Source of the DNA: a virus | Lineage: Duplodnaviria > Heunggongvirae > Uroviricota > Caudoviricetes | IMG/VR virus record: IMGVR_UViG_3300028048_000122 | Length of the DNA: 64,000 nt | Strand: one strand, 5' to 3' | Part shown: positions 1 to 64,000 of the stretch, piece after piece | How positions within the stretch are numbered: the stretch's first letter is position 1 | How the letters are laid out: each line of letters begins with the position of its first letter | Program-made: the position numbers and the translations under genes | The notes under the pieces: model-generated | Database searches by the model: none | Told to the model about the DNA's origin: nothing | Seen by the model: only the letters and a program-made list of their open reading frames with translations

Positions 1-31
1 GGAACCTATGGTGTAGATATGGGAGAGAGTT

Positions 32-340
32 ATGGAAATTAAGAATGCTTTCGCTATCGAAGTAGATTTTGATGGCGATATTCGTAGCAAAGCTGCAGGC
101 TTTCACATTTTTGCCGGCGACAATGCCCTGCAAGAAACTCGCGAGGTGCTTAAAACGGCTTTGCGCGATTTGAGTAAACGTATGACAGAAAAATGTTGGG
201 ATCCTGTTGTAACGGTAGACGTCTATGATTACCCTATAGCACAAATTCTTGAAAACGGCAATTTGCTTGATAGCATAATTTATAATGGCGGATTCAGCCG
301 CGGTAACTGGGAGATAAACATTCGCTGCACAGAGGAGTAA
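32..340 (+). CDS. hypothetical early protein (102 aa)
   Basis: Complete ORF; GGGAGAGAG Shine-Dalgarno 8 nt upstream; first of a tightly packed +strand gene series. Confidence 0.5.
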   Translation: MEIKNAFAIEVDFDGDIRSKAAGFHIFAGDNALQETREVLKTALRDLSKRMTEKCWDPVVTVDVYDYPIAQILENGNLLDSIIYNGGFSRGNWEINIRCTEE

Positions 341-345
341 AGAAG

Positions 346-666
346 ATGATTGATGAGGTATACATTGTTTGCGCAACTGGTTATGAACAATACGGCATTC
401 CGAGTTATGAAGTATATAACCACGCAAATAAAACGCAAACCGGCGCCGAAAAGACATTCCTTGGTTATCTTGAAGAGTTTTACGGTAAGGAAGGCCTGGA
501 AGGAATTCGCCAAGAATATCCAGACGAATTCAATCGTATGCTGGAAAGAGGATATTATCAGCAAGGGTACGAGGCGTGGTCAGATGAATATGATAAAGAA
601 GCATTGGAAAACGCAGAATTTCAACTAAACACCGTGTCCGTTCAGGCGTTGGAAGTAGGAGAGTGA
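346..666 (+). CDS. hypothetical acidic protein
   Basis: ORF with AGGAG RBS (gaggagtaaagaagATG); overlaps neighbours by few nt as in phage operons. Confidence 0.5.
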   Translation: MIDEVYIVCATGYEQYGIPSYEVYNHANKTQTGAEKTFLGYLEEFYGKEGLEGIRQEYPDEFNRMLERGYYQQGYEAWSDEYDKEALENAEFQLNTVSVQALEVGE

Positions 667-866
667 TAGTTATGAAATGCCCCAAATGTGGATGCAAAAC
701 ATTCGAAGCTTATAGGAAAGTAATTGAACGGGTTTTGGTTACAGACGATGATGTTGTATTAAAAGTGTTAGAAAGAATGCCGCCCGAACCGATATACGAT
801 GATGAATTTATCTGCAGTAATTGCCGCGAGGTATACAATGATTTCGATGAAATCGACGTGATTTGA
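663..866 (+). CDS. small Zn-ribbon protein (CPKCG...CSNC)
   Basis: Two CxxC pairs about 45 aa apart; same architecture as 4795..5055 and 7628..7876 (paralog family). Confidence 0.55.
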   Translation: MIVMKCPKCGCKTFEAYRKVIERVLVTDDDVVLKVLERMPPEPIYDDEFICSNCREVYNDFDEIDVI

Positions 867-878
867 GAGGTGAGATAA

Positions 879-1190
879 GTGAATTATGACGTTGTGCTAA
901 AAGAAAAGCCCGATACGGACGGACTGGAAAAAGCTGAAATTATTGTCATGCTTGGCTTAATGTCGGATTTTGAGCAGGTAGTACCCGTAGAGTATAGCAA
1001 TATTAATGGCACAAGCACTGCCATGGGGTTCTTTTCTGTAAAAGCCGCCGACAAGCTTGATTTCCGGATTGCGGATTCGGAAGGTTCACCGTTTGCCTGC
1101 TTTATCGGGAATATTCTTGGCGATATGAATTTGGAGTCGCCCACAGGCGAATATGAATTTGAAGGCTTAAAGATTTTTATGACGAGGTAA
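879..1190 (+). CDS. hypothetical protein, paralog of 2654..2956
   Basis: GTG start after GAGAGGTGAG RBS; shares MxYDVVL...AMGF...KLxF...GxILxD...GxKIF with ORF at 2654. Confidence 0.55.
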   Translation: MNYDVVLKEKPDTDGLEKAEIIVMLGLMSDFEQVVPVEYSNINGTSTAMGFFSVKAADKLDFRIADSEGSPFACFIGNILGDMNLESPTGEYEFEGLKIFMTR

Positions 1191-1242
1191 GAGAAATGAG
1201 TACACATTGGGGCGCCAACTGGGGCTAAAGGAGGCACAGAAT

Positions 1243-1587
1243 ATGATTAATCAAACTGTAATAGTAGAACTTAATACTGAAGCTCTTTTGACAAAGAGGT
1301 TCAACATTTGTAAAGAAATTGTGTCAATTCTTGAGCAGAGCGAAGACGATTATGCAGCACTGATTAAAGCTCTGGAAGATAAAGGCATAACTGATGTCGT
1401 AGACTACCTCAATGAGCATGAAATTCCGTGGGCGTATATTGATGTGGATTACGAGCATGTTGAATTTCATGCGCAAAATGCCTTCAGTAAAACCCTGGAG
1501 TTTCTGATTCCGTTTAGCTTTGATGATGCAGAGTTAGATTTGGACATCGAAGAAAATATGGTTATGACGGAGGATGAAGATGACTGA
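1243..1587 (+). CDS. hypothetical protein
   Basis: ATG at 1243 preceded by AAAGGAGG; acidic C-terminus (EDEDD). Confidence 0.5.
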   Translation: MINQTVIVELNTEALLTKRFNICKEIVSILEQSEDDYAALIKALEDKGITDVVDYLNEHEIPWAYIDVDYEHVEFHAQNAFSKTLEFLIPFSFDDAELDLDIEENMVMTEDEDD

Positions 1588-1858
1588 AAAAGAATGCGAA
1601 ACGCGTATCTATGCTGCTATTGATGCGCTAAATCGGTTAGACCATAAACTGACATTCAGCTTTGAGCAAGATGAATGGAGCTGGCGATTAAGAGCAGAGA
1701 ATGCTCATGGTCACAGCTTTGGCGCTTTTGAGCCCATGGTCATATTTGACGACTATAAACGCAAGAAAGATGCATATGTAAGTTTTATGCGGCAGGTAGA
1801 AATTCTACTTGCCGGCACAACGCTTACAGCTAAAGGTGCGTATCACAACTTATATTAG
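1574..1858 (+). CDS. hypothetical protein
   Basis: ORF overlapping previous stop (ATGA); one of only four TAG-terminated genes in window. Confidence 0.45.
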   Translation: MKMTEKECETRIYAAIDALNRLDHKLTFSFEQDEWSWRLRAENAHGHSFGAFEPMVIFDDYKRKKDAYVSFMRQVEILLAGTTLTAKGAYHNLY

Positions 1859-1878
1859 GGCAGAGGTGATAAATAAAA

Positions 1879-2379
1879 ATGTTTACAGTAAAAAATTACT
1901 TCTTCGATGACGAAGACGATTTGTGGGCGGACATTCACTGTAATGGACGGCGCCAATGGTATGCAGTAATCGGCTGTGATAAAGATCATCCGTTATATAA
2001 AGAAGTGATGGAGCTTGATGAAGTCAATAAAACAGAAACTGCTCGCCATTTAATCGAAAAGTATTGCCGCGAACATGGTCACGAAGAGCGCATGGCAAAA
2101 CTACCGCATATCGAGGACGCCAGTATGCCCATGAAAATGGCTTGGGAAGGTGCAGATGAGTGGGACGGGCCATATACTAGTTCAGGCTACTATCTAAACG
2201 AAGAACAGTTTCAAGAAGATTACATGATGACTTCGGCCGAATTTAAGAAACAGCTGAAGGCTGATATCGACAAGTATGGCATCAGCAATGAGATAATTGA
2301 AGAACGCGACGGTGAAAGCCTGTACAGTGTGACCTGGTGGCTATGCGAATACTTCACCGAAGCAGTAGCTGATGGTTAA
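1879..2379 (+). CDS. hypothetical protein (166 aa)
   Basis: ORF with GAGGTGATAAATAAAAATG RBS. Confidence 0.5.
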   Translation: MFTVKNYFFDDEDDLWADIHCNGRRQWYAVIGCDKDHPLYKEVMELDEVNKTETARHLIEKYCREHGHEERMAKLPHIEDASMPMKMAWEGADEWDGPYTSSGYYLNEEQFQEDYMMTSAEFKKQLKADIDKYGISNEIIEERDGESLYSVTWWLCEYFTEAVADG

Positions 2380-2392
2380 GGAGGAAAAAAGT

Positions 2393-2650
2393 ATGGAAGA
2401 AACAAAATACCCGGAACAGATTGAAATTATCTGGACCGTAGATGATGTTCTCGATTTGCTGGTAGGCATTGATAAGAGCGGTACAGATGTACTTTATCGG
2501 GATTTAGGTATGACCAGACAGGAAGCCGCCCATGTGCTGCACGAAGTAAAAGAACACCATGATGCCAACGAAGGTGTAACCTGGAATACGCTGCATTACT
2601 GGGCGGAAGAGTTGTACGGCGACAAATATAAATATAATGAGGAGGCCTAA
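2393..2650 (+). CDS. hypothetical protein
   Basis: ATG 2393 after AAGGAGG; preferred over overlapping 2372 start. Confidence 0.5.
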   Translation: MEETKYPEQIEIIWTVDDVLDLLVGIDKSGTDVLYRDLGMTRQEAAHVLHEVKEHHDANEGVTWNTLHYWAEELYGDKYKYNEEA

Positions 2651-2653
2651 ATC

Positions 2654-2956
2654 ATGAAATACGATGTTGTTCTCTGCGAATGCACTGGCGTTAGAGGGCT
2701 AAATAAAGCCATCGTAGCTAAAATGGCTAATATGCTTAATGAAGACGAATTCTATCCCGTAATTTTTGATGCTGACTATGCAGAAGCATCGGCTATGGGT
2801 TTTATCTCTCGTACAACTGCCGAGAAACTGAAATTTGACTACTACGAATTAAAAGCGTATATCGGCGGCATCCTCGATGAAGACCATAAAAAGGTTTACG
2901 AGATTGACGGAGTAAAGATTTTCATCGGGAATAATGAAGAAGACGAGGATAAGTAA
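2654..2956 (+). CDS. hypothetical protein, paralog of 879..1190
   Basis: Shared motifs with ORF 879 (see there); acidic tail EEDEDK. Confidence 0.55.
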   Translation: MKYDVVLCECTGVRGLNKAIVAKMANMLNEDEFYPVIFDADYAEASAMGFISRTTAEKLKFDYYELKAYIGGILDEDHKKVYEIDGVKIFIGNNEEDEDK

Positions 2957-2957
2957 G

Positions 2958-3287
2958 ATGGCAGAGAACAAATGGATTGTCGATGGACATCATTACATGT
3001 GTCCAGTTTGTAAAAAAACGATGGCTATCGTGGTTAACGAGAGCGATGAGGGTTTTGAATTTTGTCCATTTTGCGGTAAAAGAATGTCAGGTCAGATGAC
3101 AGAAGATGAATTACTTCCATGCACTTGTGGCGGAGAAGCGTATATCAGAACTGCAGTAAGTCTGGATGATTTATATTCGGGTCATGTTATTGTTACGTGT
3201 GCATCATGTGGTGCATCGGTTTTTGGACAAACGATAGAACAGGCAAAAGCGCGATGGAACGGGGGAATTAAGAATGGCAACAGATAA
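2958..3287 (+). CDS. Zn-ribbon protein, Lar-family restriction-alleviation-like
   Basis: CPVC..CPFCG and CTCGG..CASCG..AKARWNGG; C-terminal CxxC plus ARWN resembles Lar family signature (from memory, not searched). Confidence 0.4.
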   Translation: MAENKWIVDGHHYMCPVCKKTMAIVVNESDEGFEFCPFCGKRMSGQMTEDELLPCTCGGEAYIRTAVSLDDLYSGHVIVTCASCGASVFGQTIEQAKARWNGGIKNGNR

Positions 3288-3549
3288 ACACATGTGGGCA
3301 GGCTGCGAATGTCTTGCTCACCTAGATAACATTAAATGCTGGCAAGAACGATGCGGTGACCCTATCGAAAATACGCTCATGGACGCCGTTAAACTTATTT
3401 ATTCGATGACTTATGGAGTTTCCTCTCTTCAGGTAGACGAAGATAAATTATGGCCCGTCGTGAAAGAAGTAATGCCTGCGCTCATCAAGGAGATGCGGGA
3501 TAATGATATCCCCGTGTGGAATCCGGAGGCTGATAACTATGAGTTCTAA
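3274..3549 (+). CDS. hypothetical protein
   Basis: ORF with GGGGGAATTAAG RBS. Confidence 0.45.
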   Translation: MATDKHMWAGCECLAHLDNIKCWQERCGDPIENTLMDAVKLIYSMTYGVSSLQVDEDKLWPVVKEVMPALIKEMRDNDIPVWNPEADNYEF

Positions 3550-3856
3550 TGTGCCTTTATTGATTGAATTACATGAAACAGTCTTTGTAAGAAAAGAAGA
3601 AGACGTCTGGAGCGGCGCATTCATGGCTGATATTTGCCACATCGAGCATATTGAATCGGCGCAGCCAGAATCTTATGTGGACGATAAACAAGCATGGATT
3701 AATAGGCGTAAAAAGCACGATATCGAAAAATGTTGGGGGGAATACTCTATACCGCATACAACTATCGTAACGATAGATGGTCGCAAAATCAAGGTTATTG
3801 AAACCTACGAAGAAATCAGAGAAAAAATAGCGAAGGCTGGAGTAGTAGTGCCATAA
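3539..3856 (+). CDS. hypothetical protein
   Basis: ATG 3539 after CCGGAGG; start chosen over 3503. Confidence 0.45.
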   Translation: MSSNVPLLIELHETVFVRKEEDVWSGAFMADICHIEHIESAQPESYVDDKQAWINRRKKHDIEKCWGEYSIPHTTIVTIDGRKIKVIETYEEIREKIAKAGVVVP

Positions 3857-3872
3857 AATAGGGGGTGTTTTT

Positions 3873-4562
3873 ATGAGCAAAGAATTGAAAGTAACCTTTT
3901 TTATAAAAGTCCCGGACGAAGAAGTCGAGTCCATTAAAGATGATTTAAAAGAACATGGTGATGAAATCATCGAGAAAGAGTTCCCGAAAATTGAACTATG
4001 CGATGTATTTCAGGCAGAAGACGTATATCATACAGAAAAGATGGTTTCTTATGGCGAAATCACGCTCGGCAAAAAGGTTCAGGTAACTGACCCTTGCTAT
4101 CACCTTGATGTTTGGTGTACAGAAACTATTGAGAATATGCTGCCGGGTGAATACGGCACATTTGCCTTTATTGCAGATAGAGGGATGATGGGCCGTCGTG
4201 TATCAAAATTAATGATTATTCATAAGAGCGTAGAATTAGGCGACCTGAAATTTAAAGTTGTTACCGGCGATATCGGCGTAGATAGCGGAAACTGCGGCTT
4301 TTTTGATTATAATAAGTATAAAGAAGCTAAGGAAGCTGATGCTAAGTTTGAGGCTGAACACAACAATATTGGTCCATTTACGAATAAATGGTGGTTAGTT
4401 TCAGACAACCTAAGAACACTTGGCGGCACACTGGATAACTGGGGCGTATTTTCTCATAGCGGTTATGGCGATGGCAGTTATGATCTGTATCTAGCTTACG
4501 ACGAAAGCGGAGAAAATGTAATCGCGGCTAAAATCGTTTACCTGTATGACGAGGAGGAATAA
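3873..4562 (+). CDS. hypothetical protein (229 aa) with SGYGDGSYD motif
   Basis: Clean ORF with GGGGG RBS; motif reminiscent of DUF4241-type proteins (unverified). Confidence 0.5.
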   Translation: MSKELKVTFFIKVPDEEVESIKDDLKEHGDEIIEKEFPKIELCDVFQAEDVYHTEKMVSYGEITLGKKVQVTDPCYHLDVWCTETIENMLPGEYGTFAFIADRGMMGRRVSKLMIIHKSVELGDLKFKVVTGDIGVDSGNCGFFDYNKYKEAKEADAKFEAEHNNIGPFTNKWWLVSDNLRTLGGTLDNWGVFSHSGYGDGSYDLYLAYDESGENVIAAKIVYLYDEEE

Positions 4563-4564
4563 CT

Positions 4565-4792
4565 ATGGAACAGAAATATAAATGGTTCAATTTCGGTTTG
4601 GAATATAAGATGTATGGCACAAAGTCTGTAAAAGTACCAGCAGATTTCACCAAGGAACAGGCTGAAGAATATGTACGTGAACATTGGGATGATATTGACC
4701 TACCCTGCAATGCCGGTTATCTGCCCAACAGCGCTGTCGCTGATTTTAACTGCAGCAATTTTGAAGAGGACCTTTTTAAGGAGGAGGAATAA
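4565..4792 (+). CDS. hypothetical protein
   Basis: ORF; acidic tail. Confidence 0.45.
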   Translation: MEQKYKWFNFGLEYKMYGTKSVKVPADFTKEQAEEYVREHWDDIDLPCNAGYLPNSAVADFNCSNFEEDLFKEEE

Positions 4793-4794
4793 TT

Positions 4795-5055
4795 ATGGCT
4801 ATTAAATGCCCTAATTGCGGCTATAAATCTATGATATTGGTGGCCCGTACCGATGCCCATTTCGCGGTAGACGAAGACGGTACGATGGGCAACGTCATTC
4901 TGGATGACGAAAGCATCGACTGTATCAACGAAGCCGTGGAATTGGCCAGCGCAGAAGATGGCGATATCGAATTCAAATGCCGTCATTGTCGTAGTAGTTT
5001 CGCGGCTAAGACTACCGACCATGAATATACCTACGAAATAGGCGAAGAGTTGTAA
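4795..5055 (+). CDS. small Zn-ribbon protein (CPNCG...CRHC)
   Basis: Paralog-family architecture with 663 and 7628. Confidence 0.5.
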   Translation: MAIKCPNCGYKSMILVARTDAHFAVDEDGTMGNVILDDESIDCINEAVELASAEDGDIEFKCRHCRSSFAAKTTDHEYTYEIGEEL

Positions 5056-5070
5056 AGGAGGCGAAATAAG

Positions 5071-5334
5071 ATGAATGGCTATTTATTAATCGAATATGGC
5101 CGGGATGAAAACGGCTATGATGTATACTTTCATCGTGAGGATGCTGAAAAAGATTTTATTAAGAAGGCAAAAGATTATGCTAGTGTCTTCGGTGACTCCG
5201 AGGTTCTGGCCAACGATAAAGATGATATGGAAGAACTTGCAGCAGGTGGCATTTATGCGCCTGACGGTGAAATAGTTCTTGAAATTGCTTCCTGTAATAT
5301 TATCGGCGAATACTTCTATCCGCAGGAGGGGTGA
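5071..5334 (+). CDS. hypothetical protein
   Basis: AAGGAGG RBS. Confidence 0.45.
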   Translation: MNGYLLIEYGRDENGYDVYFHREDAEKDFIKKAKDYASVFGDSEVLANDKDDMEELAAGGIYAPDGEIVLEIASCNIIGEYFYPQEG

Positions 5335-5336
5335 TC

Positions 5337-5636
5337 ATGGCTACAGTAAGAACCTGGATTATCAGCGCACACAACTCAGAAAATTGCGGCGCAAAAATAT
5401 TCCGTAAATTCGGCGATGAATATGATATCAAAAAACAGTTGGTCAAAATGGTAAAAGAGGCCAGTAAAGACTACGAAGATACTTTCGACAAAGACGCGAG
5501 CACCACTCGTGTAGCTGATTTCGAGGAAGATATAGACGATTATATCGTGGCTGTTGCGCAGTTCGAAAATTTCCATATCGACTTCACGGCTATTCCTTTG
5601 GATTACATTAACGACGTAGATGTAGAGGAGGATTGA
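5337..5636 (+). CDS. hypothetical protein
   Basis: CAGGAGGGG RBS then ATG 5337. Confidence 0.45.
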   Translation: MATVRTWIISAHNSENCGAKIFRKFGDEYDIKKQLVKMVKEASKDYEDTFDKDASTTRVADFEEDIDDYIVAVAQFENFHIDFTAIPLDYINDVDVEED

Positions 5637-6091
5637 ATAAAGTGAACCGATACTGGATGAACTATCTGATGCTTTCGGGCGGCAATGTATGCAATATCCC
5701 CTGTACGGACAGTCTGGACTGGAAAGAAGTAAGCAAGGCCGTTAACAAGATAAAGCAAAGAGAAGATATTGCAGCTGTCTTTGTTCAAGACGAAAGTCAT
5801 AAGCTGGTGTATCATGAAATCTTTGTTGATTTCTGCGGCCAGAAAACACCCTATAAGCCGTTTACTATGGCAGAGCCAGGCAGCGACAAAATCGTAGTTC
5901 AATGTACACAAACTTATGTTGAAGGTGATAACGAATATTGGACTGAGGGTCGCTACTATGAAGCCGAATATCTTAGCGACGAAAAATGGACATACGCTAT
6001 TGAAACAAACTTCGGCGGCGTAGGAAAAGTCGGCCCGGACTATATATTGGATGACTTCGATGAGTATTTTAGAATTATGGAGGAAGAATAA
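5633..6091 (+). CDS. hypothetical protein
   Basis: ORF; start uncertain (TTG 5633 / GTG 5642 / ATG 5657) after GAGGAGGA. Confidence 0.45.
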   Translation: MNKVNRYWMNYLMLSGGNVCNIPCTDSLDWKEVSKAVNKIKQREDIAAVFVQDESHKLVYHEIFVDFCGQKTPYKPFTMAEPGSDKIVVQCTQTYVEGDNEYWTEGRYYEAEYLSDEKWTYAIETNFGGVGKVGPDYILDDFDEYFRIMEEE

Positions 6092-6300
6092 TGTTTGCTG
6101 ACAATATTGTATGGGATATTGACCTGGAAGAGGGCGAAACCTATGAAGCCGCCCGCGCTGAACTGAAACTTCCTAAATGCGTAGAACTGCCTAAGCGGTT
6201 CTGGGATCCCGATGCGAATTCATCGGAGTACTACGAAGATATTTCGAACTGGCTCAGTGACGAATACGGATACTGCGTTAAAAGCTTTGCTCTATGCTGA
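6091..6300 (+). CDS. hypothetical protein
   Basis: ORF overlapping upstream stop (TAATG). Confidence 0.4.
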   Translation: MFADNIVWDIDLEEGETYEAARAELKLPKCVELPKRFWDPDANSSEYYEDISNWLSDEYGYCVKSFALC

Positions 6301-6315
6301 TAAAGGAATGATATA

Positions 6316-6843
6316 ATGCAAGATAGAATTCAATTAACGGCTACTCTGAAATACTATGCTAGAGATGTTCTATTTGAGAATATGGTAGAGCGCGCTGTGT
6401 CAGATATAGTAGGTCATCTTTTCAAGGACATCGTTGACAGTTTTAAAGTTGTCCGCAAAATGAGGGAAGCAGGCTATGAAGAGCTTGCCAACGCTTGGAA
6501 GAACGATAAAATTGATGATGAAGACGTCAGATGCTGCATCTATTTAAATCAGGCAACGCCAGAGTATATTAGAGCTGACAACGCTATCGTATTTTCTGTT
6601 ACATATATGCTGGATCTGAAAGAGCTGGAAGAATTGGTAGATATTCGCCGGCGCCAGCGGGAGCTTTCCTATGACGCAGAGCATTTTAAACAGCTATTAA
6701 AGGGAGTAATTCTCTATACTTCGGCATGCTGCAATACTCAGCAGCAACTGGAACAGTTAACAGCCATGGGATTCGAAGAACCGGATTTGCGCTACTTTGG
6801 CTTCAAAGATTATGACTTAGCCAAGTTTTATGAAACTGATTAA
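6316..6843 (+). CDS. hypothetical protein (175 aa)
   Basis: ORF with AAGGAATGATATAATG. Confidence 0.5.
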   Translation: MQDRIQLTATLKYYARDVLFENMVERAVSDIVGHLFKDIVDSFKVVRKMREAGYEELANAWKNDKIDDEDVRCCIYLNQATPEYIRADNAIVFSVTYMLDLKELEELVDIRRRQRELSYDAEHFKQLLKGVILYTSACCNTQQQLEQLTAMGFEEPDLRYFGFKDYDLAKFYETD

Positions 6844-6864
6844 TGGAAAGGTGATTGAACAAAA

Positions 6865-7182
6865 GTGAAAGCGTGTGATATTGAATGGAATGTATCAGAC
6901 CTTGAAATCTTCTGTAAGCTAGATGAAATGACAACAGAAGGCGCAGCAGAAATCTTGGGATTATCTCCACAGGCTTATGACAATATGACGGATGAAGAAC
7001 GCCATGATGCAGCATCAGAGTATTTTCACCGTCGCCATGAAAGCTGCCGCGCCGACTTCGTAGGCCTCCCCTCAGAAGTAGAACTCGATGATATCTTTAA
7101 CAGCTTGGATAAAGAAGATGCAATCGATTGGTTAGAACAGCAGTACGGCAACTACGTATTAAGTTGCAAGTTGGAGAGGTGA
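6865..7182 (+). CDS. hypothetical protein
   Basis: GTG start after GGAAAGGTGA. Confidence 0.45.
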   Translation: MKACDIEWNVSDLEIFCKLDEMTTEGAAEILGLSPQAYDNMTDEERHDAASEYFHRRHESCRADFVGLPSEVELDDIFNSLDKEDAIDWLEQQYGNYVLSCKLER

Positions 7183-7187
7183 AGACA

Positions 7188-7613
7188 ATGATCAGTATCG
7201 CTGATATGCGGAATATCGCTACCGCAGAAAAAGAAGCAGAGGAAAAGGCTAAAGAAGCCAAGTTCCAAAAAGATTTGGCTATGTACCGCGACAAGATTAG
7301 AAAAGTTCAGCCTAAAGTCGTAGAGTATATCCAGCAACAAATTGTTAATGCGATGAAAAATAACTGGTCCCAGGCAGGATTGCGTAGATATAGCATGGAA
7401 AAGATTTTCAAGGATATTCTTAGATATCCAAGCGAATCTGGCATGATTTATTATTTCTTGTGGAGTCCAGATTCTGAGGCTCATAGCGCTCTTGATACCG
7501 CCTTTAAAGAAATGGCACTGGAAATTCGCGACGAACTTTTTGAAGCCGGCATCAAAGAAATTCGTAAAGGCGGCCCGTTCGCAGGCGACCCTAGCGCCGT
7601 AGTTATTTTCTAA
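7188..7613 (+). CDS. hypothetical protein
   Basis: ATG 7188 after GGAGAGGTGAAG; earlier 7128 start overlaps previous gene. Confidence 0.5.
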   Translation: MISIADMRNIATAEKEAEEKAKEAKFQKDLAMYRDKIRKVQPKVVEYIQQQIVNAMKNNWSQAGLRRYSMEKIFKDILRYPSESGMIYYFLWSPDSEAHSALDTAFKEMALEIRDELFEAGIKEIRKGGPFAGDPSAVVIF

Positions 7614-7627
7614 CAGGAGAAAACGAT

Positions 7628-7876
7628 ATGGTTAAAATAGCTATTAACAAATGCCCTATGTGTGGTGGTTGGGTTACACTTGATACCCGTGTAGATATAA
7701 TTTATATGCTACATGAGGATGATGGTGAACTCATAACAGAAGCTGATGATATCGTCGATAAGGTATACAGAAGTACGCCGACTAAAGCATTCTGTGAAGA
7801 TTGCGGAAAAGTTCTGGATGTTATCAATGTAAATACAGAAAAAGAAGAATTTACGTTTAGGGCGAGGGTTGAATAA
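7628..7876 (+). CDS. small Zn-ribbon protein (CPMCGG...CEDCG)
   Basis: Paralog-family architecture with 663 and 4795. Confidence 0.5.
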   Translation: MVKIAINKCPMCGGWVTLDTRVDIIYMLHEDDGELITEADDIVDKVYRSTPTKAFCEDCGKVLDVINVNTEKEEFTFRARVE

Positions 7877-8190
7877 TGGTTAAAATCAATGTCGAAAAAC
7901 AAACAATGGAAATCAAAACTGCTCACGGCACACTCGTCGTAACAGCCTTTGATAACCCGGATTATCCGGGTGTTTACGTAGACTTCAAGCTTGCTGGCCA
8001 CGAAAACGAGCCAGCCATATCTATTACCATGGTTGAAGATGTTGCAGAAGAGCATACAACTCCTGAAACCAATGGTCATGCCGTAGTTGTTCGTACGTAT
8101 GGCAACTGTAATATCGATGAATATACCGATAGGACAGATATTTCCATCAAGGATATTGAAAGGTTTTATGAGGAGGAAGACAATGAGTAA
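7876..8190 (+). CDS. hypothetical protein
   Basis: ORF, acidic tail EEDNE. Confidence 0.5.
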   Translation: MVKINVEKQTMEIKTAHGTLVVTAFDNPDYPGVYVDFKLAGHENEPAISITMVEDVAEEHTTPETNGHAVVVRTYGNCNIDEYTDRTDISIKDIERFYEEEDNE

Positions 8191-8587
8191 CTGGACACAT
8201 GTAGCGGGTATTATCCGTGTCGATGGCTTTCGCGTCGGCGCAGACACCGAACCGGATTGGGATGGTATTATCGGCAAAGAGCTCCGATATGAAGATGATT
8301 TCGAAAAGTGGAAAGAAGCCGAAGACCATCCTGAACGCTTTATGCCTCTTGGTAGTGAAGGCTCGTTAACCAAAAGCATATGGGCAAATCTTAACAAGAG
8401 CTGTATCGCGGCCTATACCGTAAGCATCTTCGGCGACCTGCGCGACCATGATGATCCGGACGAAATTATCGCATGGTTCAAAGATAAATGCGACAAGATG
8501 TTCGTAAGACAGGCTACTATTACGGTTAAAAACGAATGGAACGGCATGAAAACATGGAGCATCGATGATGAGGACGGGGAGGAATAA
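8183..8587 (+). CDS. hypothetical protein
   Basis: ATG 8183 after GAGGAGGAAG. Confidence 0.5.
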   Translation: MSNWTHVAGIIRVDGFRVGADTEPDWDGIIGKELRYEDDFEKWKEAEDHPERFMPLGSEGSLTKSIWANLNKSCIAAYTVSIFGDLRDHDDPDEIIAWFKDKCDKMFVRQATITVKNEWNGMKTWSIDDEDGEE

Positions 8588-8589
8588 AA

Positions 8590-8997
8590 ATGGGTTTGGA
8601 TCAGTACGCATACCGCATTAAAATGGCTAACATAAAGGATGATCTCAGCTTCAAGACCGGAACGCTTTATGATAACGTCACAAAGCTGGACGATTTAGGC
8701 AACGACATGGACTTTGCCTACTGGCGTAAGTTCTATCCTTTAGACCAATGGATGAGAAATCTCTATTTTAATAAAGGCGGCAAGGGCGAATTCAATCGCG
8801 ACTGCATACGTTTGGACAAAGAAGAACTGGATAAGCTTTATAACGAAGCTCAAGGCGTTGACTTCTATGAGGGCGGCTACTGCAGCTCAGCGCAGGAAGA
8901 AAAAGAATGTGAGTATTCTTATCTAATGAATTTTATCCGGAGAGCTAAGGAAGCCATCGACGAAGGCGATGCTATCTATTATAGTAATTGGTGGTAA
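8590..8997 (+). CDS. hypothetical protein
   Basis: GGGGAGGAATAAAAATG RBS. Confidence 0.5.
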   Translation: MGLDQYAYRIKMANIKDDLSFKTGTLYDNVTKLDDLGNDMDFAYWRKFYPLDQWMRNLYFNKGGKGEFNRDCIRLDKEELDKLYNEAQGVDFYEGGYCSSAQEEKECEYSYLMNFIRRAKEAIDEGDAIYYSNWW

Positions 8998-9052
8998 TCC
9001 GGCGGTAAGCATAGAGAATACACCCTTAACAGCTCTTAAGAGAGGTGCATAT

Positions 9053-9202
9053 ATGTATATATATAAAGTAAGATGGGTAGATCACGACGGCGAAAAACAT
9101 GAATCAGCAGTAAGAGCAGATGCATTGTCAGAAGCGGAAATTAAGGTATGGGAAGCTAATGCCGAATGTCTCGGCATAGAAGGTTCCTATCAGATAAGTT
9201 AA
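9053..9202 (+). CDS. small hypothetical protein (49 aa)
   Basis: ATG 9053 preceded by palindrome CTCTTAAGAGAGG acting as RBS/operator. Confidence 0.4.
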   Translation: MYIYKVRWVDHDGEKHESAVRADALSEAEIKVWEANAECLGIEGSYQIS

Positions 9203-9204
9203 CT

Positions 9205-9235
9205 TGGCGGCCTTACGGCCGCTACTAACAAACCC
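9205..9235 (+). repeat. conserved hairpin-plus-tail element copy 1 (TGGCGGCC-TTAC-GGCCGCTACTAACAAACCC)
   Basis: One of three near-identical copies. Confidence 0.5.
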
Positions 9236-9340
9236 TCTTACGCAGTCATCATATGCGGCTTGTATATTTTATCTTAAAAAGCGGTAATAAAATATTAGAA
9301 CAGTCGCGGGTAAAAGTAACATCAAAAAAGACAAAAGGAA

Positions 9341-9583
9341 ATGATGCACGTGATGACTGCAAAAGTGGTAATCGATCTCGCGGCCTTAAAAGAGCTTCGG
9401 GACCAGAATGGTTATAGTATTTCAGACTTAGCAGCCAAGCTAGGTTATAAAACGCCAACAGGGTACTGGCTCATTGAGCAGGGGCAACGCAAGGTGTCTA
9501 TCGATACGCTGTACCGCCTGGCGGAGATCTATGATTGCACTATGGAAGACCTGATTACGGAAAATCCAGAAGCAGACGAATAA
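9341..9583 (+). CDS. XRE-family helix-turn-helix transcriptional regulator
   Basis: ELRDQNGYSISDLAAKLGYKTPTGYWLIEQGQRKVSIDTLYRLAEIY matches Cro/C1-type HTH pattern. Confidence 0.6.
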   Translation: MMHVMTAKVVIDLAALKELRDQNGYSISDLAAKLGYKTPTGYWLIEQGQRKVSIDTLYRLAEIYDCTMEDLITENPEADE

Positions 9584-9635
9584 CGGGGAAGGGGATATTC
9601 TCGAGGAAGGAATATCAACCGCACTGTTCGTCAAA

Positions 9636-9680
9636 TCGTTAAGAGAGTTGACATACTCTTAATCAATAGTGTAAACTATA
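9636..9680 (+). promoter_or_regulatory. TTGACA -35 box flanked by inverted repeat TTAAGAGAGT/ACTCTTAA (operator-promoter)
   Basis: Same TTAAGAG half-site family as 11456, 23322, 56278 and 27830. Confidence 0.45.
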
Positions 9681-9715
9681 GGAGAACCATTTTAAAGGTG
9701 GTTCTCCTTTAACTT
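9681..9715 (+). terminator. hairpin GGAGAACCA-9nt-TGGTTCTCC followed by T-rich tract (terminator/attenuator in leader of 9754 gene)
   Basis: Perfect 9-bp stem then TTTAACTTATATTTTATTCTT. Confidence 0.5.
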
Positions 9716-9753
9716 ATATTTTATTCTTAAGATGGCAGGAGGTAAATCTTATT

Positions 9754-10701
9754 ATGAATAACATGCCTACGCAATTACCTACGGTCTCACCGCAGGTCTG
9801 GGACAATAAACGGGTAGTATCTTACGATGATATCGCTCGCCTGCATAAGGTTTCTAAGAACCGGGTAATAAAAGCTTTCCAGCGGCACAGCGAAGAGCTC
9901 TTAAAGGGAGAGGATTACTATGATCTTACCCGACAGGAGATGCTGGAATTCAAGGAAAACAATGCGCTGGACAATTTGTCCATCAGTAATCAGTCCACCG
10001 GTATGCGCGTATTTACGGAATCTGGTTACCTGGTACTGGCATGCACTTTTCGCGGCGCAGAAGCAGCATATGTCCGCCGCCAACTGGTGAACTCTTACTT
10101 TAAAGTGAAAGAGTTAAGAGCTACGGGAGTAAGCAGTCAGCTCCTTATCAGCCTTGAAAAAACCATTATCAATCAGAATAAGATGCTCGCGGCAATTAAC
10201 GAGTCTCTTGACAGACTGTTCAATAAGCCGGTGGAAGAAACAAAAACTATTGCCGCGCCGCAAGAAGAATCTATTCCCCAAAATCCTCCTGAGCTGCAGG
10301 ATGGGGAAGCTACTACGACATTCTTGGCTGAACGCTGCCGCTGGTATAGTACGCAAGGAAAGCCTCATACGGCGTTTACCGAACACGTTCTTAGAACGTT
10401 GGGTGTTCATACCAATAAATGCTATGAATATAACAACCCGTACAGCCGTTGCGTAATACAAGAAGTAGACGGTAAGATTGTTCCGTCACTTTACATTAAG
10501 CCGGCCGGCATCCAGAAGCTCTTAGACTGGTGCCGCAAGACGGATTATGCCCGTTCTATCAGAAAGGTGGAACGTTATCAGCGTGATTTCGGTATCCATA
10601 AAGCAGGAGACGTAAAATCCGTTTACTACTTATTGGAAACCGACGGGGTTAAAGGCGTTTGCCGCGCTGATAAGAAGAGGTATAATCTTAAGGACTTCTA
10701 A
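9754..10701 (+). CDS. ORF6N-domain / phage antirepressor-like protein
   Basis: N-terminus VVSYDDIARLHKVSKNRVIKAFQRHSEELLKGEDYYDLT resembles ORF6N domain; AGGAGGT RBS. Confidence 0.5.
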   Translation: MNNMPTQLPTVSPQVWDNKRVVSYDDIARLHKVSKNRVIKAFQRHSEELLKGEDYYDLTRQEMLEFKENNALDNLSISNQSTGMRVFTESGYLVLACTFRGAEAAYVRRQLVNSYFKVKELRATGVSSQLLISLEKTIINQNKMLAAINESLDRLFNKPVEETKTIAAPQEESIPQNPPELQDGEATTTFLAERCRWYSTQGKPHTAFTEHVLRTLGVHTNKCYEYNNPYSRCVIQEVDGKIVPSLYIKPAGIQKLLDWCRKTDYARSIRKVERYQRDFGIHKAGDVKSVYYLLETDGVKGVCRADKKRYNLKDF

Positions 10702-10704
10702 TCG

Positions 10705-10735
10705 TGGCGGCCTTCGGCCGCTACCATAAACCCCA
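10705..10735 (+). repeat. conserved hairpin-plus-tail element copy 2 (GTGGCGGCC-TTC-GGCCGCTACCATAAACCCC)
   Basis: Immediately downstream of a stop codon and upstream of the RBS of gene 10779. Confidence 0.5.
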
Positions 10736-10778
10736 TTTTGCCGTATCCACTATCTATTATGTTCACAGGAGGACGAGA

Positions 10779-11450
10779 ATGACTCTGGAAAATATCAGGC
10801 AAGAACTGAAACGAAGACACCTGAATCCCAAAATTGCTAAAGGTTTAACGGCGGCCATAATGATTGGTTCGCTCGTAGCCGGAGGAAGCGCTTATTATCA
10901 TAGCCATAAGACTATGGCTGAAGCGGCCGCTATGAGTGAAGAAGCTCAGCAGAAGATGGATGTATATCAGCAGTCCGTCGCCAAATATCAGGACGATATT
11001 GCCCGGCTCGAGGATGCTAATAAGCATCTCTTAGAGGAGAACCATGAGCTTAAGAACGAAGTGGAGGAACTCCGCCGGGAAGTAAACAGGGGATACTCAA
11101 TCGATGACGGTTTCGAAGTAGAAGTTACGGCCTACACGTTATCCGAAAGCGATTGTAATAAAGGCGCGAGTCACCCCGGTTACGGTTTAACAGCCAACGG
11201 CACCAATCTCGCGGGTCATACTCTGGAATCCGCCCGCGCTATAGCGGTGGATCCAAATGTTATCCCGCTCGGTTCTCAGGTACAGGTCGTATTCAAGGAC
11301 GCTTCCATGCAGCAGTATAACGGCGTTTATACCGCCTGCGATACGGGCGGCGCCATTAAAGGCAATATTATCGACCTGTTTGCCGGCGAAGGTGCCGATG
11401 ACCTGGCCATGCAGATTGGCCGCCGTCAGGCAACGGTAAAAATTCTTTAA
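10779..11450 (+). CDS. membrane-anchored 3D-domain (MltA/YocH-like) cell-wall hydrolase
   Basis: N-terminal TM helix and coiled coil; C-terminal AVDPNVIPLGS...YTACDTGGAIKGNIIDLF carries the three conserved Asp of the 3D domain. Confidence 0.6.
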   Translation: MTLENIRQELKRRHLNPKIAKGLTAAIMIGSLVAGGSAYYHSHKTMAEAAAMSEEAQQKMDVYQQSVAKYQDDIARLEDANKHLLEENHELKNEVEELRREVNRGYSIDDGFEVEVTAYTLSESDCNKGASHPGYGLTANGTNLAGHTLESARAIAVDPNVIPLGSQVQVVFKDASMQQYNGVYTACDTGGAIKGNIIDLFAGEGADDLAMQIGRRQATVKIL

Positions 11451-11455
11451 AAACG

Positions 11456-11498
11456 TTAAGAGTATATATTGACTTTAAGATACTCTTAATATATAATA
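11456..11498 (+). promoter_or_regulatory. consensus sigma70 promoter TTGACT-17-TATAAT inside 10-bp inverted repeat TTAAGAGTAT/ATACTCTTAA
   Basis: -35 at 11469-11474, -10 at 11492-11497; it faces the 1.1 kb ORF-free region and the tRNA array. Confidence 0.6.
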
Positions 11499-12636
11499 AA
11501 GTCATCAGGTAAAAAGACTCATGATAAGGGTAAAACATTGAAGGCTCCTTTCAGCGGGCGTGATGCAGACGCGTCCGCTATCATCTGGGCTCAAAGGTGA
11601 AAGTCTTAAGAGCTCGGCATTTTATCACACCTCCTCAATTATTTCTCTACATTTCTCTTTTTATCGCGATCATTTCACTGGTCGTATTCCTCCATCTGGT
11701 TCCCGGACAAGACACAAAACTGTCTAATTCATAATGACCTCCGACCAGCTTTCGGGCTGGTTGATACTTGAAAGAGCTTGTATCAAAACCTTGTTACCCC
11801 CTTGGCATAGATACTGGTGTACTCCTTTCTGATTTTGTTTGTGGTGATTGGCTCCTTTTCATTTTACCTCTCACTCTTTCAGGTATCAACGAACCCGAAA
11901 CATGGGTTCCATGGTGATTTGCCTTTCTTTCTAAGGCCAGCTTCTAGGCTGGCTGATATTCACGATAACTATAATAATCATGGATATCAGCGACCCTAGA
12001 GGTCGAAAAAATTTAACAAACAGAAAACTATGGCAAAGCATACCTCGGTTATAAAACGCAATATCATGCGTCCGAGAATGGCCCCGTAATTGATACTAAC
12101 AAACTGCAGTAGATATGCCTGCAGTGAGTATGTCCTCTCTTAGTGATAAAAGCGGGCGGCACGTAAAGTGTAAACGCGCGTATCTTGAGGTCATGTGCAT
12201 GCAATGCCGAGCATTAAAGCAGGAACTGACAGGGTTCCATAAGTGCGTGAATGCAATTGGTGCATTCCTCCGCCGCCAGTTAAGGCTCAAGGCCTGATAA
12301 ACCTTGAGATACACGAGGTATTTATCGAGATGAAACTTTGCTGTGATGTCCTCAAAAAGGACTATAACTGTCAGTCGCCGTACAAGTAGCCCAAGGCAAT
12401 GATACAGATCAGTATGCAGCTTTATAGCAATCTATAATTCTGAATGACGGGTGAAAGTTGAGGGTCACAATCCCTTTGGAGCTAGAAAGAGGCAAGAAGC
12501 GCGTGTCGACGGGCGCGTTGCTCAGACTTGTCTTCTCCGTGGCTGAATAAATGCAGAGCATCAAGTTGTGTATAGGGAAACCTGATGTTTTGCCGTAGTT
12601 TTGTGTTTGTTAATAACACAGGTGAACTAACTATTT

Positions 12637-12729
12637 GGAGTTGTGGCTGAGAGGCTGAAAGCGGCGCCCCGCTAAGGCGTTATACCCCGCTATAGGGTAT
12701 CGTTGGTTCGAATCCAACCAACTCCGCCA
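12637..12729 (+). tRNA. tRNA-Ser (anticodon GCU), type II, CCA encoded
   Basis: Acceptor GGAGTTG/CAACTCC, 3-bp D stem, anticodon stem GCGCC/GGCGT, loop CCGCTAA (C at position 33 is unusual), long variable arm, T arm GTTGGTTCGAATCCAAC. Confidence 0.7.
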
Positions 12730-12733
12730 TGAT

Positions 12734-12809
12734 GTACCTTTGGCGTAATTGGTAACACGGCAGTCTCCAAAACTGTAAGATGTTGGTTCGAGTCCAGCAG
12801 GGTATGCCA
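12734..12809 (+). tRNA. tRNA-Trp (anticodon CCA), CCA encoded
   Basis: Folded by hand; all positions fit standard 76-nt numbering (U8, A14, G18G19, U33, CCA, A37, T54T55C56). Confidence 0.85.
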
Positions 12810-12813
12810 TTAT

Positions 12814-12888
12814 GTTGATGTAGCTCAATGGGGATAGAGCACCGAAACTGTAACTTCGGAGACTCAGGTTCAAGTCCTGACATCGGCT
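12814..12888 (+). tRNA. atypical tRNA, Tyr-like anticodon loop aCTGTAAc (GUA) with 8-nt loop, type I body
   Basis: Acceptor GTTGATG/CATCGGC (2 G-U pairs), D arm GCTC-AATGGGGATA-GAGC, stem CCGAA/TTCGG encloses 8 nt, T arm TCAGG-TTCAAGT-CCTGA. Confidence 0.5.
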
Positions 12889-12997
12889 TAGCTAATTTAG
12901 TCTGACTGGTCTGATCAGCCGGTTAGGCGAAACACTACTGTAGTGGCCCTAAAGGGCGTGCTCGAAATCCCGAAGTACGTAAAATATGTCGGGATGT

Positions 12998-13072
12998 GGT
13001 TCCGTAGTATAGTGGTCAGTATATCGGCTTGTCACGCCGAGGACACGAGTTCAATTCTCGTCGGAACCGCCA
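12998..13072 (+). tRNA. tRNA-Asp (anticodon GUC), CCA encoded
   Basis: Acceptor GGTTCCG/CGGAACC; loop TTGTCAC; T loop TTCAATT. Confidence 0.85.
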
Positions 13073-13199
13073 TCATGTCCCAGTATCAGGCTAACGTCTG
13101 ATCAGAGGCATACATTTTTCAGGGCGCCCACCGCAGCGCGGCACCACCGTTAATTACACGCCTAATGCCAAATGCGGTTAACTTGAATAATTCCCTGTA

Positions 13200-13475
13200 A
13201 AGGGATTAGATATAGTTGTTGACTCAGACGGTCGGCAACAAAACGGTCACTATCCGGCCGCTCCGTTAACTAAAATCCGTCAGCTACCGGAGGGAAATAC
13301 GATAGGTCCTGAGTAAGACCGAACTGCTCGCTTCTAATGTCCTTCTCCCAGGCTAACGTCTGGTAGGGGATACAAAAACAATCCGGTCACCGTCCGGCCA
13401 CTTATATCGGCTCACAACGGCCCTGATATAAGGGAAACAAGACGGATCCTGGGTACGATATAACTGCCCACGCCC
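13200..13475. repeat. degenerate tandem duplication (~140 bp units) in non-coding DNA
   Basis: Units near 13255-13330 and 13393-13470 share CCGGCC...GGGAAA-ACA..GG-CCTG-GTA-GA...AACTGC...CTAATG; the motif CAGGCTAACGTCTG also occurs twice (13087, 13339). Confidence 0.4.
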
Positions 13476-13479
13476 TAAT

Positions 13480-13555
13480 GGTGCTCATCGTCTAATGGTT
13501 AGGACAGCAGTTTGTGGCACTGCTAATCCCGGTTCGACTCCGGGTGATCACCCCA
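13480..13555 (+). tRNA. tRNA-His (anticodon GUG) with encoded G-1, CCA encoded
   Basis: Extra 5' G pairing with discriminator C; anticodon stem GCAGT/ACTGC, loop TTGTGGC; T arm CCCGG-TTCGACT-CCGGG. Confidence 0.8.
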
Positions 13556-13585
13556 TTTAAAAATATAGGAGAGGAGTTGCTCCTT

Positions 13586-13828
13586 TTGTATAAGAAATAT
13601 AAGGAATATTTTCTGGCCGGCGGCGCGGCAATGAATATCATGAACGCCCTATGGTGGATCGTAGATCCTGAAAGATTCACTGAGATGCTCGAATGCTCCA
13701 CGGTATATGGAGTACTTTTGCTATTCGAGGCCTTCATCATCTTACCAGCCGTGCTATTCGTAGCTGATAAGGCATTCGATAAGTTACACGAGAAGCTCAA
13801 GAAATACCTGGTGATTAACGACAAATGA
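13586..13828 (+). CDS. small hydrophobic membrane protein
   Basis: TTG start after AGGAGAGGAG; two predicted TM segments; the track ORF start overlaps tRNA-His, so it was trimmed. Confidence 0.35.
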   Translation: MYKKYKEYFLAGGAAMNIMNALWWIVDPERFTEMLECSTVYGVLLLFEAFIILPAVLFVADKAFDKLHEKLKKYLVINDK

Positions 13829-14043
13829 AGAAAAAACTGGTTATCACCCAAGATACGATAGATAAGTATATAGCATACGTCATAGCGATGTGCGGCATAA
13901 TCGTGGCCACCTTAATGGTTTACGCTACGGCTAAAGCTGAGTATAACGTAGCTATTGAGTTGACTATGCTGACATTCGTTATCGGGCCGGCACTCGGCTT
14001 TCTGATAGAAAATATAGTTAATTTCATCAAAGAAAGGTTTTGA
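13825..14043 (+). CDS. small membrane protein (72 aa)
   Basis: ORF overlapping previous stop; two hydrophobic helices. Confidence 0.4.
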   Translation: MKKKLVITQDTIDKYIAYVIAMCGIIVATLMVYATAKAEYNVAIELTMLTFVIGPALGFLIENIVNFIKERF

Positions 14044-14201
14044 TTTTCTATGGTAAAAACTTATTCTAACAATACGAAAGATTATAAAGTAGGCAAAAGT
14101 CTCTTTTTCCCCAAGGCTAAATGTTGCGCTACAGTAAATAAGCCAGTTCAGGAAGGCCGCTTAATGGGCCGTTATGTTGCAACTACAGGCAACAAACACT
14201 A

Positions 14202-14426
14202 ATGTTTATCGATAAATACGGCTATTACGCCGTGATTTATAGTCTAGCATATTTTGTTAACATCACTATTTCTGTTCATAACGGCAACAATCCGCCACCC
14301 GAATGGTTTTGGCTTATAAGTTGTTTTTTATTCGGCCCAATTTGCTTAATGATTTTTTATAGAATAGCAGACTGGGTTGAAAAGAAATATCATATTTATA
14401 AGAAGCGAAAGAACAGTGAACTTTAA
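14202..14426 (+). CDS. small membrane protein (74 aa)
   Basis: ORF with two hydrophobic segments, basic C-terminus. Confidence 0.4.
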   Translation: MFIDKYGYYAVIYSLAYFVNITISVHNGNNPPPEWFWLISCFLFGPICLMIFYRIADWVEKKYHIYKKRKNSEL

Positions 14427-14585
14427 CAAGATATACATATTTGGCGCAACATATATGATTATCTGTTGCGTTGCAGCAATAATTATTTGTTCAAAAGCGC
14501 CAATCTAAACCCCCCTCCATGTGACCAACAAGGAAAAGTTGTTAAAACCTGCCATTGTAAAAATTCTATTCTAGGAGAGAAGAAC

Positions 14586-14855
14586 ATGACAGTATACATT
14601 GTTGCTGAGCATACTTTAGTAGATGATTGCGATCAGGACATTCTGGGTGTATTCGATAACGAAGAAGCTGCCAAAGCATGCCTTAAAGCCTATGTGAAAT
14701 CACGTTATTGGGGCAATGAAGACGAGATAGAAGATGACGGTACTTATTATCGCGATAGTGAATGGATGGTTGAAATCCATGAATGCGATATCAAAAAAGA
14801 ATTCAAACCTGAAGATTATTACTGGTATGAAGAACCCGAAGAAGACGAAGATTGA
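14586..14855 (+). CDS. hypothetical acidic protein
   Basis: ATG 14586 after TAGGAGAGAAG; acidic tail like early genes. Confidence 0.45.
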   Translation: MTVYIVAEHTLVDDCDQDILGVFDNEEAAKACLKAYVKSRYWGNEDEIEDDGTYYRDSEWMVEIHECDIKKEFKPEDYYWYEEPEEDED

Positions 14856-15243
14856 TTAATCTTCTCGCGTGACCTGACTGTTAGTTGCCAAGAGAACTAC
14901 ACAGCGAATAAAGATATACAGTGAAATATCAAGTAACTGATTGCAGTGAATGTCAAGTAACTGTATAGCCTCGGAGAGCCCCGAAAGAAACTTGGCCTGT
15001 GGCATCTCCAAAGGACACCGTAAACGCTAAAATGAATTACGGTATCATCCGGCCCTAGAGGACAAGCCGGATAAACGGAAATCGCCCCGGTTAAGTGCGA
15101 GGCTAAAATGACTTCATGTCTTCGGGCATGGTCACTGGACAAGGAAAAGTCTTTAAAACCTCTCACGGCTTTGGATGAGCGATAGATAAAAATCCAGACC
15201 ATCCTAAGGCGGTAGGATGTAAAATAAAGCCGCCCTCGATAAT

Positions 15244-15324
15244 GAGGCAGTAGCTCAAATGGCAGAGCAGACGGGAAAGCAAATGGGGCTTTCTTATGAT
15301 GGTGGTTCGACTCCTCCCTGCCTC
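15244..15324 (+). ncRNA. tRNA-like element with non-canonical anticodon arm
   Basis: Perfect acceptor GAGGCAG/CTGCCTC, normal D arm GCTC-AAATGGCA-GAGC, T arm GGTGG-TTCGACT-CCTCC. The anticodon arm is replaced by an 8-bp hairpin GGGAAAGC-AAATGGG-GCTTTCTT. Confidence 0.3.
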
Positions 15325-15429
15325 CCCTATATAATGCTCATAGTCTGGGGAACACCGGCCGGTAGACAGGTTCGATTCCTGTAATGAGCGCATGTTTCCC
15401 GATATCAAAGAATCGGGCACCAATGGCTA

Positions 15430-16235
15430 CGGGTGCGTATAAGTAGATAGCCAGCTTGAGTCACCGTGGACACTGGATGCCCCTATGTGTAGGAGCATGC
15501 CAGCTTTGCCCGAAGAAGGGGCGCGATCCACGACACAAAAGCTTTCCTTGCGGTGATAGGTTAACCGAAATAAGGGTCTCCATTAACCCTGGCATAGCGC
15601 CAAAAGAGATGACCATTATCGAAGCTTTCACTACCGTCTAACTGGGGAAGTAAGAACTGGATGGCCACGGTTTTTAGCACCCAGCAATAGACGATGTGAC
15701 AGCATTCCTTTCGGTGAAAGGTAAACCGAAAACCAACATTAAACCTGGTCCGCCCCGATAACGCCGTGACGTACAAACGGTAGCTCGGTAAAGTGGTAGC
15801 AAGGTTGCGCCAAGCGTACCTGGATTACTTTTATCTGGATAAACTAAAGTACACGGTTTATCAACTTAAGGATAATAACAGGCACGAAGGTGATTTAGCC
15901 TCCAAGGCGAAAAACGGCGTAGGTTAAGGGCACTACGTAATAAGCCGCCCGAGTCGGAAAAGCCGACATTAAACCTGCATAAGATATCTGCTTGTTATGG
16001 GGATAGAGCAGAGAAACCGGTGGCTACGGCATTAATCCGGTAAACGTCAAAGACATGTAGGGCTCCCCTGCGGGGTGAGTAAGGTACTTGACGGCCGCAA
16101 AAAGACTTTTAGACATCTCAAAGCGAGAACTCGGTCATGAAGACTAACCCATCTTCAAATTCTCCAGATGCTGCTTATCTTTTCGGGCATCAAAAATATG
16201 GTCTTGGCGAATATAATGTAATAGAAAGGTCAATA
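15430..16235 (+). ncRNA. candidate large structured ncRNA (ORF-free ~0.8 kb inside tRNA island)
   Basis: No ORF above 60 aa on the + strand; internal recurring motif CCGAAA...ACATTAAACCTG occurs three times; many local helices; context inside a phage tRNA array. Confidence 0.25.
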
Positions 16236-16239
16236 GTTT

Positions 16240-16536
16240 ATGACGGTTTTAGATGCTCCGTCTACTGTCGAAGTAGATAGAAAAATGCTTTATTGCCTGG
16301 CAAGACGCTTTCAGTCGCTTGAGGCAACAGCAGGCAAGGAAAATTCCCCATTTATGGGATGTGCATGGTGCAAGCTAACTAATGGGGACGAAAAAAAGAA
16401 CTGCATTCATTTCACGAAAGGTGTGGAGTTTTATAAATATTTTAGGGAACTCACTGGAGTGAATCTGTCTATTATTGCGCCAGAAGGCAACAAAATGGAT
16501 AAAGAAGTTGAAATCGGCGAAAAAACCTGGTATTAA
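16240..16536 (+). CDS. hypothetical protein (98 aa)
   Basis: ORF with AGAAAGG RBS. Confidence 0.45.
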   Translation: MTVLDAPSTVEVDRKMLYCLARRFQSLEATAGKENSPFMGCAWCKLTNGDEKKNCIHFTKGVEFYKYFRELTGVNLSIIAPEGNKMDKEVEIGEKTWY

Positions 16537-17119
16537 AGTCTATTATATCATATTCGCCAAGACTAGGCAGGACGACTAGTTATCGTCAATTGCCGTGCCG
16601 CCTTACGAAGCGAGTAGCGCCATGATTCTCTACGGGGGCTTGGCGCGGGCGACAAACATTCAGACCTTGTAAGCGAAGGCAGAAGGGACGCCTTCAATCA
16701 AATCGGTGAAGCTTACTCCTAGTAATGGCCATTTGGCAAAGCTCGGTGGAAAATCCGACAAGGTGCTGCTAATGCTTCGGGCACTAATTAATCACATAAC
16801 TGCTTGTTATAAGCGCGTGTATGACTACCGTGGAGGGGCTGCGCGTGATGGGAGAGGCTCTGCCCGATAGTGGCCAAAAGGTTCAACTACCGTGAGTCCC
16901 ACGGAGAAACAATAAGCCCTGTACCTTATGAAAACAGGCAAAGTGCTGCTTTATGAGAGTTGTTCGGGCACTAAAAACCTGCACTGGCAACTTCATCATC
17001 TTTCAATGCCAGTAAAAGCGTTTGATAACGTTCATCAGCCATTTCGGCTGATTAAGATAAATCTACTAAAAGATAGGTTTGTTTTAATGAACCGATATGG
17101 AAAGAAAGGAAGGGCGGCA

Positions 17120-17680
17120 ATGCCACAAAAAGTTAAATTGTATCTTCTTGGCGGTACTGCTGTCATGGATTTAGTATATTCAGCAACATCTCCTGTTATT
17201 CAAGTGTACTTTATAAGCTTAATAAGTTCCAGCGTTTTAGCGGCGGCCAACATTCTGACGACTGCTTTAGCTGCAGGAGTTAATGCATCTATCCAGTCTG
17301 ATAGACTTAAGGATTTCTACAGACGTCATTTTCTCGGGATAATCGTAATAGATATTGTCTGTTTTGCACTTATTAATTTCGAAGGAATTTCTATTCCTGA
17401 AGTAAGATTTCTCGGTCTAGCGATATTAAATGCGGTATCTTCTACGTTATGGTTTACTGTAGTAACTGATGCTATTAACCATCAGATTGAAGGCGACAAG
17501 TTAACGAAATGGAATAGCTTATCTAAAACAGTTAATCTTACGGCGGCACTTATCGGCAGTGTAATCGCGATAGTATTCACTACGCATATCGGTGTAGAGT
17601 TCTGCATCGCGGCACAGTGCCTAGCGAACTTATTTATGGGCGCAACCGACTGGCTGGCATATAAAAGAATACGATACTAA
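17120..17680 (+). CDS. polytopic membrane protein
   Basis: ATG 17120 after AAAGGAAGG; at least 5 hydrophobic helices. Confidence 0.5.
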   Translation: MPQKVKLYLLGGTAVMDLVYSATSPVIQVYFISLISSSVLAAANILTTALAAGVNASIQSDRLKDFYRRHFLGIIVIDIVCFALINFEGISIPEVRFLGLAILNAVSSTLWFTVVTDAINHQIEGDKLTKWNSLSKTVNLTAALIGSVIAIVFTTHIGVEFCIAAQCLANLFMGATDWLAYKRIRY

Positions 17681-17694
17681 AAGAGGTGCGATTT

Positions 17695-17862
17695 GTGTTT
17701 TTATTTATTGTGGATGCAATGTTCATTTTGACAGAACTTTTTTGTGCGATGAGTATACCGCCTCTTCTGCTTAACGGATATTTTATGTATAGCCTTGTTC
17801 TTGCTTTAACTTTATACGTGGTTTTTCAACTAGATAGGGAATTTCATGTGCGGTATTGGTAA
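17695..17862 (+). CDS. small hydrophobic peptide (55 aa)
   Basis: GTG start after AAAGAGGTG; not in ORF track (below cutoff). Confidence 0.25.
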   Translation: MFLFIVDAMFILTELFCAMSIPPLLLNGYFMYSLVLALTLYVVFQLDREFHVRYW

Positions 17863-18061
17863 GAAAAACAAGATAGTTAGTCTCCAAGACTATAAAGAAG
17901 AGAACAGCCCGCATGAAGTAGCCGAAGTAATCTGCCTGCATTGTATGAATCGTTGGATATCTGTACATGAACAAGGAGAATGGCTTGCTAATTGGGAATG
18001 TCCTAAATGCGGTAAAGCGGGCGGCATTATATATACGGGGCAGCCATTGCCGGAGGAATAA
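17846..18061 (+). CDS. small Zn-ribbon protein (CLHC...CPKCGK)
   Basis: Two CxxC pairs. Confidence 0.45.
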   Translation: MCGIGKKNKIVSLQDYKEENSPHEVAEVICLHCMNRWISVHEQGEWLANWECPKCGKAGGIIYTGQPLPEE

Positions 18062-18243
18062 TGGAATTCAAATTAAACTCAAAGCTCGAAGAATGGGTAA
18101 AAGAACATAATAAAATCTGTCATTCAAATGCTTCAGCCGGCGAACATTATCAGTTTGAGTTCCTGCCGACAGGCATTATGGAAATCCAGACCGTAAAATG
18201 CCTTTGCTGCGGAGAAGAAAGGACAGAATACGATGGTTGGTGA
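18061..18243 (+). CDS. hypothetical small protein
   Basis: ORF overlapping prior stop (TAATG). Confidence 0.4.
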   Translation: MEFKLNSKLEEWVKEHNKICHSNASAGEHYQFEFLPTGIMEIQTVKCLCCGEERTEYDGW

Positions 18244-18466
18244 ATGGGCGCAAAAGTTAACAAAAGAACAAGTCATTAAACATATTCAAGACGGCATAAA
18301 AAAAGCGCATAAAGCATTTTTGGCTCAACAAGCTATCCGTTCAATGAATAAATCCCATAGAAGGCGCCGGCAGATAGCAAAAGCTTACAAGCTGATTTGC
18401 CCAACGGTAGAAATTTGGCTACCGTGCAAGATACATCAAGTTGCAACAACTATAAAATTGTCATAA
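18233..18466 (+). CDS. hypothetical basic protein
   Basis: ORF; weak signals. Confidence 0.3.
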   Translation: MVGEWAQKLTKEQVIKHIQDGIKKAHKAFLAQQAIRSMNKSHRRRRQIAKAYKLICPTVEIWLPCKIHQVATTIKLS

Positions 18467-19714
18467 CAATTGACAAGGAAAAGTCAGTAAAACCCATCAC
18501 AGCAGGAGTGTCTGTGAATACGTTGAGCTCGCACCCAGGAGTCAATAGCCGTGTTGAAGTCCGGCAACGTAGAGGCCAAACACTTAGTCATAATAGCAGT
18601 GGCAGCCCGCAAGGCAAGTGTACGGTGCAAGTCCGTACAGACATTGGCAAGAGAGCTCCAGAACCTGCAGTAAAGCAGCAAAAATCCTCCGCCCACGTTC
18701 GCAACAGGTAAAGGGCGTAAAAGATGTAAACCTGTCCGGCCGAACGCAAAACCTGCCGATGTGCACTTAAGCAGGAAGGTTACTGCCGCCTTAAGAGAAG
18801 AAAAGTGACTCCATGGAGAACTCCCGTATGGTCCGTTCCGCTCCATGGTATAGCTATTGCGTTATGCTATGTAAAAAGTACGCACGTTCGGGCAAACGAA
18901 AGAACCCGCGTAAGGAACAACGAGAGAGATTCCTGTTTTCCCAGCGTTTTTGGTAGAAAAATGTTGCGCGCCTCTTGACCTGGCCAGTCAAGAAAAAGTC
19001 AGCGATATGACCAGGGGGTAATTGGCTTGAGCCCCCGTTATCATGGGAGAATAGACCTGGAATGGAGCCAGGACGGCATTTAGCGTCGTGCAGGGTACGC
19101 GCCCTCAGCGTAAGTTCAAATCTTACATCTCCCGCCTTCAAAATAAATTAAACAGGAGATAAATCGAATGTCTTATCCAGATTGGCTTGACGACGAGGAA
19201 GACAAGATTGACTTCTTTGTTTGATAAGGGGCCATCAGTAGTCCACTGCAAAGGACGAGTCTGTAGAATGATGGGTTGGCATCCTCCGTTTCGGGCGCTT
19301 CGTAAAAGTACCACGGGAGTTGCGGTAGAATTTGCAGCTACCGCAGAATTACTCCCGTAATTATCATGAGCACGAGGCCCAGAGGGCGATACCAAGCAAA
19401 AAGCTTGCAGTGCTCTTTCTATCATGTCCCTAATGAGGTTAACGTCTCGGCGGGGAGGAATCCGTTTTAGTTTATCCTGAGGAATAGGCAATGATGAGTG
19501 CGCACTTATCAGCTGAAACGAAGGGTAAATGAGAGCCCGTCGGCAACCGGGTGCGGAAATAGTATGCAGAGAACTATAACCTGCCGGAGACTCGATTGCC
19601 GTCATAGTTGTCGAGCGTAGAATACCACGTCAGGTGTATCGAAGGAGCTGGTAATCTCCTGACGTCAGCCAAAAACTTACCAGAGGCGGCACATGCCATG
19701 TCGTCTCGCCTTAC

Positions 19715-19789
19715 GGTTCCAAAGCTCAACGGTCGAGCAAACGCCTCATAAGCGTCAGGCTGAGGGTTCAAATCCCTCTGGAACCACCA
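19715..19789 (+). tRNA. tRNA-Met (anticodon CAU), CCA encoded
   Basis: Acceptor GGTTCCA/TGGAACC; D arm GCTC-AACGGTC-GAGC; loop CTCATAA; T arm GAGGG-TTCAAAT-CCCTC. Confidence 0.85.
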
Positions 19790-19992
19790 TAATGGAATAA
19801 GCGAGGTAAAAGTCTCGCGAATTCCTCTCTTTTCCTAAACACACATGAACAACTGCGCCCAGACAGTATAACAGCTGGGTAGTGTTTCGGTGTGCTGAGC
19901 ACGAAAGAAATTCAGCCTTCCACTTATGAGGGGTCGTTAAGAGGCGGGCGCATCGTCGTCGTAGGTTCGAACCCTACCGTCCCTCAACTCAT

Positions 19993-20062
19993 GTCAGCGT
20001 CGGCATAATGGTAATGCCAGGGCCGCAAGCCTGAAATGCGGGTTCGACTCCCGCCGCTGACC
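19993..20062 (+). ncRNA. tRNA-like element with truncated anticodon arm
   Basis: Perfect acceptor GTCAGCG/CGCTGAC, D arm GGCA-TAATGGTAA-TGCC and T arm GCGGG-TTCGACT-CCCGC, but only 19 nt between the D and T arms. Confidence 0.35.
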
Positions 20063-20215
20063 GTACGAGCCATATGGCGCGTCATTCTTTTCGAGGTTTT
20101 CAAGACTTAAACAAGAGAATCTTCGCAACATTATAGGCTTTGACTGGCGTCTGCTTTATGGCAGGAACACAGGGAGGCAAAGCTAGGGGCAGTTGGCAAC
20201 AGCTGCTCCGGTACT

Positions 20216-20297
20216 AGGGGTATCGCCAAGTGGCTAAAGGCACGGGACTTTGACTCCCGCATTCTTCGCGCTGGTTCGAATCCAGCTGCCCCTGCCA
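20216..20297 (+). tRNA. tRNA with anticodon UUG (Gln by anticodon) but type-II-like body, CCA encoded
   Basis: Acceptor AGGGGTA/TGCCCCT; 3-bp D stem with 11-nt loop; stem CGGGA/TCCCG; loop CTTTGAC; 10-nt variable region; T arm GCTGG-TTCGAAT-CCAGC. Confidence 0.55.
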
Positions 20298-20303
20298 TAT
20301 CAT

Positions 20304-20380
20304 GCGTCACTTAGCTCAACAGGCAGAGCCTACGGGTCTAGCTCGTAGAGATTCGGGTTCAAATCCCGAGGGACGCACCA
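20304..20380 (+). tRNA. putative amber-suppressor tRNA (anticodon CUA), CCA encoded
   Basis: Acceptor GCGTCAC/GGGACGC (one mismatch); D arm GCTC-AACAGGCA-GAGC; stem TACGG/TCGTA; loop GTCTAGC with U33 and centre CTA; T arm TCGGG-TTCAAAT-CCCGA. Confidence 0.5.
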
Positions 20381-20385
20381 TTATT

Positions 20386-20497
20386 ATGGGAAGCACCCAA
20401 GGTGGGTTGTAAGTGCCAAAGCAGGTTCGACTCCTGCCACCTCGTAAGAGGTTTGAGGAAAACAGCGGCCCGGTTCGATTCCGGGGCTTCCCGCTTT
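20386..20497 (+). ncRNA. composite tRNA-like element (two T-arm hairpins inside perfect GGGAAGC/GCTTCCC stem)
   Basis: Hairpins GCAGG-TTCGACT-CCTGC and CCCGG-TTCGATT-CCGGG; CCAAGGTGGG motif. Confidence 0.3.
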
Positions 20498-20907
20498 AAA
20501 ACTACCGTAGGGACTACGGAAAGTTACGCCTGTGGAGAGAGTGTAAGACGGATATATTCCAGTTCTCGACGAATCAGGAAGCTCACGCCTCTATAGGCGG
20601 GGGTAGTTCACCATGAAGCTGATGTATTGGTGTCAGTTTGTCTGGTGTGATAACGACACGAGATAAACTATATGGCCATATATTGGCACCGGCAAAAGCT
20701 CAAAACAAAAGTAAGTAGCCGGGGCAAGACCAGGACACCTCCTGGATTTTATTATGTACATCGAGGTTATTATGCATATGCTAATTATCCGAAAAGTTAG
20801 GTGTGGCTTCCGACTCGATGCGGCGAAGAGAGGGTAAAAGGCATAGTGAAGATATCTACAAAGGGCAACCGCGTAAGCGAGCTCCCCGCGAACCGGATAT
20901 CTATCAT

Positions 20908-20982
20908 GGCTTGGTAGTCTAGTGGTTAGGCGACGGTCTGCAAAACCGTTTTACGCCGGTTCGATTCCGGCCCAAGCCTCCA
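20908..20982 (+). tRNA. tRNA-Cys (anticodon GCA), CCA encoded
   Basis: Acceptor GGCTTGG/CCAAGCC; stem ACGGT/ACCGT; loop CTGCAAA; T arm GCCGG-TTCGATT-CCGGC. Confidence 0.85.
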
Positions 20983-20994
20983 TATCATGGGAAA

Positions 20995-21105
20995 CGCCAT
21001 GGTGGCGGAAAAGAGCATTCGGGTTCGATTCCCGACGCCCTGCGGGGTCCGTGGTGGTCAGCCTGGTTCGAGTCCAGGGTTTCCCTCGTTAATCATTTAG
21101 CCGTA
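20995..21105 (+). ncRNA. two tandem tRNA-like minihelices (GGTGG motif + T-arm hairpin)
   Basis: CCATGGTGGCG...TCGGG-TTCGATT-CCCGA and CCGTGGTGGTCA..CCTGG-TTCGAGT-CCAGG; no D/anticodon arms. Confidence 0.3.
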
Positions 21106-21556
21106 GTAATTCTGCGTATGTGAACCTTCCGATACAGCGCCTTAAACGCTCGGAAGCACGGGCTCACAACCCGTGGCAGCTAATATCCTCTGGTTTAAGC
21201 AGAGAACCGGCGTCAGCGAACTACTTTGCATGCGAGAGTTCATTAAGCTGACGAAAAATGGTAGCGGCGGCGAAGTCCTTGCGGTGGATGAGTAGCCAAG
21301 GAGTTCCTATATTGGACAGTAAGAGCGGGTTCGATTCCCGACACGTCGGCAGGCGTCCTGGTGGTAATAAGTGCTGGTGCGCGCAGACTTCAATTCTAGA
21401 TACGAAGTCTGTGCAATTCCAGCAGCTCCATGTGCGTAAACACATAAAAAGAAGCTGATAACCGTGGCGTCAGTTTTCCCTGGCCCGATGGGGACAATAA
21501 TATCATCGGGTTTTGCCGTAGGTGAGGGCGGATACTCATCGTTCACGGGCTATTAT

Positions 21557-21646
21557 GGAGATGTACCCAAGTGGTTTAAGGGGACTGCTTTGAAAGCAGA
21601 TAGGCCGCAGTGATGCGGTGCGCGGGTTCGAATCCTGCCATCTCCT
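21557..21646 (+). tRNA. tRNA-Ser (anticodon UGA), type II
   Basis: Acceptor GGAGATG/CATCTCC; 3-bp D stem CCC/GGG; loop TTTGAAA; variable-arm hairpin CCGCA-GTGA-TGCGG; T arm GCGGG-TTCGAAT-CCTGC; no CCA. Confidence 0.75.
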
Positions 21647-21692
21647 CTCTGTCACGACAAACGCCTTGACGTGGCGACAGAGCTTTTTACCA
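21647..21692 (+). terminator. hairpin + T-run after the tRNA array
   Basis: TCTGTCACG...CGTGGCGACAGAG followed by GCTTTTTACC. Confidence 0.4.
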
Positions 21693-21726
21693 AGATTTGT
21701 CAAAAAAGAAAAGGGGGAAGTTCTCT

Positions 21727-21852
21727 ATGATGAGAGCAATGTTACTTTGTTTGACGGTAGCATTTGTCGGATTATTCGTATATTTCGGTATACACTATGC
21801 CAAAGATGTCGGCCACGAAATAAAGAACACCCTGAAAAAGTTATTCGGTTAA
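21727..21852 (+). CDS. small membrane peptide (41 aa)
   Basis: ATG after AAGGGGGAAG; one TM helix; below ORF-track cutoff. Confidence 0.3.
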   Translation: MMRAMLLCLTVAFVGLFVYFGIHYAKDVGHEIKNTLKKLFG

Positions 21853-21876
21853 AAGCCGAGAAAGGGGATTTTTCTT

Positions 21877-22758
21877 TTGGAGGAAAAAAACATTGGTTTG
21901 GTAGGCATCTTGGTAGGCATGGTAATCTTCGTGGTCGCCGCATTCATGTGCGTCACGAGAATCGGTCCGGGTTATGCGGGCGTCATCTATAACATGGATG
22001 GCGGTATTCAGGACGAAACACTCGCGCAGGGCTTCCATATGGTAGCTCCGTGGAAACACGTAATCGAGTATCCGATTTCTACCGAAACGGTTTACTACAC
22101 CAAAAACAATGTTGACGGCGACGACAAGGACAAGAAGACCGATAAATCCGTTAATGTCAACACGAAAGACGGCAAGCAGGTAAATGTAAGCGTTACTTAC
22201 GCTTATCACATGGATGTGGAAAAGTTACCGACAGTATTCGCTAAGTTCCGTGGTCAGGACATTGAGGTAATTCAGAATGGCTATATGAAGAATGCCATGT
22301 ACGAGGCCTTGAACAACGTGACCTCCCAGTATTCCTTGATGGAACTGGTGGGCGATAAGCGCCCCGAAATCAATCAGAAAATTTTCGAAGCGTTTCGCAA
22401 TGAACTGGAAGAATACGGTATCGTAATCGAAACCTTCAATCTGTCCGACGTAGTTCCCGATGAAGCCACCGCTACGGCCATCCAGAACGTAGTAAATGCA
22501 CAGAATGCTCTGCTGCAGGCAAAAATCGAGAAGGAACAGGCTGAAGTAGAGGCTGAAAAGGCCCGCGTTACCGCTAAAGGTAAAGCTGATGCTGCCCTGA
22601 TCGAAGCTGAAGGTACAGCACAGGCTAATGCTAAACTGCAGCAGTCCTTGACGCCCGGCGTACTCCAGCAGAGAGCCATTGAAAAGTGGAACGGCGAGCT
22701 CCCGAAGATTGGCGGCAATGGTAGCGGCCTGATTCTCGGAGCTGATTTCCTGAAATGA
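21877..22758 (+). CDS. SPFH/Band-7 (prohibitin/flotillin-like) membrane protein
   Basis: N-terminal TM, SPFH core (GYAGVIYNMDGGIQDETLAQGFHMVAPW...), C-terminal coiled-coil AEVEAEKARVTAKGKADAALIEAEG. Confidence 0.7.
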   Translation: MEEKNIGLVGILVGMVIFVVAAFMCVTRIGPGYAGVIYNMDGGIQDETLAQGFHMVAPWKHVIEYPISTETVYYTKNNVDGDDKDKKTDKSVNVNTKDGKQVNVSVTYAYHMDVEKLPTVFAKFRGQDIEVIQNGYMKNAMYEALNNVTSQYSLMELVGDKRPEINQKIFEAFRNELEEYGIVIETFNLSDVVPDEATATAIQNVVNAQNALLQAKIEKEQAEVEAEKARVTAKGKADAALIEAEGTAQANAKLQQSLTPGVLQQRAIEKWNGELPKIGGNGSGLILGADFLK

Positions 22759-22910
22759 GTAAGGAAACCATTAAAAGCATATTCGCCGTAGCACTGTCAG
22801 TAACCAGCGTAGCCGTTTTAGTAACCATGACATTCAGTCCGCAAGAATTTTGTTTCTCGTGGATAATCTGGATCGGAATGTTCTTATGCGGCATCGATAT
22901 GCTTAATTAA
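22755..22910 (+). CDS. small two-TM membrane protein (51 aa), translationally coupled to SPFH gene
   Basis: ATGA overlap with SPFH stop; hydrophobic. Confidence 0.4.
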   Translation: MSKETIKSIFAVALSVTSVAVLVTMTFSPQEFCFSWIIWIGMFLCGIDMLN

Positions 22911-22914
22911 TCAC

Positions 22915-22934
22915 GACCAGCCTTCGGGCTGGTT
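22915..22934 (+). other. very stable hairpin with cUUCGg tetraloop (GACCAGCC-TTCG-GGCTGGTT)
   Basis: 8-bp stem; a near-identical hairpin occurs at 11742-11763 and a similar one at 11935-11956; a T8 run follows at about 22980. Confidence 0.45.
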
Positions 22935-23010
22935 AATCTATGGAAGCTCTTAAGGTTTTCATGGATTAACGAACCCGAAGGTCTATTTTTTTTAGAGGAG
23001 GTACGAAAAA

Positions 23011-23319
23011 ATGACCGAGCAGGAAGTAAAGGATTATCTAGTGGAAATGGGATATGAAGATACCATCGTGTACACCAATCCCAGCTATTCCGAAGCATTT
23101 GTCGGCGTAACGCCTGACGGGACAGCCATCTACGACTACGAAGGCATGGTTGAATGTCTGATTCAGGAAGGCATGTCTGAAGAAGATGCCGTGGAATGGA
23201 TCGACTATAATTGCGTCGGCTGTTGTGGAGAAGGTTTGCCCATGATTATCAACATAGGCAACGACCGCTATGCGGCGCAGAAGGAAGTCTTACCCGTTAA
23301 GACGGATAAAGTCGCTTAA
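23011..23319 (+). CDS. hypothetical protein
   Basis: AGAGGAGGT RBS. Confidence 0.5.
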   Translation: MTEQEVKDYLVEMGYEDTIVYTNPSYSEAFVGVTPDGTAIYDYEGMVECLIQEGMSEEDAVEWIDYNCVGCCGEGLPMIINIGNDRYAAQKEVLPVKTDKVA

Positions 23320-23321
23320 TG

Positions 23322-23360
23322 GTTAAGACTTGACTTTTTCGTTAAGACTATGTTAATATG
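23322..23360 (+). promoter_or_regulatory. sigma70-like promoter (TTGACT-18-TAATAT) embedded in TTAAGAC repeats
   Basis: TTAAGA(C) occurs five times in 23300-23395, including inverted pair TAAGAC/GTCTTA around the -10. Confidence 0.45.
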
Positions 23361-23400
23361 TCTTATGGGTTAAGAAAGCTTAAGAGGAGGTAAAAACCAA

Positions 23401-23985
23401 TTGCTGTATACGCTTACCGGCCCGTCGGCCTCAGGTAAAAATGCGCTTCTTAACAGCCTGTTAAAGCATTATCCCGACCAGGTGGTACGGGTAGTGTCTA
23501 CGACAAGCCGCCCGCCGCGCGATAAGGAAAAAGACGGAGTGGATTATCACTTTATTTCCGAATCGGATTTTACGGCGGCCATCGTAAGAGGCGAGTTCGC
23601 CGAATTTACCAAGTTCGACGGCAACTATTACGGCCTGCGCCGTTCTGACATAGAAAACGCTATTACCGCTGATATCGGTATAGTCATAGTAGAGCAGAAT
23701 GGACGCAGGAAACTGAAGGATATGTACGGTGACGATATTCGTTGCGTGCATATCGGTATCGATCCCGGCAAGGCCATGATCCGCATGAAAAATCGTGATG
23801 GCTGGAGCAAAGCCAAGAAACGTTTAAAAGCGGATTTGGATAGCGGACTTTATGATGCCACAGGATTTGACTGCACACTGAAGAATGATTCGACTAAGAA
23901 AGAACTCTTAAATAATTTCATGAATTACGTCGAAGCGATTAATCAGTGGCAGGCATTATACGAAAAGCACCCTAAAAGTGCTTGA
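23401..23985 (+). CDS. guanylate kinase-like nucleoside monophosphate kinase
   Basis: TTG start after AAGAGGAGG; P-loop TGPSASGKNALL and STTSRPPRDKEKDGVDYHF typical of GMP kinase fold. Confidence 0.55.
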   Translation: MLYTLTGPSASGKNALLNSLLKHYPDQVVRVVSTTSRPPRDKEKDGVDYHFISESDFTAAIVRGEFAEFTKFDGNYYGLRRSDIENAITADIGIVIVEQNGRRKLKDMYGDDIRCVHIGIDPGKAMIRMKNRDGWSKAKKRLKADLDSGLYDATGFDCTLKNDSTKKELLNNFMNYVEAINQWQALYEKHPKSA

Positions 23986-23988
23986 ATG

Positions 23989-24017
23989 TGGCGGCCTGTC
24001 GGCCGCTACCATAAACC
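23989..24017 (+). repeat. conserved hairpin-plus-tail element copy 3 (GTGGCGGCC-TGTC-GGCCGCTACCATAAACC)
   Basis: Immediately downstream of the gmk-like gene stop and upstream of the RBS of gene 24061. Confidence 0.5.
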
Positions 24018-24060
24018 TTTTTGTACGGTACTGAAGAAAACCATGATGGAGGAAAAAATT

Positions 24061-25338
24061 ATGTTATTAACGTTTAAGAGCATTGACGCCGATAGTATAT
24101 CAATTCATGCTGATAACAAGCATGGTTTGATCATGGCGTCTTTTTTGTGTCCTTGCACGGAACTGGTTAGCCAGGACATCAATAAGCACGCGAATCTTCG
24201 CGGCGCCAATCCCTTGCAGGCACAGACGATTCGCCTGATTAATTCCCTTAAGAAAGACCCGTCGCATTTCGTTTATAAATGCGATGCCATTACGCTTACG
24301 GCACAGGATATCTATACTTCTAAGACGTTAGCTACGGGCAAAACCGAAGTCGTATTGGAATACCCCGATGATATGGACAAAGAAAGCAATAAGCTGACGT
24401 TCGGTCTGATTAACGGCGGGCATCGCCTGGAAGCCATGAACTTCCTGAACAATATCGACGCTCTCCCGGAAGAAGCCTATATCAAGGTAGAAGTCGTAGC
24501 TGGCCCCGGCGTAGACAACGAGTTCGTAAATGAGCTGGTCGTTACCCGTAACAGCAATATGGCTATCGCCAAGAATGACGTATATAACAAGCAGGGAAAA
24601 TATGACGTCTTACGCGAAATCGTCGAAGAACTGGACTTCTCTGAAGAAGTCGCTTATCAGTCCGGCGACATCAGCAAGAACATCAATCCGGCTCAGTTAT
24701 GTGCTATTATCGCCACGTTCTCGGAACAGTGCCATGCTTATCATCCAGTACTGCATACCGTCATAGAGACGAAGCGGAATACCATGCAGATTTTCCATCA
24801 TGCAGGTCAGTATGCCGTAGAATGGGTGGACCGCAACAAAGATATTGTCCGTAAGAATAAGGAATTCTTCACTCAGGCAATCGTTCTCGCAGGCGTAATG
24901 GACGAGGTAGCAACCGAGTTTGCTACGAAATATCCGAACAATCGTTTGGACCTCAGCCGCGCAAAACGTTATCCCATCGTAAAACAATCCGAAGAAAAAT
25001 GGGATAAAATCCGCCGGCCGGCAACGCAGAAACTGTCCTGCCTGATCGCCGGACTGTCTGAGCTCACTCGTTATGATGAAACGACGAAAACTTATGATTT
25101 CGTGCCATACGCATCGGAATTTGTTACCAAGAAGCGTCTGACGGATTACGTAAAGCAGTTCCTATCCAGTTCGGAAATCTTCCCTGATAAGAACTTCAAG
25201 AAAGATATCGCGGAATACACGAATGCGGAATTCCGCAGTAATCCTAAGTATTTCCGTGAAGCGGCGCGCATTATGCGCAATGAGTATGCTGCCTTTATCG
25301 TGCAGAAGGAAACCAAGGCGGCTAACAGCGTAGCGTAA
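24061..25338 (+). CDS. hypothetical protein (425 aa) with ParB/DGQHR-like motif (NGGHRLEA)
   Basis: ATG 24061 after GATGGAGG; motif resemblance only. Confidence 0.45.
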   Translation: MLLTFKSIDADSISIHADNKHGLIMASFLCPCTELVSQDINKHANLRGANPLQAQTIRLINSLKKDPSHFVYKCDAITLTAQDIYTSKTLATGKTEVVLEYPDDMDKESNKLTFGLINGGHRLEAMNFLNNIDALPEEAYIKVEVVAGPGVDNEFVNELVVTRNSNMAIAKNDVYNKQGKYDVLREIVEELDFSEEVAYQSGDISKNINPAQLCAIIATFSEQCHAYHPVLHTVIETKRNTMQIFHHAGQYAVEWVDRNKDIVRKNKEFFTQAIVLAGVMDEVATEFATKYPNNRLDLSRAKRYPIVKQSEEKWDKIRRPATQKLSCLIAGLSELTRYDETTKTYDFVPYASEFVTKKRLTDYVKQFLSSSEIFPDKNFKKDIAEYTNAEFRSNPKYFREAARIMRNEYAAFIVQKETKAANSVA

Positions 25339-25362
25339 GCTAATACAATCGGAGGTTATTTT

Positions 25363-25947
25363 ATGTTTAACAGCATTCCAATGGTCATTGAACGGGAGGG
25401 AAATGGCGAGCGCGCCATGGATCTTGGTTCCCGGCTCTTAAAAGACCGTATTATTATGTGTTCTGGCCAGGTAAATACCGCCATGGCCGAAGTCATCAAG
25501 ATGGAACTTTACTATCTTGAAGCAGAAGACCCGACGGCAGATATTACCATGTATATCAATTCGCCGGGTGGCAGCGTAGTGGACGGCATGGCCATCTACG
25601 ATGCGATGCAATATATTAAGCCCGACGTATGTACCATCGTAAATGGTTTGGCGGCAAGTATGGGAAGTCTCCTGCTTATGGCCGGCGCCAAAGGTAAGCG
25701 TTTTGCCCTGCCTAACGCTGAAATCATGATTCATCAGCCCAGCGGCGGCTCCGAAGGAAAAGCTTCCGATATGGAAATCAGTTGGGAACATATGAAACGA
25801 ACTAAAGAAAAACTGCATAACCTGTACGTAAAGCATACGGGCCGCAGTTTGGAAGAAATTAAAGCAGCAATGGATCGCGACAATTGGCTTACTCCGCAGG
25901 AAGCGGTGGATTTTGGCCTGATTGACGCCATCCAATATAAGAGATAA
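25363..25947 (+). CDS. clpP: ATP-dependent Clp protease proteolytic subunit ClpP
   Basis: Catalytic Ser (GLAASMG), His (MIHQP), Asp context; full-length alignment to ClpP pattern. Confidence 0.85.
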   Translation: MFNSIPMVIEREGNGERAMDLGSRLLKDRIIMCSGQVNTAMAEVIKMELYYLEAEDPTADITMYINSPGGSVVDGMAIYDAMQYIKPDVCTIVNGLAASMGSLLLMAGAKGKRFALPNAEIMIHQPSGGSEGKASDMEISWEHMKRTKEKLHNLYVKHTGRSLEEIKAAMDRDNWLTPQEAVDFGLIDAIQYKR

Positions 25948-25964
25948 GAGATGAGGAATGTGAT

Positions 25965-27248
25965 ATGGAAAAGAGCAAGCTTGACGTCGTATGTTCGTTT
26001 TGCGGCAAGAAAATCCCTAGCGACGTCATGGTAGCCCAGGGCATAGATGAAGATACGTTCATCTGCCAGCATTGCTTAATAGCCTTGGAAGAAACATTTC
26101 GGGCGGCAGACACCTTGATCGAAAACGAAGAGGAAGAGCATAAGAAAGATGATAAGAAGCATAAGAGACTTCCCAGGCCGTCGGAAATCAAAGCTCATCT
26201 TGACCAGTACATTATCGGTCAGGAATATGCCAAGAAGGTATTGTCCGTAGCGGTGTATAATCACTACAAGATGCTCGGCGTGAAATTCGGTAATAAGGCC
26301 GTCAATAAGGACGTAGAACTGGAAAAATCGAATGTTTTGCTTGCTGGTCCGAGCGGCTCGGGAAAGACGGCTATCTTAAAAGCTTTGGCTAAATTCCTGA
26401 AAGTCCCCTTCGTGATAGCCGATTCCACGGAATACACAAGCGCGGGATACGTAGGGAAGGATGTTGAATGCATTGCCCGCGATATGATCAGCGCTGCCAA
26501 CGGTGACATCAAGAAGGCTGAACGCGGTATCGTCTATATCGACGAAATCGATAAGACTTCCCGTAAGGGCGAAAACTTATCGACGACATCCGATCCCGGC
26601 CACGAAGGAACTCAGCAGGCGCTCTTAAAGCTTCTGGAAGGTACTATGCTCGACGTACCGATGGATGGCCGCCGATTAAATCCCGAAAGCCGTAATGTTC
26701 AGAAAATCAGCACGGAAAATATGCTGTTTATCGTAGGCGGTGCGTTTGAGGGAATCGAAAAGATTATCGCTAAACGCAAGCGTCAGGGCCAAAACACCAT
26801 GGGCATCGGCGCTAAACTGGTAGACCGTAAAAACGATAAGTATAATGACTTTATCGAAGACCTGGCTACCGAAGACCTTAAGAAGTTCGGCATGTTGCCT
26901 GAACTCTTAGGGCGCGTCCCCGTCATCGCTCCTCTTAAGGAATTGACGGAAGACCAGTTAGTACAGATTTTACATGAGCCAAAGAATGCTTTGGTTAAGC
27001 AGTATCAGGAACTGTTTATTCAGGACGGCATTCAGCTCGAAGTCACGGAAAACGCTATGAAGGCTATTGCTCGTAAAGCAATTAAGAGAAAAACTGGCGC
27101 CCGTGGACTTCGCGGCATCATGGAAAATATCCTGAACCCCGTCATGTTCTCCGCTCCTGACAAGGATATCGATTATGTCCTCGTTGACGCGGAAGATGAC
27201 GAAATCAAAATCAAAGGTAAAAAGAGAAAAGTTAAGGAGGCCGTTTAA
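25965..27248 (+). CDS. clpX: ATP-dependent Clp protease ATPase subunit ClpX
   Basis: N-terminal C4 zinc finger (CSFCGKK...CQHC), Walker A GPSGSGKT, sensor/arginine finger region, ClpP-binding loop. Confidence 0.85.
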   Translation: MEKSKLDVVCSFCGKKIPSDVMVAQGIDEDTFICQHCLIALEETFRAADTLIENEEEEHKKDDKKHKRLPRPSEIKAHLDQYIIGQEYAKKVLSVAVYNHYKMLGVKFGNKAVNKDVELEKSNVLLAGPSGSGKTAILKALAKFLKVPFVIADSTEYTSAGYVGKDVECIARDMISAANGDIKKAERGIVYIDEIDKTSRKGENLSTTSDPGHEGTQQALLKLLEGTMLDVPMDGRRLNPESRNVQKISTENMLFIVGGAFEGIEKIIAKRKRQGQNTMGIGAKLVDRKNDKYNDFIEDLATEDLKKFGMLPELLGRVPVIAPLKELTEDQLVQILHEPKNALVKQYQELFIQDGIQLEVTENAMKAIARKAIKRKTGARGLRGIMENILNPVMFSAPDKDIDYVLVDAEDDEIKIKGKKRKVKEAV

Positions 27249-27251
27249 ATT

Positions 27252-27809
27252 ATGGCAACAGTAAAAGACACATTCAATGCAGTTATTTCCGAGGCAGTAA
27301 AAAATGCTGATCTTATCAGCGACAATTACCAGAAGGCTCGCGCCCTGGCCGCCATCGCTCATGCTTTGGCTGCTACCGGTCTGGTGAGCGATGTTACCGC
27401 CGAAGCTCCTGCTAAGGCAGAAAAGGAAGAAAAGAAGGAAACCAAGGCTAAGAAGACGGCTGATAAGATGAAGCGTCAGCCGAAGGAACTGCCGCCCGAG
27501 GAAGAAGTAAAAGAAGAGCCGAAAGCTGAAGAATCCAAAAGCGAAGAGAAACCGGCTAAGAAAGAAGAAGCTCCTAAAGGTGACTTCACCGAGGAATGGA
27601 CTGATGAAGCTACTGAAGCTTTCGCCGAGGAACTTCAGTATATCATGGATTTCACTGAAAAGTGGGGCGAAGAAGCGGCAAATACTTGCCTGGCAGACTT
27701 CTCCGAAGGTGTCCTGACCGATATCAGCTCCGACGTAAATCCGCTCAATATCGCCGGCGTGGTAGCAGCGTTTCGCAAGCTTGAAGCTGACGCAGAATCT
27801 GTCGCTTAA
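27252..27809 (+). CDS. hypothetical K/E-rich protein
   Basis: ORF immediately after clpX. Confidence 0.5.
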   Translation: MATVKDTFNAVISEAVKNADLISDNYQKARALAAIAHALAATGLVSDVTAEAPAKAEKEEKKETKAKKTADKMKRQPKELPPEEEVKEEPKAEESKSEEKPAKKEEAPKGDFTEEWTDEATEAFAEELQYIMDFTEKWGEEAANTCLADFSEGVLTDISSDVNPLNIAGVVAAFRKLEADAESVA

Positions 27810-27903
27810 TAGCGATCCCTATAAAGAAGTATTAAGAGAGTTAAAAACGGGCAAGTATCGAGGAATCGCCTTGCCGTTCTAATCAAGAAAGGAAGTATAC
27901 ATA

Positions 27904-28362
27904 ATGAACGTACGCAACATTGTAAATCTGATTGGTTACTATCCGGATCCGGAAAAGATGGGCAAATCCATCATGTACAAGGAAGGCGAAGGCGAAAAGA
28001 AATCCTTCTATCGCGGCAAGCTTAGCGTAAAGCGCGCCTTCAAGACCAAGGACGGCGAAAACAAGTATGATTTCATTCCGTTCACGGCCTTCGGTCACAA
28101 CGCTGATTACATCAATCAGTACGTAAAGGCTCATGACATCATCGCTATCCAGGGCGAAATCCAGATCAGCGAAAATTATGAGGATAAGAACGGTAACACC
28201 GTATATGGCCAGCCGTTCGTACTGGTTGATAACGTATCTATCATCAGCTCCAATGGCGGCGCGCAGGAAGGCGGCAACTCCGGCAGTAAGACAGCTCCCA
28301 AGAGCAGTACTCCAGCCGCGAAGAGTAACCCGCTGGCTAAGCTTCGCAACCGCGCAAAATAA
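27904..28362 (+). CDS. ssb: single-stranded DNA-binding protein (OB fold)
   Basis: OB-fold pattern (FIPFTAFGHNADYINQYVKAHDIIAIQGEIQISENYEDKNGNTVYGQPFVLVD), G/S/A-rich tail. Confidence 0.6.
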   Translation: MNVRNIVNLIGYYPDPEKMGKSIMYKEGEGEKKSFYRGKLSVKRAFKTKDGENKYDFIPFTAFGHNADYINQYVKAHDIIAIQGEIQISENYEDKNGNTVYGQPFVLVDNVSIISSNGGAQEGGNSGSKTAPKSSTPAAKSNPLAKLRNRAK

Positions 28363-28399
28363 TCAGGCTTTAACGGCTTAAAAGGGAGGAGGTGTTTTC

Positions 28400-28774
28400 T
28401 TGACTGAAGAAGAATTGGCAAGGCTTCAGGATCAGATGTATCAGGAAGCAATCAACGCGCCGGAAGAACAGGAACGCGAACTTATCGACATCGCTGAACA
28501 GGTAGGCAGCAAACTGTATTTCCATCCAGACCGTAAGACCGATTTTGAATTCTTGGGTCATCAGTATATCGTTCGCTGTGAAACGGTACTGCTGGCTTTT
28601 AAGAAGATTATTCTTATGGTTATGGATGACAGGACAGAAATGCGCCGTATCAAGGCCCAGGTTGAAGTCGACAATGGTTTGTCCGAGCTCGAAAATTATC
28701 GGGCAACCATTGCCGCTATGCTCAGGCATCATATCGGTGGCGTAGAAATCGGCGAAATCGAAGAAGGAGAATAA
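28400..28774 (+). CDS. hypothetical protein
   Basis: TTG start after AAAGGGAGGAGG. Confidence 0.45.
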   Translation: MTEEELARLQDQMYQEAINAPEEQERELIDIAEQVGSKLYFHPDRKTDFEFLGHQYIVRCETVLLAFKKIILMVMDDRTEMRRIKAQVEVDNGLSELENYRATIAAMLRHHIGGVEIGEIEEGE

Positions 28775-28775
28775 C

Positions 28776-30740
28776 ATGTCAGAACAGGCTAGTATTAGCG
28801 TCCTGGACTATCCCGAAAATGTACGCCTCCGACGAGGCATGTATTTGAAGGATCCGGACCACACCGTGTTTGAAATCGTGGATAACGCCGTGGATGAATA
28901 CGCGGCAGGCCACGGTGACACCATCGCGGTAGGCATTATCGGCGACGAAGTTATCGTAGAAGATAACGGTAACGGTATTCCGATTACGCCGCATAAAGAT
29001 CCTCGTTATAAAAATAAGTCTCAGGCTGAAGTGGCATATACCGTATTACACGCTGGCGGAAAATACTCCGTAGACGGCAGTTATAAAACGAATACGGCAG
29101 GCCTAAACGGGGTCGGCGCTTCTTGTGTAAACGCGGTAGCGTCTAAAACAAATCTGATTATCCGCACGGGCGGCAAAGAATATCAGATTGACTTCGTGCG
29201 CGGCAAGACCGTTAAGCCGCTTTACGAAACAGGAAATAAGATTGAATCAGGTAAAACTGGCACAGAAGTTCACTACGTGCTGGATAAAGAAGTCTGGGGT
29301 GAAGAATGGTTTGATTTTGTCCATATTAAAAATCGTCTTAAAGAGCTTGCTTATCTCAATCCAGGGCTCACTATTCCGTTTTATGTTGAATCTCATGACG
29401 CAGAAGGCAAAGAAGTACGTATCGAAGAAACTTATTGTTTTCCCGATGGCGTAAGAGAATTCATCGCGGATACGGCCAAGAATAAAGAACTCTTGGCAGA
29501 CCCCTTGGTTACCAGCTCTAAGGTGAAATACACCGTTAAGGTGCATCCGTCCAAGGTAGTTGCCGGCAAAGTAGTTACGGATTATTCCAAGAACGTGGAA
29601 GAAAACCGTTCCATGGATATTGACGTAGCTATCGCCTATACTGACGCTTTCAGTTCCAACGTTATCTCCTTCGTGAATAACGTTAAGACGGAATATGGTG
29701 GTGACCATGAAACGGGCTTTAAGATGGGTATTTTCGCGGCCGCAAAACAGTACCTCCTCGACAAGAAATTCATTAAGAACGATAAAGAGGTGGAATCAGA
29801 TGATTGCCGCGAAGGTATGATTGCCATCGTATCGGTCAAATTGCGTGATCCGAACTTCGAAGGCCAGGGTAAGGGCAAAATCCGAATGGCCATCGTACGC
29901 TCCAGCGTTAAGCAGGCGGTCGAAAAAGCTTTCGCCCAATTCTTAAACGAAGATGACAATCGGGCTAACGCTATCATGGAAAAAATCATGAGAGCTGTTA
30001 AGGCCCGAGAAGCGGCGCGCAAGGCAAGAAATATCGCCCGCGGTATTAAGAGCATCGAGAAGGCTCAAGTAGTAGACGATCTGGCTGACTGTACCTGTAA
30101 AGACCCGGAAAAGAGCGAAATCTTTCTGGTTGAAGGCGATTCAGCAGGCGGCTCAGCTAAACAAGGACGTGACCGTAACTTCCAGGCAATATTGCCGGTA
30201 TTCGGTAAAATTCTTAACGCCGAGAAAGCCAATATTGAGCAGGTTCTTAAGAGCGTTAAAATTAAGGATTTGGTCAAAGCTTTGCGTTGCGGTATCGGAG
30301 AAGCTTTCGATATGGACAAACTTCGCTATCATCGTATCATCTTGATGGCAGATAGCGATTCGGATGGCGGACATATACAGTGTTTGCATATGGTAAACCT
30401 GTTCCGTTATATGCGCCCATTAGTCGAAGAAGGGTACTTGTACGCAGCATGCCCTCCGCTTTACAAGGTAAGCAGAAAAAAGGGCAAGAAAGAAGAAGTG
30501 ACTTATCTCTATACCAAGGAAGAGTTAAATGCGTTCGATACGGACGGATGTGTCGTACAGCGCTACAAAGGCCTTGGGGAGATGATGCCTGAACAGTTAT
30601 GGGAAACTACTATGAATCCCGAAACCCGTAGGCTTATTCAGATTACCGTAGATGATCTGGAAGCGGCAGAAGAAGCTATCGCGCTCTGCATGGGCAAGGA
30701 CGTCGAATCGCGCAGGGAGTTCCTTCTGCAGACAGCGTAA
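28776..30740 (+). CDS. gyrB: type IIA topoisomerase ATPase subunit (GyrB/ParE-like)
   Basis: GHKL ATPase motifs, Toprim EGDSAGGSAKQGRDR and DSDGGHI. Confidence 0.85.
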   Translation: MSEQASISVLDYPENVRLRRGMYLKDPDHTVFEIVDNAVDEYAAGHGDTIAVGIIGDEVIVEDNGNGIPITPHKDPRYKNKSQAEVAYTVLHAGGKYSVDGSYKTNTAGLNGVGASCVNAVASKTNLIIRTGGKEYQIDFVRGKTVKPLYETGNKIESGKTGTEVHYVLDKEVWGEEWFDFVHIKNRLKELAYLNPGLTIPFYVESHDAEGKEVRIEETYCFPDGVREFIADTAKNKELLADPLVTSSKVKYTVKVHPSKVVAGKVVTDYSKNVEENRSMDIDVAIAYTDAFSSNVISFVNNVKTEYGGDHETGFKMGIFAAAKQYLLDKKFIKNDKEVESDDCREGMIAIVSVKLRDPNFEGQGKGKIRMAIVRSSVKQAVEKAFAQFLNEDDNRANAIMEKIMRAVKAREAARKARNIARGIKSIEKAQVVDDLADCTCKDPEKSEIFLVEGDSAGGSAKQGRDRNFQAILPVFGKILNAEKANIEQVLKSVKIKDLVKALRCGIGEAFDMDKLRYHRIILMADSDSDGGHIQCLHMVNLFRYMRPLVEEGYLYAACPPLYKVSRKKGKKEEVTYLYTKEELNAFDTDGCVVQRYKGLGEMMPEQLWETTMNPETRRLIQITVDDLEAAEEAIALCMGKDVESRREFLLQTA

Positions 30741-30849
30741 CATAAACTTTGCGCTGATAAAAAAGCCCAAAATAATATTATTACCCTATTATGAGCCGTT
30801 TTTACAATTTTTCGCGGAAAAAATTTGGAAAAATACGGAGAGATAACTT

Positions 30850-31551
30850 TTGAATCAGCTTAACGAAGTAAATATCGCTGGCGTTATTGATGCGATAGAA
30901 GAAACTTACGCTCATTACAATCAGAGAACAGGCAAGAACGAGAAATATTTTACGATTACCGTTATGGTCCCCCGCTTAAGCGAGAATTTCGATTGTGTGC
31001 CAGTTATGGCCCCAGAGAAACTCCTGAAGCAGATTAATGCTAAAGTGGGCGACAAGATAGCAGTACTGGGCACGATGAGAACGCGCAATTATGGAGAGAA
31101 AATCCATCATGTCAGCGTTTACACGTATGCCCATGATTTATTTCCTCTTAGTGATGAGGAGTACGATGATATCCAGAATAAGAATATCGTACGGATGGAA
31201 GGCGTCGTATGCAGAGAGCCTAATCATCGTACGGTTAATTCCGGGCGCATTATCACCGACCTCCTCATCGCGAATAACCGCCAGTGCTATTGTAAGTTCA
31301 GTAAAAACGGCCACGGCAAAAAAATCCGTAAGAGTTCCTATTTTCCTTGCATCGCATGGAACGCTACGGCTAAAGCCGCTAATCATTTATTGGTCGGCCA
31401 GGAAATCAGCATAGTAGGTCGTTTCCAGTCCAGAACATTCCGTCGTAATAACGATGTACTGGATGAACATACGACCTACGAGATTTCCATGCTGGACTAT
31501 GAACTAGTTGAGAAAAACGATACTATAGAGAACAACGAAAGCAAGAGGTGA
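30850..31551 (+). CDS. hypothetical protein (233 aa)
   Basis: TTG start after GGAGAG. Confidence 0.45.
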   Translation: MNQLNEVNIAGVIDAIEETYAHYNQRTGKNEKYFTITVMVPRLSENFDCVPVMAPEKLLKQINAKVGDKIAVLGTMRTRNYGEKIHHVSVYTYAHDLFPLSDEEYDDIQNKNIVRMEGVVCREPNHRTVNSGRIITDLLIANNRQCYCKFSKNGHGKKIRKSSYFPCIAWNATAKAANHLLVGQEISIVGRFQSRTFRRNNDVLDEHTTYEISMLDYELVEKNDTIENNESKR

Positions 31552-31557
31552 TTTGAG

Positions 31558-34053
31558 TTGGCAGAGATGCCCGTAGAAGAATCCGCACAGGATTCAATAG
31601 GTAAGGTTGTGCAAGTCCCCTTTGCTGACCATATGGTAGATAAATTTACGACTTATGCGATGGACGTAATTAAGGAGCGAGCGCTTCCCGATATTCGCGA
31701 CGGCTTGAAGCCCGTACATCGTCATATCCTGTATGCTATGAAGCTGTTAGGATTGCATTATAACAGCCCCTATAAGAAATGTGCTCGCACGGTGGGCGAA
31801 TGTCTCGGTGTGCTGCACCCGCACGGAGACCAAAGCGTTTATGATGCGATGATCGTGGCATCACAGGATTGGAAAATGCGTTACCCTCTGGTGGATGTGC
31901 ATGGCAATAACGGCAGCATAGATAACGACCCTGCCGCCGCTATGAGATATACCGAAGGACGTTTAAGTCCTATCGGTGAACTCATGATGGCTGATCTGGA
32001 TAAGAATACCGTTCAGTTCGTTCCTAATTACGATGAATCTGAGCAGGAACCGTCCGTCATGAGCGGTTTGTTCCCGAATCTTTTATGCAACCCGGTGGCG
32101 GGAATAGCGGTCGGGATGGCATGCTCCTTCGTGCCGCATAGTGCTAAAGCCGTTTACGAAGCTTTGGATAAAACCATTGAATATGCTTTGAACGGCGAAG
32201 ACATTACGGAAGACGAGATAATTAATACAATTTTGGCGCCGGATTTCCCTACGGGCGGCGTCATCATTAACCTTCCCGAGGTTCATAAGGCTTACCGCGA
32301 AGGTCAGGGGCGTTGCATCGTGCGCGCCGTATATCATATTGAGCCTTACGGCAAACGTAAAGACCGCGAAGCTATCGTAGTAACGGAGATTCCTTACGGC
32401 GTAAATAAGGCTAAGCTGGTATCCTCCATCGGCCATCTAGCTTCTGAAGATGAAGACTTTACCCAGATTCATGAAGCTCGTGACGAATCCGACCGTAACG
32501 GTATGCGTATCGTTATCGAACTGGAGAAGAACGCGCCGGCCAATATCATTATCAATAGGCTGTTAAAACGCACTGAGCTTCAAAAATCTATTCCGATTAA
32601 CCATACGGTGCTTATCGACGGAAAGCCTTATCCTAAGGCACCACTTAAACTTTTGGTAGATAAGTTCCTGGAACATGTTACCGAAGTCCTGCAGAATAAG
32701 GCGCAGTATGAACGCGACCGACTGGAAAAACGCTTGCATATTATCATGGCTTGCTTAAAAGCTTTGGAAGATGTAGACGCTACGTTCGAGCTTATGAAAG
32801 CTAAGAACCGTAAAGCTGCCTGCGATAATCTTAAAGAAGCTTATGATTTCGATGACGAACAGGCGCAGGCCGTATCCGCCATGCATCTTTATTCCTTCTC
32901 CGAAGAGGACCAGGAGAAATTATGCGGCGAATATGAATCTCTTGACAACGAGTTCAAAAGGTACGATAATATTTTAAGAGACGAAATGGAGCTCTTAAAA
33001 TATGTACGTGAAGAACTGGCCAAGATTGCCGAACGCTTTAAGAATGAAAAGCGCTTGACTTCTATCTCCACCGAGACAGATGACCGTGATACCATCCCGG
33101 ATATCGACGTGGTAATGGCTTACACGCATAACGGTTATATCAAGAGCGTCAAGCTCGACGAATATAACTCTCAGAAACGTAATGGTACGGGTACTTCCTT
33201 TAAGACCAAGGAAGATGACTTCGTGGAATCCATTAAGACGTTATCCACGCAGGATGACCTGGTATTTATCGGCGCATCCGGCAAAGCATATGTATTGCCC
33301 GCCTACAAGGTGCCGACGGTATCCAAGAGCTCTATAGGCAAACCGCTCAATAACTATATCCCGCTGGATAATGACGAGCGTATCATCAAGTTCTTCGTCG
33401 TAACCAAGGAAGATAAGGAAGATGAAAATCTTTCCCTGCTTCTCGCTACCAAGAAAGGTATCGGAAAGCGTATGCTGCTATCCGATTTGCCGCAGACGCG
33501 TAACGGCGCCAAGATTATGAATCTCAGAACCGAAGATGATATGCTGGTATCTGCCGTCTTAGTAAATAACGACGCGGAAATGCTGACCATTTCTCTTAAA
33601 GGACAAGGACTCAAGTTCCCCGTAGATAAGGTGTCTATTATGGGACGAGCCGCGGCCGGCGTACGTATTATGGGCCTTGAAGACGGCGATGAACTGGTAT
33701 CTGCTTTTACGGTTACCGAAGAAGATCAAATTCTTCAGGTTATGGCAAGCGGCGCGGCGAAACGTATGAAATCCTCCGATATCCCCGCCAAGCTCAATCG
33801 CGGCGGCAAAGGCGTAAAAGTTCTTACCGCTATTAACCGAGTGGGTGGAGTAGTAACGGCAGGAGTAGTCAAGGAAACCGACGACTGTATCATCGTCACT
33901 AAGAACGGCATGGTTATCCGCACGCCGGCTAAAGGCATCAGCCTTCAGTCCCGTATAAGCAATGGCGTAAAAGCTATTAGTCTTAACGGAGAGGATACCA
34001 TCGCGTCAGTAACGGTAGTTGATACCAATGAGGATAATAAAACCGATGAGTGA
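31558..34053 (+). CDS. gyrA: type IIA topoisomerase DNA breakage-reunion subunit (GyrA/ParC-like)
   Basis: HPHGD, catalytic Tyr region, C-terminal beta-pinwheel repeats; TTG start after AAGAGGTGA. Confidence 0.85.
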   Translation: MAEMPVEESAQDSIGKVVQVPFADHMVDKFTTYAMDVIKERALPDIRDGLKPVHRHILYAMKLLGLHYNSPYKKCARTVGECLGVLHPHGDQSVYDAMIVASQDWKMRYPLVDVHGNNGSIDNDPAAAMRYTEGRLSPIGELMMADLDKNTVQFVPNYDESEQEPSVMSGLFPNLLCNPVAGIAVGMACSFVPHSAKAVYEALDKTIEYALNGEDITEDEIINTILAPDFPTGGVIINLPEVHKAYREGQGRCIVRAVYHIEPYGKRKDREAIVVTEIPYGVNKAKLVSSIGHLASEDEDFTQIHEARDESDRNGMRIVIELEKNAPANIIINRLLKRTELQKSIPINHTVLIDGKPYPKAPLKLLVDKFLEHVTEVLQNKAQYERDRLEKRLHIIMACLKALEDVDATFELMKAKNRKAACDNLKEAYDFDDEQAQAVSAMHLYSFSEEDQEKLCGEYESLDNEFKRYDNILRDEMELLKYVREELAKIAERFKNEKRLTSISTETDDRDTIPDIDVVMAYTHNGYIKSVKLDEYNSQKRNGTGTSFKTKEDDFVESIKTLSTQDDLVFIGASGKAYVLPAYKVPTVSKSSIGKPLNNYIPLDNDERIIKFFVVTKEDKEDENLSLLLATKKGIGKRMLLSDLPQTRNGAKIMNLRTEDDMLVSAVLVNNDAEMLTISLKGQGLKFPVDKVSIMGRAAAGVRIMGLEDGDELVSAFTVTEEDQILQVMASGAAKRMKSSDIPAKLNRGGKGVKVLTAINRVGGVVTAGVVKETDDCIIVTKNGMVIRTPAKGISLQSRISNGVKAISLNGEDTIASVTVVDTNEDNKTDE

Positions 34054-34405
34054 AACCAGGAATGAAGCTATTCGTAACGGCTTATTGCAGTACGTAGGGG
34101 CTTTGATGGCAGAAACTCATAGGGAAGGAGCTGAGGCGGCACATGTCGCCTTGGCACAACTCTCCGAAGTTTGGCTTGAAGCTTCCAAGACCAAGGATGA
34201 TAAGCATTACGATACCTACAAGGCGAAGCCTATCTTAAGAGCTGCAGTCCTGGTGCTGAATGATTATGTCAGTCAACTCCAAGAGCAATTCAAAGATGGC
34301 GAAATACCTCAAATGGTCAGCACAAAAGCGGCTGAATATTGCATGGCCGCCGAATCAATTAACGAAATCATTGAAGCAACGAAGGAGAGTATGGATGACA
34401 ATTGA
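34046..34405 (+). CDS. hypothetical protein
   Basis: ATG overlapping gyrA stop (ATGAGTGA). Confidence 0.45.
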   Translation: MSETRNEAIRNGLLQYVGALMAETHREGAEAAHVALAQLSEVWLEASKTKDDKHYDTYKAKPILRAAVLVLNDYVSQLQEQFKDGEIPQMVSTKAAEYCMAAESINEIIEATKESMDDN

Positions 34406-34577
34406 CGCCCAAAAGAAAGTGGAATTCTCACTCGAGATGACACAACAAGAGTTTGCTAACTTTGTTCATGCATGCGACCAACTTATCTCGTTAACGTTAA
34501 CGGATAAAGATGGCCTGAATGCGGTATCCGTAGTTCAGGGGGTCAAAAACTCCATGTTGCTCGCATTAAATGATTAA
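34395..34577 (+). CDS. hypothetical small protein
   Basis: GAAGGAGAG RBS. Confidence 0.4.
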   Translation: MTIDAQKKVEFSLEMTQQEFANFVHACDQLISLTLTDKDGLNAVSVVQGVKNSMLLALND

Positions 34578-34596
34578 AAGAAAGGAGGCAGATAGA

Positions 34597-35799
34597 ATGG
34601 CTAGTATCGTTCCCGAAAAGAAAATGTCTCTTAAGGAAAAGTTGAAGGTACTCGATGCGGTTGCCGCCAAGACCAACAAACAATACGGCAAGACCATTAT
34701 GGGGCGCATCGGCAAGACTCCCGAAATTATGGATAAATTGATTATTAAGTTTGTCAAAACTCCGTCATCGCGATTAAATCGTGATTTAGGCGGCGGCATT
34801 CCTCGTGGACGCTGTACCATTATTACGGGTGATCCGGATAGCGGCAAGACGAGTCTCTTATTGGAGACTATCGCGGTCAATATGAAAGAAGACCCCGATT
34901 TCACTGCCGGCTGGTTAGAATCAGAACACTCTCTGGAAAAGAATTACATTTGTGAAACCTTCAAGATTGACCCCGATCGCTTTTTCTTTATCCCGTTGGA
35001 CCTTAAGGTCGGTACGGAAAAAACCCTGGACATTGTAGAAGGACTCATCTCTACCGGCGCGGTGGATATGTTCTGCATCAATTCCCTGCGTTGCCTGGTT
35101 CCCGATAAGGAACGTGAGAAAGATATGAGTTCCGAAACCGTAGCTTCTCAGGCACGTATGAATGCTAAGATGATGCGTAAATGGACGGGTACTATCGCTC
35201 AGTACGACACGGCTTTCTGCGTTGTGCAGCACATGACGACGGCCATAGGCGTGATGTACGGCGATCCGAAAGTTCTTGCTGGCGGTGAGGCTTATAGATA
35301 CTGGGCAGCGGTTATCTTGCGCCTTAGCAAGCACTCTGTTCAGGCCAGCGATCCTATCGAGAAAGATGAAGGTCTTAAGATTGGGTATATCATCAAGAAA
35401 AACCATTGCACGCCAGGCGCTAAACGTCAGTACTGCAAAGGTGAGTATTACGTCCGCTTCGGCGAAGGCACCGATGAAATCGCTCCGTCTATTGGCGTAG
35501 GGCTTGAAACCGGATTGCTGGAACGTCATGGCGCATGGCTCTGGTGGATGACGCCTGGAGAAGAAGAACCTCGCCAGAAGTTCAAATCCAAAGCCGAGTT
35601 CGTCGAAATCATGAAGAACGACGAAGAACTCTGGAAAGAGTTTTACGCTCTTGTCCAGGGCGAAGTGCCGCAGGAATCTCTTAGCGACGAAGAAATTGCC
35701 GAGATTGAAGAGGAAGAACGTAACCTGCAGGAAAAGGCTAATGAAACTGAAAAACTATTGGCCGAAGTTGAATCCGAAACCGTGGAGGAAACTGCATAA
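34597..35799 (+). CDS. RecA-family recombinase
   Basis: Walker A GDPDSGKTSLLL; LDxxLGGGxPxGR; loop VLAGGEAYRYWAAVILRL matches RecA L2/strand-exchange region; AAAGGAGG RBS. Confidence 0.7.
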   Translation: MASIVPEKKMSLKEKLKVLDAVAAKTNKQYGKTIMGRIGKTPEIMDKLIIKFVKTPSSRLNRDLGGGIPRGRCTIITGDPDSGKTSLLLETIAVNMKEDPDFTAGWLESEHSLEKNYICETFKIDPDRFFFIPLDLKVGTEKTLDIVEGLISTGAVDMFCINSLRCLVPDKEREKDMSSETVASQARMNAKMMRKWTGTIAQYDTAFCVVQHMTTAIGVMYGDPKVLAGGEAYRYWAAVILRLSKHSVQASDPIEKDEGLKIGYIIKKNHCTPGAKRQYCKGEYYVRFGEGTDEIAPSIGVGLETGLLERHGAWLWWMTPGEEEPRQKFKSKAEFVEIMKNDEELWKEFYALVQGEVPQESLSDEEIAEIEEEERNLQEKANETEKLLAEVESETVEETA

Positions 35800-36452
35800 T
35801 GGCATGTGAGTGGGGCCATACGGACTGCTCAAATGAGGGAATCCGATGTGATACATGCTTCTCGGATTCCCTTCACTACAAACAGGCAGCCGCAAAAAAG
35901 CGTTATGGATTAGCCAAGCATGCTCGCAAACAGGATAAACGTCAAGGTTCGGACTTCGAGGAAAAGACTCGACAGGTAGTGTCTAACGCCATGAGTGACA
36001 AAGCCGTAGTACGTTTAACGATAAACTCGGGAGCTACGGTACACGAGAAAGGCGACGTTCAAATCGAAGGCTTAGTGACGTGCATGATTGAGGACAAAAC
36101 TCAGACTGTCGTTCATAAAGCTAAGGGCGAAAAGACGTTTACTATTCAGCGCGGTTGGCTCACTAAGCTCTTAAAGGAATCTCGTGAAAAACTTAAAGAG
36201 TTTCATTGGCTACTGTTCTCGTTCTATCAGCATGATAACGATATTTATGCTATCACGGAAGCCACCGAGATACTATCCATGGTTAAAACCATGGAGAATG
36301 ATCGGCGCCAATGCAAGATAGAACAGAAAAAAGCTGAAGTAGCTACGCGCCGCAAAGAAATGGTTGAGGCCGAAAACATACGCTTACGGGCAGAAAATGA
36401 GCTGTTAAAAGCTCAGTTGGAGTTAAGAGAGCTCCAGAAACAAGAAAAATAG
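35799..36452 (+). CDS. putative PD-(D/E)xK nuclease / Holliday-junction resolvase-like protein
   Basis: SGATVHEKGDVQIEGLVTCMIEDKTQ fits a D...ExK nuclease core; location after recA; Cys-rich N-terminus; TAG stop. Confidence 0.35.
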   Translation: MACEWGHTDCSNEGIRCDTCFSDSLHYKQAAAKKRYGLAKHARKQDKRQGSDFEEKTRQVVSNAMSDKAVVRLTINSGATVHEKGDVQIEGLVTCMIEDKTQTVVHKAKGEKTFTIQRGWLTKLLKESREKLKEFHWLLFSFYQHDNDIYAITEATEILSMVKTMENDRRQCKIEQKKAEVATRRKEMVEAENIRLRAENELLKAQLELRELQKQEK

Positions 36453-36471
36453 GCGAAAGAGGGATCGCCAT

Positions 36472-37200
36472 ATGGATAATGAGGAGAAAATCCTGGAGCT
36501 TGTTAAAGCGGCGAACCCGGAGAATCCTATCGAATACGTAGATTCTATCGTGCGTCCGTATGCAAGAGCCAAACTGGATAATCTGCTGACAAATTGTCGG
36601 GATTGCCCGGCATGCCAACACAATATAAGGTCTTTGTCTTATGGCGATGATCAGGCCGCGGTGATGATTATTAATGAAGGGATTTATGAGAGCCAGTTAA
36701 ACGGCGACGAAATCATTTATCCGCTAAGAGGTACTCCCGAGATGGAATTGTTGGACACGCTCATCGAGAGCTGTCACGTTAATCCTCGGCAACTCTTTTG
36801 GATGAATGCCGTCAACTGCTATACCTGCAATAAAACGGGTAACGTATTGACGGAAAGGGCTCCTAACAGGCGCGAAGCGGAATGCTGCCGCGGCTTTATC
36901 GAGAGAGCCATTGAAATCATACGCCCCGTAATGGTCATCCTGCTCGGCAATATACCCTTGAGCCTGTTCTTGAGAGGTAAAACCATCGCTGAAATGCATG
37001 GACAGATTGTAGAGGTACATGGCGTAACAGCCATACCGCTATATTCCCCGCATAAGTTAATTCAAATGCGGGAAGACGAAGATCAGTTAGAAGACCTGAT
37101 TGAACAGTATGAAACAGAATTCTGTGAAGACTTCAAAAAGGCCTTTAAGTACATTCAAGATAACTATGGAGGAAATGTGGTATTGGAGCCACTTTCGTGA
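36472..37200 (+). CDS. uracil-DNA glycosylase superfamily protein (family 4-like, SPO1 DNA-pol-related domain)
   Basis: Fe-S Cys ligands (C..C...C), GDDQAAVMIINEGIYESQ...CNKTGNVLTERAPNRRE...ILLGNIPL...PHKL pattern. Confidence 0.6.
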   Translation: MDNEEKILELVKAANPENPIEYVDSIVRPYARAKLDNLLTNCRDCPACQHNIRSLSYGDDQAAVMIINEGIYESQLNGDEIIYPLRGTPEMELLDTLIESCHVNPRQLFWMNAVNCYTCNKTGNVLTERAPNRREAECCRGFIERAIEIIRPVMVILLGNIPLSLFLRGKTIAEMHGQIVEVHGVTAIPLYSPHKLIQMREDEDQLEDLIEQYETEFCEDFKKAFKYIQDNYGGNVVLEPLS

Positions 37201-37215
37201 AAGGAGAAATAAATT

Positions 37216-38361
37216 ATGTCATTTCTGGACAACCTGAAAAAGAGAAAAGCCGAAGAAGCCGCTGCCGCCGCTCAGCAGGAAGCACCCGCAAAGAAGGTTA
37301 ACCCGCTCGCCGCTTTGAAAGCCAAGGCTAAGAAGACAGAGGAAGCTCCGGCTGAAGAAGCGCCGAAAAAGAATTCGATTCTTGAACGTATGAAGGCCAA
37401 GAGAAAAGCCGAGGCTGCCGCCACGGAAGAAGCTCCGGCCGAAGAAACCAAGGAAGTTAAGCGTCTTTCCTTGCAGGAACAGGCAGAAGCCGTAGTAGCC
37501 GAAAAACTGGCCAGTAAATCCGTTCCCGCTGACGGAGAAGATCCTGCTGTAGCCGACGCGGAAAATGAAGCGGATAAGAAGGCGGAAGAAACTGAGCAGG
37601 CTGAAGCTGCCGTAGCTGAAACCGAAGAAGCCAAGAAGGCTGAAGCTGAAGAAACCAAGGAAGAAACCGAGGAAGAAGTCAAGGAAGAGACTAAGGAAGA
37701 AGCTACGGCTGAAGAAGAGCCGGAAGAAAAGCCGAAGAAACGTCGTCGCCGTAAGACCGCTGCCAAAAAGGAAGAAGAAGAGGAAGCTTCCGCAGAACCC
37801 GCCAAGAAAGCGGACGTTAAGGTTCATGAGTACGTGAACAACTACGATATCCTGGGGAAAAAGGTTTCTTATGAACAGATGGCCGGCGCCGTAATGGATT
37901 ATTTCATTGATGATGAATGGAAAGCTACGCAGGAAGAGCTGACCAAGAAGATGAATGATATCCGTATCGAGCCTGACATGAATCCTGGTACGCTCAAGTA
38001 TGCCTTGGCTGAGCTCAATAACCTGAACGACGAAATCGCTCTGGCTCTTATCGAACAGAAACAGCTCCTGGATACCTTGACGGACAAGGAATTTGGCGCT
38101 GCTACGGCCCTCCTGGCCATGAATTCTCGTGGCTCTAATGCTGAAGAGCGTAAAGCCAATGGCTTCGCAGCACTCCAGCATGCCAAATTCGGCGACGACG
38201 AAGAAGTGAATCTCATCGCGCTCATTAATGCGGTAAAGGCACGCTTCGCATTCCTTAATAGCCTGTCCAAACGCATTCAGTATAAGAGCAATACCTGCAT
38301 TACCATGAGCGGCGCCATGAAAATGGAACAGTCTCTCATGACTGGCGCAGGCGTAGCGTAA
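37216..38361 (+). CDS. highly acidic/lysine-rich low-complexity protein with globular C-terminal domain
   Basis: About 180 aa of A/E/K/P repeats, then a 180-aa structured region; antisense ORF 37219..38436 is an artefact. Confidence 0.5.
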   Translation: MSFLDNLKKRKAEEAAAAAQQEAPAKKVNPLAALKAKAKKTEEAPAEEAPKKNSILERMKAKRKAEAAATEEAPAEETKEVKRLSLQEQAEAVVAEKLASKSVPADGEDPAVADAENEADKKAEETEQAEAAVAETEEAKKAEAEETKEETEEEVKEETKEEATAEEEPEEKPKKRRRRKTAAKKEEEEEASAEPAKKADVKVHEYVNNYDILGKKVSYEQMAGAVMDYFIDDEWKATQEELTKKMNDIRIEPDMNPGTLKYALAELNNLNDEIALALIEQKQLLDTLTDKEFGAATALLAMNSRGSNAEERKANGFAALQHAKFGDDEEVNLIALINAVKARFAFLNSLSKRIQYKSNTCITMSGAMKMEQSLMTGAGVA

Positions 38362-38377
38362 AGAAAGGAACAAGTAT

Positions 38378-39037
38378 ATGCTGAAAGAAATTTCCGAAGA
38401 GTTCGTGAAGGGGGTCAACGCCCCCTTAGATCCCACGCTTATCCGTAAGAATTATGGCGGCGAGAAATACATCACGGGTTATACCGTGGTGCGCCTGCTT
38501 AACAAGCTGACCAACGGCGCCTGGGATTTTACCATCGACAAAACCTGGGTCGAGAAATGTACCGATAAGAAGGGCGAGCATGATATCTATCATATGGATA
38601 TCACCCTGAATTGCTACTTCGATGATGGCCACGGGAATCAGCTCAAGCTCAGCAAGACTGGCACGGCTGGCAAGGTACTGGAAAATGGCGCCAAGAATGC
38701 TTCCAATATCTATAAGTCCTTGGAGACTTTGGCTCTTCGCAAGGCCGCCAGCTATTTCGGCGTCGGCGCTGAGCTTTGGCTTAACGAGGATGAAGTGGAT
38801 TACTTCGAACAGGAAGATATCGAACCGATATGGACCGACGAACTTCTGAAGGAGCACGAAGAAACCTGGAATACCATCGGTAACATTCAGAATACCTGCG
38901 AGCTTAGCGACGAAGAGATGAACGACCTGGTTGCCAGCTGGAATTCCGCGTACAAGTCGCTGGATATGATTCAGCCTCAGGATTTGGCCAAGTTCGCGGA
39001 CTTCCTGAACGCGCAGCTTAACGACGGAGCAGCATAA
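38378..39037 (+). CDS. Rad52/Sak-like single-strand annealing protein (tentative)
   Basis: YITGYTVVRLLNKLTNGAWDFTI resembles Rad52-family core Y..G..V...LN..FG..GWS. Confidence 0.4.
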   Translation: MLKEISEEFVKGVNAPLDPTLIRKNYGGEKYITGYTVVRLLNKLTNGAWDFTIDKTWVEKCTDKKGEHDIYHMDITLNCYFDDGHGNQLKLSKTGTAGKVLENGAKNASNIYKSLETLALRKAASYFGVGAELWLNEDEVDYFEQEDIEPIWTDELLKEHEETWNTIGNIQNTCELSDEEMNDLVASWNSAYKSLDMIQPQDLAKFADFLNAQLNDGAA

Positions 39038-39038
39038 C

Positions 39039-39245
39039 ATGGCCATGTTCTTTTCGGACGCTCAGCTTAGATGTCCCAAGTGCGGCGGCACTTTAATGCA
39101 TCGCCGCACTTCCGGCACTTATGAGCAGGATACAAAAGATAAGACGGTCTGGGTATTTTCGCCCGTCAGTCAGGAAATCGTATGCTCTTCCTGCGGCGCG
39201 GTAGCGAAGACGTTAGACCCGTTAGAAAGTACTAGAGGGGATTGA
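39039..39245 (+). CDS. small Zn-ribbon protein (CPKCGG...CSSCG)
   Basis: Two CxxC pairs. Confidence 0.45.
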   Translation: MAMFFSDAQLRCPKCGGTLMHRRTSGTYEQDTKDKTVWVFSPVSQEIVCSSCGAVAKTLDPLESTRGD

Positions 39246-39252
39246 AAAAACA

Positions 39253-39885
39253 GTGGACACGCTTAAGATTTTCAACGTAAAGTGGACATCGAAAAGCGCT
39301 GGCCCTTCTCTTGATAGTAACCGCCGGACAGAAATTTTTCTGGCCGGCTGCCGAAAAGCCAGAGAAGGACACGCTTGTCCCGGATGTTTTAATAAGGAGT
39401 TATGGAGTAAGGATGTCTATTACGGCTCCGATTCTCCAGCTGAAGCTTTTAAGAATATAAAAGCGCACGCTCCTAATAAATACATCACATTCGTAGGCGG
39501 CGAACCGTTGGATCAGGCAGAACCACTGTCTGAACTTTGCCGCCTGCTTCACGAAGATGGTTTTCATATCATCGTGATTACCCATTTTAAAGCACGGGAC
39601 ATTTTGTCCAGTGCTAGAGTTATCCCGTACATGGAAGTCTTAACCAATAACATAGACGTTATCATTGACGGCGAATATCGTGCCGATGACCGCATTTGGG
39701 ACGAAGAAAAAGCCGGCGACGGCCTGCATGACGTAATCGGATCCGGCAATCAGTGTGTAGTGGACTTAAAAGCCCGCCGTGAAGGGCATCCGGATTTCAT
39801 TACGTATGCCGGCAACCTTGAAGGACTTGCTATGAACGTAAATAACGATATGGTATACATACTTAAAGACGGAAAGGAATGGTAA
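39253..39885 (+). CDS. NrdG-like 4Fe-4S single-cluster (radical-SAM activase-like) protein
   Basis: FLAGC-x7-C-x2-C-FN...W and TFVGGEPLDQ resemble anaerobic RNR activase family; second family member in window (see 55039). Confidence 0.45.
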   Translation: MDTLKIFNVKWTSKSAGPSLDSNRRTEIFLAGCRKAREGHACPGCFNKELWSKDVYYGSDSPAEAFKNIKAHAPNKYITFVGGEPLDQAEPLSELCRLLHEDGFHIIVITHFKARDILSSARVIPYMEVLTNNIDVIIDGEYRADDRIWDEEKAGDGLHDVIGSGNQCVVDLKARREGHPDFITYAGNLEGLAMNVNNDMVYILKDGKEW

Positions 39886-39892
39886 ATAAAAA

Positions 39893-40684
39893 ATGGCACG
39901 ACTTATTAAACGTTTTACGGGCAGTGCTATTAGCCACCTGTCCGGCATCGATAATTTGGATATTATATCAGATGATTTTAACTTGGCAGAAGCTCACGCA
40001 TTCACGTTGAATTATCTGACCGAAGATGGTTTTACCTCATCGGCGATTCCTTACTATGTCGAGATTCAATGCTCGGATAAAAAACCGGGTATCACCATGA
40101 AGATACGTGATACCGACATCTTCGTTACGATAGATGAAAAGGATGCGGCGGAACAGATCGTATCCGAGCTTTCAGATAGTCAGGCAAGCCTGTGGGCATC
40201 TGATTATATCTACCATTATGCTCAGGTACTCGGCGATATGTATGCAGCAACTTTGCTCGAGAAAGAAAAGATACTGTATCAGGGTTGCTATTTCGATTGC
40301 CCGACCATATATATTAACGATGTCCCCATCATGATTGCGCGCAAAGCGCGGTCTTATACGGCCGACGACGAAGAGAGAGCCATTATACTGGAAGATACCG
40401 TATCCATACTCGAGAATATGACGGGAAATACCCCCATGCAGCTTCGTATGGATTCGACCAATTATACATGGATCATCGACAATATCAGAATCGTCCATAA
40501 TACCGATACGAAAGTTGGTTACGTAACCGCCGGTAAGATAAATACGGTTCAACCCAAAGAACAAATGACCAACGGTATTCCCGCCGATATCTTTAACGCC
40601 AGCGACGAAGAAGTGAAAGCATATCTTCGTCAGAAGAGCATTATACAGGAAGACAACACCTTTGACGATATAGACTTGTTCTAA
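39893..40684 (+). CDS. hypothetical protein (263 aa)
   Basis: ORF. Confidence 0.5.
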   Translation: MARLIKRFTGSAISHLSGIDNLDIISDDFNLAEAHAFTLNYLTEDGFTSSAIPYYVEIQCSDKKPGITMKIRDTDIFVTIDEKDAAEQIVSELSDSQASLWASDYIYHYAQVLGDMYAATLLEKEKILYQGCYFDCPTIYINDVPIMIARKARSYTADDEERAIILEDTVSILENMTGNTPMQLRMDSTNYTWIIDNIRIVHNTDTKVGYVTAGKINTVQPKEQMTNGIPADIFNASDEEVKAYLRQKSIIQEDNTFDDIDLF

Positions 40685-40704
40685 CGAAGGAAAAGAGGAA
40701 AGAA

Positions 40705-42318
40705 ATGAGAAGCAGTATTGCCGAGGACTTAAAGGTCCTCTTAAAAGCCAAAATAGATTGCGTATGGATTCAGACGCACGAGGAGAAGGAAGTATTGGAT
40801 GACCTCCGCGAACTCCTGTCTCAGGAGGATAAACTCAGCGACATGAACATTCAGCTGTGGTCACGTACGGAAGGCGTAACTACGGTTCCGGTATTTTCTT
40901 ATCAACCGAAAGGGGAACCTGACGCCAAATTAAAAGAACCGCCAGCACTTTTCAGCAAGATTCGCTATGAGCAGACGGATCAGGCCGGTTCTCCTAATAT
41001 CTGGATTCTTCGTGATTTCCATACGGTTATCACGGATCCTAAGGTGCAGCGTTTTGTTCGCGACCTGAAGGAATATAAGAGCAGTCATTATAACCCGCTG
41101 GTAGTAATTTCGCCGGCCATGGAGATTCCGTCCGACGTGGCGCGTCTCTTCCGCGTAATCGAATATGGTTTGCCGACCGAAGAAACTGTGCGCCGCATGG
41201 TTATCACGGCTAACGATAAACTGGCACGTTCGGCTACTCCCGACAACGACGTCCACGTGTGCGACAGCGATGAACTGATTGCCGTTACCCGCGCCTGTAT
41301 GGGGCTTACGGTAAAAGAAATCAGTATGGCACTCAACGAGAGTATGGTCCGTTACCATGCGCTTGATCTGGATTTCTTGTCCCGTAATAAGATCGAACTG
41401 GTTAAGAAGACGGGTGTACTGGATTACAAGATTCCCAACGTTACCTTCGCCGATATCGGCGGCAATGAAGCTATTAAAGCTTGGTTGTTAGAAGCTAAAG
41501 GAGCATTCAGCGACGAAGCTCGCGCATTCGGCGTAGAGAAACCGAAAGGCTATATGAGCGTAGGCGTCCCCGGGGCCGGCAAAACTTTGTTGGCTAACGT
41601 GTTCGCTAATGAACTTCACGTCCCCCTGCTTGAATTTTCGATGAGTAAGGTAATGAATAAACTTGTCGGCGAAAGTGAGCGTAAAATCGATCACGCGTTA
41701 CAGGTGGCACAAGCATGCGCCCCGTGTATCTTGCTGTTTGATGAAGTAGAAAAATGTCTGGTCGGAAATTCTCAAAGTGACGGCGGCGTTACCAATCGTA
41801 TCCTCCAGTCTATCCTGAAGTTCATGAATGATAACGATAGCGGCGTATACGTGGTAATGACCTCTAACGACGTGTCCCAATTGCCGCCGGAATTTACTCG
41901 TGCGGGCCGACTAGATGCAACCTGGTACTTTGGCTTGCCTAATGCTACGGAACGTGAAGCTATCTTCAAGGTACATTTCGGCCACAAGAACAAGACTGTG
42001 GGCGACGTTATCCTCAAGAGAGCCGTAGCAGCCACTAAAGGATATACCGGCGCCGAAATTCAGCAAGTCGTTAAGAATACCATGATTAAGGCTTTCCAGC
42101 GTTATAAAGAAGACGGCAATGCTAATATCACGGTAGATGACGTAGTGGCTGCCGCAGCAGAAGTTATTCCGGTATCGCAGTCTTCCCGCGAGAAAATCGC
42201 GGCGCTGGAAAACTATTGCCGTACCCGTGCCCGCTTCGCTTCCGGTATCGTCGACACGCCGCAGAAGGAGCAGGAAGAAGAATCCGATGAAGAAGGGTTC
42301 CTCTTGGATCTGAACTAA
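40705..42318 (+). CDS. AAA+ ATPase (classic AAA, C-terminal ATPase domain)
   Basis: Walker A GVPGAGKTLLA, Walker B ILLFDEVE, second region of homology; N-terminal substrate domain. Confidence 0.7.
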   Translation: MRSSIAEDLKVLLKAKIDCVWIQTHEEKEVLDDLRELLSQEDKLSDMNIQLWSRTEGVTTVPVFSYQPKGEPDAKLKEPPALFSKIRYEQTDQAGSPNIWILRDFHTVITDPKVQRFVRDLKEYKSSHYNPLVVISPAMEIPSDVARLFRVIEYGLPTEETVRRMVITANDKLARSATPDNDVHVCDSDELIAVTRACMGLTVKEISMALNESMVRYHALDLDFLSRNKIELVKKTGVLDYKIPNVTFADIGGNEAIKAWLLEAKGAFSDEARAFGVEKPKGYMSVGVPGAGKTLLANVFANELHVPLLEFSMSKVMNKLVGESERKIDHALQVAQACAPCILLFDEVEKCLVGNSQSDGGVTNRILQSILKFMNDNDSGVYVVMTSNDVSQLPPEFTRAGRLDATWYFGLPNATEREAIFKVHFGHKNKTVGDVILKRAVAATKGYTGAEIQQVVKNTMIKAFQRYKEDGNANITVDDVVAAAAEVIPVSQSSREKIAALENYCRTRARFASGIVDTPQKEQEEESDEEGFLLDLN

Positions 42319-42334
42319 GGGAAAGGATAAGGAT

Positions 42335-43228
42335 ATGTTAGAATGCATCACCGTACCGCATGAAAAACATCCAGTCCGAGTCGCCGATATTAACGGCGAA
42401 AGATGGATTGTCGTAGCCGATCTTCTTAAAGGACTGGGCATTAATGCCAAGCTCGCGGGACGTACGATACAATGTGTCCCGTCAACGATGAAAAGGCAGG
42501 AACTGATCAGAGGTAACAGCAGTGGCCAGAAGGCATACCTCCTGCACTATAAAGGCTGCAAAGGTCTGCTAAAGATCTACAAGAATCATAAGAATGCCGA
42601 TTTCATTGACTGGATAGAAAAAGAAGTTCTCGTAGCTGATATTAAGGCTGAGCCCACAACAGAAGCAGTCGAAATCAAAACGGAAGAAACGACGCCGATT
42701 AAAATCAATAATACTGACTTCGACCTTAAAAGCCTTGAAAAAGTCTTGGCCGACAATCAGCAATTGGCCGCGACGCTAATCGAAAAATTAGCTCAGGTTA
42801 ACACACCGGCCGACAATGAAACCGTTAATAAACTTGATCCGTATGAAGGAGATAAGATTTATTACCTGCCGGCAAAGCGGAGCAAATGGCGCCTCTGGAT
42901 CAACCGTGTCGTAGACAAACTGGCTATTAAATACAGTAGTGAGCAGGGAGATGCACGTATCGCCGCGGGTAAAATCTGGAACGCGCTTTACGCCCATATC
43001 GAGCAGGAGTTTGATTTTAAAGTCAAGGAAATGATTAGGGAATTTAATTCTACGGCGAGCCGCAGGAATCATATTAAATCCCGCTTGGCATTAGTGGACC
43101 ATAACGACGCGTGGATGATGTCCATGCTGAAACATGCGTATGACATGGCCGTTAACGCCGAAGTATCATTGCCCAATGACTTTGAATTGGTAAAGGTTGT
43201 TACACCCACAAAACGGTGTTCAGCATAA
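42335..43228 (+). CDS. Bro-N domain protein (phage antirepressor-like)
   Basis: N-terminus VRVADINGERWIVVADLLKGLGI...AYLLHYKGCKGLLKIYKNHKNADFIDWI matches Bro-N. Confidence 0.6.
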   Translation: MLECITVPHEKHPVRVADINGERWIVVADLLKGLGINAKLAGRTIQCVPSTMKRQELIRGNSSGQKAYLLHYKGCKGLLKIYKNHKNADFIDWIEKEVLVADIKAEPTTEAVEIKTEETTPIKINNTDFDLKSLEKVLADNQQLAATLIEKLAQVNTPADNETVNKLDPYEGDKIYYLPAKRSKWRLWINRVVDKLAIKYSSEQGDARIAAGKIWNALYAHIEQEFDFKVKEMIREFNSTASRRNHIKSRLALVDHNDAWMMSMLKHAYDMAVNAEVSLPNDFELVKVVTPTKRCSA

Positions 43229-43268
43229 TAGAAGTATTAACGTAGAGACAAGAAAGGAAAGATGTATC

Positions 43269-43673
43269 ATGTCTTGCTGGAGAAGTTACACTTGCGATGT
43301 ATTGAAGAACGTTGACAAAAGCATCGTAGAAGAAGCCCTGAAGGAAATGAATGTTGGTCTGGACACGTCCCAGACTCGTGTGTATGGTCGTTACGAGAAC
43401 CGTAGCAGCGAATGTGACGGTCTGCTGATGCTCAACGGCGAAGCTATCGATGTCGGCATCGTATTCAACGACGAGACCGGCCACCTGCAGCTCGTGGGCG
43501 ACTTCTGGGGTACCGGTCTTGATGCCCAGGAATTCCAGGACAGCCTGTCCCAGACGTATCAGAAGATCAACATCATGCACCAGGCAGAACTCAATGGCTG
43601 GACGGTAGATGAAGAATCTATCGAAACCTGCGCCGACGGTTCCGTGGAGATGGAAGTTTACATGTACGCCTAA
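43269..43673 (+). CDS. hypothetical protein
   Basis: AAGAAAGGAAAG RBS. Confidence 0.5.
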   Translation: MSCWRSYTCDVLKNVDKSIVEEALKEMNVGLDTSQTRVYGRYENRSSECDGLLMLNGEAIDVGIVFNDETGHLQLVGDFWGTGLDAQEFQDSLSQTYQKINIMHQAELNGWTVDEESIETCADGSVEMEVYMYA

Positions 43674-43686
43674 TCAAAAGGTAACG

Positions 43687-43720
43687 CGGGCGGCATTCAT
43701 ATGTCGCCCGTTATTTTTTA
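43687..43720 (+). terminator. intrinsic terminator
   Basis: CGGGCG-12nt-CGCCCG followed by TTATTTTTTA. Confidence 0.55.
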
Positions 43721-43742
43721 TGTAAGCAAGGAGAGATTTGTA

Positions 43743-43943
43743 ATGGAAAAACGTATTAAGATTAAAATCGATAAAAAAGGTAACGTTAACGCTCGCACTT
43801 TGGAAGGCTTCGAAGGAGAAAACTGCCATGAAGCAGTGGACGTAGTATTGGCTACTATTAACGGCACCGGCATGAAACAGGGTGCTACGGATGATGCCGA
43901 TAAGACGCCGGATATGCCGCAGTTCATTAGTGGATTGAATTAA
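43743..43943 (+). CDS. hypothetical small protein
   Basis: AAGGAGAG RBS. Confidence 0.45.
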   Translation: MEKRIKIKIDKKGNVNARTLEGFEGENCHEAVDVVLATINGTGMKQGATDDADKTPDMPQFISGLN

Positions 43944-43956
43944 GGAGGCTGGCTCA

Positions 43957-45885
43957 TTGAGTGCTACAACAGCTTTGGTAGAGCAGAAGGAACAGGAAAT
44001 CTTGGCGCCGCTCAATGAGCAGCAGCGACTGCCCGCTCAAGACTTTAAGGGTTCCATGATTGTGTTGGCCGGTGCAGGTAGCGGCAAGACGGCTACCGTA
44101 GTTGCCCGCACAAAAAACATGATTAATCATGGTATTGATCCCTACAGTATTTTACTGTTTACTTTTACTCGTAAAGGCGCTGATGAAATACGGGAACGTA
44201 TCATCGCCGGAGTAGGAGAAGCGGGAAAACATGTTACCATGGGAACCTATCACAGTTTTTGTGCGCGATTGTTGCGTCGGCATATCGAAAAGTTTGAGAT
44301 ATGGAATAAACATTTCACTATCTTTGATTCAGAAGACAGTCAGAAGCTAATAAGCGAAGTATTATCTGATTACAAGGAAGATAATGACTTGGAAGTAAAA
44401 GCTCCTGCCGCCGCGAAAACCATTTCCCGTTGGAAAGAACGTATGTGGTCGCCCGTAGAAGCCGAAGAAAAGGCTCAGAATAGTTACGAAAAACTGGTCG
44501 CAAAAATCTATAACGAATACGCCAAACGTTTGCGCGAAAATAACGCTATGGATTTCGACGATTTAATTTATTTTACTATTCGCTTGTTCGAACGTTTTCC
44601 TGAAGTAAAAGCGGCAGTTAATAAACGCTGGAAATATATCACGGCAGACGAATCTCAAGACAGCAGCCCCAGAGATCTTGAATTATTGTATCATCTGGGT
44701 GGTTCTGAAATGAACATTTGTCTCGTCGGCGACGATTTCCAAGCCATATATGGCTTCCGTGGCGCCGATATTGATGCCTTCTTCTATTTTGTAGATGAAC
44801 TTAATCTTAAGAAATATGAATTGGGCCGCAACTATCGTTCCACTCAGACCGTAGTTAATGCGGCAGCTTCCTTAATAGCCAAGAATGAAAACCAATTTTC
44901 CAAGAATGTCTTCTCAAAGAATCCCGTAGGTATGCCTATCGTATCTTACACTATGCGTACTCAGAAAGCTGAAGCGCAAAGAGTAGTGCAGATCGTTAAG
45001 GCCATGTTTAAACGGGGAGTTGACGCTAAAGAAATCGCCGTTCTCTATCGCATGTCTTTCCTGTCTCGGGCCGTAGAAGAAGAATTCATGGCAAATTCTA
45101 TTCCGTATCAGATGAAGTCCGGCACGCCATTTTATGCGCGCAAAGAGATAAAAGATCTCTTAGCATATTTGAAGTTTTATCTCAATCCGAGCGATCAATT
45201 ATCGCTTGAGAGAGCCCTTACTCGCCCTAAGAGAGGCATTGGAGAGAAGGCTCTTAACAAAATTTCTTCTTGCCTTTTTAGCGTCGACTGTGATATACTA
45301 TCACTGAAAGATATAGATAGAATCTACAACGAATCTAATTTTGGTTTAAGAGGGAAAGCGAAACAAGGCTGGGAAAACTTCTTTGAGATACTGACACAAA
45401 TAGATAGCTTAAGAGACGATAAGCCCTCAGAGATACTGGAATGTTTGGTAGCTTTAACGGGATATTTAAAATTTATCAAGGATGAAGACCCGGATAGCTT
45501 TGAAGATAGAAAAAGAAATATTGAAGAGCTGTGCAATATCGCGGATACATACGCTGACCTGGAAGACTTCGTAGCTAATATGACACTAAACGAAGCAGAT
45601 CAGTCAGATGAAGCTTTGAACAAGGTAAATCTGATGACAATTCACGGCAGTAAGGGCGGAGAATGGAAGGCAGTCATCGTAATTGGCTGCGCCCAGGGAA
45701 TTCTGCCTCATTGCCGTTCAGACCTTGAAGAAGAGCGACGTCTGATGTATGTGGCTATGACCCGCGCCAAGGAGTACCTTTTCCTCACGCACCCCGAAAC
45801 GATGATGAATCGGGGGCAGATAACACTACAAGAACCGTCTATTTTCCTGAATGAGATAGACCCACAGTACATTAGAAAACAGTAG
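43957..45885 (+). CDS. UvrD/PcrA/Rep-family superfamily-1 DNA helicase
   Basis: Walker A GAGSGKT, motifs II-VI; TTG start after TAAGGAGG; TAG stop. Confidence 0.8.
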   Translation: MSATTALVEQKEQEILAPLNEQQRLPAQDFKGSMIVLAGAGSGKTATVVARTKNMINHGIDPYSILLFTFTRKGADEIRERIIAGVGEAGKHVTMGTYHSFCARLLRRHIEKFEIWNKHFTIFDSEDSQKLISEVLSDYKEDNDLEVKAPAAAKTISRWKERMWSPVEAEEKAQNSYEKLVAKIYNEYAKRLRENNAMDFDDLIYFTIRLFERFPEVKAAVNKRWKYITADESQDSSPRDLELLYHLGGSEMNICLVGDDFQAIYGFRGADIDAFFYFVDELNLKKYELGRNYRSTQTVVNAAASLIAKNENQFSKNVFSKNPVGMPIVSYTMRTQKAEAQRVVQIVKAMFKRGVDAKEIAVLYRMSFLSRAVEEEFMANSIPYQMKSGTPFYARKEIKDLLAYLKFYLNPSDQLSLERALTRPKRGIGEKALNKISSCLFSVDCDILSLKDIDRIYNESNFGLRGKAKQGWENFFEILTQIDSLRDDKPSEILECLVALTGYLKFIKDEDPDSFEDRKRNIEELCNIADTYADLEDFVANMTLNEADQSDEALNKVNLMTIHGSKGGEWKAVIVIGCAQGILPHCRSDLEEERRLMYVAMTRAKEYLFLTHPETMMNRGQITLQEPSIFLNEIDPQYIRKQ

Positions 45886-45905
45886 TGCGGAGAGGAGAGG
45901 CGTCT

Positions 45906-47267
45906 ATGAATACCGCAGTGGCTTACAAATTATGTGGAACAAACGAGAGTAAGATACAGCGCCGTAAAGAAACTGAAGAGAAAAAATATGGAGACTCAAG
46001 ACTGCTTAATGTTTACAAGAATATATTTGCGAACATTAAAAAAGCTAAAGGATGGTACAAAGTAGCATTCGAAGAGTGGATGAATGATAAGTCCCTCGAA
46101 GTAAAAGCTACTGACCGTGGTCCCATAATGTATTGGCTGCAGGAAAATGATAACATCATTTCTCGTCCAGTAACTCCAGGAAACTCTACGGATGAAACAA
46201 TTCCGCATACGGTACCACTCGAGTATAAATACGTAGACGCTTCTACCAAGCGCAAGATGGCCGCTGACGCGATATGTTTTCGTCAAGTGCAAGGAGCTAA
46301 CAAAGAAAGAATAGTCAGCGCTATTAGTCAGGGGAAACAAACAAGAAGCAAGTGGTCTGAACTATTCGCTGTTTCCGAGTTCCTAATAACCCGCGGCGCA
46401 AAAAAAGCATGGATATATACCCGCCCATTGGAAATGGCCTCCATGACTAATGTTTCTATAGATAAAGTTATGGACGTATTGATCGACTTATACGAAGCAA
46501 AAGTGTTGGCATTACGAGAATTTGACCGTTCTCTCGACGGAGAATCTTCACGAACTAAGTCCATATGTCGTATAGCTAACACGGATCAAGAGTTCGAAGA
46601 CTTTATGGCTATTCCCCTAAGTCAAATAGACAGCGTAGGCGTAGAGAAGAAACGACGCGCAAGTAGAAGCAATAAACTGGCAGACGATGCCATAGAGGCC
46701 GCCGCGAAAGCTATAGAACAAGAAACTTTTGCGGAGGAAAGTATAATATCTACAGAAAAAACCGTGGACATTGAAACACCTTCTATGTCTCAATATGTGG
46801 CAGATGAAAACGTCAAAAAAGCCTTCGATGCTATTATAGAACAAAGCATGAAAGCCTTCACGAAAGATATAGAAAAAGAACTATCTACTATAACAAAGGG
46901 ATATAAAGATAAAATAGCCGAAAAAAATAGTCAGATTACTGAACAATCTATAGAAACTGCCGACCTTCGCGATGAAGTGAAAAGACTTCAAGCGGAATTA
47001 GAGAAGTCCAAGAAGATGCAGAAGAAGCTAATAGAGTTTAATGACGGCATGATAGCCGCTGCGCAGGATGCGATGTTCACCTTTACGGGCGAAATATCCG
47101 GGATTGTAAAGAAATACGCCGAAGCTGCGCTAAGGGATAGAACCTTATTAGCTGATAAGGCGAAGGTTAATAATCTGTCCGGTCAAATAATTAAGGCCGC
47201 GGGAATAATCAGCGACAGTATGACGCAGTATAAAAAAGATGTATTCCCGCCGGCCGAAAAAGCATAA
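45906..47267 (+). CDS. hypothetical protein with C-terminal coiled coil
   Basis: GGAGAGGAGAGG RBS. Confidence 0.5.
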   Translation: MNTAVAYKLCGTNESKIQRRKETEEKKYGDSRLLNVYKNIFANIKKAKGWYKVAFEEWMNDKSLEVKATDRGPIMYWLQENDNIISRPVTPGNSTDETIPHTVPLEYKYVDASTKRKMAADAICFRQVQGANKERIVSAISQGKQTRSKWSELFAVSEFLITRGAKKAWIYTRPLEMASMTNVSIDKVMDVLIDLYEAKVLALREFDRSLDGESSRTKSICRIANTDQEFEDFMAIPLSQIDSVGVEKKRRASRSNKLADDAIEAAAKAIEQETFAEESIISTEKTVDIETPSMSQYVADENVKKAFDAIIEQSMKAFTKDIEKELSTITKGYKDKIAEKNSQITEQSIETADLRDEVKRLQAELEKSKKMQKKLIEFNDGMIAAAQDAMFTFTGEISGIVKKYAEAALRDRTLLADKAKVNNLSGQIIKAAGIISDSMTQYKKDVFPPAEKA

Positions 47268-47273
47268 AGTATT

Positions 47274-47300
47274 ACGGCCCGCTATAATAGCGGGCCTTTT
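47274..47300 (+). terminator. intrinsic terminator
   Basis: GGCCCGCTA-TAA-TAGCGGGCC followed by TTTTAT. Confidence 0.6.
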
Positions 47301-47315
47301 ATAAAGGATGGAAAC

Positions 47316-49187
47316 ATGAAATTATTTGAAACGCAAGAACTGGAAAACGGCAAATTGCTGGTAACATTTAAGGGCAAGCCCAATATGCGTAAGTATTATA
47401 ATGAGTTTATGAGCCTAATGTATAAGCTTCCCGAAGAACCCGAACTGGATATCGTTTCCCGCGGCCTGATTATCGACCCTCGCTACCTGTCTTACGTCGA
47501 AGACATTGATGTCAAGGCTTTTCCCAAGAAGAAAACCATGAAGGAAAAGATGGCGACATTAGTTAAGACTAATAAGAAGAAGGAAGTCACCGGATGGGAA
47601 TCTATAGGGCAGGGCATGAAGCTCCAGCCATATGATTATCAGAAACAGATAGTCAAGTTCATCGTGGACGCTCATGGTGACAACAGCCACGACACGCTTA
47701 TTATAGCACCCTGCGGAGCGGGCAAGACGCCCAGTCTATTAGCCGCATATCTTGAATGTCATAATCGCGGCATTATAGAAGGCCCCGGCATGATTGTAGT
47801 GAAGGCTTCGCTTAAGACTCAATGGGCAAAAGAAGTAAAAAAGTTTACCGACCTTGTTCCGAAAGTCATTAAGACTTATAAGGATTGCGTAGGCAGGGAA
47901 GAAGCTATGCTTGCGCGCCGCGAAAAGAAATTGGAAACGGCTTTCGGCGAAGGCAAAAGAGAGATAGAAGAAGAGATCAAAGATCTTAAACGTATTATTA
48001 AAGATAAATTTAAGAAACAGTTTGAAGGCGCTGATCTCTATATTCTGAACTACGAAACTCTGAATGACGAAAAGGTTCAGAAGGCAATGCTTAAAGTCGC
48101 GCCGCAATTCGTGGCTTCGGATGAGACGCAGTACGTGAAAGGCGCCGGCAATAAGCGTTCCAAATCTCTGGCTAAGTTTAATAGCGCCAAGGTAAAGATA
48201 GGCGCTACGGCTACTCCGGTACAAAGAGACCCCCGAGATATTTACGGTATTTTTAAGTTCGTGCATCCGGAACTGTTTAAGACGGCTAAGGACTTTAATG
48301 CCTTATACGTCCGTTACGGTTATGGCTATCAAGTAATCGGTGCCAAGAATGAAAAGCAGCTTAACCAAAAGATAGATCCATATATGTTTATCTTAACCAA
48401 GGAAGAAGTATCTTCTCACCTGCCTAAACTGGTAGTATCCCAAAGATACTGTGATTTCTCGCCGGAACAGGCTGAAGCTAATCAGGCCATGATGGATGAA
48501 CTAGAGGAACTTAACGATAAGATTATGGCCATATCGCGCGGCAAATCTGAAGAAGCCCTTAAAAATAATCAGGAATACCTGGAAACACAGATGGCCGTTC
48601 AAGCACGCCAGACCTTTCTACAGGAACTTACTCTCTCGGAAGAGCTGTTAAAGAGTGCTCCTAGTGAGATAGCCAAAAAGCTGATTACCGGCGCACCCAG
48701 CGAAAAATTGGAAGTACTGAAAGATATGGTAGAAGAAATCATCGAGTCTGGCGAGAAAGTATGTATTTTCTCCCGCTTCGCTAAAATGCAGGAGATTATC
48801 ACAGAAGCTATCCATTCCGTGCCGGCACTTAAAAACGTGGGCATAGCCTACATTCGCGGCGAATTGTCATCCGAACGCCGTTACGAAGAAGCTTATGATA
48901 AATTCCGCGATAACGATGAATATAAAGTGCTCCTCTGCTCAGATGCTGGCGCCGAAGGCTTGAATCTTTCATTGTGTAAATACATGATAGAGATGGAGCC
49001 TGCCGTAAGCTACGCTATTCAGACCCAACGTCATGGAAGACTGGAACGCGCCGACAGCGTGCATGATACCGTATTCGTTACTCAGCTTATCACTGAAGGT
49101 AGCTGGGACGAAATCATGATGAAGAGTATAGCTAAGAAAGAGAAATACGACGGAAGTATCATTCACGGGCTCATCGAGGCCGAATGA
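47316..49187 (+). CDS. SNF2/DEAD-like superfamily-2 helicase
   Basis: DEXDc motifs (APCGAGKT, DETQ), HELICc (SDAGAEGLNL, QRHGRLER). Confidence 0.75.
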   Translation: MKLFETQELENGKLLVTFKGKPNMRKYYNEFMSLMYKLPEEPELDIVSRGLIIDPRYLSYVEDIDVKAFPKKKTMKEKMATLVKTNKKKEVTGWESIGQGMKLQPYDYQKQIVKFIVDAHGDNSHDTLIIAPCGAGKTPSLLAAYLECHNRGIIEGPGMIVVKASLKTQWAKEVKKFTDLVPKVIKTYKDCVGREEAMLARREKKLETAFGEGKREIEEEIKDLKRIIKDKFKKQFEGADLYILNYETLNDEKVQKAMLKVAPQFVASDETQYVKGAGNKRSKSLAKFNSAKVKIGATATPVQRDPRDIYGIFKFVHPELFKTAKDFNALYVRYGYGYQVIGAKNEKQLNQKIDPYMFILTKEEVSSHLPKLVVSQRYCDFSPEQAEANQAMMDELEELNDKIMAISRGKSEEALKNNQEYLETQMAVQARQTFLQELTLSEELLKSAPSEIAKKLITGAPSEKLEVLKDMVEEIIESGEKVCIFSRFAKMQEIITEAIHSVPALKNVGIAYIRGELSSERRYEEAYDKFRDNDEYKVLLCSDAGAEGLNLSLCKYMIEMEPAVSYAIQTQRHGRLERADSVHDTVFVTQLITEGSWDEIMMKSIAKKEKYDGSIIHGLIEAE

Positions 49188-49199
49188 GGAAGGAAAATA

Positions 49200-49697
49200 A
49201 TGAAAATAACAATTAATGGCCATGAACTCAACTACTCTGGCTCGGGAAATATATCCATCAATGGTAACAATGTAGTAATTAACGGCCAGACTGTCAACGG
49301 TGAATTCATAGACGGCAAGTTCATTGATATTTATGTCGAGGGCAACGTAGACAACATCGAAACGACCGGTTCCGTAGCTGTCAATGGCAACGTAAACCAT
49401 GTAGATGCCGGCGGAAGTGTTCGAGTTAGCGGTGACGCTGTTGATGTTGATGCTGGTGGCAGCGTACATGTTGAAGGCCAGGTGCATGGCGATATCAACG
49501 CGGGCGGAAATGTACATTGTGAAGAATTCAAATCATCTCAAACAGACGATCGGCGGTATTACGAAGAGCTCATTAAGGATGCTTATGAGAGTGAAAAGGG
49601 CTTAGAAACCGTAGAGGAAGGCGCACACTTTACGGATACGCTTCGAGCCCTGCTTGGTATAAAGCCGGGCAATAAGAAACGGGGTGACAGAATATGA
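49200..49697 (+). CDS. bactofilin-like beta-helical repeat protein
   Basis: Repeats V.GNV..I...GSV.V.G.V..VDAGGSV.V.G.V.GDINAGGNV resemble bactofilin/DUF583 winds. Confidence 0.4.
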   Translation: MKITINGHELNYSGSGNISINGNNVVINGQTVNGEFIDGKFIDIYVEGNVDNIETTGSVAVNGNVNHVDAGGSVRVSGDAVDVDAGGSVHVEGQVHGDINAGGNVHCEEFKSSQTDDRRYYEELIKDAYESEKGLETVEEGAHFTDTLRALLGIKPGNKKRGDRI

Positions 49698-50125
49698 AAA
49701 CTTGGACATCGCCTAAAGGCGACTACTTAACTCCTGGCGGAGATCCCTTGTATATGTGTCCCGTATGTGGCGAAGAAAGCAAAGAATCGTGGCACGTATA
49801 TGGAATAGAGTCGCCGGAAGCTAGAATGGACAAATGCCCGCATTGCGGTGAGCCATTAAGATATCCTGGAGGATGGATAACCGGCGCCGAAATGGAGCCA
49901 GATAAAGTATACAGAGTAACCAAAGGCAACACTGATGGCAGTGTATTCAAAGGCGATCTGCTTTATATTGACAAAAATGATGGCCGGTTAGTATGTAACA
50001 CTTGTGGATGGCTCGATAAAGAAGACCTTGCCCCAGCTATTATGGACTTTGAATGCGTGTTGGCAAAAGATTACGAAGTATACCGAGAACGCTGGAGTAT
50101 TGGGATAAGAAAAGTTGCCAGATAG
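49694..50125 (+). CDS. Zn-ribbon protein
   Basis: CPVCG...CPHCG...CNTCG; TAG stop. Confidence 0.5.
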   Translation: MKTWTSPKGDYLTPGGDPLYMCPVCGEESKESWHVYGIESPEARMDKCPHCGEPLRYPGGWITGAEMEPDKVYRVTKGNTDGSVFKGDLLYIDKNDGRLVCNTCGWLDKEDLAPAIMDFECVLAKDYEVYRERWSIGIRKVAR

Positions 50126-50136
50126 GGGGATTTGGT

Positions 50137-52053
50137 ATGACAAGAGAAGAACATCTGTCCGCCATCAGAAAGGCTGACACTGAATACTATGATTTAGACA
50201 ATCCTACATTGTCTGATGCAGAGTATGACGAACTTCGCCGTAGTTATATCGACCAGTACGGTGCCGAGGATTTGAACTATGTTCCTGGCGGTGTGGCAGA
50301 TGGTTTTGAAAAATTCCGGCACCCGACACCAGTCACCTCTTTGGGCAAATGGACTAAGGGCGTAGATGATGAAGCTGACCTGAAGAAGCAGATTGAAAAG
50401 CTGTGGCCGGTAGAGATACAGCCAAAGTATGATGGCCTCACGGTGGTGGCTTACCCTAATGCTGATGGCTCATGCCGTTTCGTTACCCGAGGTTTGGGCG
50501 GCAAAATTGGTGAAGTCCTGCCGAACTTTATCCCTGCGTATGAGGGGGCGGGAGTTAATAATAGCGATTATGCTATTAGGGGCGAAGTGTTCATTACCCC
50601 GGCAGATTTTGATACCCTTAACAGCGCATTGAAGCATTACGGTGAAGAACCGATGAAGAATATGCGTAATGCTGCAGCAGGTCTTTTGCGTCGCAAAGAA
50701 CGCAGTCCATATCTGCACCTGCTAAGCTATATCGTTTATGATCTGCCGGGCCAGGATATGACTCCTGCAGAAATGCGCGAGATTATTTCCGAACAGACTA
50801 AGTTTACGTTTACCGATGGCTTTAGCTTCGATACGGCTGAGCAGACCATTGAAGGTGTAGGGCAAATTTACAATGATATCAATAGCTTGCAGGTTTATCC
50901 GATTGACGGCATTGTTGTTAAGAGCTGCCAGAAAAACTCTGGCTATCGGTTCGGAAATACGGCTCACCATCCGCGTAATGCCGTGGCGATTAAACCCGGC
51001 CGAACTGTATTCACTACGGTGGTTCGCGATGTTATTTGGCAGATGGGGCGCTCTAAAGCTACGCCCGTAGCCATCGTAGACCCTGTAGAAATTGATGGCG
51101 CCACCGTAACCAAGGCGTCCTTGCATAATGCAGAGCAGATTAAAAAGCTAGGGCTTAAGATTGGTGCGAAGGTAACTATCTATAAAGCCAACGAAATTAT
51201 CCCGCAGATTGGTGAAGTGCTTGAACAGGGCGATAAGGACATTATTTTAGATGTATGTCCCGCATGTGGCGGCCCACTAAAAGAAGTCAATGGTCAGCAA
51301 TTCTGTACAAATCCTGACTGCACTGAACGTATCGCACAAGACATTGCGTTCTTGGGTCAGAAAGATGTACTGGATATTCCTGGCCTGTCTATTCAGACTG
51401 CTCGTAAGATTGTGGAGAAATATCCTAAGCTCATAGAGAATTATAAGCAATATGCTATTTTTGTTATGGAAGCATCGGAATTTACTGTTTTACCTGGGTT
51501 TGCACAGAAATCTGGAAGTAAGCTTTATAACACTATCCAGAAAACTATTGCGGCTACGGAGTTCTCACATTTTATCAAAGCGCTTTGTGTTCCTGGTATT
51601 GGTCAACATGTAGGCCAGAAATTACAGGAATACTTTGGCTCCGTAGACGATATCTTCAATACTATTTTTGTGACGAAAGACCGTGATGAACTGCTTTGTG
51701 TTGACGGCCTCGGCCCAATGACTGTAAGTGCTCTTCTTAGTGAACAGTTCAGCGATAATTGGGACAGACTGATAGATATTGGTTTTTGCCCGATTATCGA
51801 GAAGAAAAAAGAAGCTCCAGCTGGAGAGTTTGTGAATAAGGTGTTTGTATTGACAGGCAAGATGGAGCACCCACGCAGCTATTATGAGGAGCTTATTGCT
51901 AAGGCGGGCGCGAAGACTAGCTCTGGAGTAAGCAAGTCCACGGATTATCTGGTTATCGCAGATGTTAACAGTCAGAGTTCCAAGGCCAAGAAGGCTCGTG
52001 AATTGGGAACCAAACTGATTTCTCCCGAAGAGTTGGAGGAAATGCTGGAATGA
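50137..52053 (+). CDS. ligA: NAD-dependent DNA ligase LigA
   Basis: Ia domain (YYDLDNPTLSDAEYD), KxDG adenylation motif (KYDGLTVV), OB fold, C4 Zn finger (CPACGG...C..C), HhH, C-terminal BRCT. Confidence 0.85.
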   Translation: MTREEHLSAIRKADTEYYDLDNPTLSDAEYDELRRSYIDQYGAEDLNYVPGGVADGFEKFRHPTPVTSLGKWTKGVDDEADLKKQIEKLWPVEIQPKYDGLTVVAYPNADGSCRFVTRGLGGKIGEVLPNFIPAYEGAGVNNSDYAIRGEVFITPADFDTLNSALKHYGEEPMKNMRNAAAGLLRRKERSPYLHLLSYIVYDLPGQDMTPAEMREIISEQTKFTFTDGFSFDTAEQTIEGVGQIYNDINSLQVYPIDGIVVKSCQKNSGYRFGNTAHHPRNAVAIKPGRTVFTTVVRDVIWQMGRSKATPVAIVDPVEIDGATVTKASLHNAEQIKKLGLKIGAKVTIYKANEIIPQIGEVLEQGDKDIILDVCPACGGPLKEVNGQQFCTNPDCTERIAQDIAFLGQKDVLDIPGLSIQTARKIVEKYPKLIENYKQYAIFVMEASEFTVLPGFAQKSGSKLYNTIQKTIAATEFSHFIKALCVPGIGQHVGQKLQEYFGSVDDIFNTIFVTKDRDELLCVDGLGPMTVSALLSEQFSDNWDRLIDIGFCPIIEKKKEAPAGEFVNKVFVLTGKMEHPRSYYEELIAKAGAKTSSGVSKSTDYLVIADVNSQSSKAKKARELGTKLISPEELEEMLE

Positions 52054-52281
52054 TTAAGTCGTGGAAAACGCGCGCCAGGCTAGACATCTTAAAATTTAAG
52101 AAAAGAAAAGGTCCCTTGTGGGATTCAGCCGTAACCGCTATAGCAATAGGTGCAAGACAGGCGATAGCTCATAATCGGCCGCCTCTTTATGTTCATATAA
52201 AAACGAAACGCAGAAGAGCTTATATTGCTGCGCGGATATTGCTAACCGGTTATGCTCATGAAGTTTGGAAGGGATATTGAA

Positions 52282-52725
52282 ATGAGTGATATCATAGACG
52301 AGAAAAAAGACTCTTTTATACATATCAGATGTTGCGGGCTGGAAACTGATGGGTATATCGCAGATTATAAACAGAAAATAAAAAGATTGCCTCGTAATTT
52401 TCACGAGCAGAATCTGTTTGTCGATCATTGTAGAGCAATTGCTCTCTGTATTCCCAAGTGGATGAGCAAAAAAGGCCCGAGGCACAAAGAACTCTTTGTC
52501 TATCAGCAAAATCAAAACGGTTTATTGTTTGAAGTATTTGATGCTGGCAAAGAAAACTGTTCTGCTTATTTTCCGGAGATAGAATATTTTACTAACCCGT
52601 ATTCACCCAAAAGCTGGGAGTGGTATATCAAACGAGGTTTAAAGACAGGGGCTTTAAAAAGAATCAAAGGATTAAATCATACTTATTGGTACTGTGGTAA
52701 CGCTCAGGGGAAGCAAAAAGCTTAG
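52282..52725 (+). CDS. hypothetical protein
   Basis: ORF; GGAAGGGATATTGAAATG. Confidence 0.45.
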   Translation: MSDIIDEKKDSFIHIRCCGLETDGYIADYKQKIKRLPRNFHEQNLFVDHCRAIALCIPKWMSKKGPRHKELFVYQQNQNGLLFEVFDAGKENCSAYFPEIEYFTNPYSPKSWEWYIKRGLKTGALKRIKGLNHTYWYCGNAQGKQKA

Positions 52726-52741
52726 GAGGAAATACCAAAAA

Positions 52742-52939
52742 ATGACCGAGTGGAAATGGATTAGGTGGCCTCGAAGATGCGGAAAACTTAGCATACTTTT
52801 GGCAGAACTCAAAGAGTACGAATATCTTCGACAACTGCAGCCAACATTATTTACGCCGCGTAACTTCTACGCGACAGATATGAGGATACCGTTAGAACGC
52901 AAAGCGTTAACTGACTTGGCTTTTAAGAATTGGTGGTGA
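52742..52939 (+). CDS. hypothetical small protein
   Basis: TAGGAGG RBS. Confidence 0.4.
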   Translation: MTEWKWIRWPRRCGKLSILLAELKEYEYLRQLQPTLFTPRNFYATDMRIPLERKALTDLAFKNWW

Positions 52940-52946
52940 TACTGAA

Positions 52947-53705
52947 ATGAACTACTGGAATGCTAGACAACAGAATGCCGCCCGTGCACAGAGACGGACG
53001 GAAGAATTTGAAGCTAACTCTACTCCAGCCATGAGTCGTGCTTTGGCCAACACGGTTACGTATGGCGGCAAGAATAAAAAACCTGCGTATATACTGAATA
53101 CCAGCCCCTATGCGGATTTTGAAGTCGTACAGATGTCTACGACCGAAGCCATCTACGAGCTTGGTCATAATGATTGTATCGCGCTGAACTTCGCATCATA
53201 TAAGAATCCGGGTGGCGCTTTCTTGAAAGGTTCCTGCGCTCAGGAAGAATCGCTCTGCCACGAAAGCTGGCTATATAATATTCTGGCTCGGCAGACCGAC
53301 TATTATGACTGGAACAAGAAGCATCTGAACCGCGGGCTTTATCAAGACCGCGCTCTTTATACTCCTAACGTAGAGTTTGAACACGATGGCAAACGAGCCG
53401 TAGCTGATATCCTTACTTGCGCAGCGCCCAATCGTAGCATTATCGAGAAAGGATATACAAACTTTACTGAGGAAGAGAATAAGACGGCAATGATTGAGCG
53501 AATGGTTTTCATATCCCAGATTGTTTCTATGCATGCCCATAAAGATGTTCTCATTCTCGGCGCATGGGGATGTGGCGTATTCAAGCAAGACCCCAAATTT
53601 GTAGCAAGAATTATCCGCAATACGCCGTGGTATAATATCAATAAAGTTGTACTGGCGGTTATCGATAAGCCGACATATGAAATCTTTAAGAAGGTGTTTG
53701 CATGA
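52947..53705 (+). CDS. microbial PARG-like macrodomain protein (TIGR02452/DUF2263-type)
   Basis: NFASYKNPGGAFLKGSCAQEESLC matches the conserved PARG-like signature (AxxxPGGGxxxGxxAQEExLC). Confidence 0.55.
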   Translation: MNYWNARQQNAARAQRRTEEFEANSTPAMSRALANTVTYGGKNKKPAYILNTSPYADFEVVQMSTTEAIYELGHNDCIALNFASYKNPGGAFLKGSCAQEESLCHESWLYNILARQTDYYDWNKKHLNRGLYQDRALYTPNVEFEHDGKRAVADILTCAAPNRSIIEKGYTNFTEEENKTAMIERMVFISQIVSMHAHKDVLILGAWGCGVFKQDPKFVARIIRNTPWYNINKVVLAVIDKPTYEIFKKVFA

Positions 53706-54031
53706 CGGAACTTGAAAAACAGTTGGCTTATTTTCAAGGCCTAACAAAAAAATTGACTAGCAAAGATAAGCTGAAGGAGCTTAAAATTAAGCAATTGTCT
53801 AGAAATATTTTAGGCTGCCGCATCCGCTGTGATTATATGTATGATGTCTTTGATTCGACAGGCAAGACAGACGAAGCCGCCCGCTGTATGGTCGGCGTAT
53901 GCGGTACAGTCGAATTTATAGATGATGCTTGCCAGCTCCACGTAAAGTGGGATAACGGCAGTACACTGGCTTTGAATCCCGAATGCGATGAGTTTACTAT
54001 ACTGGAGGCCAGAGACGGTGAGAGTCGGTAA
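53702..54031 (+). CDS. hypothetical protein
   Basis: ORF overlapping upstream stop. Confidence 0.45.
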   Translation: MTELEKQLAYFQGLTKKLTSKDKLKELKIKQLSRNILGCRIRCDYMYDVFDSTGKTDEAARCMVGVCGTVEFIDDACQLHVKWDNGSTLALNPECDEFTILEARDGESR

Positions 54032-54239
54032 TACAATCATCAATCCAAAGCACGTATGCTACGCAGAGATAATTGAGAATAATGACTGGCTTGGTATTCA
54101 AGACGGCTACATTATTCAATGTAAACTGGACGATGGCAGGAAAATTAAAATAAAGGATTCAGACGGTAGAGGCTTTTCTCGCCTCGAAGCCGATGACGCT
54201 TTGGATGAAATTAACGACGCATTGGAGGCTGACGAATGA
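54018..54239 (+). CDS. hypothetical protein
   Basis: GTG start after GGAGGCC (uncertain). Confidence 0.35.
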   Translation: MRVGNTIINPKHVCYAEIIENNDWLGIQDGYIIQCKLDDGRKIKIKDSDGRGFSRLEADDALDEINDALEADE

Positions 54240-54679
54240 TGAAGTATTTATTTCTCGACATTGATGGCGTAATGAATTCTGCCGCTGACCGGTTTTCTAT
54301 AAAGCTCGTAAACAATGCTCCGTTTGAACGGCTCAAGAAAATTATTGACACTACCGGAGCTAAGATTATCCTGTCTTCTTCATGGCGACATGGATATGAG
54401 CACGGCACTTGCGATTTGCTGAAGCAGCGTTTGGCTGAATATGGTCTATCCATAGAAGACACAACGCCTATTAACAACAATAGGCGTGGAGAACAAATCC
54501 GGGAATGGCTTACGACACATGACTACGATGAAAATGTCGATACCTTTGTCATACTGGACGATGAAGACTTTGATATCTTGGCTCTCTATCCAGAGCAAAT
54601 GGTTAAGACAGATGAAATGATAGGACTGCAGGATTATCAAGTCTGGAAATGTATCGACAAATTAAATCGAAAAAAGTAG
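54236..54679 (+). CDS. HAD-superfamily phosphatase-like protein
   Basis: Motif I FLDIDGVMN, motif II SSSW, later DD; size of PNK-phosphatase/deoxyribonucleotidase type. Confidence 0.5.
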   Translation: MMKYLFLDIDGVMNSAADRFSIKLVNNAPFERLKKIIDTTGAKIILSSSWRHGYEHGTCDLLKQRLAEYGLSIEDTTPINNNRRGEQIREWLTTHDYDENVDTFVILDDEDFDILALYPEQMVKTDEMIGLQDYQVWKCIDKLNRKK

Positions 54680-54704
54680 TAAGAGATTTTTGGAGGAAGA
54701 ATGG

Positions 54705-55046
54705 ATGGCTATCAAACAGATTGCGAAGTGCGTCTACGAAGCGGATGAAGATACCACTCGGGAAGAATTAAAGGAAGCCGGTTGGATTTCGTCCGTCAAA
54801 CTTTCCCGCATGAAAGGTATATGGGCCGTCGCGTTATTGAAGCGCGATATCAATGGGCTTACGGCGGCAGGTTTGGAAATTCTCAGTTTTCATGGCGGCT
54901 ACAGTAAAAAGTATTATTATCACGAAGAGCAGGTTGTTCCTGTTCTAAAAGAGATGCAAAAGTTTCTCGATGAACATTGTGTGCGTTATGCGTGTGAAGC
55001 GCAGATGTGGCATGTCAGAGAATTTTGGAGGCAATATAATGGCTAA
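54705..55046 (+). CDS. hypothetical protein
   Basis: GGAGGAAG RBS. Confidence 0.45.
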   Translation: MAIKQIAKCVYEADEDTTREELKEAGWISSVKLSRMKGIWAVALLKRDINGLTAAGLEILSFHGGYSKKYYYHEEQVVPVLKEMQKFLDEHCVRYACEAQMWHVREFWRQYNG

Positions 55047-55536
55047 GATAAGAATCGCCGGTATTCAAGACGATTCCGTAGTAGATGGCGAGGGCATCCG
55101 TATGACCGTATTTAGCCAAGGCTGTCCTCATCATTGTTGTGGCTGTCACAACCCTGCTACTTGGGATAGTGAGGGCGGCTATGTAACTACTACAGAAGAA
55201 ATTCTGGAACAATATAAGAATAATCCACTTCTGGACGGCATGACGTTTAGTGGCGGCGAACCATTCATGCAGCCGATGATGTTTTTTGACCTGGCCAAAG
55301 AGGTTCACAAAATGGGTGGAAACATCTGGTGCTATACCGGCTACACATTAGAAGAGCTTCTGAAGTACACATATGGCCCGCACAGGATGCTGCTTGAGCA
55401 GATAGATGTACTGGTAGATGGTGAGTATAAAGAGACATTAAGAGATCTTACTCTCCAGTTCCGTGGCAGCAGTAATCAGCGTATCTGGGAACGTCATGGT
55501 GATATGTGGCAACTCTGGAAGCAGAACGTAGCCTGA
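55039..55536 (+). CDS. nrdG: anaerobic ribonucleoside-triphosphate reductase activating protein NrdG
   Basis: GCPHHCCGCHNPATW cluster motif, FSGGEPF; GGAGG RBS. Confidence 0.8.
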   Translation: MAKIRIAGIQDDSVVDGEGIRMTVFSQGCPHHCCGCHNPATWDSEGGYVTTTEEILEQYKNNPLLDGMTFSGGEPFMQPMMFFDLAKEVHKMGGNIWCYTGYTLEELLKYTYGPHRMLLEQIDVLVDGEYKETLRDLTLQFRGSSNQRIWERHGDMWQLWKQNVA

Positions 55537-55585
55537 TAGAAGCGCCCGTTTTCTCGGTAATATAAATGTATGTAAAACATTTATA

Positions 55586-56221
55586 TTGCTCAGAAAGGGT
55601 GTTTTAATTTTGTCACATGTAGTAAGTAAGTACGAACTGCAGCATGTCACTGTAGATGAACTTCGTCAGATGGCAGCAGACTGCAGGGAAAGCATCTGGG
55701 AACAGGCAGAATCCGCCGGTCGTGAACCCAAAATCTACCTGCACTGGACGGCTGGCCATTATGGTCAGTTTTGGGACGATTATCATGTGCAGATTGACGA
55801 AGATGGCGAAATCTATGTGTACGGAGAACTGGATGAAATCCTGTCACACACTTGGCGCCGCAATACCGGCGCAATCGGCGTAACGCTTCTTTGCGGTTAT
55901 CAGGCCAACACTTCCGATCTTGGCCCGGAAGCTCCGACAGCTAAGCAGATTGAGTCCATGGCTCTTGCCGTAGAAGCATTGGCTGATGGCCTGTGGCTTA
56001 CCATCTCAAAAGAGTATGTCGCAACCCATGGGGAAGCGGCAGACAACGAATGCAACGACTGGTGCCATGAAGATTATGGTCCTAAGTCAACCTGCGAACG
56101 CTGGGACTTGGAATACCTGCAGACGGACGAAAGCCCCGTATTTAATCCGTGGGCAGAAGACGGCAGCCGTGGCGGCGATGTAATTCGCGGCAAGGCAAAC
56201 TGGTATCGTAACCAGAGATAA
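55586..56221 (+). CDS. N-acetylmuramoyl-L-alanine amidase (Amidase_2/PGRP fold), endolysin candidate
   Basis: IYLHWTAGHYGQ...YHVQIDEDGEIYVYG...NTGAIGVTLLCG...THGEAADNECNDWCHED (Zn-ligand His/His/Cys pattern); start uncertain (TTG 55586/55609). Confidence 0.6.
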   Translation: MLRKGVLILSHVVSKYELQHVTVDELRQMAADCRESIWEQAESAGREPKIYLHWTAGHYGQFWDDYHVQIDEDGEIYVYGELDEILSHTWRRNTGAIGVTLLCGYQANTSDLGPEAPTAKQIESMALAVEALADGLWLTISKEYVATHGEAADNECNDWCHEDYGPKSTCERWDLEYLQTDESPVFNPWAEDGSRGGDVIRGKANWYRNQR

Positions 56222-56238
56222 TTGAATTATTATAAGAA

Positions 56239-56270
56239 GCCTCTCCTCAAAAGGGAGGGGCTTTGTTGTA
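56239..56270 (+). terminator. intrinsic terminator
   Basis: GCCTCTCC-TCAAAAG-GGAGGGGC then TTTGTTGT. Confidence 0.6.
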
Positions 56271-56277
56271 CGTAAAA

Positions 56278-56322
56278 TGGCTAAGAGTTTTCTTGACAAC
56301 TCTTAGCCATTTGTGGTAACCT
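56278..56322 (+). promoter_or_regulatory. promoter TTGACA(-35)/TGnTAACCT with 12-bp perfect inverted-repeat operator
   Basis: TGGCTAAGAGTT-ttcTTGACA-AACTCTTAGCCA; -35 sits between the arms. Confidence 0.5.
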
Positions 56323-56352
56323 TTAAGATGTAAAAATAAAGGAGAGATCCCA

Positions 56353-57012
56353 ATGGATGTTATAGATTTTGACGCTCTTAACGCCGAAATGGACGCGACT
56401 ATCGCTGCGGCGCAGACGCCCGATTTAACGGAGTCTTTACCGACGAAAGAAGATATTCTCGACGATTTTCTGGCTGACATTGAGCAACAGCAGGTAGAAG
56501 ACCTTAAGCTCGACACCATCGAGACTCACGGCGTATCTTCTGAACGGCAGGCTGACTATCTTATCGGCCGCTACAAACGTCTCAAAGAATCCGTGCGAGA
56601 TATCGATGAATTGGCCGACAGCCGCATTAAGGATTATATGGATAAGGTCAACCGTTGGCGCGATTCAGAGCTTAAGAGCCTTACGGCGCAGATGGATTAT
56701 ATCCAGAACGTATTGGAAAGCTACGCTAAAGCCAATATTACGGGTAAGAAGAAATCCATTAAGATGATTGAAGGCACGTTAAGCCTCAGCAAACAGCAGC
56801 CAAAGATCGATTACGACGAGAAGAAACTCAGGGACTTCTTGGCTACGATTAAAGAAGGAGAACAGTATCTTGAACCGCAAGAACCCAAGCTTTTGTGGGG
56901 TGAGTTCAAGAAAGCTACCAAAGTCGGCGAAGATAATCTGCTTCGTTTTGGCGAGAAGACTGTCCCGGGCGTAGTCGTGACCATTCGACCGGACAAATTC
57001 GCTATTAAATAA
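56353..57012 (+). CDS. hypothetical protein (219 aa), coiled-coil
   Basis: AAAGGAGAG RBS. Confidence 0.5.
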   Translation: MDVIDFDALNAEMDATIAAAQTPDLTESLPTKEDILDDFLADIEQQQVEDLKLDTIETHGVSSERQADYLIGRYKRLKESVRDIDELADSRIKDYMDKVNRWRDSELKSLTAQMDYIQNVLESYAKANITGKKKSIKMIEGTLSLSKQQPKIDYDEKKLRDFLATIKEGEQYLEPQEPKLLWGEFKKATKVGEDNLLRFGEKTVPGVVVTIRPDKFAIK

Positions 57013-58223
57013 TGGCCCGTCTGACTGACGGTTTCATCCAGAGAGTTAAAGAAGCAACAGATCTTCTGGAACTGGTGGGAGAATACGTAGAACTTACTTC
57101 CGCCGGTTCCAATCTCTGGATGGCCAATTGTCCGCATCCCGATCATGATGATCCGACGCCATCCTTCCGCGTATGTCACAACGCAGATGGTAGTTGGTCA
57201 TGGTACTGCGGCGGATGTCATATGGGCCCGAAGAATCTTCACTCTAAAGCATTGAGGAATGTCGGATCGGACTGTTTCGCGTTTATTCAATGGATGAGTG
57301 AATATAAGGGCAGCAAACATGTTATCGGCTGGCGCGAATCCGTAGAAATATTGGCTAAACGGGCCGGTATCCCTATGGAAGAGGATAAATTCGATAAGAC
57401 TTATCAGATGCTGTATACGGTAGCCCGAAAACGTCATAAGAATCTCATGGATTCAGACGAGGCTTTAGATTACATTCATGGGCGAGGCATAACCGACAAC
57501 ACTCTCGACGAATGGCAGATAGGTCTTATGACCGTCCATGAATTTGGGCAAGATGTAAAGAGACTTTCTTTCCCCTTGTTCTCCCGCCATAATCGCGTGA
57601 TAGGAGAATCCGCCAGGGCTATTGAGTACGTTAAGGACGAATCCAAGTTTCCTAAGTACCGTAATTCCGCTAACTCACGTATATTTAATAAGAGCAGCTA
57701 CTTGTATGGACTGCATAGGTATACTTCAGACGTACCTGAACTCCGTATTACGGAAGGAGCTATGGACGTCATTACCGCTAGTCAGTTCGGCGCCTTAAAT
57801 GTTGTATGTTCCCTGGGAACCGCTTTTACCAAGGAACATGTCATGGAAATCAAGACGCTCAAGACGACCCCGTGTTTCTGTTTGGACGGTGACGCTGCCG
57901 GACAAAAAGGAATAAAGCGGGCGGTAGGCATGCTGGCAGAAGCCGGCATCTACGCTAAAGTATGTATCCTGCCGGAAGGAAAAGATCTGGCCGACCTTGC
58001 CTTGGAGCTCAAGGAAGATATAGAAGAATATATCGAGCTTCATTCCATGATGTACTGGGAATATCTCTTAGAAGAACCTCTTAAAGTATTTAACGCTCAG
58101 TTAAATGCCGTAAGAGCCAAGATACTTCCCATGATCATGCAGGCAAGCAAAGGCACTACTACGCCTGAAGACAGGATACTAATGCGAAATTTTGTTAAGG
58201 AAAGGACTGGAATAGAATTTTGA
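57012..58223 (+). CDS. dnaG: DnaG-type DNA primase
   Basis: CHC2 zinc finger (CPHPDHDDPTPSFRV...WYCGGCH), Toprim (EGAMDVITA...LDGDAAGQKG). Confidence 0.8.
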   Translation: MARLTDGFIQRVKEATDLLELVGEYVELTSAGSNLWMANCPHPDHDDPTPSFRVCHNADGSWSWYCGGCHMGPKNLHSKALRNVGSDCFAFIQWMSEYKGSKHVIGWRESVEILAKRAGIPMEEDKFDKTYQMLYTVARKRHKNLMDSDEALDYIHGRGITDNTLDEWQIGLMTVHEFGQDVKRLSFPLFSRHNRVIGESARAIEYVKDESKFPKYRNSANSRIFNKSSYLYGLHRYTSDVPELRITEGAMDVITASQFGALNVVCSLGTAFTKEHVMEIKTLKTTPCFCLDGDAAGQKGIKRAVGMLAEAGIYAKVCILPEGKDLADLALELKEDIEEYIELHSMMYWEYLLEEPLKVFNAQLNAVRAKILPMIMQASKGTTTPEDRILMRNFVKERTGIEF

Positions 58224-58657
58224 ATTCTTTTACTAGCGAAGCCTGCAGCACATGCCGACTACTTCCGATTTGCGCCGTATGCCCGATTATCACGGCTAAT
58301 AAGGCGCTCGATGCCGCCATGATTGGCTGCCGATATTATGAAGAAGGCGAAAATTCCATGATGCCGTTCGGCCAGAACGTAGAAGAAGCGCCGTCCATTT
58401 CGGTAGACGAACGCCTGAAAATCGCTGAACAGATCAGGGAAGAAAGTATCGCCGCGGAAGAGGAGAAACAGAAGGAAGTGTTCGGCCCGGCAGAAGGCGT
58501 AGAATGTTCCGCCTGCCATAAGGATAACGTTCAACTTATCCGTTGCGACAGTTGCGGAAAAGCCTGCTGCGCAGATTGCCTAACCGATACTCTCGATGGC
58601 AAGACACTTTGTCCGGACTGCTATGATTCAGAGGATACCCCGTCTTTTTCTTTGTAA
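58220..58657 (+). CDS. Cys-rich putative metal-binding protein
   Basis: 12 Cys in CxxC-type spacing; start uncertain. Confidence 0.4.
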   Translation: MNSFTSEACSTCRLLPICAVCPIITANKALDAAMIGCRYYEEGENSMMPFGQNVEEAPSISVDERLKIAEQIREESIAAEEEKQKEVFGPAEGVECSACHKDNVQLIRCDSCGKACCADCLTDTLDGKTLCPDCYDSEDTPSFSL

Positions 58658-58670
58658 AGGGGAATAGACA

Positions 58671-59024
58671 ATGACTTTAAATGATTTTTTCGCCCGCAAT
58701 AATATATGCGGGTTCACTCCGGAAGAACTGCGTGATATCTTATCTTTACGCAGCGACTTTCGCGTAGATGTATCGCCGCCCGCGGGAGTTATCTTGCGCG
58801 GCGTTACCATAAAGCCTTTAGGCTGCGTCGCCGATTATTTTACCGATGATGAAAACGGTAAGAAAATCAAGACAAATAAAAGTTCTTCCGCTACGGGAGC
58901 GTGTTATTATATCCAAAAAGAACTTGGCTGTAATCATCACGCCACCCCGGGAGAATGCCGTACATGCTTTTTGTCCTGCCTAGCTTTACTGGAAGCTGGA
59001 GAGGTATATAAAAGGAAAAGATAA
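58671..59024 (+). CDS. hypothetical protein
   Basis: GGGGAATAGACAATG RBS. Confidence 0.45.
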   Translation: MTLNDFFARNNICGFTPEELRDILSLRSDFRVDVSPPAGVILRGVTIKPLGCVADYFTDDENGKKIKTNKSSSATGACYYIQKELGCNHHATPGECRTCFLSCLALLEAGEVYKRKR

Positions 59025-59056
59025 ATCATAACCAAATTTTAAGGAGGAAGATATCT

Positions 59057-59332
59057 ATGAGTAAAACTGATATCATTAACATCGTAGCAGAGGAAGCAGG
59101 CATCGCAAAGAAAGACGCCGAGAAGGCAGTTACCGCGGTACTGAACGCCATCGTCAAGGCAACGGCTGAAGGCGATAAGGTAGCACTGGTCGGCTTCGGT
59201 ACGTTTGAAGCTAAGGAACGCGCCGCACGCATGGGACATAACCCTAAGACTGGCGAACAGATTCAGATTCCCGCTTCCAAGAGCGTGTCGTTCAAGGCAG
59301 GCAAGCCGTTTAAAGAGGCTGTTAACGCTTGA
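59057..59332 (+). CDS. HU-family histone-like DNA-binding protein
   Basis: Full-length HU/IHF pattern (MSKTDIINIVAEEAGIAKKDAEKAV...GFGTFEAKERAARMGHNPKTGEQIQIPASKSVSFKAGKPFKEAV). Confidence 0.8.
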   Translation: MSKTDIINIVAEEAGIAKKDAEKAVTAVLNAIVKATAEGDKVALVGFGTFEAKERAARMGHNPKTGEQIQIPASKSVSFKAGKPFKEAVNA

Positions 59333-59964
59333 TCGATCCGGCCTTAAAAGCGACACTGCAGAAAAAATATGGAACCGAGCAGGTTTACACCATCCCGCTT
59401 GCTTACGCGACATCAGTTTCCGATAAGTTTGCGCCCGAAAAACCGCGAAATGCTTATGGCGGTTCCTTCGTCCTTCGCAGTGACGCTGAGTACAATGAGG
59501 CTTTAATTCAGATTATCCCGTACATCCTGGTAGTCAATAAGGCTCATAACAAGATGTATGTAACCAAGAGAATCGCCGGGGAAGAACGTTTGCGTGATTC
59601 TCTGGCTCTTGGTTGCGGCGGGCATATCAACCCCTGTGATTTCGGCGCTGACTTTATTGGCAATGCCGCCCATAGGGAAATGAATGAAGAACTCAATATC
59701 CGTCTGGCCAAAGATACCGACCTTGTTACGATAGGCACCGTAAGAGATTTAAATTCGGCGACGAAAGAACATCTCGGCATCGTCATGATCGCTACGGCTG
59801 GAACGGTAAGCGTCAAAGAGAAGGATACTTTAAAAGGATATTGGATGACTTACGATGAGTTGGTCGCTAACTACGCCAACTTCGAGAGCTGGGCCAAGCA
59901 TATATTAGATTATATGTTTGAAAATGGCGGCTCCATCGAAAGCATCGTTGAAGGGGGCAAATGA
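59329..59964 (+). CDS. divergent Nudix-like hydrolase (tentative)
   Basis: GGHINPCDF...AAHREMNEELNI approximates Nudix box Gx5Ex7REUxEExGU; start uncertain. Confidence 0.35.
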   Translation: MIDPALKATLQKKYGTEQVYTIPLAYATSVSDKFAPEKPRNAYGGSFVLRSDAEYNEALIQIIPYILVVNKAHNKMYVTKRIAGEERLRDSLALGCGGHINPCDFGADFIGNAAHREMNEELNIRLAKDTDLVTIGTVRDLNSATKEHLGIVMIATAGTVSVKEKDTLKGYWMTYDELVANYANFESWAKHILDYMFENGGSIESIVEGGK

Positions 59965-61335
59965 ATGGAAGAACTTCGTATCGTCGTCAAGAGGAATGGC
60001 GACAAGGTTCCATATCAGACAAAGAAAATTTACGCGGCAATCGCCGGCGCCAATAAAGATTCCCGCGGAGAAATGTCTGCTCATGCCATTAGCAACGCGG
60101 TAATGCAGACAGACGTTAAGCTTCAGGGGAAGAGAGAAATCTCCGTGGAGCATATCCAGGATATGGTCGAAGAAACACTTATGGACAATAAGTATTTTAA
60201 GACGGCCAAGCAGTTCATTATCTACCGCGATCTTCACAATAAACGTCGGGAAGCTAATAAGAAGCTGATGGCATCGTACAGCGACCTCCTGTTTACCGAC
60301 GCAGAAGACATGGATTTAAAGCGTGATAATGCTAACATTAACACGGACGCCCCTATGGGCATCATGCTGAAACTGGGGACGGAAGGCGCCAAGTCATGGG
60401 CTTTGTCTTATGGCTTGCCGGAAAAATTCGTTAAGGCGCATAAAGAACATGCGATACATTATCATGACCTTGATTTCAGCTTTATCACTCTTAACTGTTT
60501 GCAGCAGGACTTGGGCAAAACCCTTAAGAATGGTTTTAATACCGGTCATGGTTTTTTGCGTGAACCGAACTCTATTCGTGCCGCAGCTTCATTGGCATGC
60601 ATCGCCATTCAGAGTTCTCAGAACGATTGTTTTGGAGGCCAGTCTATTAACGCCCTGGATTACGCTCTGGCTCCTTACGTAGAGAAGAGCTTTAAGAAAG
60701 CTCTTAAAAAAGTGCTTTTGAGAGCAGAGGATTGGTTGGGACGTGATACATATCATCTTATTCCTCAGTCAATCAAGGAAGATATCATTGATAAACTGAT
60801 TCAGGGAAACAATATTCGCTACGGCTTAAAAGGCGAAGAGTTAGAAGCTGCGGCAAAAGCAATTCATGCCGAGATATTCGGGAAAAAAGATATAGAGCAA
60901 TATCAAAGTTTTCGAGAGGCTAAAAAACTTTATCACATGGCTTGTCAAGACGTAGAAGAAGAAACCAAGCAGGCTATGGAAGCTATGATTCATAACTTCA
61001 ACAGTTTACATTCGCGCGCCGGATCTCAGGTCCCCTTCAGTTCTATCAATTTTGGTATGAACACTACCCCTGAAGGACGCTTGGTTATCGCTAAAACGTT
61101 GGATGCTATCGACGCCGGTCTTGGTCATGGCGAAACGCCGATATTCCCTATCTCGGTATTCACCTTAAAAGCCGGGGTTAATTACAATCCTGGAGATCCC
61201 AATTATGACTTATTTCAGCGGGCATGCGAAGTAAGCGCTAAGCGCTTGTATCCTAATTTCACTAATTTGGATGCGCCATATAATCTCAAGTACTATAAGC
61301 CCGACGATTACAACTCTTTCTTCGCATGCATGGGT
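59965..61335 (+). CDS. nrdD: anaerobic ribonucleoside-triphosphate reductase NrdD, exon 1
   Basis: N-terminal ATP-cone, class III RNR core; reading frame stops at TAA immediately after inferred 5' splice site. Confidence 0.75.
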
Positions 61336-62410
61336 TAACTGAAAAAGTTACACGATTTTCTACAGCCCATGTAAAACTCCTTAAATTGCTGGAAACCTAA
61401 ACAATATTTGTCAGCATCCCATAGTGACAAATCTATGGGTAATAAATTTGACGAAAAATATATTGCATGGCAATCAGCAGCCAAGCTTTAAGGAGTTCGT
61501 CAAATTGCATAAAGAAAACGGAAAATATTTTGTGGATTGCTCTTGTTGTAACAACGAATTTGAAGTAGGAAAAAATACATATTTTAAAAAGAAAGAACAC
61601 ATATGTCCTAAATGCCGCGTTAAAAACCAAAAAATGCCATTATATCCGTCGGAATATAGTCGGATTTTGATTTTGGTAACATGCCAAGAATGCGGCAAGG
61701 AATTTGCTATGAAAAAAGAGAATGTAGATAGCAGATTCTTAAAATATGGCAAGCATTTGTGCCCTTCATGTTCGAAAAAAGGCGACAAAAACCCATTCGC
61801 TGGGAAAAATTTTTCAGAAGATCAGCGAAGCAAGCTCTCCAAGATAAGAGCTGCATATTATAATGATGCAGAACTTGGAGAGCAACGGCGGCAAGAAGTA
61901 TCTCGAAAGACAACAGGAGAAAATAATCCAATGTATAAAGGCGCTGCTTTGAAAAGTGACTATACATGGAGAAATAAAGCCTTTCGAGAAAAGGTACTTA
62001 AACGAGATAACTATACTTGTCACAAATGTCACAAAAGGAAACAAGACAAAGAATTAAAAGCTCATCACAAAAATAGTTGCAACTGGGACATTAAAGGTAG
62101 ACTTGATATTGATAATGGCGCAACTCTTTGCGATGAATGTCACAAATTATTTCATCGTCTTTATGGCTACGGCGATAATACCGTAGAGCAATTTGAAGAA
62201 TTCCTTAAAGAAGGTTCAGAGACTATCGAAATTGCTGAAGAAGCAAAAGTAGAGTAGGCCGCAAGTGCGGTCCAAAAAGGGAGTACAATAAAAATAGTAT
62301 ATTTATTGTAATGATATAGTCCGACACCTGTAGAAATACAGGTCACATGCGGAAACGGTATGTGAAAAAACTGAAAGTGTAGAACAAGAACTATGGACAA
62401 CGTTAACGGG
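61336..62410 (+). mobile_element. group I self-splicing intron in nrdD carrying an HNH homing endonuclease ORF
   Basis: Exon-1 end CATGGGT pairs with intron GCCCATG at 61365-61371 (P1 with U-G at the splice site). The intron ends in G at 62410. The downstream frame continues NrdD (GSRGNFSFATINLP...CGF glycyl-radical region). The insert is AT-rich. Confidence 0.6.
61424..62257 (+). CDS. HNH homing endonuclease (intron-encoded)
   Basis: Several Zn-ribbon CxxC pairs; HNH core TCHKCHKRKQDKELKAHHKNSCNWDIKGRLDIDNGATLCDECHKLFH. Confidence 0.75.
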   Translation: MTNLWVINLTKNILHGNQQPSFKEFVKLHKENGKYFVDCSCCNNEFEVGKNTYFKKKEHICPKCRVKNQKMPLYPSEYSRILILVTCQECGKEFAMKKENVDSRFLKYGKHLCPSCSKKGDKNPFAGKNFSEDQRSKLSKIRAAYYNDAELGEQRRQEVSRKTTGENNPMYKGAALKSDYTWRNKAFREKVLKRDNYTCHKCHKRKQDKELKAHHKNSCNWDIKGRLDIDNGATLCDECHKLFHRLYGYGDNTVEQFEEFLKEGSETIEIAEEAKVE

Positions 62411-63262
62411 CCGTCCCAAAGCGGCTCTCGTGGCAATTTCTCGTTTGCGACGATAAATCTTCCCATGGTAGCTCTGGACGCTAAGGGCGATATCAATAAG
62501 TTCTTTGAATTATTCGATGAACGTATCCTGTTAGCCAAGGAATACTTGGAATATCGTTATAACATTATCGCTCATAAACAGGTGAAAAATTTCCCGTTTT
62601 TAATGGGCGAAGGGCTTTGGCTCGACAGTGAAAAATTGGGACCGGAGGATGAAATCGGGGAGGTATTGAAGCATGCGTCTATTTCGATTGGCTATGTCGG
62701 CCTTGCGGAGTGTCTTGTTGCTCTTACCGGTGCTCATCACGGAGTATCGGAAGATGCGCAAAAGCTCGGGCTCAAAATAATTGGTCATCTCAGAAACATG
62801 ACGGACAAATTCACGGAAGAAACTCATATGAATTGGTCAACCTTCGCTACTCCAGCCGAGTCATTCGCCGGCGTTGCGTGCCGCGCATGTAAGAAGAAAT
62901 ACGGCCAGATTAAAGGAGTAACTGATCGTGAATATTTCACGAACGGAAACCATGTTCCCGTATATTATCCCATCAAGGCTATTGATAAGATTCGTATTGA
63001 GGCGCCATACCATGCACTGGCTAACGCCGGAAACATTTCGTATATTGAGATGGATGGCGACCCTACTAAGAATGTGAAAGCGTTCGAGAAAATTGTACGG
63101 GCCATGCATGACGCGAATATGAGTTATTTTTCTATCAACCATGCTGTAGATCGCGACCCCGTATGTGGGTTCACGGGCATCATCGAAAACGAATGTCCGC
63201 ACTGCCATCGTCACGAAGAAACTGTTATTAACAGCATCAAGAATGTAAAGAGGGTTCAATAA
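62411..63262 (+). CDS. nrdD: NrdD exon 2 (glycyl-radical and Zn-ribbon C-terminus)
   Basis: GSRGNFSFATINLP (class III RNR signature), DPVCGFTG glycyl-radical motif, CPHCH C-terminal Zn site. Confidence 0.7.
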   Translation, partial: PSQSGSRGNFSFATINLPMVALDAKGDINKFFELFDERILLAKEYLEYRYNIIAHKQVKNFPFLMGEGLWLDSEKLGPEDEIGEVLKHASISIGYVGLAECLVALTGAHHGVSEDAQKLGLKIIGHLRNMTDKFTEETHMNWSTFATPAESFAGVACRACKKKYGQIKGVTDREYFTNGNHVPVYYPIKAIDKIRIEAPYHALANAGNISYIEMDGDPTKNVKAFEKIVRAMHDANMSYFSINHAVDRDPVCGFTGIIENECPHCHRHEETVINSIKNVKRVQ

Positions 63263-63425
63263 CTTTGAGTTTACAGGAACAGCTTAAGTACATTAAAGAA
63301 AACATGCCCGAAGCATACGAGTATTTGACGAAGGAAGATTCTTCTGATATATCTCTTCCAACATTCGATGATAACGACGACCTGGTAGGTTACAGGGCAG
63401 TTTGATTTAGAAGGAGCAATAGCCT

Positions 63426-63524
63426 ATGGAATTTGAGCTGGGATTGGTAATAGGCGGTTTCGTAGGATGTCTAAGCACAGCCATCGTGCTGTGTTTATTC
63501 GGAGGGGGAAACGGAGATGTGTGA
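63426..63524 (+). CDS. tiny hydrophobic peptide (32 aa)
   Basis: GAAGGAG RBS; single TM. Confidence 0.25.
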   Translation: MEFELGLVIGGFVGCLSTAIVLCLFGGGNGDV

Positions 63525-63609
63525 ATTTCTGGCCGGCATCTTTGTCGGCATAGCGATAGGTATAGCAATTGAATTGCGGGAGGAACATAACAAGCATGAT
63601 ATGTATTAA
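63517..63609 (+). CDS. tiny hydrophobic peptide (30 aa)
   Basis: GGAGGGGG RBS; ATGTGTGA overlap with previous peptide. Confidence 0.25.
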   Translation: MCEFLAGIFVGIAIGIAIELREEHNKHDMY

Positions 63610-64000
63610 TTTCTACGGCGGTCCAGGGATCGGCAAGTCCACCCTGGCAGCGCGCGTTTACACTCAGTTGAAAATGGAAGGCATCAAAACCGAGTTGGTA
63701 GGCGAATTCGCTAAAGACTTGGTTTACGATAAGGCATATAACGTCATGGCTGACCAGCATTATCTGTTTGCTCAGCAGGCACATCGCCTGTGGCGATTGG
63801 CCCAGTCGGGAGTAGAAGTGGCCGTATGTGATAGTCCGCTGCTTCTGAATATGGCTTATAATCAGGATCCGAATAACGGTTACTTTAACCAGTTCGTTAT
63901 CGATACGTACAAGCGTTACGATAATTTCGATTATGTCCTGGCCCGAAACGTAGAATACTGGGAAAAAGACAAGCGCAACGGCGATGTTAAAGATGCCATT
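63596..64000 (+). CDS. P-loop NTPase / nucleotide kinase-like protein (partial, continues past window)
   Basis: FYGGPGIGKST Walker A at the N-terminus. Confidence 0.5.
   Translation, partial: MICINFYGGPGIGKSTLAARVYTQLKMEGIKTELVGEFAKDLVYDKAYNVMADQHYLFAQQAHRLWRLAQSGVEVAVCDSPLLLNMAYNQDPNNGYFNQFVIDTYKRYDNFDYVLARNVEYWEKDKRNGDVKDAI

Follow-up and report, generated by a model that had tools for sequence, protein, structure and literature searches.

Promoters spread over tens of kilobases of a phage genome may be served by a common control element, and the locus described here raises the question of what such an element looks like and what reads it. The stretch of DNA analysed (the window; 64,000 nucleotides) belongs to the very large genome of an uncultured jumbo phage; almost all genes lie on the + strand. 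To our knowledge, essentially nothing is known about gene regulation in uncultured jumbo phages of gut or rumen Firmicutes-like hosts. A sequence-only reading of the window had proposed that a palindromic operator, TTAAGAG facing CTCTTAA, is wrapped around the -35 elements of several promoters, and that these form a regulon of one dimeric DNA-binding protein, with the product of an adjacent XRE gene as the obvious candidate. We find that the box set is a real, conserved and lineage-specific cis element on host-type promoters. The boxes probably serve a sequence-specific DNA-binding protein, and the XRE protein is probably not that reader.

The phage and its relatives

The window encodes GyrB, GyrA, RecA, ClpP, a ClpX-like ATPase, two SSB-like proteins and UvrD, as well as an SNF2 helicase, NAD ligase, Gam, a DnaG-type primase, an HU-like protein and NrdD. 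It also contains a block of at least 10 tRNA genes and a ROOL RNA (12020-12603; 215 bits).

A search of GenBank phages found no DNA relative of the window, and the GyrA matches there were distant only. Single-protein searches of IMG/VR with the ORF6N and Gam proteins found no relative, and an IMG/VR scan for the pattern TTAAGAG..TTGAC..CTCTTAA returned 51 single matches, none of them related to the window and their number close to chance expectation. A literature search for the bare box string returned unrelated papers only. Metagenome assemblies supplied an identical contig (L004), two relatives of approximately 90% identity (L005 and L092) and a wider family with contigs of up to 260 kb. Orthologous promoter loci in these contigs were located via homologues of XRE, Gam and guanylate kinase.

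Architecture of the boxed promoters

The window has four intergenic TTGAC(A/T) promoters, here called P1 to P4 (-35 elements starting at 9648, 11469, 23330 and 56293, all on the + strand), and each of them carries copies of a box with the consensus WTRAGAG, which takes the forms TTAAGAG, TAAGAG and TAAGAC in this genome. Judged by consensus match, all four are predicted promoters of the sigma-A/sigma-70 type: TTGACA-18-TAAACT at P1, TTGACT-17-TATAAT at P2, TTGACT-17-TTAATA at P3, and TTGACA-18-TAACCT with a TG extension at P4.

At P1 (9639-9677), the box TTAAGAG (9639-9645), the -35 element TTGACA (9648-9653) and the inverted box CTCTTAA (9656-9662) are located where the sequence-only reading had placed them. 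The -10 element TAAACT (9672-9677) follows after an 18-nt spacer. A hairpin with the arms GGAGAACCA and TGGTTCTCC and a T-rich tail (9681-9707, + strand) begins 3 nt past the -10 element, and this layout is the same in the relatives L066 and L059. The hairpin is probably the terminator of the XRE transcript; P1 transcripts would start inside its left arm and hence would escape termination there.

P2 (11456-11497) is the best promoter match within 1-20 kb, agreeing with the consensus at 11 of 12 positions. Box A (TTAAGAG, 11456-11462) lies 5' of the -35 element TTGACT (11469-11474), and the 17-nt spacer in front of the -10 element TATAAT (11492-11497) contains a direct box B (TTAAGAT, 11475-11481) and an inverted box C (CTCTTAA, 11483-11489). 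The palindrome described earlier for this promoter is present, with the arms TTAAGAGTAT (11456-11465) and ATACTCTTAA (11480-11489) around TTGACT.

P4 (56275-56322) features the longest repeat. The inverted repeat around its -35 element TTGACA (56293-56298) had been given as 12 bp, but is in fact a perfect repeat of 15 bp (56275-56289 and 56298-56312), and its core is CTAAGAG/CTCTTAG rather than TTAAGAG. An extended -10 element, TGgTAACCT, occupies 56314-56322, and an intrinsic terminator-like hairpin (56237-56269) precedes the promoter.

P3 lies in a cluster of boxes (23287-23386, + strand) that consists of GTCTTA at 23287, TTAAGAC at 23297, 23323 and 23342, GTCTTA at 23360, TTAAGAA at 23370 and TTAAGAG at 23380, the last of which runs into a Shine-Dalgarno sequence. 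The copy at 23323 abuts the -35 element TTGACT (23330-23335) and the copy at 23342 abuts the -10 element TTAATA (23353-23358). The existence of a cluster had been recognised correctly, but there are three exact TTAAGAC copies instead of five, and the pair flanking the -35 element (23323 and 23342) is a direct repeat with a separation of 19 bp, not an inverted one. The description of the element as a palindromic operator therefore holds at P1, P2 and P4, but not at P3.

In all four promoters, one box is placed just 5' of the -35 element and the spacer contains one or two more. Each site has 2-6 boxes at separations of 1-22 bp, arranged as inverted pairs at P1, P2 and P4 and as direct pairs at P2 and P3. 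The inverted half-sites are 16-17 bp apart from centre to centre at P1, 18-19 bp at P4 and 27-29 bp at P2; neither 16-19 nor 27-29 bp is a usual half-site distance for a simple dimer. The layout is not that of MerR-type promoters: the spacers measure 17-18 nt (versus 19-20 nt), and the repeats bracket the -35 element instead of occupying the middle of the spacer. Nor do the repeats look like intrinsic terminators or RNA hairpins, as they are AT-rich and followed by -10 elements, with no T-run.

Genes behind the promoters and additional box sites

The boxed promoters span approximately 47 kb and sit on replication and RNA genes. P1 is followed by an ORF6N-domain gene (9754-10701) and a 3D-domain gene (10704-11450). 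P2 is followed by the ROOL RNA and the tRNA array, an order that is retained after P2 in L059; in L075, a strong promoter is followed by tRNAs and ROOL. Behind P3 are gmk, clpP, the clpX-like gene, ssb, gyrB and gyrA, and behind P4 are gam, the primase gene, the gene for the HU-like protein and nrdD.

A candidate fifth site, absent from the earlier list, lies inside gyrA (32942-33003, + strand). Here, TTGACA-17-GATAAT is followed by a 12-bp perfect inverted repeat, ATATTTTAAGAG-N11-CTCTTAAAATAT, which forms a convergent box pair (32969-33003). The site is contained in a 50-nt run identical to L092 (90% identical to the window), ranking 23rd of 1042 such runs. The evidence for a fifth member of the box set is suggestive only.

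Two sites from the earlier list have a different character. The motif reported in front of ssb does exist (TTAAGAGAGTT, 27832-27842), but the single box in it (27832-27838, + strand) has no -35 element nearby and precedes a conserved hairpin. The position of this box is conserved, with the sequence TTTAGAG in L084 and L085. The palindrome CTCTTAAGAG before gene 9053, a pair of everted boxes at 9033-9042, was likewise found, but it overlaps the GAGAGG ribosome-binding site of that gene and merges into it, and its membership in the box system is doubtful. A second promoter class marked by GGTAATA did not reach significance in the window (9 copies versus 4.6).

Enrichment of the box

The sequence-only reading had made its regulon conditional on a motif frequency above expectation, and the frequency is indeed above chance: TTAAGAG occurs 41 times on the two strands, compared with 10.3 +/- 3.1 in dinucleotide shuffles, and 12 of its copies are non-coding, where 1.8 are expected. 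The association with promoters is tighter still. In a region from -20 to +24 relative to the -35 element, at least two TAAGA(G/C) boxes are present at all four intergenic TTGAC(A/T) sites, which have a good -10 element, and the remaining 23 TTGAC(A/T) sites have no box at all in this region. The probability of two or more boxes is 0.0072 per site, or about 3e-9 for all four, in a test that was picked after the data had been seen. As bare palindromes, the repeats at P4 (0 of 2000 shuffles) and P2 (21 of 2000) are significant, and the 7-bp arms of P1 alone are not (171 of 2000).

TTAAGAG and its complement are also frequent inside genes (29 copies versus 5.1 +/- 2.4 in codon shuffles). These copies are divided almost equally between the strands (14 and 15), occur in all four stop-free frame contexts and make TTAAGAG/CTCTTAA the top strand-symmetric 7-mer within the window's genes. 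A codon-driven origin of the enrichment is ruled out by the codon-shuffle test. The intragenic copies cluster in the gene blocks behind P1, P3 and P4, with 13 versus 1.1 expected in the region 21.6-36.5 kb and 1 versus 0.6 in the region 1-9 kb. The P3 unit of relatives from the TTAAGAG lineage is enriched as in the window (9 versus 1.4 and 12 versus 1.5). The genes of L059, L081 and L082 show no enrichment of ATGAGAG, so the intragenic enrichment does not follow the lineage box. Enrichment across lineages is seen for a second symmetric word, TTAACAGC.

Box conservation and concerted change in orthologous promoters

In close relatives, P1 has acquired substitutions directly beside CTCTTAA, but none in the boxes. 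In L066, whose XRE protein is 84% identical to that of the window, the P1 orthologue reads ATTAAGAG-tc-TTGACG-g-CTCTTAAT and the P2 orthologue, at 2392, reads TTAAGAGtggctaTTGACAttaagaCACTCTTAGcaTATAAT. In L059 (XRE 87% identical), the P2 orthologue at 12411, ATATGAGAGAagggtaTTGACAatgaaagCTCTCTCATaTATAAT, has the same layout, with all three boxes of the ATGAGAG type. The P4 orthologues carry TTAAGAG/CTCTTAG in L083, ATGAGAG/CTCTCAT in L081 and ATAAGAG/CTCTCAT in L082. The long arms of P4 are not conserved: they measure 7-9 bp only in L083 and L081. The P3 orthologues keep two direct boxes 19 bp apart, as TTAAGGc/cTAAGAC in L084 and L087 and as TTTAGAG/TTTAGAT in L086. Where the window has TTAAGAC, the P3 orthologue of L092 has cTAAGAG, which shows the G and C forms to be variants of one box.

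Two features emerge from this comparison. First, each promoter has its own gap between inverted boxes, held within 1-2 bp in orthologues (9-10 bp at P1, 11-12 bp at P4 and 20-22 bp at P2). Second, the box is specific to the lineage: TTAAGAG in the window, L066 and L083; ATGAGAG or ATAAGAG in L059, L081 and L082; and TTTAGAG in L086. The change is concerted, encompassing both arms, the direct inner box of P2, and P2 together with P4. The sample behind this is small, about three box lineages, and L059 and L081 are different contigs that we assume to represent a single lineage. In the distant lineages L061, L063, L074, L075 and L088-L091 we could recognise no box.

A covariation count over 12 box pairs gave 91.7% of cells paired (78.6% in shuffles) and a change on both sides in 15 cells (5.8 in shuffles); none of 500 shuffles reached either value. 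The alignment was put together manually and its sites had been selected for being repeats, so that the count formalises the concerted change rather than proving it. The covariation is located at box positions 1 and 3.

The boxes as predicted protein-binding sites

Given these observations, we think it reasonably likely that the boxes are the sites of a sequence-specific DNA-binding protein, either phage-encoded or lineage-specific, and constitute the operator set of a putative repressor. The bound protein would cover the -35 element and the spacer and keep RNA polymerase off, and the outcome would be a co-ordinated repression or a timed shut-off of P1-P4. The promoters are close to consensus as they stand and should not need an activator; with boxes on their -35 element and spacer, they would most likely be repressed by occlusion. 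The boxes would act as separate units, inverted or direct and at promoter-specific distances, without forming a single rigid palindrome. Of the regulon postulated earlier, we thus retain a common cis element on several strong sigma-A-type promoters that is conserved in orthologues, and we abandon the single fixed palindromic operator.

The earlier identification of the regulator does not stand up well either. The XRE-family (HTH_3) protein of 80 residues (9341-9583, + strand; PF01381, E = 2.8e-12) has a Cro-like HTH and, in such a model, would bind the inverted repeats as a dimer and repress the regulon. The window yielded no other canonical sequence-specific HTH protein. The XRE gene is directly 5' of P1, and the arrangement of a small XRE-family gene beside an inverted-repeat promoter resembles the Cro/CI-type operators of temperate phages. 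The resemblance does not extend further. The half-site spacing is not fixed across promoters and the boxes of P3, like box B of P2, are direct; the XRE gene's own conserved promoter (TGTAAA-like -35, GTAATA -10) has no boxes in any lineage, which speaks against autoregulation; and the promoters are spread over approximately 47 kb. The helix-turn-helix stretch LGYKTPTGYWLIEQGQRKVS, including the recognition helix, is invariant in all homologues, whose overall identity ranges from 100% to 54%, in spite of the changes in the boxes. The XRE protein is also present in distant phages, with other neighbours and no boxes nearby.

A single difference in the HTH region of the XRE protein coincides with the box type. 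Over residues 24-68, the proteins of the window and L066 (TTAAGAG) differ from those of L059 and P0015 (ATGAGAG) by K33M alone, a coincidence between two lineage groups only; the P0015 protein is inferred to lie on the 253,826-bp contig of L082. The K33M substitution falls at the C-terminal end of helix 2, where HTH proteins of the 434/lambda type do not usually contact bases.

A precedent for the XRE protein is SinR of Bacillus subtilis, an XRE/HTH_3 repressor that reads 7-bp GTTCTYT sites in varied number and orientation (inverted, tandem or single) at several promoters (PMC3163267). The mixture of inverted and direct boxes at P1-P4 is similar. However, SinR has a C-terminal tetramerisation domain and the window's XRE protein consists of the HTH alone, with no oligomerisation domain of this kind; moreover, the SinR site is unrelated in sequence to the phage box, and the phage boxes are directly on the -35 element and spacer. 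Adjacency is what speaks for the XRE protein, and on the sequence evidence it is probably not the box reader; we regard the model of an XRE dimer repressing the regulon as unlikely.

Other window proteins gave no better candidate. The ORF6N protein diverges throughout across the box lineages and is uninformative, and the DNA-binding arm of the HU-like protein is conserved across them; in neither protein do residues follow the box variant. Among about 70 window proteins scanned with Pfam, no other clear regulator came up; the scan added a sub-threshold Bro-N domain and zinc ribbons only.

Explanations without a sequence reader

The common box could have arisen without any dedicated regulator, either through copies of a promoter cassette (duplication or gene conversion) or through auxiliary contacts for RNA polymerase or a modified sigma factor, by which promoter strength is tuned. 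In the L059/L081 lineage, P2 and P4 have approximately 22 nt of their left half in common, ATATGAGAGAA(A)GGGTATTGAC, and some of the concerted change may hence be due to copying from one promoter to another. The upstream boxes are located where UP-like or activator contacts occur, and the enrichment of TTAAGAG in genes may reflect a broader bias at the DNA level. In the window, however, the sequence between box and -35 element differs among P1, P2 and P4, yet agrees between orthologues (GAGTTTTC(C)TTGACA in both the window and L083), and recent copying consequently does not explain the window's common box. Polymerase contacts, for their part, leave the inverted copies in the spacer unexplained, and the positions of the boxes relative to the -35 element vary between promoters. 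We consider an origin of this kind improbable.

The repeats could also act through structure, either as DNA cruciforms that hide the -35 element under supercoiling or as RNA hairpins within transcripts that read through. Between lineages the two arms change in step, a behaviour that, taken alone, is compatible with a protein site or a hairpin alike. Loop length is variable, as hairpins tolerate, and the phage has GyrA and GyrB. As single-stranded DNA, P4 folds with -14.3 kcal/mol (z = -8.0), and P2 and its orthologues fold with z values of -3.3 to -3.9. The energies of P1 (-3.6 kcal/mol, z = -1.7) and P2 (-5.7 kcal/mol) are less impressive, and the 7-10-bp, AT-rich arms of these promoters, with loops of 10-14 nt, make poor cruciform candidates. 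With the arms of P1 and P2 short and AT-rich and the long arms of P4 not conserved in the L083 and L081 orthologues, a hairpin is less favoured. There is no U-tract after the repeats, hence they are not intrinsic terminators. The direct copies at P3 and P2 (box B) cannot pair with each other yet carry the lineage-specific sequence; together with the presence of one 7-mer at different promoters of one genome, for which structure gives no account, they favour a sequence reader over pairing. A purely structural role seems to us decidedly improbable.

Coincidence, whereby AT-rich promoter regions happen to hold a word that is common genome-wide, might appeal to the abundance of TTAAGAG, to the insignificance of the P1 palindrome by itself and to the two listed copies (9036 and 23380) that merge into ribosome-binding sites, but it is effectively refuted by the conserved positions and concerted change in orthologues, sits badly with the promoter association, and retains a negligible probability.

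Comparison with known systems

By analogy, the closest functional parallels to the predicted operator set are regulons of 7-bp boxes in mixed orientations, and several 7-bp copies in both orientations at several promoters are what we find. Besides SinR, this group includes Omega, the RHH-type ParB protein of plasmid pSM19035, a small global repressor whose non-palindromic 7-bp heptads (WATCACW) are direct or inverted and overlap promoters (PMC9499535). The phage boxes are likewise heptamer units that overlap promoters in either orientation. Omega heptads, however, form contiguous arrays of 7-10 repeats, an arrangement not seen among the phage boxes with their separations of 1-22 bp and their 2-6 copies per site, and an RHH domain was not found among the approximately 70 window proteins scanned.

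A further parallel comes from the phages of Gram-positive bacteria. Protein p4 of phi29 binds inverted repeats at or near the -35 elements of the sigma-A promoters A2b, A2c and A3, and early transcription is switched off. In p4 sites the separation is fixed and the bound protein is a dimer that bends the DNA, whereas the separations of the boxes described here are promoter-specific.

The intragenic copies invite a more far-reaching analogy. The box could be a genome-wide, orientation-independent DNA mark, in which case a putative phage protein would gate host-polymerase promoters, including that of ROOL, and would also bind the many sites inside the downstream replication-gene blocks. Such a protein would have a dual role like that of DnaA boxes or Omega heptads (looping, roadblock, silencing, or origin and partition functions), and its specificity would have switched from TTAAGAG to ATGAGAG between sister lineages. 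We offer this as speculation and think it unlikely.

Discussion

Our analysis defines four or five concrete promoters with a common control element, which bring together in a putative regulon the replication modules, a cell-wall-enzyme operon and the ROOL/tRNA array. It also corrects the tempting assumption that a neighbouring XRE gene must encode the regulator.

We know of no function for ROOL RNA. Our data suggest that it is made from the strongest host-type promoter, P2, under phage-specific control.

Sister lineages with different boxes at the same promoters constitute a natural experiment, in which co-variation with the box could reveal the reader. As far as can be judged from their sequences, the lineage-specific boxes at these promoters point to a phage-specific on/off switch.

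Transcription signals around the XRE gene

The XRE gene (9341-9583, + strand), which encodes an 80-residue HTH_3-family protein, is served by a promoter at 9240-9300 with a TGTAAA-like -35 element and a GTAATA -10 element. This promoter is kept 5' of XRE in all lineages compared (L059-L091, metagenomic loci from related phages), and a GGCGGCC...GGCCGCC terminator hairpin usually precedes it across lineages. A terminator-like hairpin (GGAGAACCA/TGGTTCTCC) with a T-rich tail occupies 9681-9707 (+ strand), beginning 3 nt past the -10 element of P1, the promoter at 9648. This hairpin would stop read-through from XRE and spare transcripts initiated at P1. The arrangement of hairpin and P1 in L066 and L059 matches that in the window.

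Conserved and enriched sequences outside the promoter boxes

The longest run identical between the window and its 90%-identical relative L092 measures 132 nt (30759-30890) and spans the intergenic region 5' of the second SSB-like gene. It is also kept in the more distant relative L085, where TTATGAG of the window reads TTAAGAG. The run is a candidate for a conserved element acting in regulation or as RNA. A second word, TTAACAGC/GCTGTTAA, is over-represented within genes when compared with a codon shuffle. The excess affects both strands and is seen in several lineages (the window genes overall, L059 with L081, and L083 with L085). An imperfect inverted repeat of 20 nt (TTTCTCGGTAATATAAATGT/ACATTTATATTGCTCAGAAA) at 55550-55596 precedes the amidase gene (55586-56221) and bears no relation to the TTAAGAG boxes shared by the window promoters.

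Structured RNAs and the tRNA array

The window encodes a full-length ROOL RNA at 12020-12603 (+ strand; Rfam RF03087, 215 bits), about 520 nt downstream of P2, the promoter at 11469. The tRNA block starts directly 3' of it. L059 has the same order of P2, ROOL RNA (at 13249) and tRNAs; in L075, the tRNAs come first and are followed by the ROOL RNA (8142). Further structured RNAs occur in the corresponding block of relatives: tmRNA (L059, 16385-16786; L071, 6814-7291), RAGATH-26 (L074, 15418-15500) and HEARO (L078, 3995-4209). Two near-identical hairpins (GACCAGCYTTCGGGCTGGTT), at 11747-11768 and 22915-22937, flank the non-coding RNA/tRNA block of the window on either side.

The tRNA array comprises at least 10 genes (12637-21647, + strand), one of which, at 12814-12888, has an odd anticodon according to ARAGORN; Rfam gives additional tRNA-like matches at 15244 and 19993. 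One member of the array, at 20304-20380, is a suppressor-type tRNA with the anticodon CTA, a hint that amber codons may be reassigned elsewhere in the phage genome.

Interrupted genes, apparent endonuclease insertions and a CRISPR-Cas module

In one relative, L082, the stretch 100-7600 contains a type IV CRISPR-Cas module encoding Csf1, Csf3, Cas6 and a DinG-like helicase, and after it what looks like a repeat array.

The nrdD gene of the window is broken into two ORFs, at 59965-61338 and at 62393-63262, by an ORF at 61424-62257 with weak, sub-threshold matches to HNH and NUMOD3. The interruption resembles an intron or intein carrying a homing endonuclease, the endonuclease matches being below threshold. 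Among the relatives, L083 has an intact nrdD (740 residues); the L081 and L082 genes are more heavily broken up. A LAGLIDADG ORF interrupts the clpX-like gene in L084 (3969-6633), and both L084 (8150-11466) and L085 (5361-8677) have a fragmented gyrB that contains an inserted ORF. Mobile endonuclease insertions appear to be common in this phage family.

Follow-up and report, generated by a model that had tools for sequence, protein, structure and literature searches.

A one-directional array of tRNAs, tRNA look-alikes, a ROOL RNA and unnamed structured RNAs between two protein genes of a phage genome

The stretch of viral DNA analyzed here (the window, 64,000 nt) contains a 10-kb array of RNA genes running in one direction and made up of tRNAs, tRNA look-alikes, the giant RNA ROOL and some dozen unnamed RNAs, every one of them on the + strand (Table 1). 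An RNA island at 11456–21700, flanked by a 3D-domain gene and an SPFH gene, had been proposed in an earlier note from inspection of the sequence; this was confirmed, with corrections on coding capacity and on single-sequence helices, and the boundaries were correct when the flanking ORFs were assigned to families (10704–11450, 3D-domain protein; 21877–22758, SPFH/Band_7 protein). The proposal that the region holds functional RNAs beyond a tRNA array was supported by a full-length ROOL, by homologues of the spacers in the same order in related phages, and by positive structure-conservation tests. Read as a co-transcribed array of stable RNAs in a hotspot, matured at tRNA and tRNA-like punctuation and acting on the host's machinery for translation and tRNAs, the island is probably, if by no means certainly, explained. 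The best reading of the genome is a large phage of the jumbo type from rumen or gut, and of the site a variable hotspot with the 3D-domain gene on one side and the SPFH gene on the other. That ROOL can lie near tRNA islands of phages was known before; the other, unnamed RNAs look new, and the island supplies several candidate new structured RNAs for study.

Table 1. Features of the island and the evidence for each, in order of position.
Feature	Coordinates	Strand	Evidence
Sigma-70-type promoter TTGACT-17-TATAAT, directed into island	11469–11497	+	11/12 positions match
Long hairpin just 5' of ROOL	11940–12003	+	58-nt self-complementary match, 79%; MFE -31.5 kcal/mol
ROOL RNA (RF03087) with closing helix	12013–12613	+	Rfam 215.3 bits (gathering score 99.1)
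First tRNA cluster: Ser-GCU, Trp-CCA, odd-loop tRNA, Asp-GUC	12637–13072	+	ARAGORN; Rfam tRNA 52–68 bits
tRNA with non-standard anticodon loop containing GUA	12814–12888	+	ARAGORN, Rfam
S3a and S3b, two tandem related units	13073–13480	+	direct repeat 13075–13100/13337–13362
tRNA-His (GUG), encoded G-1	13481–13555	+	ARAGORN, Rfam
Five small ORFs: two membrane-like, one DUF7336 (E=1.3e-5)	13556–14855	+	ORF chain
C1a, structured RNA of ~230 nt	14856–15085	+	9 sequences, 54 pairs, 11 compensatory, alifold z=-7.1
C1b, opening with hairpin GGAC-AAGGAAAA-GUCU then UAAAACC	15100–15243	+	5 compensatory pairs
tl1, cloverleaf with invariant loop AAAUGGG, no U33	15244–15325	+	Rfam tRNA 38.8 bits; consensus structure
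tl2, acceptor stem and T-arm, no anticodon arm	15338–15392	+	alignment, consensus structure
C2, modular structured RNA of ~800 nt	15392–16200	+	alignment of 11 relatives
Insertion with 98-aa ORF between 25-nt inverted repeats	16201–16563	+	weak phrog_1664 match
C3, conserved RNA of ~420 nt	16609–17031	+	nhmmer matches in relatives; 107 pairs, 9 compensatory, z=-3.8
Five small ORFs, among them a membrane protein, two zinc-ribbon-like proteins and a basic 77-aa protein	17129–18466	+	
D1, multi-helix RNA of ~380 nt, long-range closing helices	18467–18850	+	74 pairs, 22 compensatory, z=-8.9
D2tl, tRNA-shaped, long variable arm, G73, invariant anticodon-like loop AUUUAGC (UUA)	19045–19137	+	
D3a	19225–19362	+	36 pairs, 10 compensatory, z=-4.3
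Short acceptor-stem unit between D3a and D3b	19368–19420	+	
D3b, adjoining tRNA-Met	19426–19714	+	67 pairs, 8 compensatory, z=-5.7
tRNA-Met (CAU)	19715–19789	+	ARAGORN, Rfam
E0 with weak tRNA-like element 3' of it	19840–20062	+	E0 z=-6.6
Armless tRNA-like element at end of E0	about 19925–19990	+	alignment
Weak tRNA-like element after E0	19993–20062	+	Rfam tRNA 39.8 bits
tRNA-Gln (UUG) and suppressor tRNA with anticodon CUA	20216–20380	+	ARAGORN, Rfam
E1, double-T-arm tRNA-like RNA, no encoded CCA	20388–20494	+	alignment, consensus structure
E2, structured RNA of ~300 nt	20608–20906	+	78 pairs, 15 compensatory, z=-7.7
tRNA-Cys (GCA)	20908–20982	+	ARAGORN, Rfam
F1, paralogue of E1	20989–21086	+	93–98% identity across clade
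F1b	21092–21297	+	10 compensatory pairs, z=-4.0
F2, adjoining tRNA-Ser	21298–21556	+	10 compensatory pairs, z=-6.1
tRNA-Ser (UGA), final RNA gene of island	21557–21647	+	ARAGORN, Rfam
Terminator-like hairpin CUCUGUC...GACAGAG then CUUUUU	21648–21690	+	read from sequence, folded

Ten tRNAs were called in the island by ARAGORN (Ser-GCU, Trp, a tRNA with an odd anticodon loop, Asp, His, Met, Gln-UUG, a CUA suppressor, Cys and Ser-UGA), and two weak matches were added by Rfam (15244–15325 and 19993–20062), giving 10–12 where at least nine canonical tRNAs had been claimed. The G-1 attributed to tRNA-His is encoded, at base 13480. The T-loop motif GGTTCRANTCC occurred 17 times in the 64-kb window, each time on the + strand and within 12705–21635, against 0.22 copies expected; none of 100 shuffles reached 17. 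Six of the 17 lay outside any called tRNA, in tRNA-like elements with one arm missing or with two T-arms, so that the tRNA shapes lacking an arm described earlier are real, and the island carries at least six tRNA-derived look-alikes.

Throughout the tRNA mimics the loops were invariant while the stems covaried. Eight D2tl sequences shared a consensus cloverleaf whose 'anticodon' stem showed compensatory changes; the window copy was called neither by ARAGORN nor by the Rfam tRNA model, and the homologue in relative L111 gave a weak tRNA-Sec match (30.5 bits; gathering score 47). In E1, the acceptor stem GGGAAGC/GCUUCCC surrounds a D-like hairpin, then, where an anticodon arm would stand, a copy of the T-arm with loop UUCGACU, one additional hairpin and the true T-arm. 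E1 and F1 were 100% paired with 5 covarying pairs, and the F1 copy of L003 was called by ARAGORN as a 97-nt 'tRNA-Ser(cga)'. A T-arm-like hairpin was also located in F2 (21322–21342). Double T-arm arrangements were common in other viral contigs, where 34 of 127 matches had a perfect enclosing 7-bp stem, against ~7 expected by chance on our own estimate.

These elements could be candidate anti-defense decoys or sponges: the look-alikes, and perhaps the larger RNAs, would mimic tRNA elbows or anticodon arms and tie up host anticodon nucleases, tRNA-modifying enzymes or other tRNA-binding defense effectors, and tRNAs with altered anticodon loops would replace cleaved host tRNAs or escape cleavage. 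Tyr-like (GUA), Asp (GUC) and His (GUG) genes cluster at 12814–13555, and QUN-anticodon tRNAs, the class to which these genes belong, are targets of colicin E5-type nucleases. The tRNA-like stems with non-standard, invariant 'anticodon' loops of E1, F1, tl1, D2tl, 12814–12888 and 19993–20062 fit such a role, as do the double T-arms of other contigs. However, RNase P/Z processing handles account equally well for the same elements, the non-tRNA-like units C2, D1 and E2 are left unexplained, and no defense or counter-defense protein partner was identified, so that decoys are considered a rather unlikely explanation.

A search of Rfam for RNAs other than standard tRNAs returned ROOL, the match of 215.3 bits spanning 12020–12603 and the full length of the model (positions 1–574), with closing arms of 29 nt each at 12013–12041 and 12585–12613. 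The window ROOL was 79% identical to that of L002, and L111 and L107 also have one. Phages are known to encode ROOL and GOLLD, "often near tRNA islands" (PMC12286853; PMC5737381). No Rfam family was matched by C1a, C2, C3, D1, D3a/b, E0, E2, F1b or F2, C2 having no match even at E≤10.

Every ORF-free unit had a homologue in some ten contigs of related phages, where order and locus were unchanged (collinear units in L026, L003/L114, L109, L111, L116, L117, L118, L120, L002/L107, L033 and L035), and the spacers are thus not unrelated sequence in homologous phages. The homologues all come from one phage clade and are 54–98% identical to the window copy across units. Spacer units were conserved at least as well as adjacent coding genes, often better; identity to L003 was 87.5% for C2 (15604–16192), 97% for F1 and 73.8% for the SPFH region.

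The earlier description of dense local helices held in part. Single-sequence folding showed no excess: MFE z-scores of the island were no better than those of flanking genes, and ROOL and the tRNAs were not prominent either. Structure was instead supported by conservation and covariation. RNAalifold z-scores were -3.8 to -8.9 in 11 units versus -1.4 to +2.3 in five of six coding controls, which were built by the same pipeline and had similar divergence; the remaining control, SPFH_c, was also low (z=-4.0). Consensus energy was lower on the + strand in 9 of 12 units (e.g. E2, -78 versus -50). Compensatory pairs were in clear excess, with counts that rest on few independent substitutions and are inflated because the structures were predicted from those same alignments: the 3' domain of C2 (49 pairs, 91.9% paired) had 19, versus 7.6±1.7 in shuffles (0/500) and 1–4 in slid controls, and E2 (98.6% of 624 cells paired) had 15, versus 7.3±1.7 (0/500) and 0–2. 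That the covariation signal is an artifact is made less likely by both the column shuffles and the coding controls. C3 was the weakest unit, its 9 compensatory pairs comparing with 6.7±2.3 in the null. C2 has conserved domains at its 5' (15392–15600) and 3' (15966–16200) ends, the latter containing a pseudoknot, with variable inserts between them, and z-scores were -7.1 for the 5' domain and -5.5 for the middle one; the only long-range helices detected in it are weak, and it is either one 800-nt RNA or several RNAs.

The same comparisons bear on whether the island is instead a graveyard, in which a recombination hotspot gathers tRNA genes and most of the spacers and armless pieces are functionless decay, conserved by close kinship alone. 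An intact, real tRNA-Gln is aligned with the armless 3' end of E0 in L033 and L109, cargo at the locus differs among relatives (tmRNA, ROOL, or HEARO with IscB), the island is absent from the more distant L250, L122 and L248, and collection-wide pattern scans matched this one clade alone. Decay is nevertheless improbable given that spacer units equal or exceed adjacent genes in conservation, that substitutions favor compensation (E2, and the 22 covarying pairs of D1), that coding controls of similar divergence lack the signal in five of six cases, and that the mimics keep invariant loops while their stems covary.

The claim that the island has almost no coding capacity stood only in part. About 11 short ORFs (13556–14855, 16240–16536 and about 17129–18466; roughly 2.8 kb, or 27%) are likely genes, several of them with gene calls in relatives; the other ~7.4 kb was ORF-poor even with TAG, TGA or TAA read as sense. 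Those at 13556–14855 were low in GC (0.34–0.40), and those at 17129–18466 matched no Pfam or PHROG family. Nor did the window contain a possible partner in the form of an RNA-repair, Ro or RNA-binding protein. With eleven small protein ORFs breaking it up, the array does not count as a pure RNA operon; internal promoters are probably present. That the ORF-free stretches are alternative-code protein genes, or leaders or UTRs regulating the small ORFs, was suggested by the CUA-anticodon tRNA, by the UUA-loop tRNA-like element, and by a copy of the AAGGAAAA hairpin 5' of the DUF7336 ORF at 14530. Stop reassignment gave no long + strand ORF in these stretches, however, no same-frame pair of long + strand ORFs split by a single TAG was found in the window, and tRNAs, not ORFs, come after most units; this reading is largely refuted and retains very little probability.

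The consensus promoter reported to point into the island was confirmed as the top promoter site of the region, and L111 has TTGACA-N18-TATAAT at the equivalent place, directly after its 3D gene; promoter-like sites in total showed no excess (18 versus 19.1 in shuffles). The hairpin just 5' of ROOL (sliding-window z about -6) is possibly a processing site. The terminator-like hairpin following the last tRNA, absent from the list of a simple terminator scan, would mark the end of the transcription unit.

Under the preferred reading of a co-transcribed stable-RNA array, the island would yield one or a few long precursors from which host tRNA-maturation enzymes cut out stable RNAs. An RNase P cut at the 5' end of a tRNA, tmRNA or tRNA-like element would also create the 3' terminus of the large RNA directly 5' of it. 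Proposed pairs are ROOL/Ser (gap 24 nt), S3b/His, D3b/Met, E2/Cys and F2/Ser (gaps 0–1 nt; the E2 3' helix stops 1 nt short of tRNA-Cys) and, in relatives, C3/tmRNA, the end of C3 lying ~20 nt 5' of a tmRNA gene in L116, L117 and L118; the window has no tmRNA. AUCAUG-type leaders stand before tRNAs and before non-tRNA units (e.g. at 19363 and 19421), and the leader (U)AUCAU before the first G may serve as a punctuation or protein-binding signal. So may two hairpins whose stems covary among relatives: NNNN-AAGGAAAA-N'N'N'N' then UAAAACC, with 3 copies in the window, all in the island (0/100 shuffles reach 3), one of them opening D1 (UGAC-AAGGAAAA-GUCA), and the likewise island-specific NAGG-YUARCG-UCUN'. 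S3a and S3b, with homologues in L026, L022 and L111, each have an AUCAUG/UAAUG leader and a CAGG-CUAACG-UCUG hairpin. In the most speculative step, the released RNAs would jointly act on host translation and the tRNA apparatus during infection, the tRNAs and suppressor tRNA giving decoding capacity, ROOL building its RNA cage, and the tRNA mimics, together with the unnamed RNAs, binding or titrating tRNA-handling factors.

One further reading assigns the large units to mobile elements (IS200/605 omega RNAs, introns, retrons), as guide or scaffold RNAs whose protein genes this copy lost or never had. HEARO with an IscB-like ORF (RRXRR+HNH) occurs within or adjoining the island of relatives, a TnpB-like gene lies near the locus in L250, where SPFH is directly 3' of the 3D gene, and the insertion at 16201–16563 is bounded by inverted repeats; it is found only in the window and L026, being absent between C2 and C3 in L116, L117, L118 and L109. 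This origin is highly improbable for the units themselves, as no HEARO, group I or II intron or retron was matched in the window even at E≤10 and the units hold a fixed order across relatives with no movement, while HEARO/IscB sits between otherwise collinear units in L003 and L114, or outside the island, 3' of SPFH, in L118.

Relatives of the island were retrieved with the SPFH protein as anchor from IMG/VR, JGI metagenomes, ENA and Logan, as contigs of 55-335 kb; compared contigs and loci are designated by L-numbers. With the 3D-domain protein as anchor no relatives were obtained in IMG/VR, a membrane-protein anchor returned one locus without RNA homology, and GenBank phages yielded nothing similar in near or distant searches. 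The island is bounded by the 3D-domain and SPFH/Band_7 genes named in the earlier note and lies in a phage-type neighbourhood, with an ORF6N anti-repressor, guanylate kinase and AIPR followed by RecA, UvrD, SNF2, an NAD-dependent ligase, a primase and NrdD; the source phage is uncultured. At the same locus, tRNAs, ROOL and tmRNA were found in L002/L107 and L111, and tmRNA and tRNAs in L003/L114, L116, L117 and L118. A HEARO RNA with an IscB-like ORF is present inside the island of L003/L114 (L003 7429-9001) and downstream of SPFH in L118 (12275-13870), and HEARO alone occupies the locus in L005, L007 and L037 (L037 2075-2303). The more distant relatives L250, where the 3D gene is followed directly by SPFH, L122 and L248 have no island. 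This variable RNA cargo, together with the island-less distant relatives, identifies the locus as an accretion hotspot for RNA genes. The IscB-like ORF beside the relatives' HEARO (omega) RNA has an RRXRR+HNH composition, and L250 carries a TnpB-like gene 5' of its 3D gene.

Features of the island and of other genes discussed, in window positions
Feature	Position	Description
3D-domain gene	10704-11450	5' boundary
Promoter	11469-11497	TTGACT-17-TATAAT
Promoter-to-ROOL gap	11498-12012	0.5 kb; pyrimidine-rich, GC and AT skew negative; two GTG-start ORFs (55 and 60 aa) without family match
ROOL (RF03087)	12020-12603	+ strand
ROOL closing helix	12013-12041 / 12585-12613	29-nt inverted repeat, 90% complementary
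Leader sites	12809, 13072, 19040, 19363, 19421, 20299, 20383, 20903, 20984, 21552	(U)AU[C/U]AU
tRNA-model match	12814-12888	ARAGORN 'tRNA-???'
Short gene-like ORFs	13556-14855, 16240-16536, ~17129-18466	~11 in all, ~27% of island
tl1	15244-15325	cloverleaf, invariant loop AAAUGGG, without U33
tl2	15338-15392	acceptor stem and T-arm, no anticodon arm
C2 5' domain	15392-15600	conserved
C2 segment compared with L003	15604-16192	87.5% identity
C2 3' domain	15966-16200	conserved
Insertion	16201-16563	363 bp, flanked by 25-nt inverted repeats (92% complementary)
D1	18467-18850	ORF-free unit
D2tl	19045-19137	tRNA-shaped, Ser/Sec-like long variable arm, G73, invariant loop AUUUAGC (UUA), 5-bp D stem
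E0 3' end	about 19925-19990	acceptor stem and T-arm, no anticodon arm
tRNA-model match	19993-20062	uncalled by ARAGORN
Suppressor tRNA	20304-20380	anticodon CUA
E1	20388-20494	paralogue of F1; loop UUCGACU, pyrimidine at position 37
E2	20608-20906	ORF-free unit
F1	20989-21086	paralogue of E1; loop UUCGAUU, pyrimidine at position 37
Terminator-like hairpin and U-run	21648-21690	3' of last tRNA
41-aa hydrophobic ORF (MMRAMLLCL...)	21727-21852	directly 5' of SPFH
SPFH/Band_7 gene	21877-22758	3' boundary
AIPR-domain protein	23986-25338	
PARG-like protein	52947-53705	microbial type
NrdD	59965-63262	two ORFs, 59965-61338 and 62393-63262

The near absence of coding capacity claimed previously held only in part: short gene-like ORFs take up over a quarter of the island, and it is the other ~7.4 kb that is ORF-poor. 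Among these ORFs is one for a DUF7336 protein, and for several there are gene calls in relatives; Pfam and PHROG searches with the small island ORFs found nothing beyond DUF7336 and a weak phrog_1664 match. Hidden coding in the remainder is disfavoured, as it stayed ORF-poor with TAG, TGA or TAA read as sense; an alternative genetic code for the ORF-free stretches was rejected on the stop-reassignment and split-ORF tests. The 41-aa ORF is conserved, with a gene call in nearly every relative. The insertion, which has the look of a small mobile element, encodes a 98-aa ORF (the weak phrog_1664 match); it occurs only in the window and L026 and is missing between the ORF-free units C2 and C3 in L116, L117, L118 and L109.

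Large, intricately folded RNAs of bacteria and phages are rare, with ROOL, GOLLD, OLE and raiA among the Rfam-level examples; ROOL and GOLLD have recently been shown to form RNA-only cages, that of ROOL a homo-oligomeric nanocage. The suggestion that the island holds more than standard tRNAs was borne out by a full-length ROOL, which over positions 1-574 of the Rfam covariance model scored 215.3 bits (gathering score 99.1). The model's outer pairs are aligned, a long inverted repeat closes the RNA, the size of ~580 nt with a long terminal helix is that expected of the family, and phage genes lie on both flanks, with a tRNA-Ser beginning 24 nt downstream. GOLLD was absent at the gathering score, at E<=1 (11000-22500) and at E<=10 (14856-19714). 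No tmRNA was found in the window by ARAGORN or Rfam, the sole matches being 15-nt T-loop fragments. ROOL adjoining phage tRNA islands has been described (PMC5737381, PMC12286853), and the co-orientation of ROOL and tRNAs is the same here as in those phage and prophage islands with ROOL or GOLLD (Weinberg et al. 2017; Kretsch et al. 2025). Unlike them, this island has no GOLLD, ROOL makes up only ~6% of it, and about a dozen conserved structured units without an Rfam family, one of ~800 nt, share the array. What is new here is the number and size of these conserved, covarying, unclassified companion RNAs, plus the conserved tRNA mimics.

ARAGORN called ten tRNAs in the island, all on the + strand, in agreement with the at least nine counted by eye, and Rfam added two further weak matches. 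The 64 kb of the window contain 17 copies of the T-loop motif GGTTCRANTCC (0.22 expected); all are on the + strand and within 12705-21635, and six of the 17 lie outside any called tRNA. The CUA tRNA, labelled 'Pyl' by ARAGORN, has a 5-bp anticodon stem, U33 and a purine at position 37, and the tRNA aligned to it in L117, L118 and L109 has a GCA (Cys) anticodon. Of 45 long ORFs in the window only 4 terminate in TAG, and within this stretch, outside which the late genes lie, no + strand pair of long same-frame ORFs is split by TAG; the suppressor therefore rescues no hidden genes within the window. The tRNA-model matches at 12814-12888 and 19993-20062 have apparently 8-nt anticodon loops, ACUGUAAC and GCCGCAAG.

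Each of the window's ORF-free units has a same-order homologue in related phages (L026, L003/L114, L109, L111, L116, L117, L118 and L120; partly L002/L107, L033 and L035), so the inter-tRNA spacers are not unrelated sequence in relatives. Unit identity is often above that of neighbouring coding DNA: against L003, D3a stands at 90.9%, E0 at 90.2% and F1 at 97.2%, and the SPFH region at 73.8%. The dense local helices reported previously could not be substantiated from the single sequence, for sliding-window MFE z-scores were no better than in the flanking genes; as these scores fail to separate the island from its coding flanks, single-sequence folding was dropped as evidence. Structure conservation was instead scored in a uniform pipeline (nhmmer, MAFFT and RNAalifold), in which z compares the consensus energy with that of 40 column-shuffled alignments. 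Eleven units (C1a, C2 5', C2 middle, C3, D1, D3a, D3b, E0, E2, F1b and F2) gave z of -3.8 to -8.9, a signal beyond standard tRNAs; of six coding control segments from the same phages, put through identical steps, one reached -4.0 and the others lay between -1.4 and +2.3. Compensatory pairs, scored on the same alignments from which the structures were derived, exceeded those of any of the 40 shuffled alignments in eight of the 11 units, and in C3, D3b and F2 were above the null mean and within the null range; since a single clade supplied all the aligned sequences, few of the substitutions are independent. C3 is the weakest structured unit. The + strand folded better than the - strand in nine of 12 units. 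In E2 (8 sequences) the 78 pairs are 98.6% paired, with 15 compensatory changes against 7.3+-1.7 in shuffles (0/500) and 0-2 in slid controls; D1 (9 sequences) has 74 pairs, 22 of them compensatory, and long-range closing helices. On this conservation and covariation, the reading of the ORF-free DNA as junk is disfavoured.

Searched against 4227 Rfam families, the unnamed units matched none, sub-threshold hits included (E<=1 for 11000-22500; E<=10 for 14856-19714), and the sub-threshold matches in the window and L111 included nothing credible for them save tRNA/T-loop fragments and a weak tRNA-Sec-like match for the homologue of D2tl, one of the tRNA look-alikes. Mobile-element guide RNAs, which HEARO with its IscB-like ORF brings to this locus in relatives, are likewise disfavoured as an account of the units, as no match to HEARO / IscB omega RNA (RF02033) was found in the window by Rfam. 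RNase P RNA, raised for D1 by the motif AAGGAAAAGUC, was dropped because no Rfam RNase P match was obtained. Exact-pattern scans of IMG/VR with motifs of C2, D1 and D3b returned the same clade only.

C2 consists of a 5' and a 3' domain, in this order in all lineages, around a variable middle, the modules of which have been duplicated, exchanged or lost (none in L107 and L035, extra copies in L117 and L116). A short module, GCWUUCCUUNCGGUG..GGUNAACCG, is repeated within it; its pattern gave only chance matches in high-GC coding DNA in IMG/VR and GTDB genomes. In a pseudoknotted model of the 3' domain (11 sequences), 49 pairs have 91.9% of cells paired, and 19 are changed on both sides, against 7.6+-1.7 in shuffles (0/500) and 1-4 in slid controls. 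Helices joining the two domains are weak candidates (7 bp, 1-2 covarying pairs), so that it is from collinearity that we infer a single RNA of ~800 nt.

The tRNA-shaped elements lacking one arm were recovered as tl2 and the 3' end of E0. In L033 and L109 a real tRNA-Gln stands at the position aligned to the E0 3' element. The Rfam gathering score was passed by tl1 (38.8 bits) and by 19993-20062 (39.8 bits), neither of which ARAGORN calls; for tl2, D2tl, the E0 3' element, E1 and F1, neither program gave a tRNA match in the window, and ARAGORN calls the L003 copy of F1 'Ser(cga)'. None of these seven elements combines the features of a canonical elongator tRNA (four-arm cloverleaf whose anticodon loop is 7 nt long, with U33 and a purine at position 37), and the loop is canonical in D2tl only. 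The D2tl homologue in L111 (8282-8370) has a sub-threshold tRNA-Sec match of 30.5 bits. A UUA anticodon in D2tl would read the ochre codon TAA, the commonest stop codon in the window. E1 and F1 share a fold: enclosed by an acceptor-like stem of 7 bp are a D-like hairpin, a copy of the T-arm at the anticodon position, an extra hairpin and the true T-arm; all 17 pairs tested are intact in 15 sequences, and five covary. Pairs of T-loops at a spacing of 28-42 nt proved common in unrelated viral contigs, a pattern scan of IMG/VR giving at least 120 loci and more (L124-L243), and among the matches listed 34 of 127 have a perfect 7-bp stem around both T-arms, where ~7 are expected by our own estimate, so the architecture may be widespread. 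Some of these loci end in ACCA, e.g. L215 and L216. A literature search found nothing specific on double-T-arm tRNA-like RNAs or new large phage RNAs. The island shows that armless and double-T-arm elements in phage tRNA clusters can be conserved rather than debris.

The promoter noted previously proved the best sigma-70-type match in the region, and TTGACA-N18-TATAAT occupies the equivalent position in L111, right after its 3D gene. The gap between promoter and ROOL has homology to L111 only (11467-11625) and ends in a strong 64-nt hairpin. Eight exact copies of TTGAC-N18-TATAAT lie on one strand within 12 kb of L034 (3198-15419; 70% SPFH identity), a stretch in which nhmmer detected none of the window's island units. 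The leader stands 5' of the first G in tRNAs as well as non-tRNA units. Two recurring hairpins, island-specific and with covarying stems, were also found: NNNN-AAGGAAAA-N'N'N'N' followed by UAAAACC, at the start of C1b, at that of D1 and 5' of the DUF7336 ORF, and NAGG-YUARCG-UCUN', shortly 3' of tRNA/tmRNA ends or after the leader. The gap to the next tRNA is 0-1 nt for S3b (tRNA-His), D3b (tRNA-Met), E2 (tRNA-Cys) and F2 (tRNA-Ser), and C3 is followed after about 20 nt by tmRNA in L116, L117 and L118. As a tRNA, tmRNA or tRNA-like element stands directly 3' of each large unit, an RNase P cut would define the 3' end of the RNA upstream.

The evidence best supports a co-oriented island of stable RNAs. 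Its transcription would start at the conserved promoter, with internal promoters probably contributing, and host tRNA-processing enzymes would mature the transcript at the tRNA and tRNA-like punctuation. We set at about even the chance that, besides ROOL, it encodes several new classes of structured phage RNA, namely the modular, pseudoknotted C2 of ~800 nt, multi-helix RNAs of ~230-420 nt (C1a, C3, D1, E2 and F2) and the double-T-arm E1/F1 mimics, an architecture also seen in unrelated viral contigs, and that one tRNA-punctuated precursor yields them all. If so, the clade deploys a large non-coding RNA toolkit against host translation or tRNA-directed defence, whose members possibly self-assemble like ROOL/GOLLD or mimic tRNA. 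Given that their neighbours are tRNAs, a suppressor tRNA and ROOL, joined by tmRNA in relatives, we favour the view that the unnamed RNAs and tRNAs may act jointly on the host translation/tRNA apparatus; that the tRNA mimics serve as decoys is a live alternative. A Ro/Y-RNA-type partner for the mimics found no support, there being no TROVE, RtcB or RNA ligase gene in the window and no YrlA-type Rfam match. ROOL here shares a co-oriented array with about a dozen conserved, covarying RNAs and with tRNA mimics, to which relatives add tmRNA; on genomic grounds this argues for ROOL acting with the tRNA/translation machinery, within a larger RNA module and not alone. The units are concrete RNA candidates whose alignments already contain compensatory changes, and cutting by RNase P at tRNA-like punctuation is a testable model of processing.

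The tRNA gene cluster of bacteriophage T4 spans ~1.6 kb and encodes 8 tRNAs plus two small stable RNAs ('species 1 and 2'); both kinds of RNA are trimmed by host RNase P out of common precursors. The island resembles it in its co-oriented phage tRNAs and non-tRNA RNAs, and processing from a shared precursor is predicted here from the anatomy (promoter, leaders, co-orientation, tRNAs that abut the units and a terminator-like hairpin). It differs in its size of ~10 kb, its units of 230-800 nt, and the presence of tRNA mimics and small ORFs. Definition of a 3' end by tRNA punctuation, or as in MALAT1-mascRNA, is established in mitochondria and mammalian nuclei; a tRNA, tmRNA or tRNA-like element likewise lies just 3' of each large RNA here, with cleavage in the phage presumed. 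Huge and jumbo phages, for which RNA repair and Ro/tRNA-like partners have been reviewed (PMC7824862), have tRNA/tmRNA arrays, and the related contigs of the present clade similarly carry tmRNA and many tRNAs at the locus. Unlike those arrays, the window has none of tmRNA, Ro/TROVE, RtcB or RNA ligase, and the larger part of the island is something other than tRNA or tmRNA.

Elsewhere in the window the phage encodes its own AIPR-domain protein, of a family known from abortive-infection systems, and the PARG-like protein. The gene for the anaerobic ribonucleotide reductase NrdD is split by an ORF of 277 aa that weakly matches a zinc ribbon; the split suggests an intron or intein-like insertion, with no Rfam intron match; HNH or NUMOD4 ORFs occupy the same split in L122 and L250.

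Follow-up and report, generated by a model that had tools for sequence, protein, structure and literature searches.

What is encoded by a phage segment of about 0.8 kb that lies in a tRNA array and contains no apparent gene? The window, a 64,000-nt stretch of DNA from a virus of the class Caudoviricetes, carries tRNAs at 12637-13555 and 19715-21647, as well as a phage replication module. An initial annotation, made from the letters of the window alone, had proposed that positions 15430-16235 form a large structured non-coding RNA in the setting of the GOLLD and ROOL RNAs. The tRNA context is as it was described there, and includes a tRNA-like gene at 15244-15325. Our analysis indicates that the segment 15452-16191 very likely encodes an undescribed, clade-specific family of large (~680-880 nt), highly structured phage ncRNA, for which there are no expression data.

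The bounds of the RNA unit (15452-16191, + strand, 740 nt) were taken from an alignment of homologues, and they lie slightly within those first proposed. Homologous copies were found on 16 further metagenomic contigs. They represent seven distinct variants of 681-884 nt that are 71-95% identical, and all seven share both outer ends, from CAGCTTGAGTCACCGTGGAC to CTTATCYTTTCGGGYATY. Every contig carries a single copy of the RNA, and no paralogues were found in the window or in the loci of the relatives. The longest contigs reach 147-327 kb, and four contigs with the RNA are present in IMG/VR. Among GenBank phages, no DNA match was detected for the segment, for the 12-kb stretch of neighbouring genes or for the ROOL RNA of the window. 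The nearest protein relatives in this collection are less than 30% identical, and a cultured relative is therefore lacking. As far as these searches reach, the RNA appears to be restricted to a clade of uncultured jumbo phages.

Other routes to homologues yielded little. Scans of IMG/VR for CCGAAA..CATTAAMCCTG returned 81 loci, all attributable to chance (three of them within a DnaJ-like gene), as were the three IMG/VR matches to CGGTGNNAGGTNAACCGAAA and the two matches to GGGTCTCCATTAMCCCTGG in GTDB genomes, which fall in unrelated MAGs. Queries of IMG/VR for related loci with the downstream gene product ORF98 and with a 3D-domain protein found nothing, and the homologues of ORF98 led to only one useful relative, L091. 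A 78%-identical ORF98 homologue resides in unrelated contexts beside an ISL3 transposase, where the RNA is absent. Six homologues of a 186-aa protein are encoded in phage regions that are dense in genes and lack the RNA.

The proposal would have been refuted if the segment encoded a protein from an alternative start or under an alternative genetic code. The longest + strand ORF that overlaps it has 61 aa (TTG start, 15456-15641), and the longest on the - strand has 71 aa. Two suppressor-type tRNAs, tRNA(CUA) at 20304-20380 and tRNA(UUA) at 19045-19136, hint at stop-codon readthrough somewhere in this phage. However, no long + strand frame is gained when TAG, TGA or TAA is singly treated as sense, and the standard code leaves the long genes of the window intact, most of them with TAA as the stop codon. 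Relative to the segment, indels in the homologues are mostly not multiples of three (10-16 such indels per variant among the five that are more diverged), and substitutions show no 3-periodicity, being spread evenly across the three codon positions. The segment is thus ORF-free, as first claimed, no credible ORF emerges either in the standard code or when one stop codon at a time is reassigned, and a coding function can for practical purposes be discarded.

The claim that the segment is rich in hairpins agrees with its folding energy: the minimum free energy of the single + strand sequence is -260 kcal/mol, lower than that of dinucleotide shuffles (z = -3.2). The consensus structure comprises 199 pairs, with 97.2% of the cells paired, and 32 of these pairs have changed on both sides, compared to 1-5 in slid controls. 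Covariation derived from RNAalifold alone was rejected as evidence, since coding genes also yielded 9-12% "covarying" pairs. It was replaced by column shuffling, by a structure derived from a single sequence and by coding controls. Against column-shuffled alignments, the energy z-score is -11.9 and 33 covarying pairs are found, compared to 6.5±2.9 in the shuffles (maximum 12). A structure predicted from the window sequence without comparative input still gives 27 covarying pairs versus 1-9, with 91.3% paired. Two neighbouring coding genes, used as negative controls, show no excess (z = -3.0 and -2.6; 16 vs 13.8 and 18 vs 14.4 covarying pairs), while the ROOL RNA of the same window behaves like the new RNA (z = -5.7; 17 vs 3.8). 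The ratio of compensatory to compensatory plus disruptive changes is 0.28 for the new RNA, 0.26 for ROOL and 0.09-0.11 for the coding genes. The compensatory excess over both shuffles and coding controls is what is generally expected of a conserved structured ncRNA. The counts come from only seven variants of one phage clade; they include shared ancestry and come without a significance estimate of the R-scape type. A screen of the unpaired regions for pseudoknots, as stacked, gap-free pairings outside the consensus fold, gave nothing convincing.

Both the G-U pairs and the energy favour the + strand. This bears on the possibility that the conservation acts on DNA, as in a replication origin, a packaging site or a recombination hotspot. 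The segment is intergenic and rich in hairpins, and recurrent hairpins are found at deletion and insertion boundaries, which would suit such an element. G-U pairs, however, are tolerated on the + strand only: its structure contains 78 G-U cells, and mirroring it to the - strand breaks 99 cells rather than 34. The energy z-score on the - strand is only -5.3, compared to -11.9 on the + strand. Neither an AT-rich unwinding region (the GC content is 0.46-0.50) nor iterons were found. A DNA-level element is very hard to reconcile with these features, and we regard a real structured RNA on the + strand as extremely likely.

We then ask whether this RNA belongs to a known family. Rfam 15 was scanned over 15200-16400 with permissive filters, and no family matches the segment at E ≤ 10. 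Apart from the tRNA-like gene at 15244-15325, this interval holds just two matches, both at chance level: one to isrN (E = 1.6) and one of 17 nt to the T arm of beta-tmRNA (E = 0.99). For the copy in L096, the scan yields nothing beyond two microRNA matches that are likewise at chance level (E = 4.8 and 6.2). The models checked include those named in the initial annotation, GOLLD, ROOL, HEARO, OLE, group I and II introns, RNase P and tmRNA, as well as raiA. The absence of both an Rfam match and covariation was to count against the proposal; the former is indeed absent, but the latter is abundant in the alignment of relatives.

It is conceivable that the segment is a GOLLD or ROOL RNA too divergent for the Rfam covariance models. 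It shares their context, a phage tRNA island, at a length of 680-880 nt, and the 5' region of GOLLD is described as less conserved (PMC12286853). However, neither GOLLD nor ROOL (RF03087) matches the window segment or the L096 copy at E ≤ 10 with permissive filters, and three relatives scanned at the gathering score show no match of the RNA to either family. The same scans recover genuine ROOL at 215-219 bits, and neither nhmmer nor blastn detects similarity between the segment and the ROOL RNA of the window. Such a hidden membership is very unlikely. The GOLLD/ROOL assignment is therefore retained for the context, a phage locus near a tRNA island, which does not establish membership; the segment itself is neither of the two by these models. 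The family is very probably new.

A self-splicing intron or a ribozyme had also been suggested, and a mobile-element guide RNA of the omega-RNA or HEARO type can be added to these. Pointing in this direction, L096 has a HEARO RNA and an IscB-like gene about 9 kb further downstream, and TnpB genes occur near the gene of the 186-aa protein elsewhere. Yet none of the Rfam models for introns, RNase P, HEARO or other ribozymes matches the segment, which interrupts neither a gene nor a tRNA. No gene for TnpB, IscB, a reverse transcriptase or a homing endonuclease is adjacent to it in any of the seven variants. The suggestion finds no support, and we consider any of these known classes very improbable, although a wholly new ribozyme is not excluded.

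To our knowledge, very few bacterial or phage ncRNAs longer than ~400 nt have extensive conserved structure. Such large RNAs include the rRNAs, RNase P, tmRNA, group I and II introns, OLE, GOLLD, ROOL, HEARO and raiA, each of which is biochemically remarkable. ROOL is about 580 nt long and has been shown by cryo-EM to form an octameric cage, and the GOLLD RNA reportedly goes back to Weinberg et al. 2009. ROOL is a large ornate ncRNA of phages and prophages that is found near tRNA islands; GOLLD, in many cases longer than 800 nt, occurs in phages and prophages next to tRNAs and has a less conserved 5' and a universally conserved 3' part. Both form RNA-only nanocages of still unknown function (PMC12286853). 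The new RNA resembles ROOL in its phage tRNA-island locus and its covariation behaviour, but it is unrelated in sequence and model, longer (681-884 nt) and modular, with a ~160-nt module that can be duplicated or deleted. With GOLLD it shares the similar size, the phage or prophage origin, the tRNA adjacency and the combination of a variable and a conserved part. It contains no embedded tRNA, and its conservation appears to be distributed otherwise than in GOLLD, with both ends conserved and the middle variable: the 3' domain (15987-16191) is conserved and the 5' 90 nt are nearly invariant, as judged from a shallow set of seven sequences. GGCC/CGGCCG palindromes are conserved at 15662-15665 and 16091-16096; with no oligomer data, they are only suggestive of nanocage assembly. 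The structured RNA candidates that Fremin et al. 2023 reported from IMG/VR viruses also rest on covariation in phage intergenic regions, but they span 29-151 nt and none describes a 700-900 nt unit (PMC10690425).

The new RNA begins with an invariant 5' domain. One or two ~160-nt repeat modules follow, which may carry insertions, then a central domain and finally a 3' domain that is dense in covariation. The 5' domain (15453-15543, consensus helices 1-4) is closed by the helices 15453-15470/15527-15543 and holds a hairpin at 15473-15503 and a small variable one at 15508-15522. Two pairs of the former are compensatory (U-A to C-G and G-C to A-U) in L091 and L123, where its loop gives way to an extra hairpin and to a GAAA loop, respectively. 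Repeat module A1 (15544-15623) carries hairpins at 15573-15590, whose loop CUCCAUUA is invariant across all copies, and at 15608-15620. Four relatives (L096, L104, L116 and L123) have a structured insertion of 68-70 nt after ...CCCTGGC, which forms the 17-pair helix 8. In the variable middle module (15624-15741), a long hairpin at 15624-15703 that presents GGCC in its loop (15660-15667) is followed by a hairpin at 15710-15730, and helices 10-14 include compensatory pairs. This module is missing in L116 and L117, and in L096 it has grown into a complete second module A.

The initial annotation had noted a CCGAAA-initiated motif in three copies. Three exact copies of CATTAAMCCTG are present near the positions given, at 15581 (module A1), 15737 (middle module) and 15967 (linker), but only the first two are preceded by CCGAAA; the third follows CGGAAA. 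The short motif alone is not significant (3 vs 2.2 expected in 64 kb with at most one mismatch). Its first two copies are part of a 48-nt direct repeat (75% identical, spacing 161), which the relatives reveal to be the duplicated ~160-nt module.

The central domain (15742-15892, consensus helices 15-21) consists of the nested helices 15742-15806 and 15808-15892. Its helix 15763-15767/15777-15781 has three covarying pairs (CCGU/ACGG, CUGC/GCAG and CCAU/AUGG) with a U-G intermediate. The variable linker that follows (15893-15986) bears AACCUGC at 15972-15978 and is swapped for a different sequence in L096, L104 and L116. Covariation is densest in the 3' domain (helices 24-32), with four pairs each in helices 24 and 27 and two to three each in 31 and 32. 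This domain begins with hairpins at 15987-16012 and 16016-16041, the latter with an invariant stem, and continues with two nested ones, 16045-16093 enclosing 16062-16080 and 16094-16188 enclosing 16125-16164. The helix 16094-16105/16178-16188 shows an A-U to G-C change in two variants.

The unit closes with a terminal hairpin, GAUGCUGC...CGGGCAUC (16167-16191), that recurs on the + strand at 16762-16785 and 16942-16972 (three copies vs 0.09 expected). Its stem covaries across copies and genomes (GAUGC/GCAUC, GAUAC/GUAUC and AGCGC/GCGCU), and the related motif TCGGGCAYYAA occurs four times against 0.18 expected. The stretch 16787-16963, between two copies of the hairpin, is missing in L091 and L095.

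How the domains are held together is less clear. Helix 5 (15556-15562/15972-15978) would connect module A1 to the linker through seven pairs that are 98% paired, but it shows one-sided changes only, and this long-range pairing is predicted rather than proven. No double compensatory change is found in it or in the second long-range helix, 15591-15593/15944-15946. The unit could therefore be a string of smaller structured elements that are independent and merely adjacent. Most of the supported helices are local, relatives differ by the gain or loss of whole modules, the long-range pairs differ between the single-sequence and the consensus fold, and the remainder of the island is likewise a mosaic of structured blocks. 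Against this, all domains occur together, in the same order, once per genome and with identical outer ends in the seven variants. Insertions in the relatives are located at the boundaries of the unit, those of ORFs or morons exclusively outside its ends, and the internal changes are gains and losses of structured modules. In addition, 15742-15892 and 15987-16191 are each multi-helix elements larger than typical small RNAs. We consider a set of separate RNAs unlikely, though it deserves to be kept in mind, and the segment is probably a stand-alone unit that acts in trans.

A two-hairpin leader (15392-15451) precedes the core in all variants, with hairpins at 15398-15418 and 15418-15436 followed by TATAAGTAGATAGC. 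Its second hairpin covaries (GCACC/GGUGC, GCAUC/GAUGC, GCGUC/GGCGC and ACACC/GGUGU). Because an 88-aa ORF cassette in L091 and ~196 nt in L104 are inserted between leader and core, the leader constitutes a separable element. TATAAG in the leader was considered as a promoter and rejected: it resembles a -10 box but lacks a -35 box, is not among the hits of the promoter scan, and lies in a region that covaries as RNA. As a consequence, the 5' end of the RNA remains undefined. Further upstream are the 82-nt, non-canonical tRNA-like gene (15244-15325; Rfam tRNA model, 38.8 bits), which relaxed ARAGORN reads as tRNA-Pro(ggg) with a 9-nt insert, and a 57-nt mini tRNA-like element (~15336-15392) with acceptor and T arms, both on the + strand. 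These elements are kept in L096, L104 and L116, and it is possible, by inference, that they serve as processing signals.

On the downstream side, the gene of ORF98 (16240-16536) begins 49 nt past the end of the RNA in the window, and the segment might be read as its cis-regulatory leader, in the form of a long 5' UTR, a riboswitch or an attenuator. However, ORF98 is equipped with a promoter-like TATAATGTAATAGA (16212-16225) of its own as well as a ribosome-binding site, is not found downstream of the RNA in L096, L104, L116 and L123, and occurs elsewhere without the RNA. With 740 nt and ~30 helices, the segment is far above known leaders, and riboswitch and T-box models do not match it. A leader function is thus highly improbable.

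The new RNA has company in its locus. The initial annotation had listed 11500-12630 and 18480-19714 as further ncRNA candidates, and both carry conserved structured RNA. The first contains a full-length ROOL RNA at 12020-12603 (+ strand; Rfam RF03087, 215.3 bits with a gathering score of 99.1, model positions 1-574 of 574). It lies 2.8 kb upstream of the new RNA on the same strand; ROOL is also upstream in L096 and L116, at 1.6-4.4 kb across the three genomes that cover the region. The second (18467-19714, + strand) is a mosaic of conserved structured blocks (18467-18853, 19225-19368 and 19413-19714) that also holds the suppressor-like tRNA(UUA) and a micro-ORF (19168-19224). No Rfam family matches 18467-19714, and column shuffling indicates conserved structure in 18467-18853 (z = -5.3; 19 vs 3.4 covarying pairs) and 19413-19714 (z = -6.9; 12 vs 4.4). 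Other ORF-free blocks of the island likewise have conserved structure, and all elements of the island share one strand. In L096, L104 and L116, the RNA is followed by another non-coding block and a tmRNA. About 10 kb of the phage genome is dense in conserved RNA structure and blank in current annotation.

From this arrangement, it can be inferred that the + strand of a ~10-kb "RNA island" would be transcribed from a consensus promoter at 11469-11497, in the absence of expression data. The transcript would include ROOL, tRNAs (among them the suppressor type), other structured RNAs and, in the relatives, tmRNA. Processing at the flanking tRNA-like elements and hairpins may release the RNA, whose ends are inferred, and it would then act in trans as a folded RNA rather than as the leader of a particular gene. 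By analogy with the context of GOLLD and ROOL, the RNA would probably contribute to taking over translation or tRNA biology, and it might do so as a higher-order RNA scaffold. The sequence gives no clue to biochemical function, and a part in translation is inferred solely from the context. A multimeric scaffold like those of GOLLD and ROOL, which rests on context alone, is a tentative idea that we think is probably wrong. More doubtful still is that the RNA is one of several undescribed large RNAs in an almost protein-free island of ~10 kb, in jumbo phages of anaerobic, probably rumen, hosts, and that it has a biochemical activity of its own. That activity could be a cage-like assembly as in GOLLD and ROOL, or the RNA could be a new ribozyme or a decoy directed at the translation or tRNA machinery of the host; neither is excluded.

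A third, unrelated large RNA in a locus of the GOLLD/ROOL type, co-resident with ROOL, provides a natural comparison that may clarify the role of such RNA islands; candidates include the takeover of translation, the protection of tRNAs and anti-defence. Variants with zero, one or two modules are ready-made natural deletion variants for experiments. In the wider surroundings, L096 carries the HEARO RNA with its IscB-like gene ~9 kb downstream of the new RNA, and in other phages TnpB genes are located near the gene of the 186-aa protein.

The segment at 15430-16235 sits between two clusters of tRNAs (12637-13555 and 19715-21647), matching the tRNA-array setting described in the initial annotation. 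The surrounding window is a phage replication region encoding gyrase A and B, ClpX, an SPFH protein, UvsX, helicases, ligase, primase and anaerobic NrdD. The segment was described as free of ORFs, which holds in practice: the longest frames are 61 aa on the + strand (TTG start, 15456-15641) and 71 aa on the - strand. Its GC content (0.46-0.50) exceeds that of the upstream small-ORF region (0.33-0.40), and the many hairpins noted earlier are borne out by a + strand fold of -260 kcal/mol (z = -3.2 against dinucleotide shuffles; -2.25 for the - strand). A reported three-copy motif was recovered only in part. Its CATTAAMCCTG portion occurs exactly at 15581, 15737 and 15967, but the CCGAAA prefix is restricted to copies 1 and 2, the third being preceded by CGGAAA. 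CATTAAMCCTG alone is within chance (2.2 expected, 3 found, allowing up to one mismatch); a 48-nt direct repeat (75% identity, spacing 161), however, includes copies 1 and 2.

Scanned against Rfam 15 at gathering thresholds, the whole window returned 12 tRNA matches and a full-length ROOL RNA at 12020-12603 on the + strand (RF03087, 215.3 bits; gathering score 99.1). The ROOL RNA lies inside 11500-12630, one of two further ORF-free stretches proposed as ncRNA candidates. It is preceded by an ORF-free leader of ~520 nt that begins just past the promoter at 11469-11497. No Rfam 15 family was matched in 15430-16235 at gathering thresholds. A permissive scan (E ≤ 10) of 15200-16400 found a tRNA-like gene at 15244-15325 and two chance-level matches, and the same kind of scan on a diverged copy from the metagenomic contig L096 likewise gave no family beyond chance level. 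The segment is therefore not GOLLD, ROOL, HEARO, OLE, a group I/II intron, RNase P or tmRNA as represented by the curated models, the identities for which the initial annotation had suggested a check.

Nothing resembling the segment was found in GenBank phages, and first motif scans for relatives gave chance matches only. Exact-protein look-ups of the neighboring 98-aa gene (ORF98) led to two near-identical contigs (L082, L083) and a ~91%-identical relative (L091), and a two-part motif scan of JGI metagenomes to L095. Homologues of a 186-aa protein encoded at 17120-17680 led to more distant copies (L096-L099, L104/L105, L116/L117), and an alignment-derived motif to four IMG/VR jumbo-phage contigs (L123, L124, L125, L127). 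Of these, L124 matches L096 exactly, and a common seventh variant is carried by L123, L125 and L127. Altogether, 16 contigs in addition to the window carry seven distinct variants of 681-884 nt with pairwise identities of 71-95%; the largest of these contigs measure 147-327 kb. The RNA is single-copy on each contig, and no paralogues were found in the window or the relative loci. Since every variant starts with CAGCTTGAGTCACCGTGGAC and ends with CTTATCYTTTCGGGYATY, the unit corresponds to 15452-16191. Two jumbo-phage contigs from JGI sample 3300023714 (L097, 327 kb; L123, 207 kb) carry variants that are 85% identical, indicating that related RNA-bearing phages co-exist.

The RNAalifold consensus of the seven-sequence alignment comprises 32 helices and 199 pairs, with standard pairing in 97.2% of cells. 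Pairs changed on both sides yet still paired number 32; sliding the 3' partners by 1-3 columns leaves 1-5. An alignment-derived fold inflates covariation, however, with two coding genes likewise giving 9-12% 'covarying' pairs, and three further controls were therefore added. Mapped onto the alignment, the minimum free energy structure of the window sequence alone retains 27 covarying pairs (1-9 in slid controls) and 91.3% pairing. In the single-sequence structure, the ratio of compensatory to compensatory plus disruptive changes is 0.28; ROOL, as positive control, gives 0.26, and two coding genes give 0.09-0.11. Finally, alignment columns were permuted within gap pattern and variability class and refolded. 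The + strand reached an energy z of -11.9 (-163.2 vs -97.6±5.5) with 33 covarying pairs against 6.5±2.9 in shuffles (maximum 12), in agreement with the structured ncRNA first proposed. The - strand gave z = -5.3 (32 pairs vs 7.8±2.6), ROOL with three sequences z = -5.7 (17 vs 3.8), and the coding controls z = -3.0 (186-aa gene, 16 vs 13.8) and -2.6 (SPFH gene, 18 vs 14.4). The + strand structure contains 78 G-U cells, and mirroring it to the - strand raises the broken cells from 34 to 99; the functional strand is +.

Protein coding, including under a recoded stop, is excluded for the segment. Each of the five more diverged variants carries 10-16 indels relative to the window that are not multiples of three, and substitutions are spread evenly across the three phases. 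Reading TAG, TGA or TAA as sense opens no long + strand frame in the RNA, and the real genes of the window are intact under the standard code.

The RNA begins with a 5' domain (15453-15543, +) in whose hairpin at 15473-15503 U-A is exchanged for C-G and G-C for A-U. It is followed by repeat module A1 (15544-15623, +), containing a hairpin at 15573-15590 with the loop CUCCAUUA, invariant in all copies; four variants carry a structured insertion of 68-70 nt in this module. A variable middle module (15624-15741, +) is missing in L116 and L117 and expanded into a full second module copy in L096. The central domain (15742-15892, +) is joined by a variable linker (15893-15986, +) to the 3' domain (15987-16191, +), where covariation is densest; there, CGUCAA/UUGACG changes to CGCCAA/UUGGCG, CACCGAU/AUCGGUG or GCUGAU/AUCGGC. 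The three motif copies differ in structural role: copy 1 makes up the loop of the module hairpin and its 3' strand, copy 2 supplies the 5' strand for the helix closing the central domain, and copy 3 is predicted to form a long-range helix with 15556-15562, in which it is the 3' strand. This helix is 98% paired with one-sided changes only, leaving a single-fold model unproven.

Upstream lies the non-canonical tRNA-like gene (15244-15325, +; Rfam 38.8 bits), which has a 7-bp anticodon stem and an atypical loop and is typed by ARAGORN as Pro-GGG with a 9-nt insert. A 57-nt mini tRNA-like element with acceptor and T arms only follows (~15336-15392, +). A TATAAT-like hexamer sits directly 5' of each, and in L083 this 232-nt tRNA-like stretch is swapped for 190 nt of unrelated sequence. 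Next comes a leader of two hairpins (15392-15451, +), which is conserved and covaries in its second hairpin. Insertions occur exactly at the leader/core junction, an 88-aa ORF cassette in L091 and ~196 nt in L104.

Downstream, ORF98 (16240-16536, +) has its own promoter-like TATAATGTAATAGA. In L096, L104, L116 and L123 it is missing, and what comes after the RNA is a further non-coding block and, beyond that, a tmRNA. The RNA is thus not the leader of one particular gene. ORF98 is Cys-rich and resembles a moron, the kind of accessory gene cassette that brings its own promoter; TATAATGTAATAGA also precedes the 88-aa cassette of L091, and a 78% identical homologue adjoins an ISL3 transposase on unrelated contigs (L084-L090). 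The terminal hairpin GAUGCUGC...CGGGCAUC of the RNA occurs in three copies (16167-16191, 16762-16785, 16942-16972), on the + strand only, with 0.09 expected. Its pattern is RRYGCYGC-N-YCGGGYRYY, its stem covaries, and the sequence deleted in L091 and L095 is precisely that lying between copies 2 and 3. This suggests a boundary or processing element, which may delimit RNA modules for processing or recombination. The 186-aa gene (17120-17680, +) encodes a predicted membrane protein and appears to be a mobile accessory gene: homologues with 46-96% identity turn up in numerous unrelated phage settings, in some cases next to TnpB/IS605 genes. Called from 16928, the ORF would be 250 aa long and would overlap a conserved RNA hairpin; this longer call probably extends too far.

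Our results show a conserved, strand-specific, non-coding and highly structured unit of ~740 nt that has no Rfam family and belongs to one uncultured jumbo-phage clade. The literature searched contains no description of such an RNA, and the IMG/VR structured-RNA catalogue holds only elements of 29-151 nt. We rate it as a new family among the loosely defined 'large ornate ncRNAs of phage tRNA islands', with a narrow distribution (seven variants from one clade) and unknown function. Contig-name codes (STEW19, GLEN20), the anaerobic NrdD and the rumen origin of the ROOL name suggest, by inference, a rumen or gut habitat. In the absence of expression data, we infer that the RNA would be transcribed together with the island, that processing at tRNA-like elements or hairpins would release it, and that it would act in trans. 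Speculative possibilities are a role resembling the one proposed for GOLLD and ROOL, as large RNA scaffolds near tRNA islands (PMC12286853), or an action on translation as a decoy or a regulator; the invariant loop with its CUCC and the conserved palindromes GGCC and CGGCCG offer no more than leads.

In the window, L096 and L116, ROOL lies upstream of the new RNA and shares its strand, and a near-consensus sigma-70 promoter (11469-11497, 11/12 positions) precedes the island. The ORF-free blocks of the island are 75-90% conserved in relatives. Four blocks on the + strand have consensus-fold z scores of -5 to -7 and 3-5-fold more covarying pairs than column shuffles: 18467-18853 (z = -5.3, 19 vs 3.4), 19413-19714 (-6.9, 12 vs 4.4), 16620-17040 (-6.2, 6 vs 2.2) and 20607-20907 (-7.1, 15 vs 3.4). 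With the first two, the second extra stretch flagged for ncRNA (18480-19714) carries conserved structure, without an Rfam family. Conserved ORF-free blocks at 14862-15165, 19225-19368 and 20985-21300 (+) rest on slid controls only. No block matched an Rfam family at gathering score, and permissive scans of 18400-19800 and 16500-17200 gave no known family except the tRNA at 19715. These blocks are candidates for additional new RNAs. Because they show structural signal, we regard ~11.5-21.7 kb as an RNA island whose annotated part is just ROOL and tRNAs.

An unannotated type-II tRNA with a long variable arm and anticodon UUA (19045-19136, +) was detected by relaxed ARAGORN only and missed by Rfam. 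It is conserved in L095, L096, L104 and L116, with covariation at three pairs, and would read the ochre stop codon UAA. With tRNA(CUA) at 20304-20380, the phage has two suppressor-type tRNAs; gene stops in the window are nevertheless standard (19 TAA, 7 TGA, 2 TAG). Directly 3' of tRNA(UUA) lies an 18-codon micro-ORF (MSYPDWLDDEEDKIDFFV, 19168-19224, +); it has a GGAG ribosome-binding site, and its peptide is conserved in L095, L096 and L104. The tRNA at 12814-12888 (+) has an unusual anticodon loop: Rfam scores it well as a tRNA (51.7 bits), and ARAGORN leaves its type undetermined, reporting a two-base 'anticodon (gt)'. No tmRNA was found in this window; in relatives it lies between the 16620-17040 homologue and the 186-aa gene (L096 9217-9613, L104 2283-2684, L116 9392-9793). 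L096 also carries a HEARO RNA at 17967-18205, adjoining an RRXRR/HNH (IscB-like) gene.
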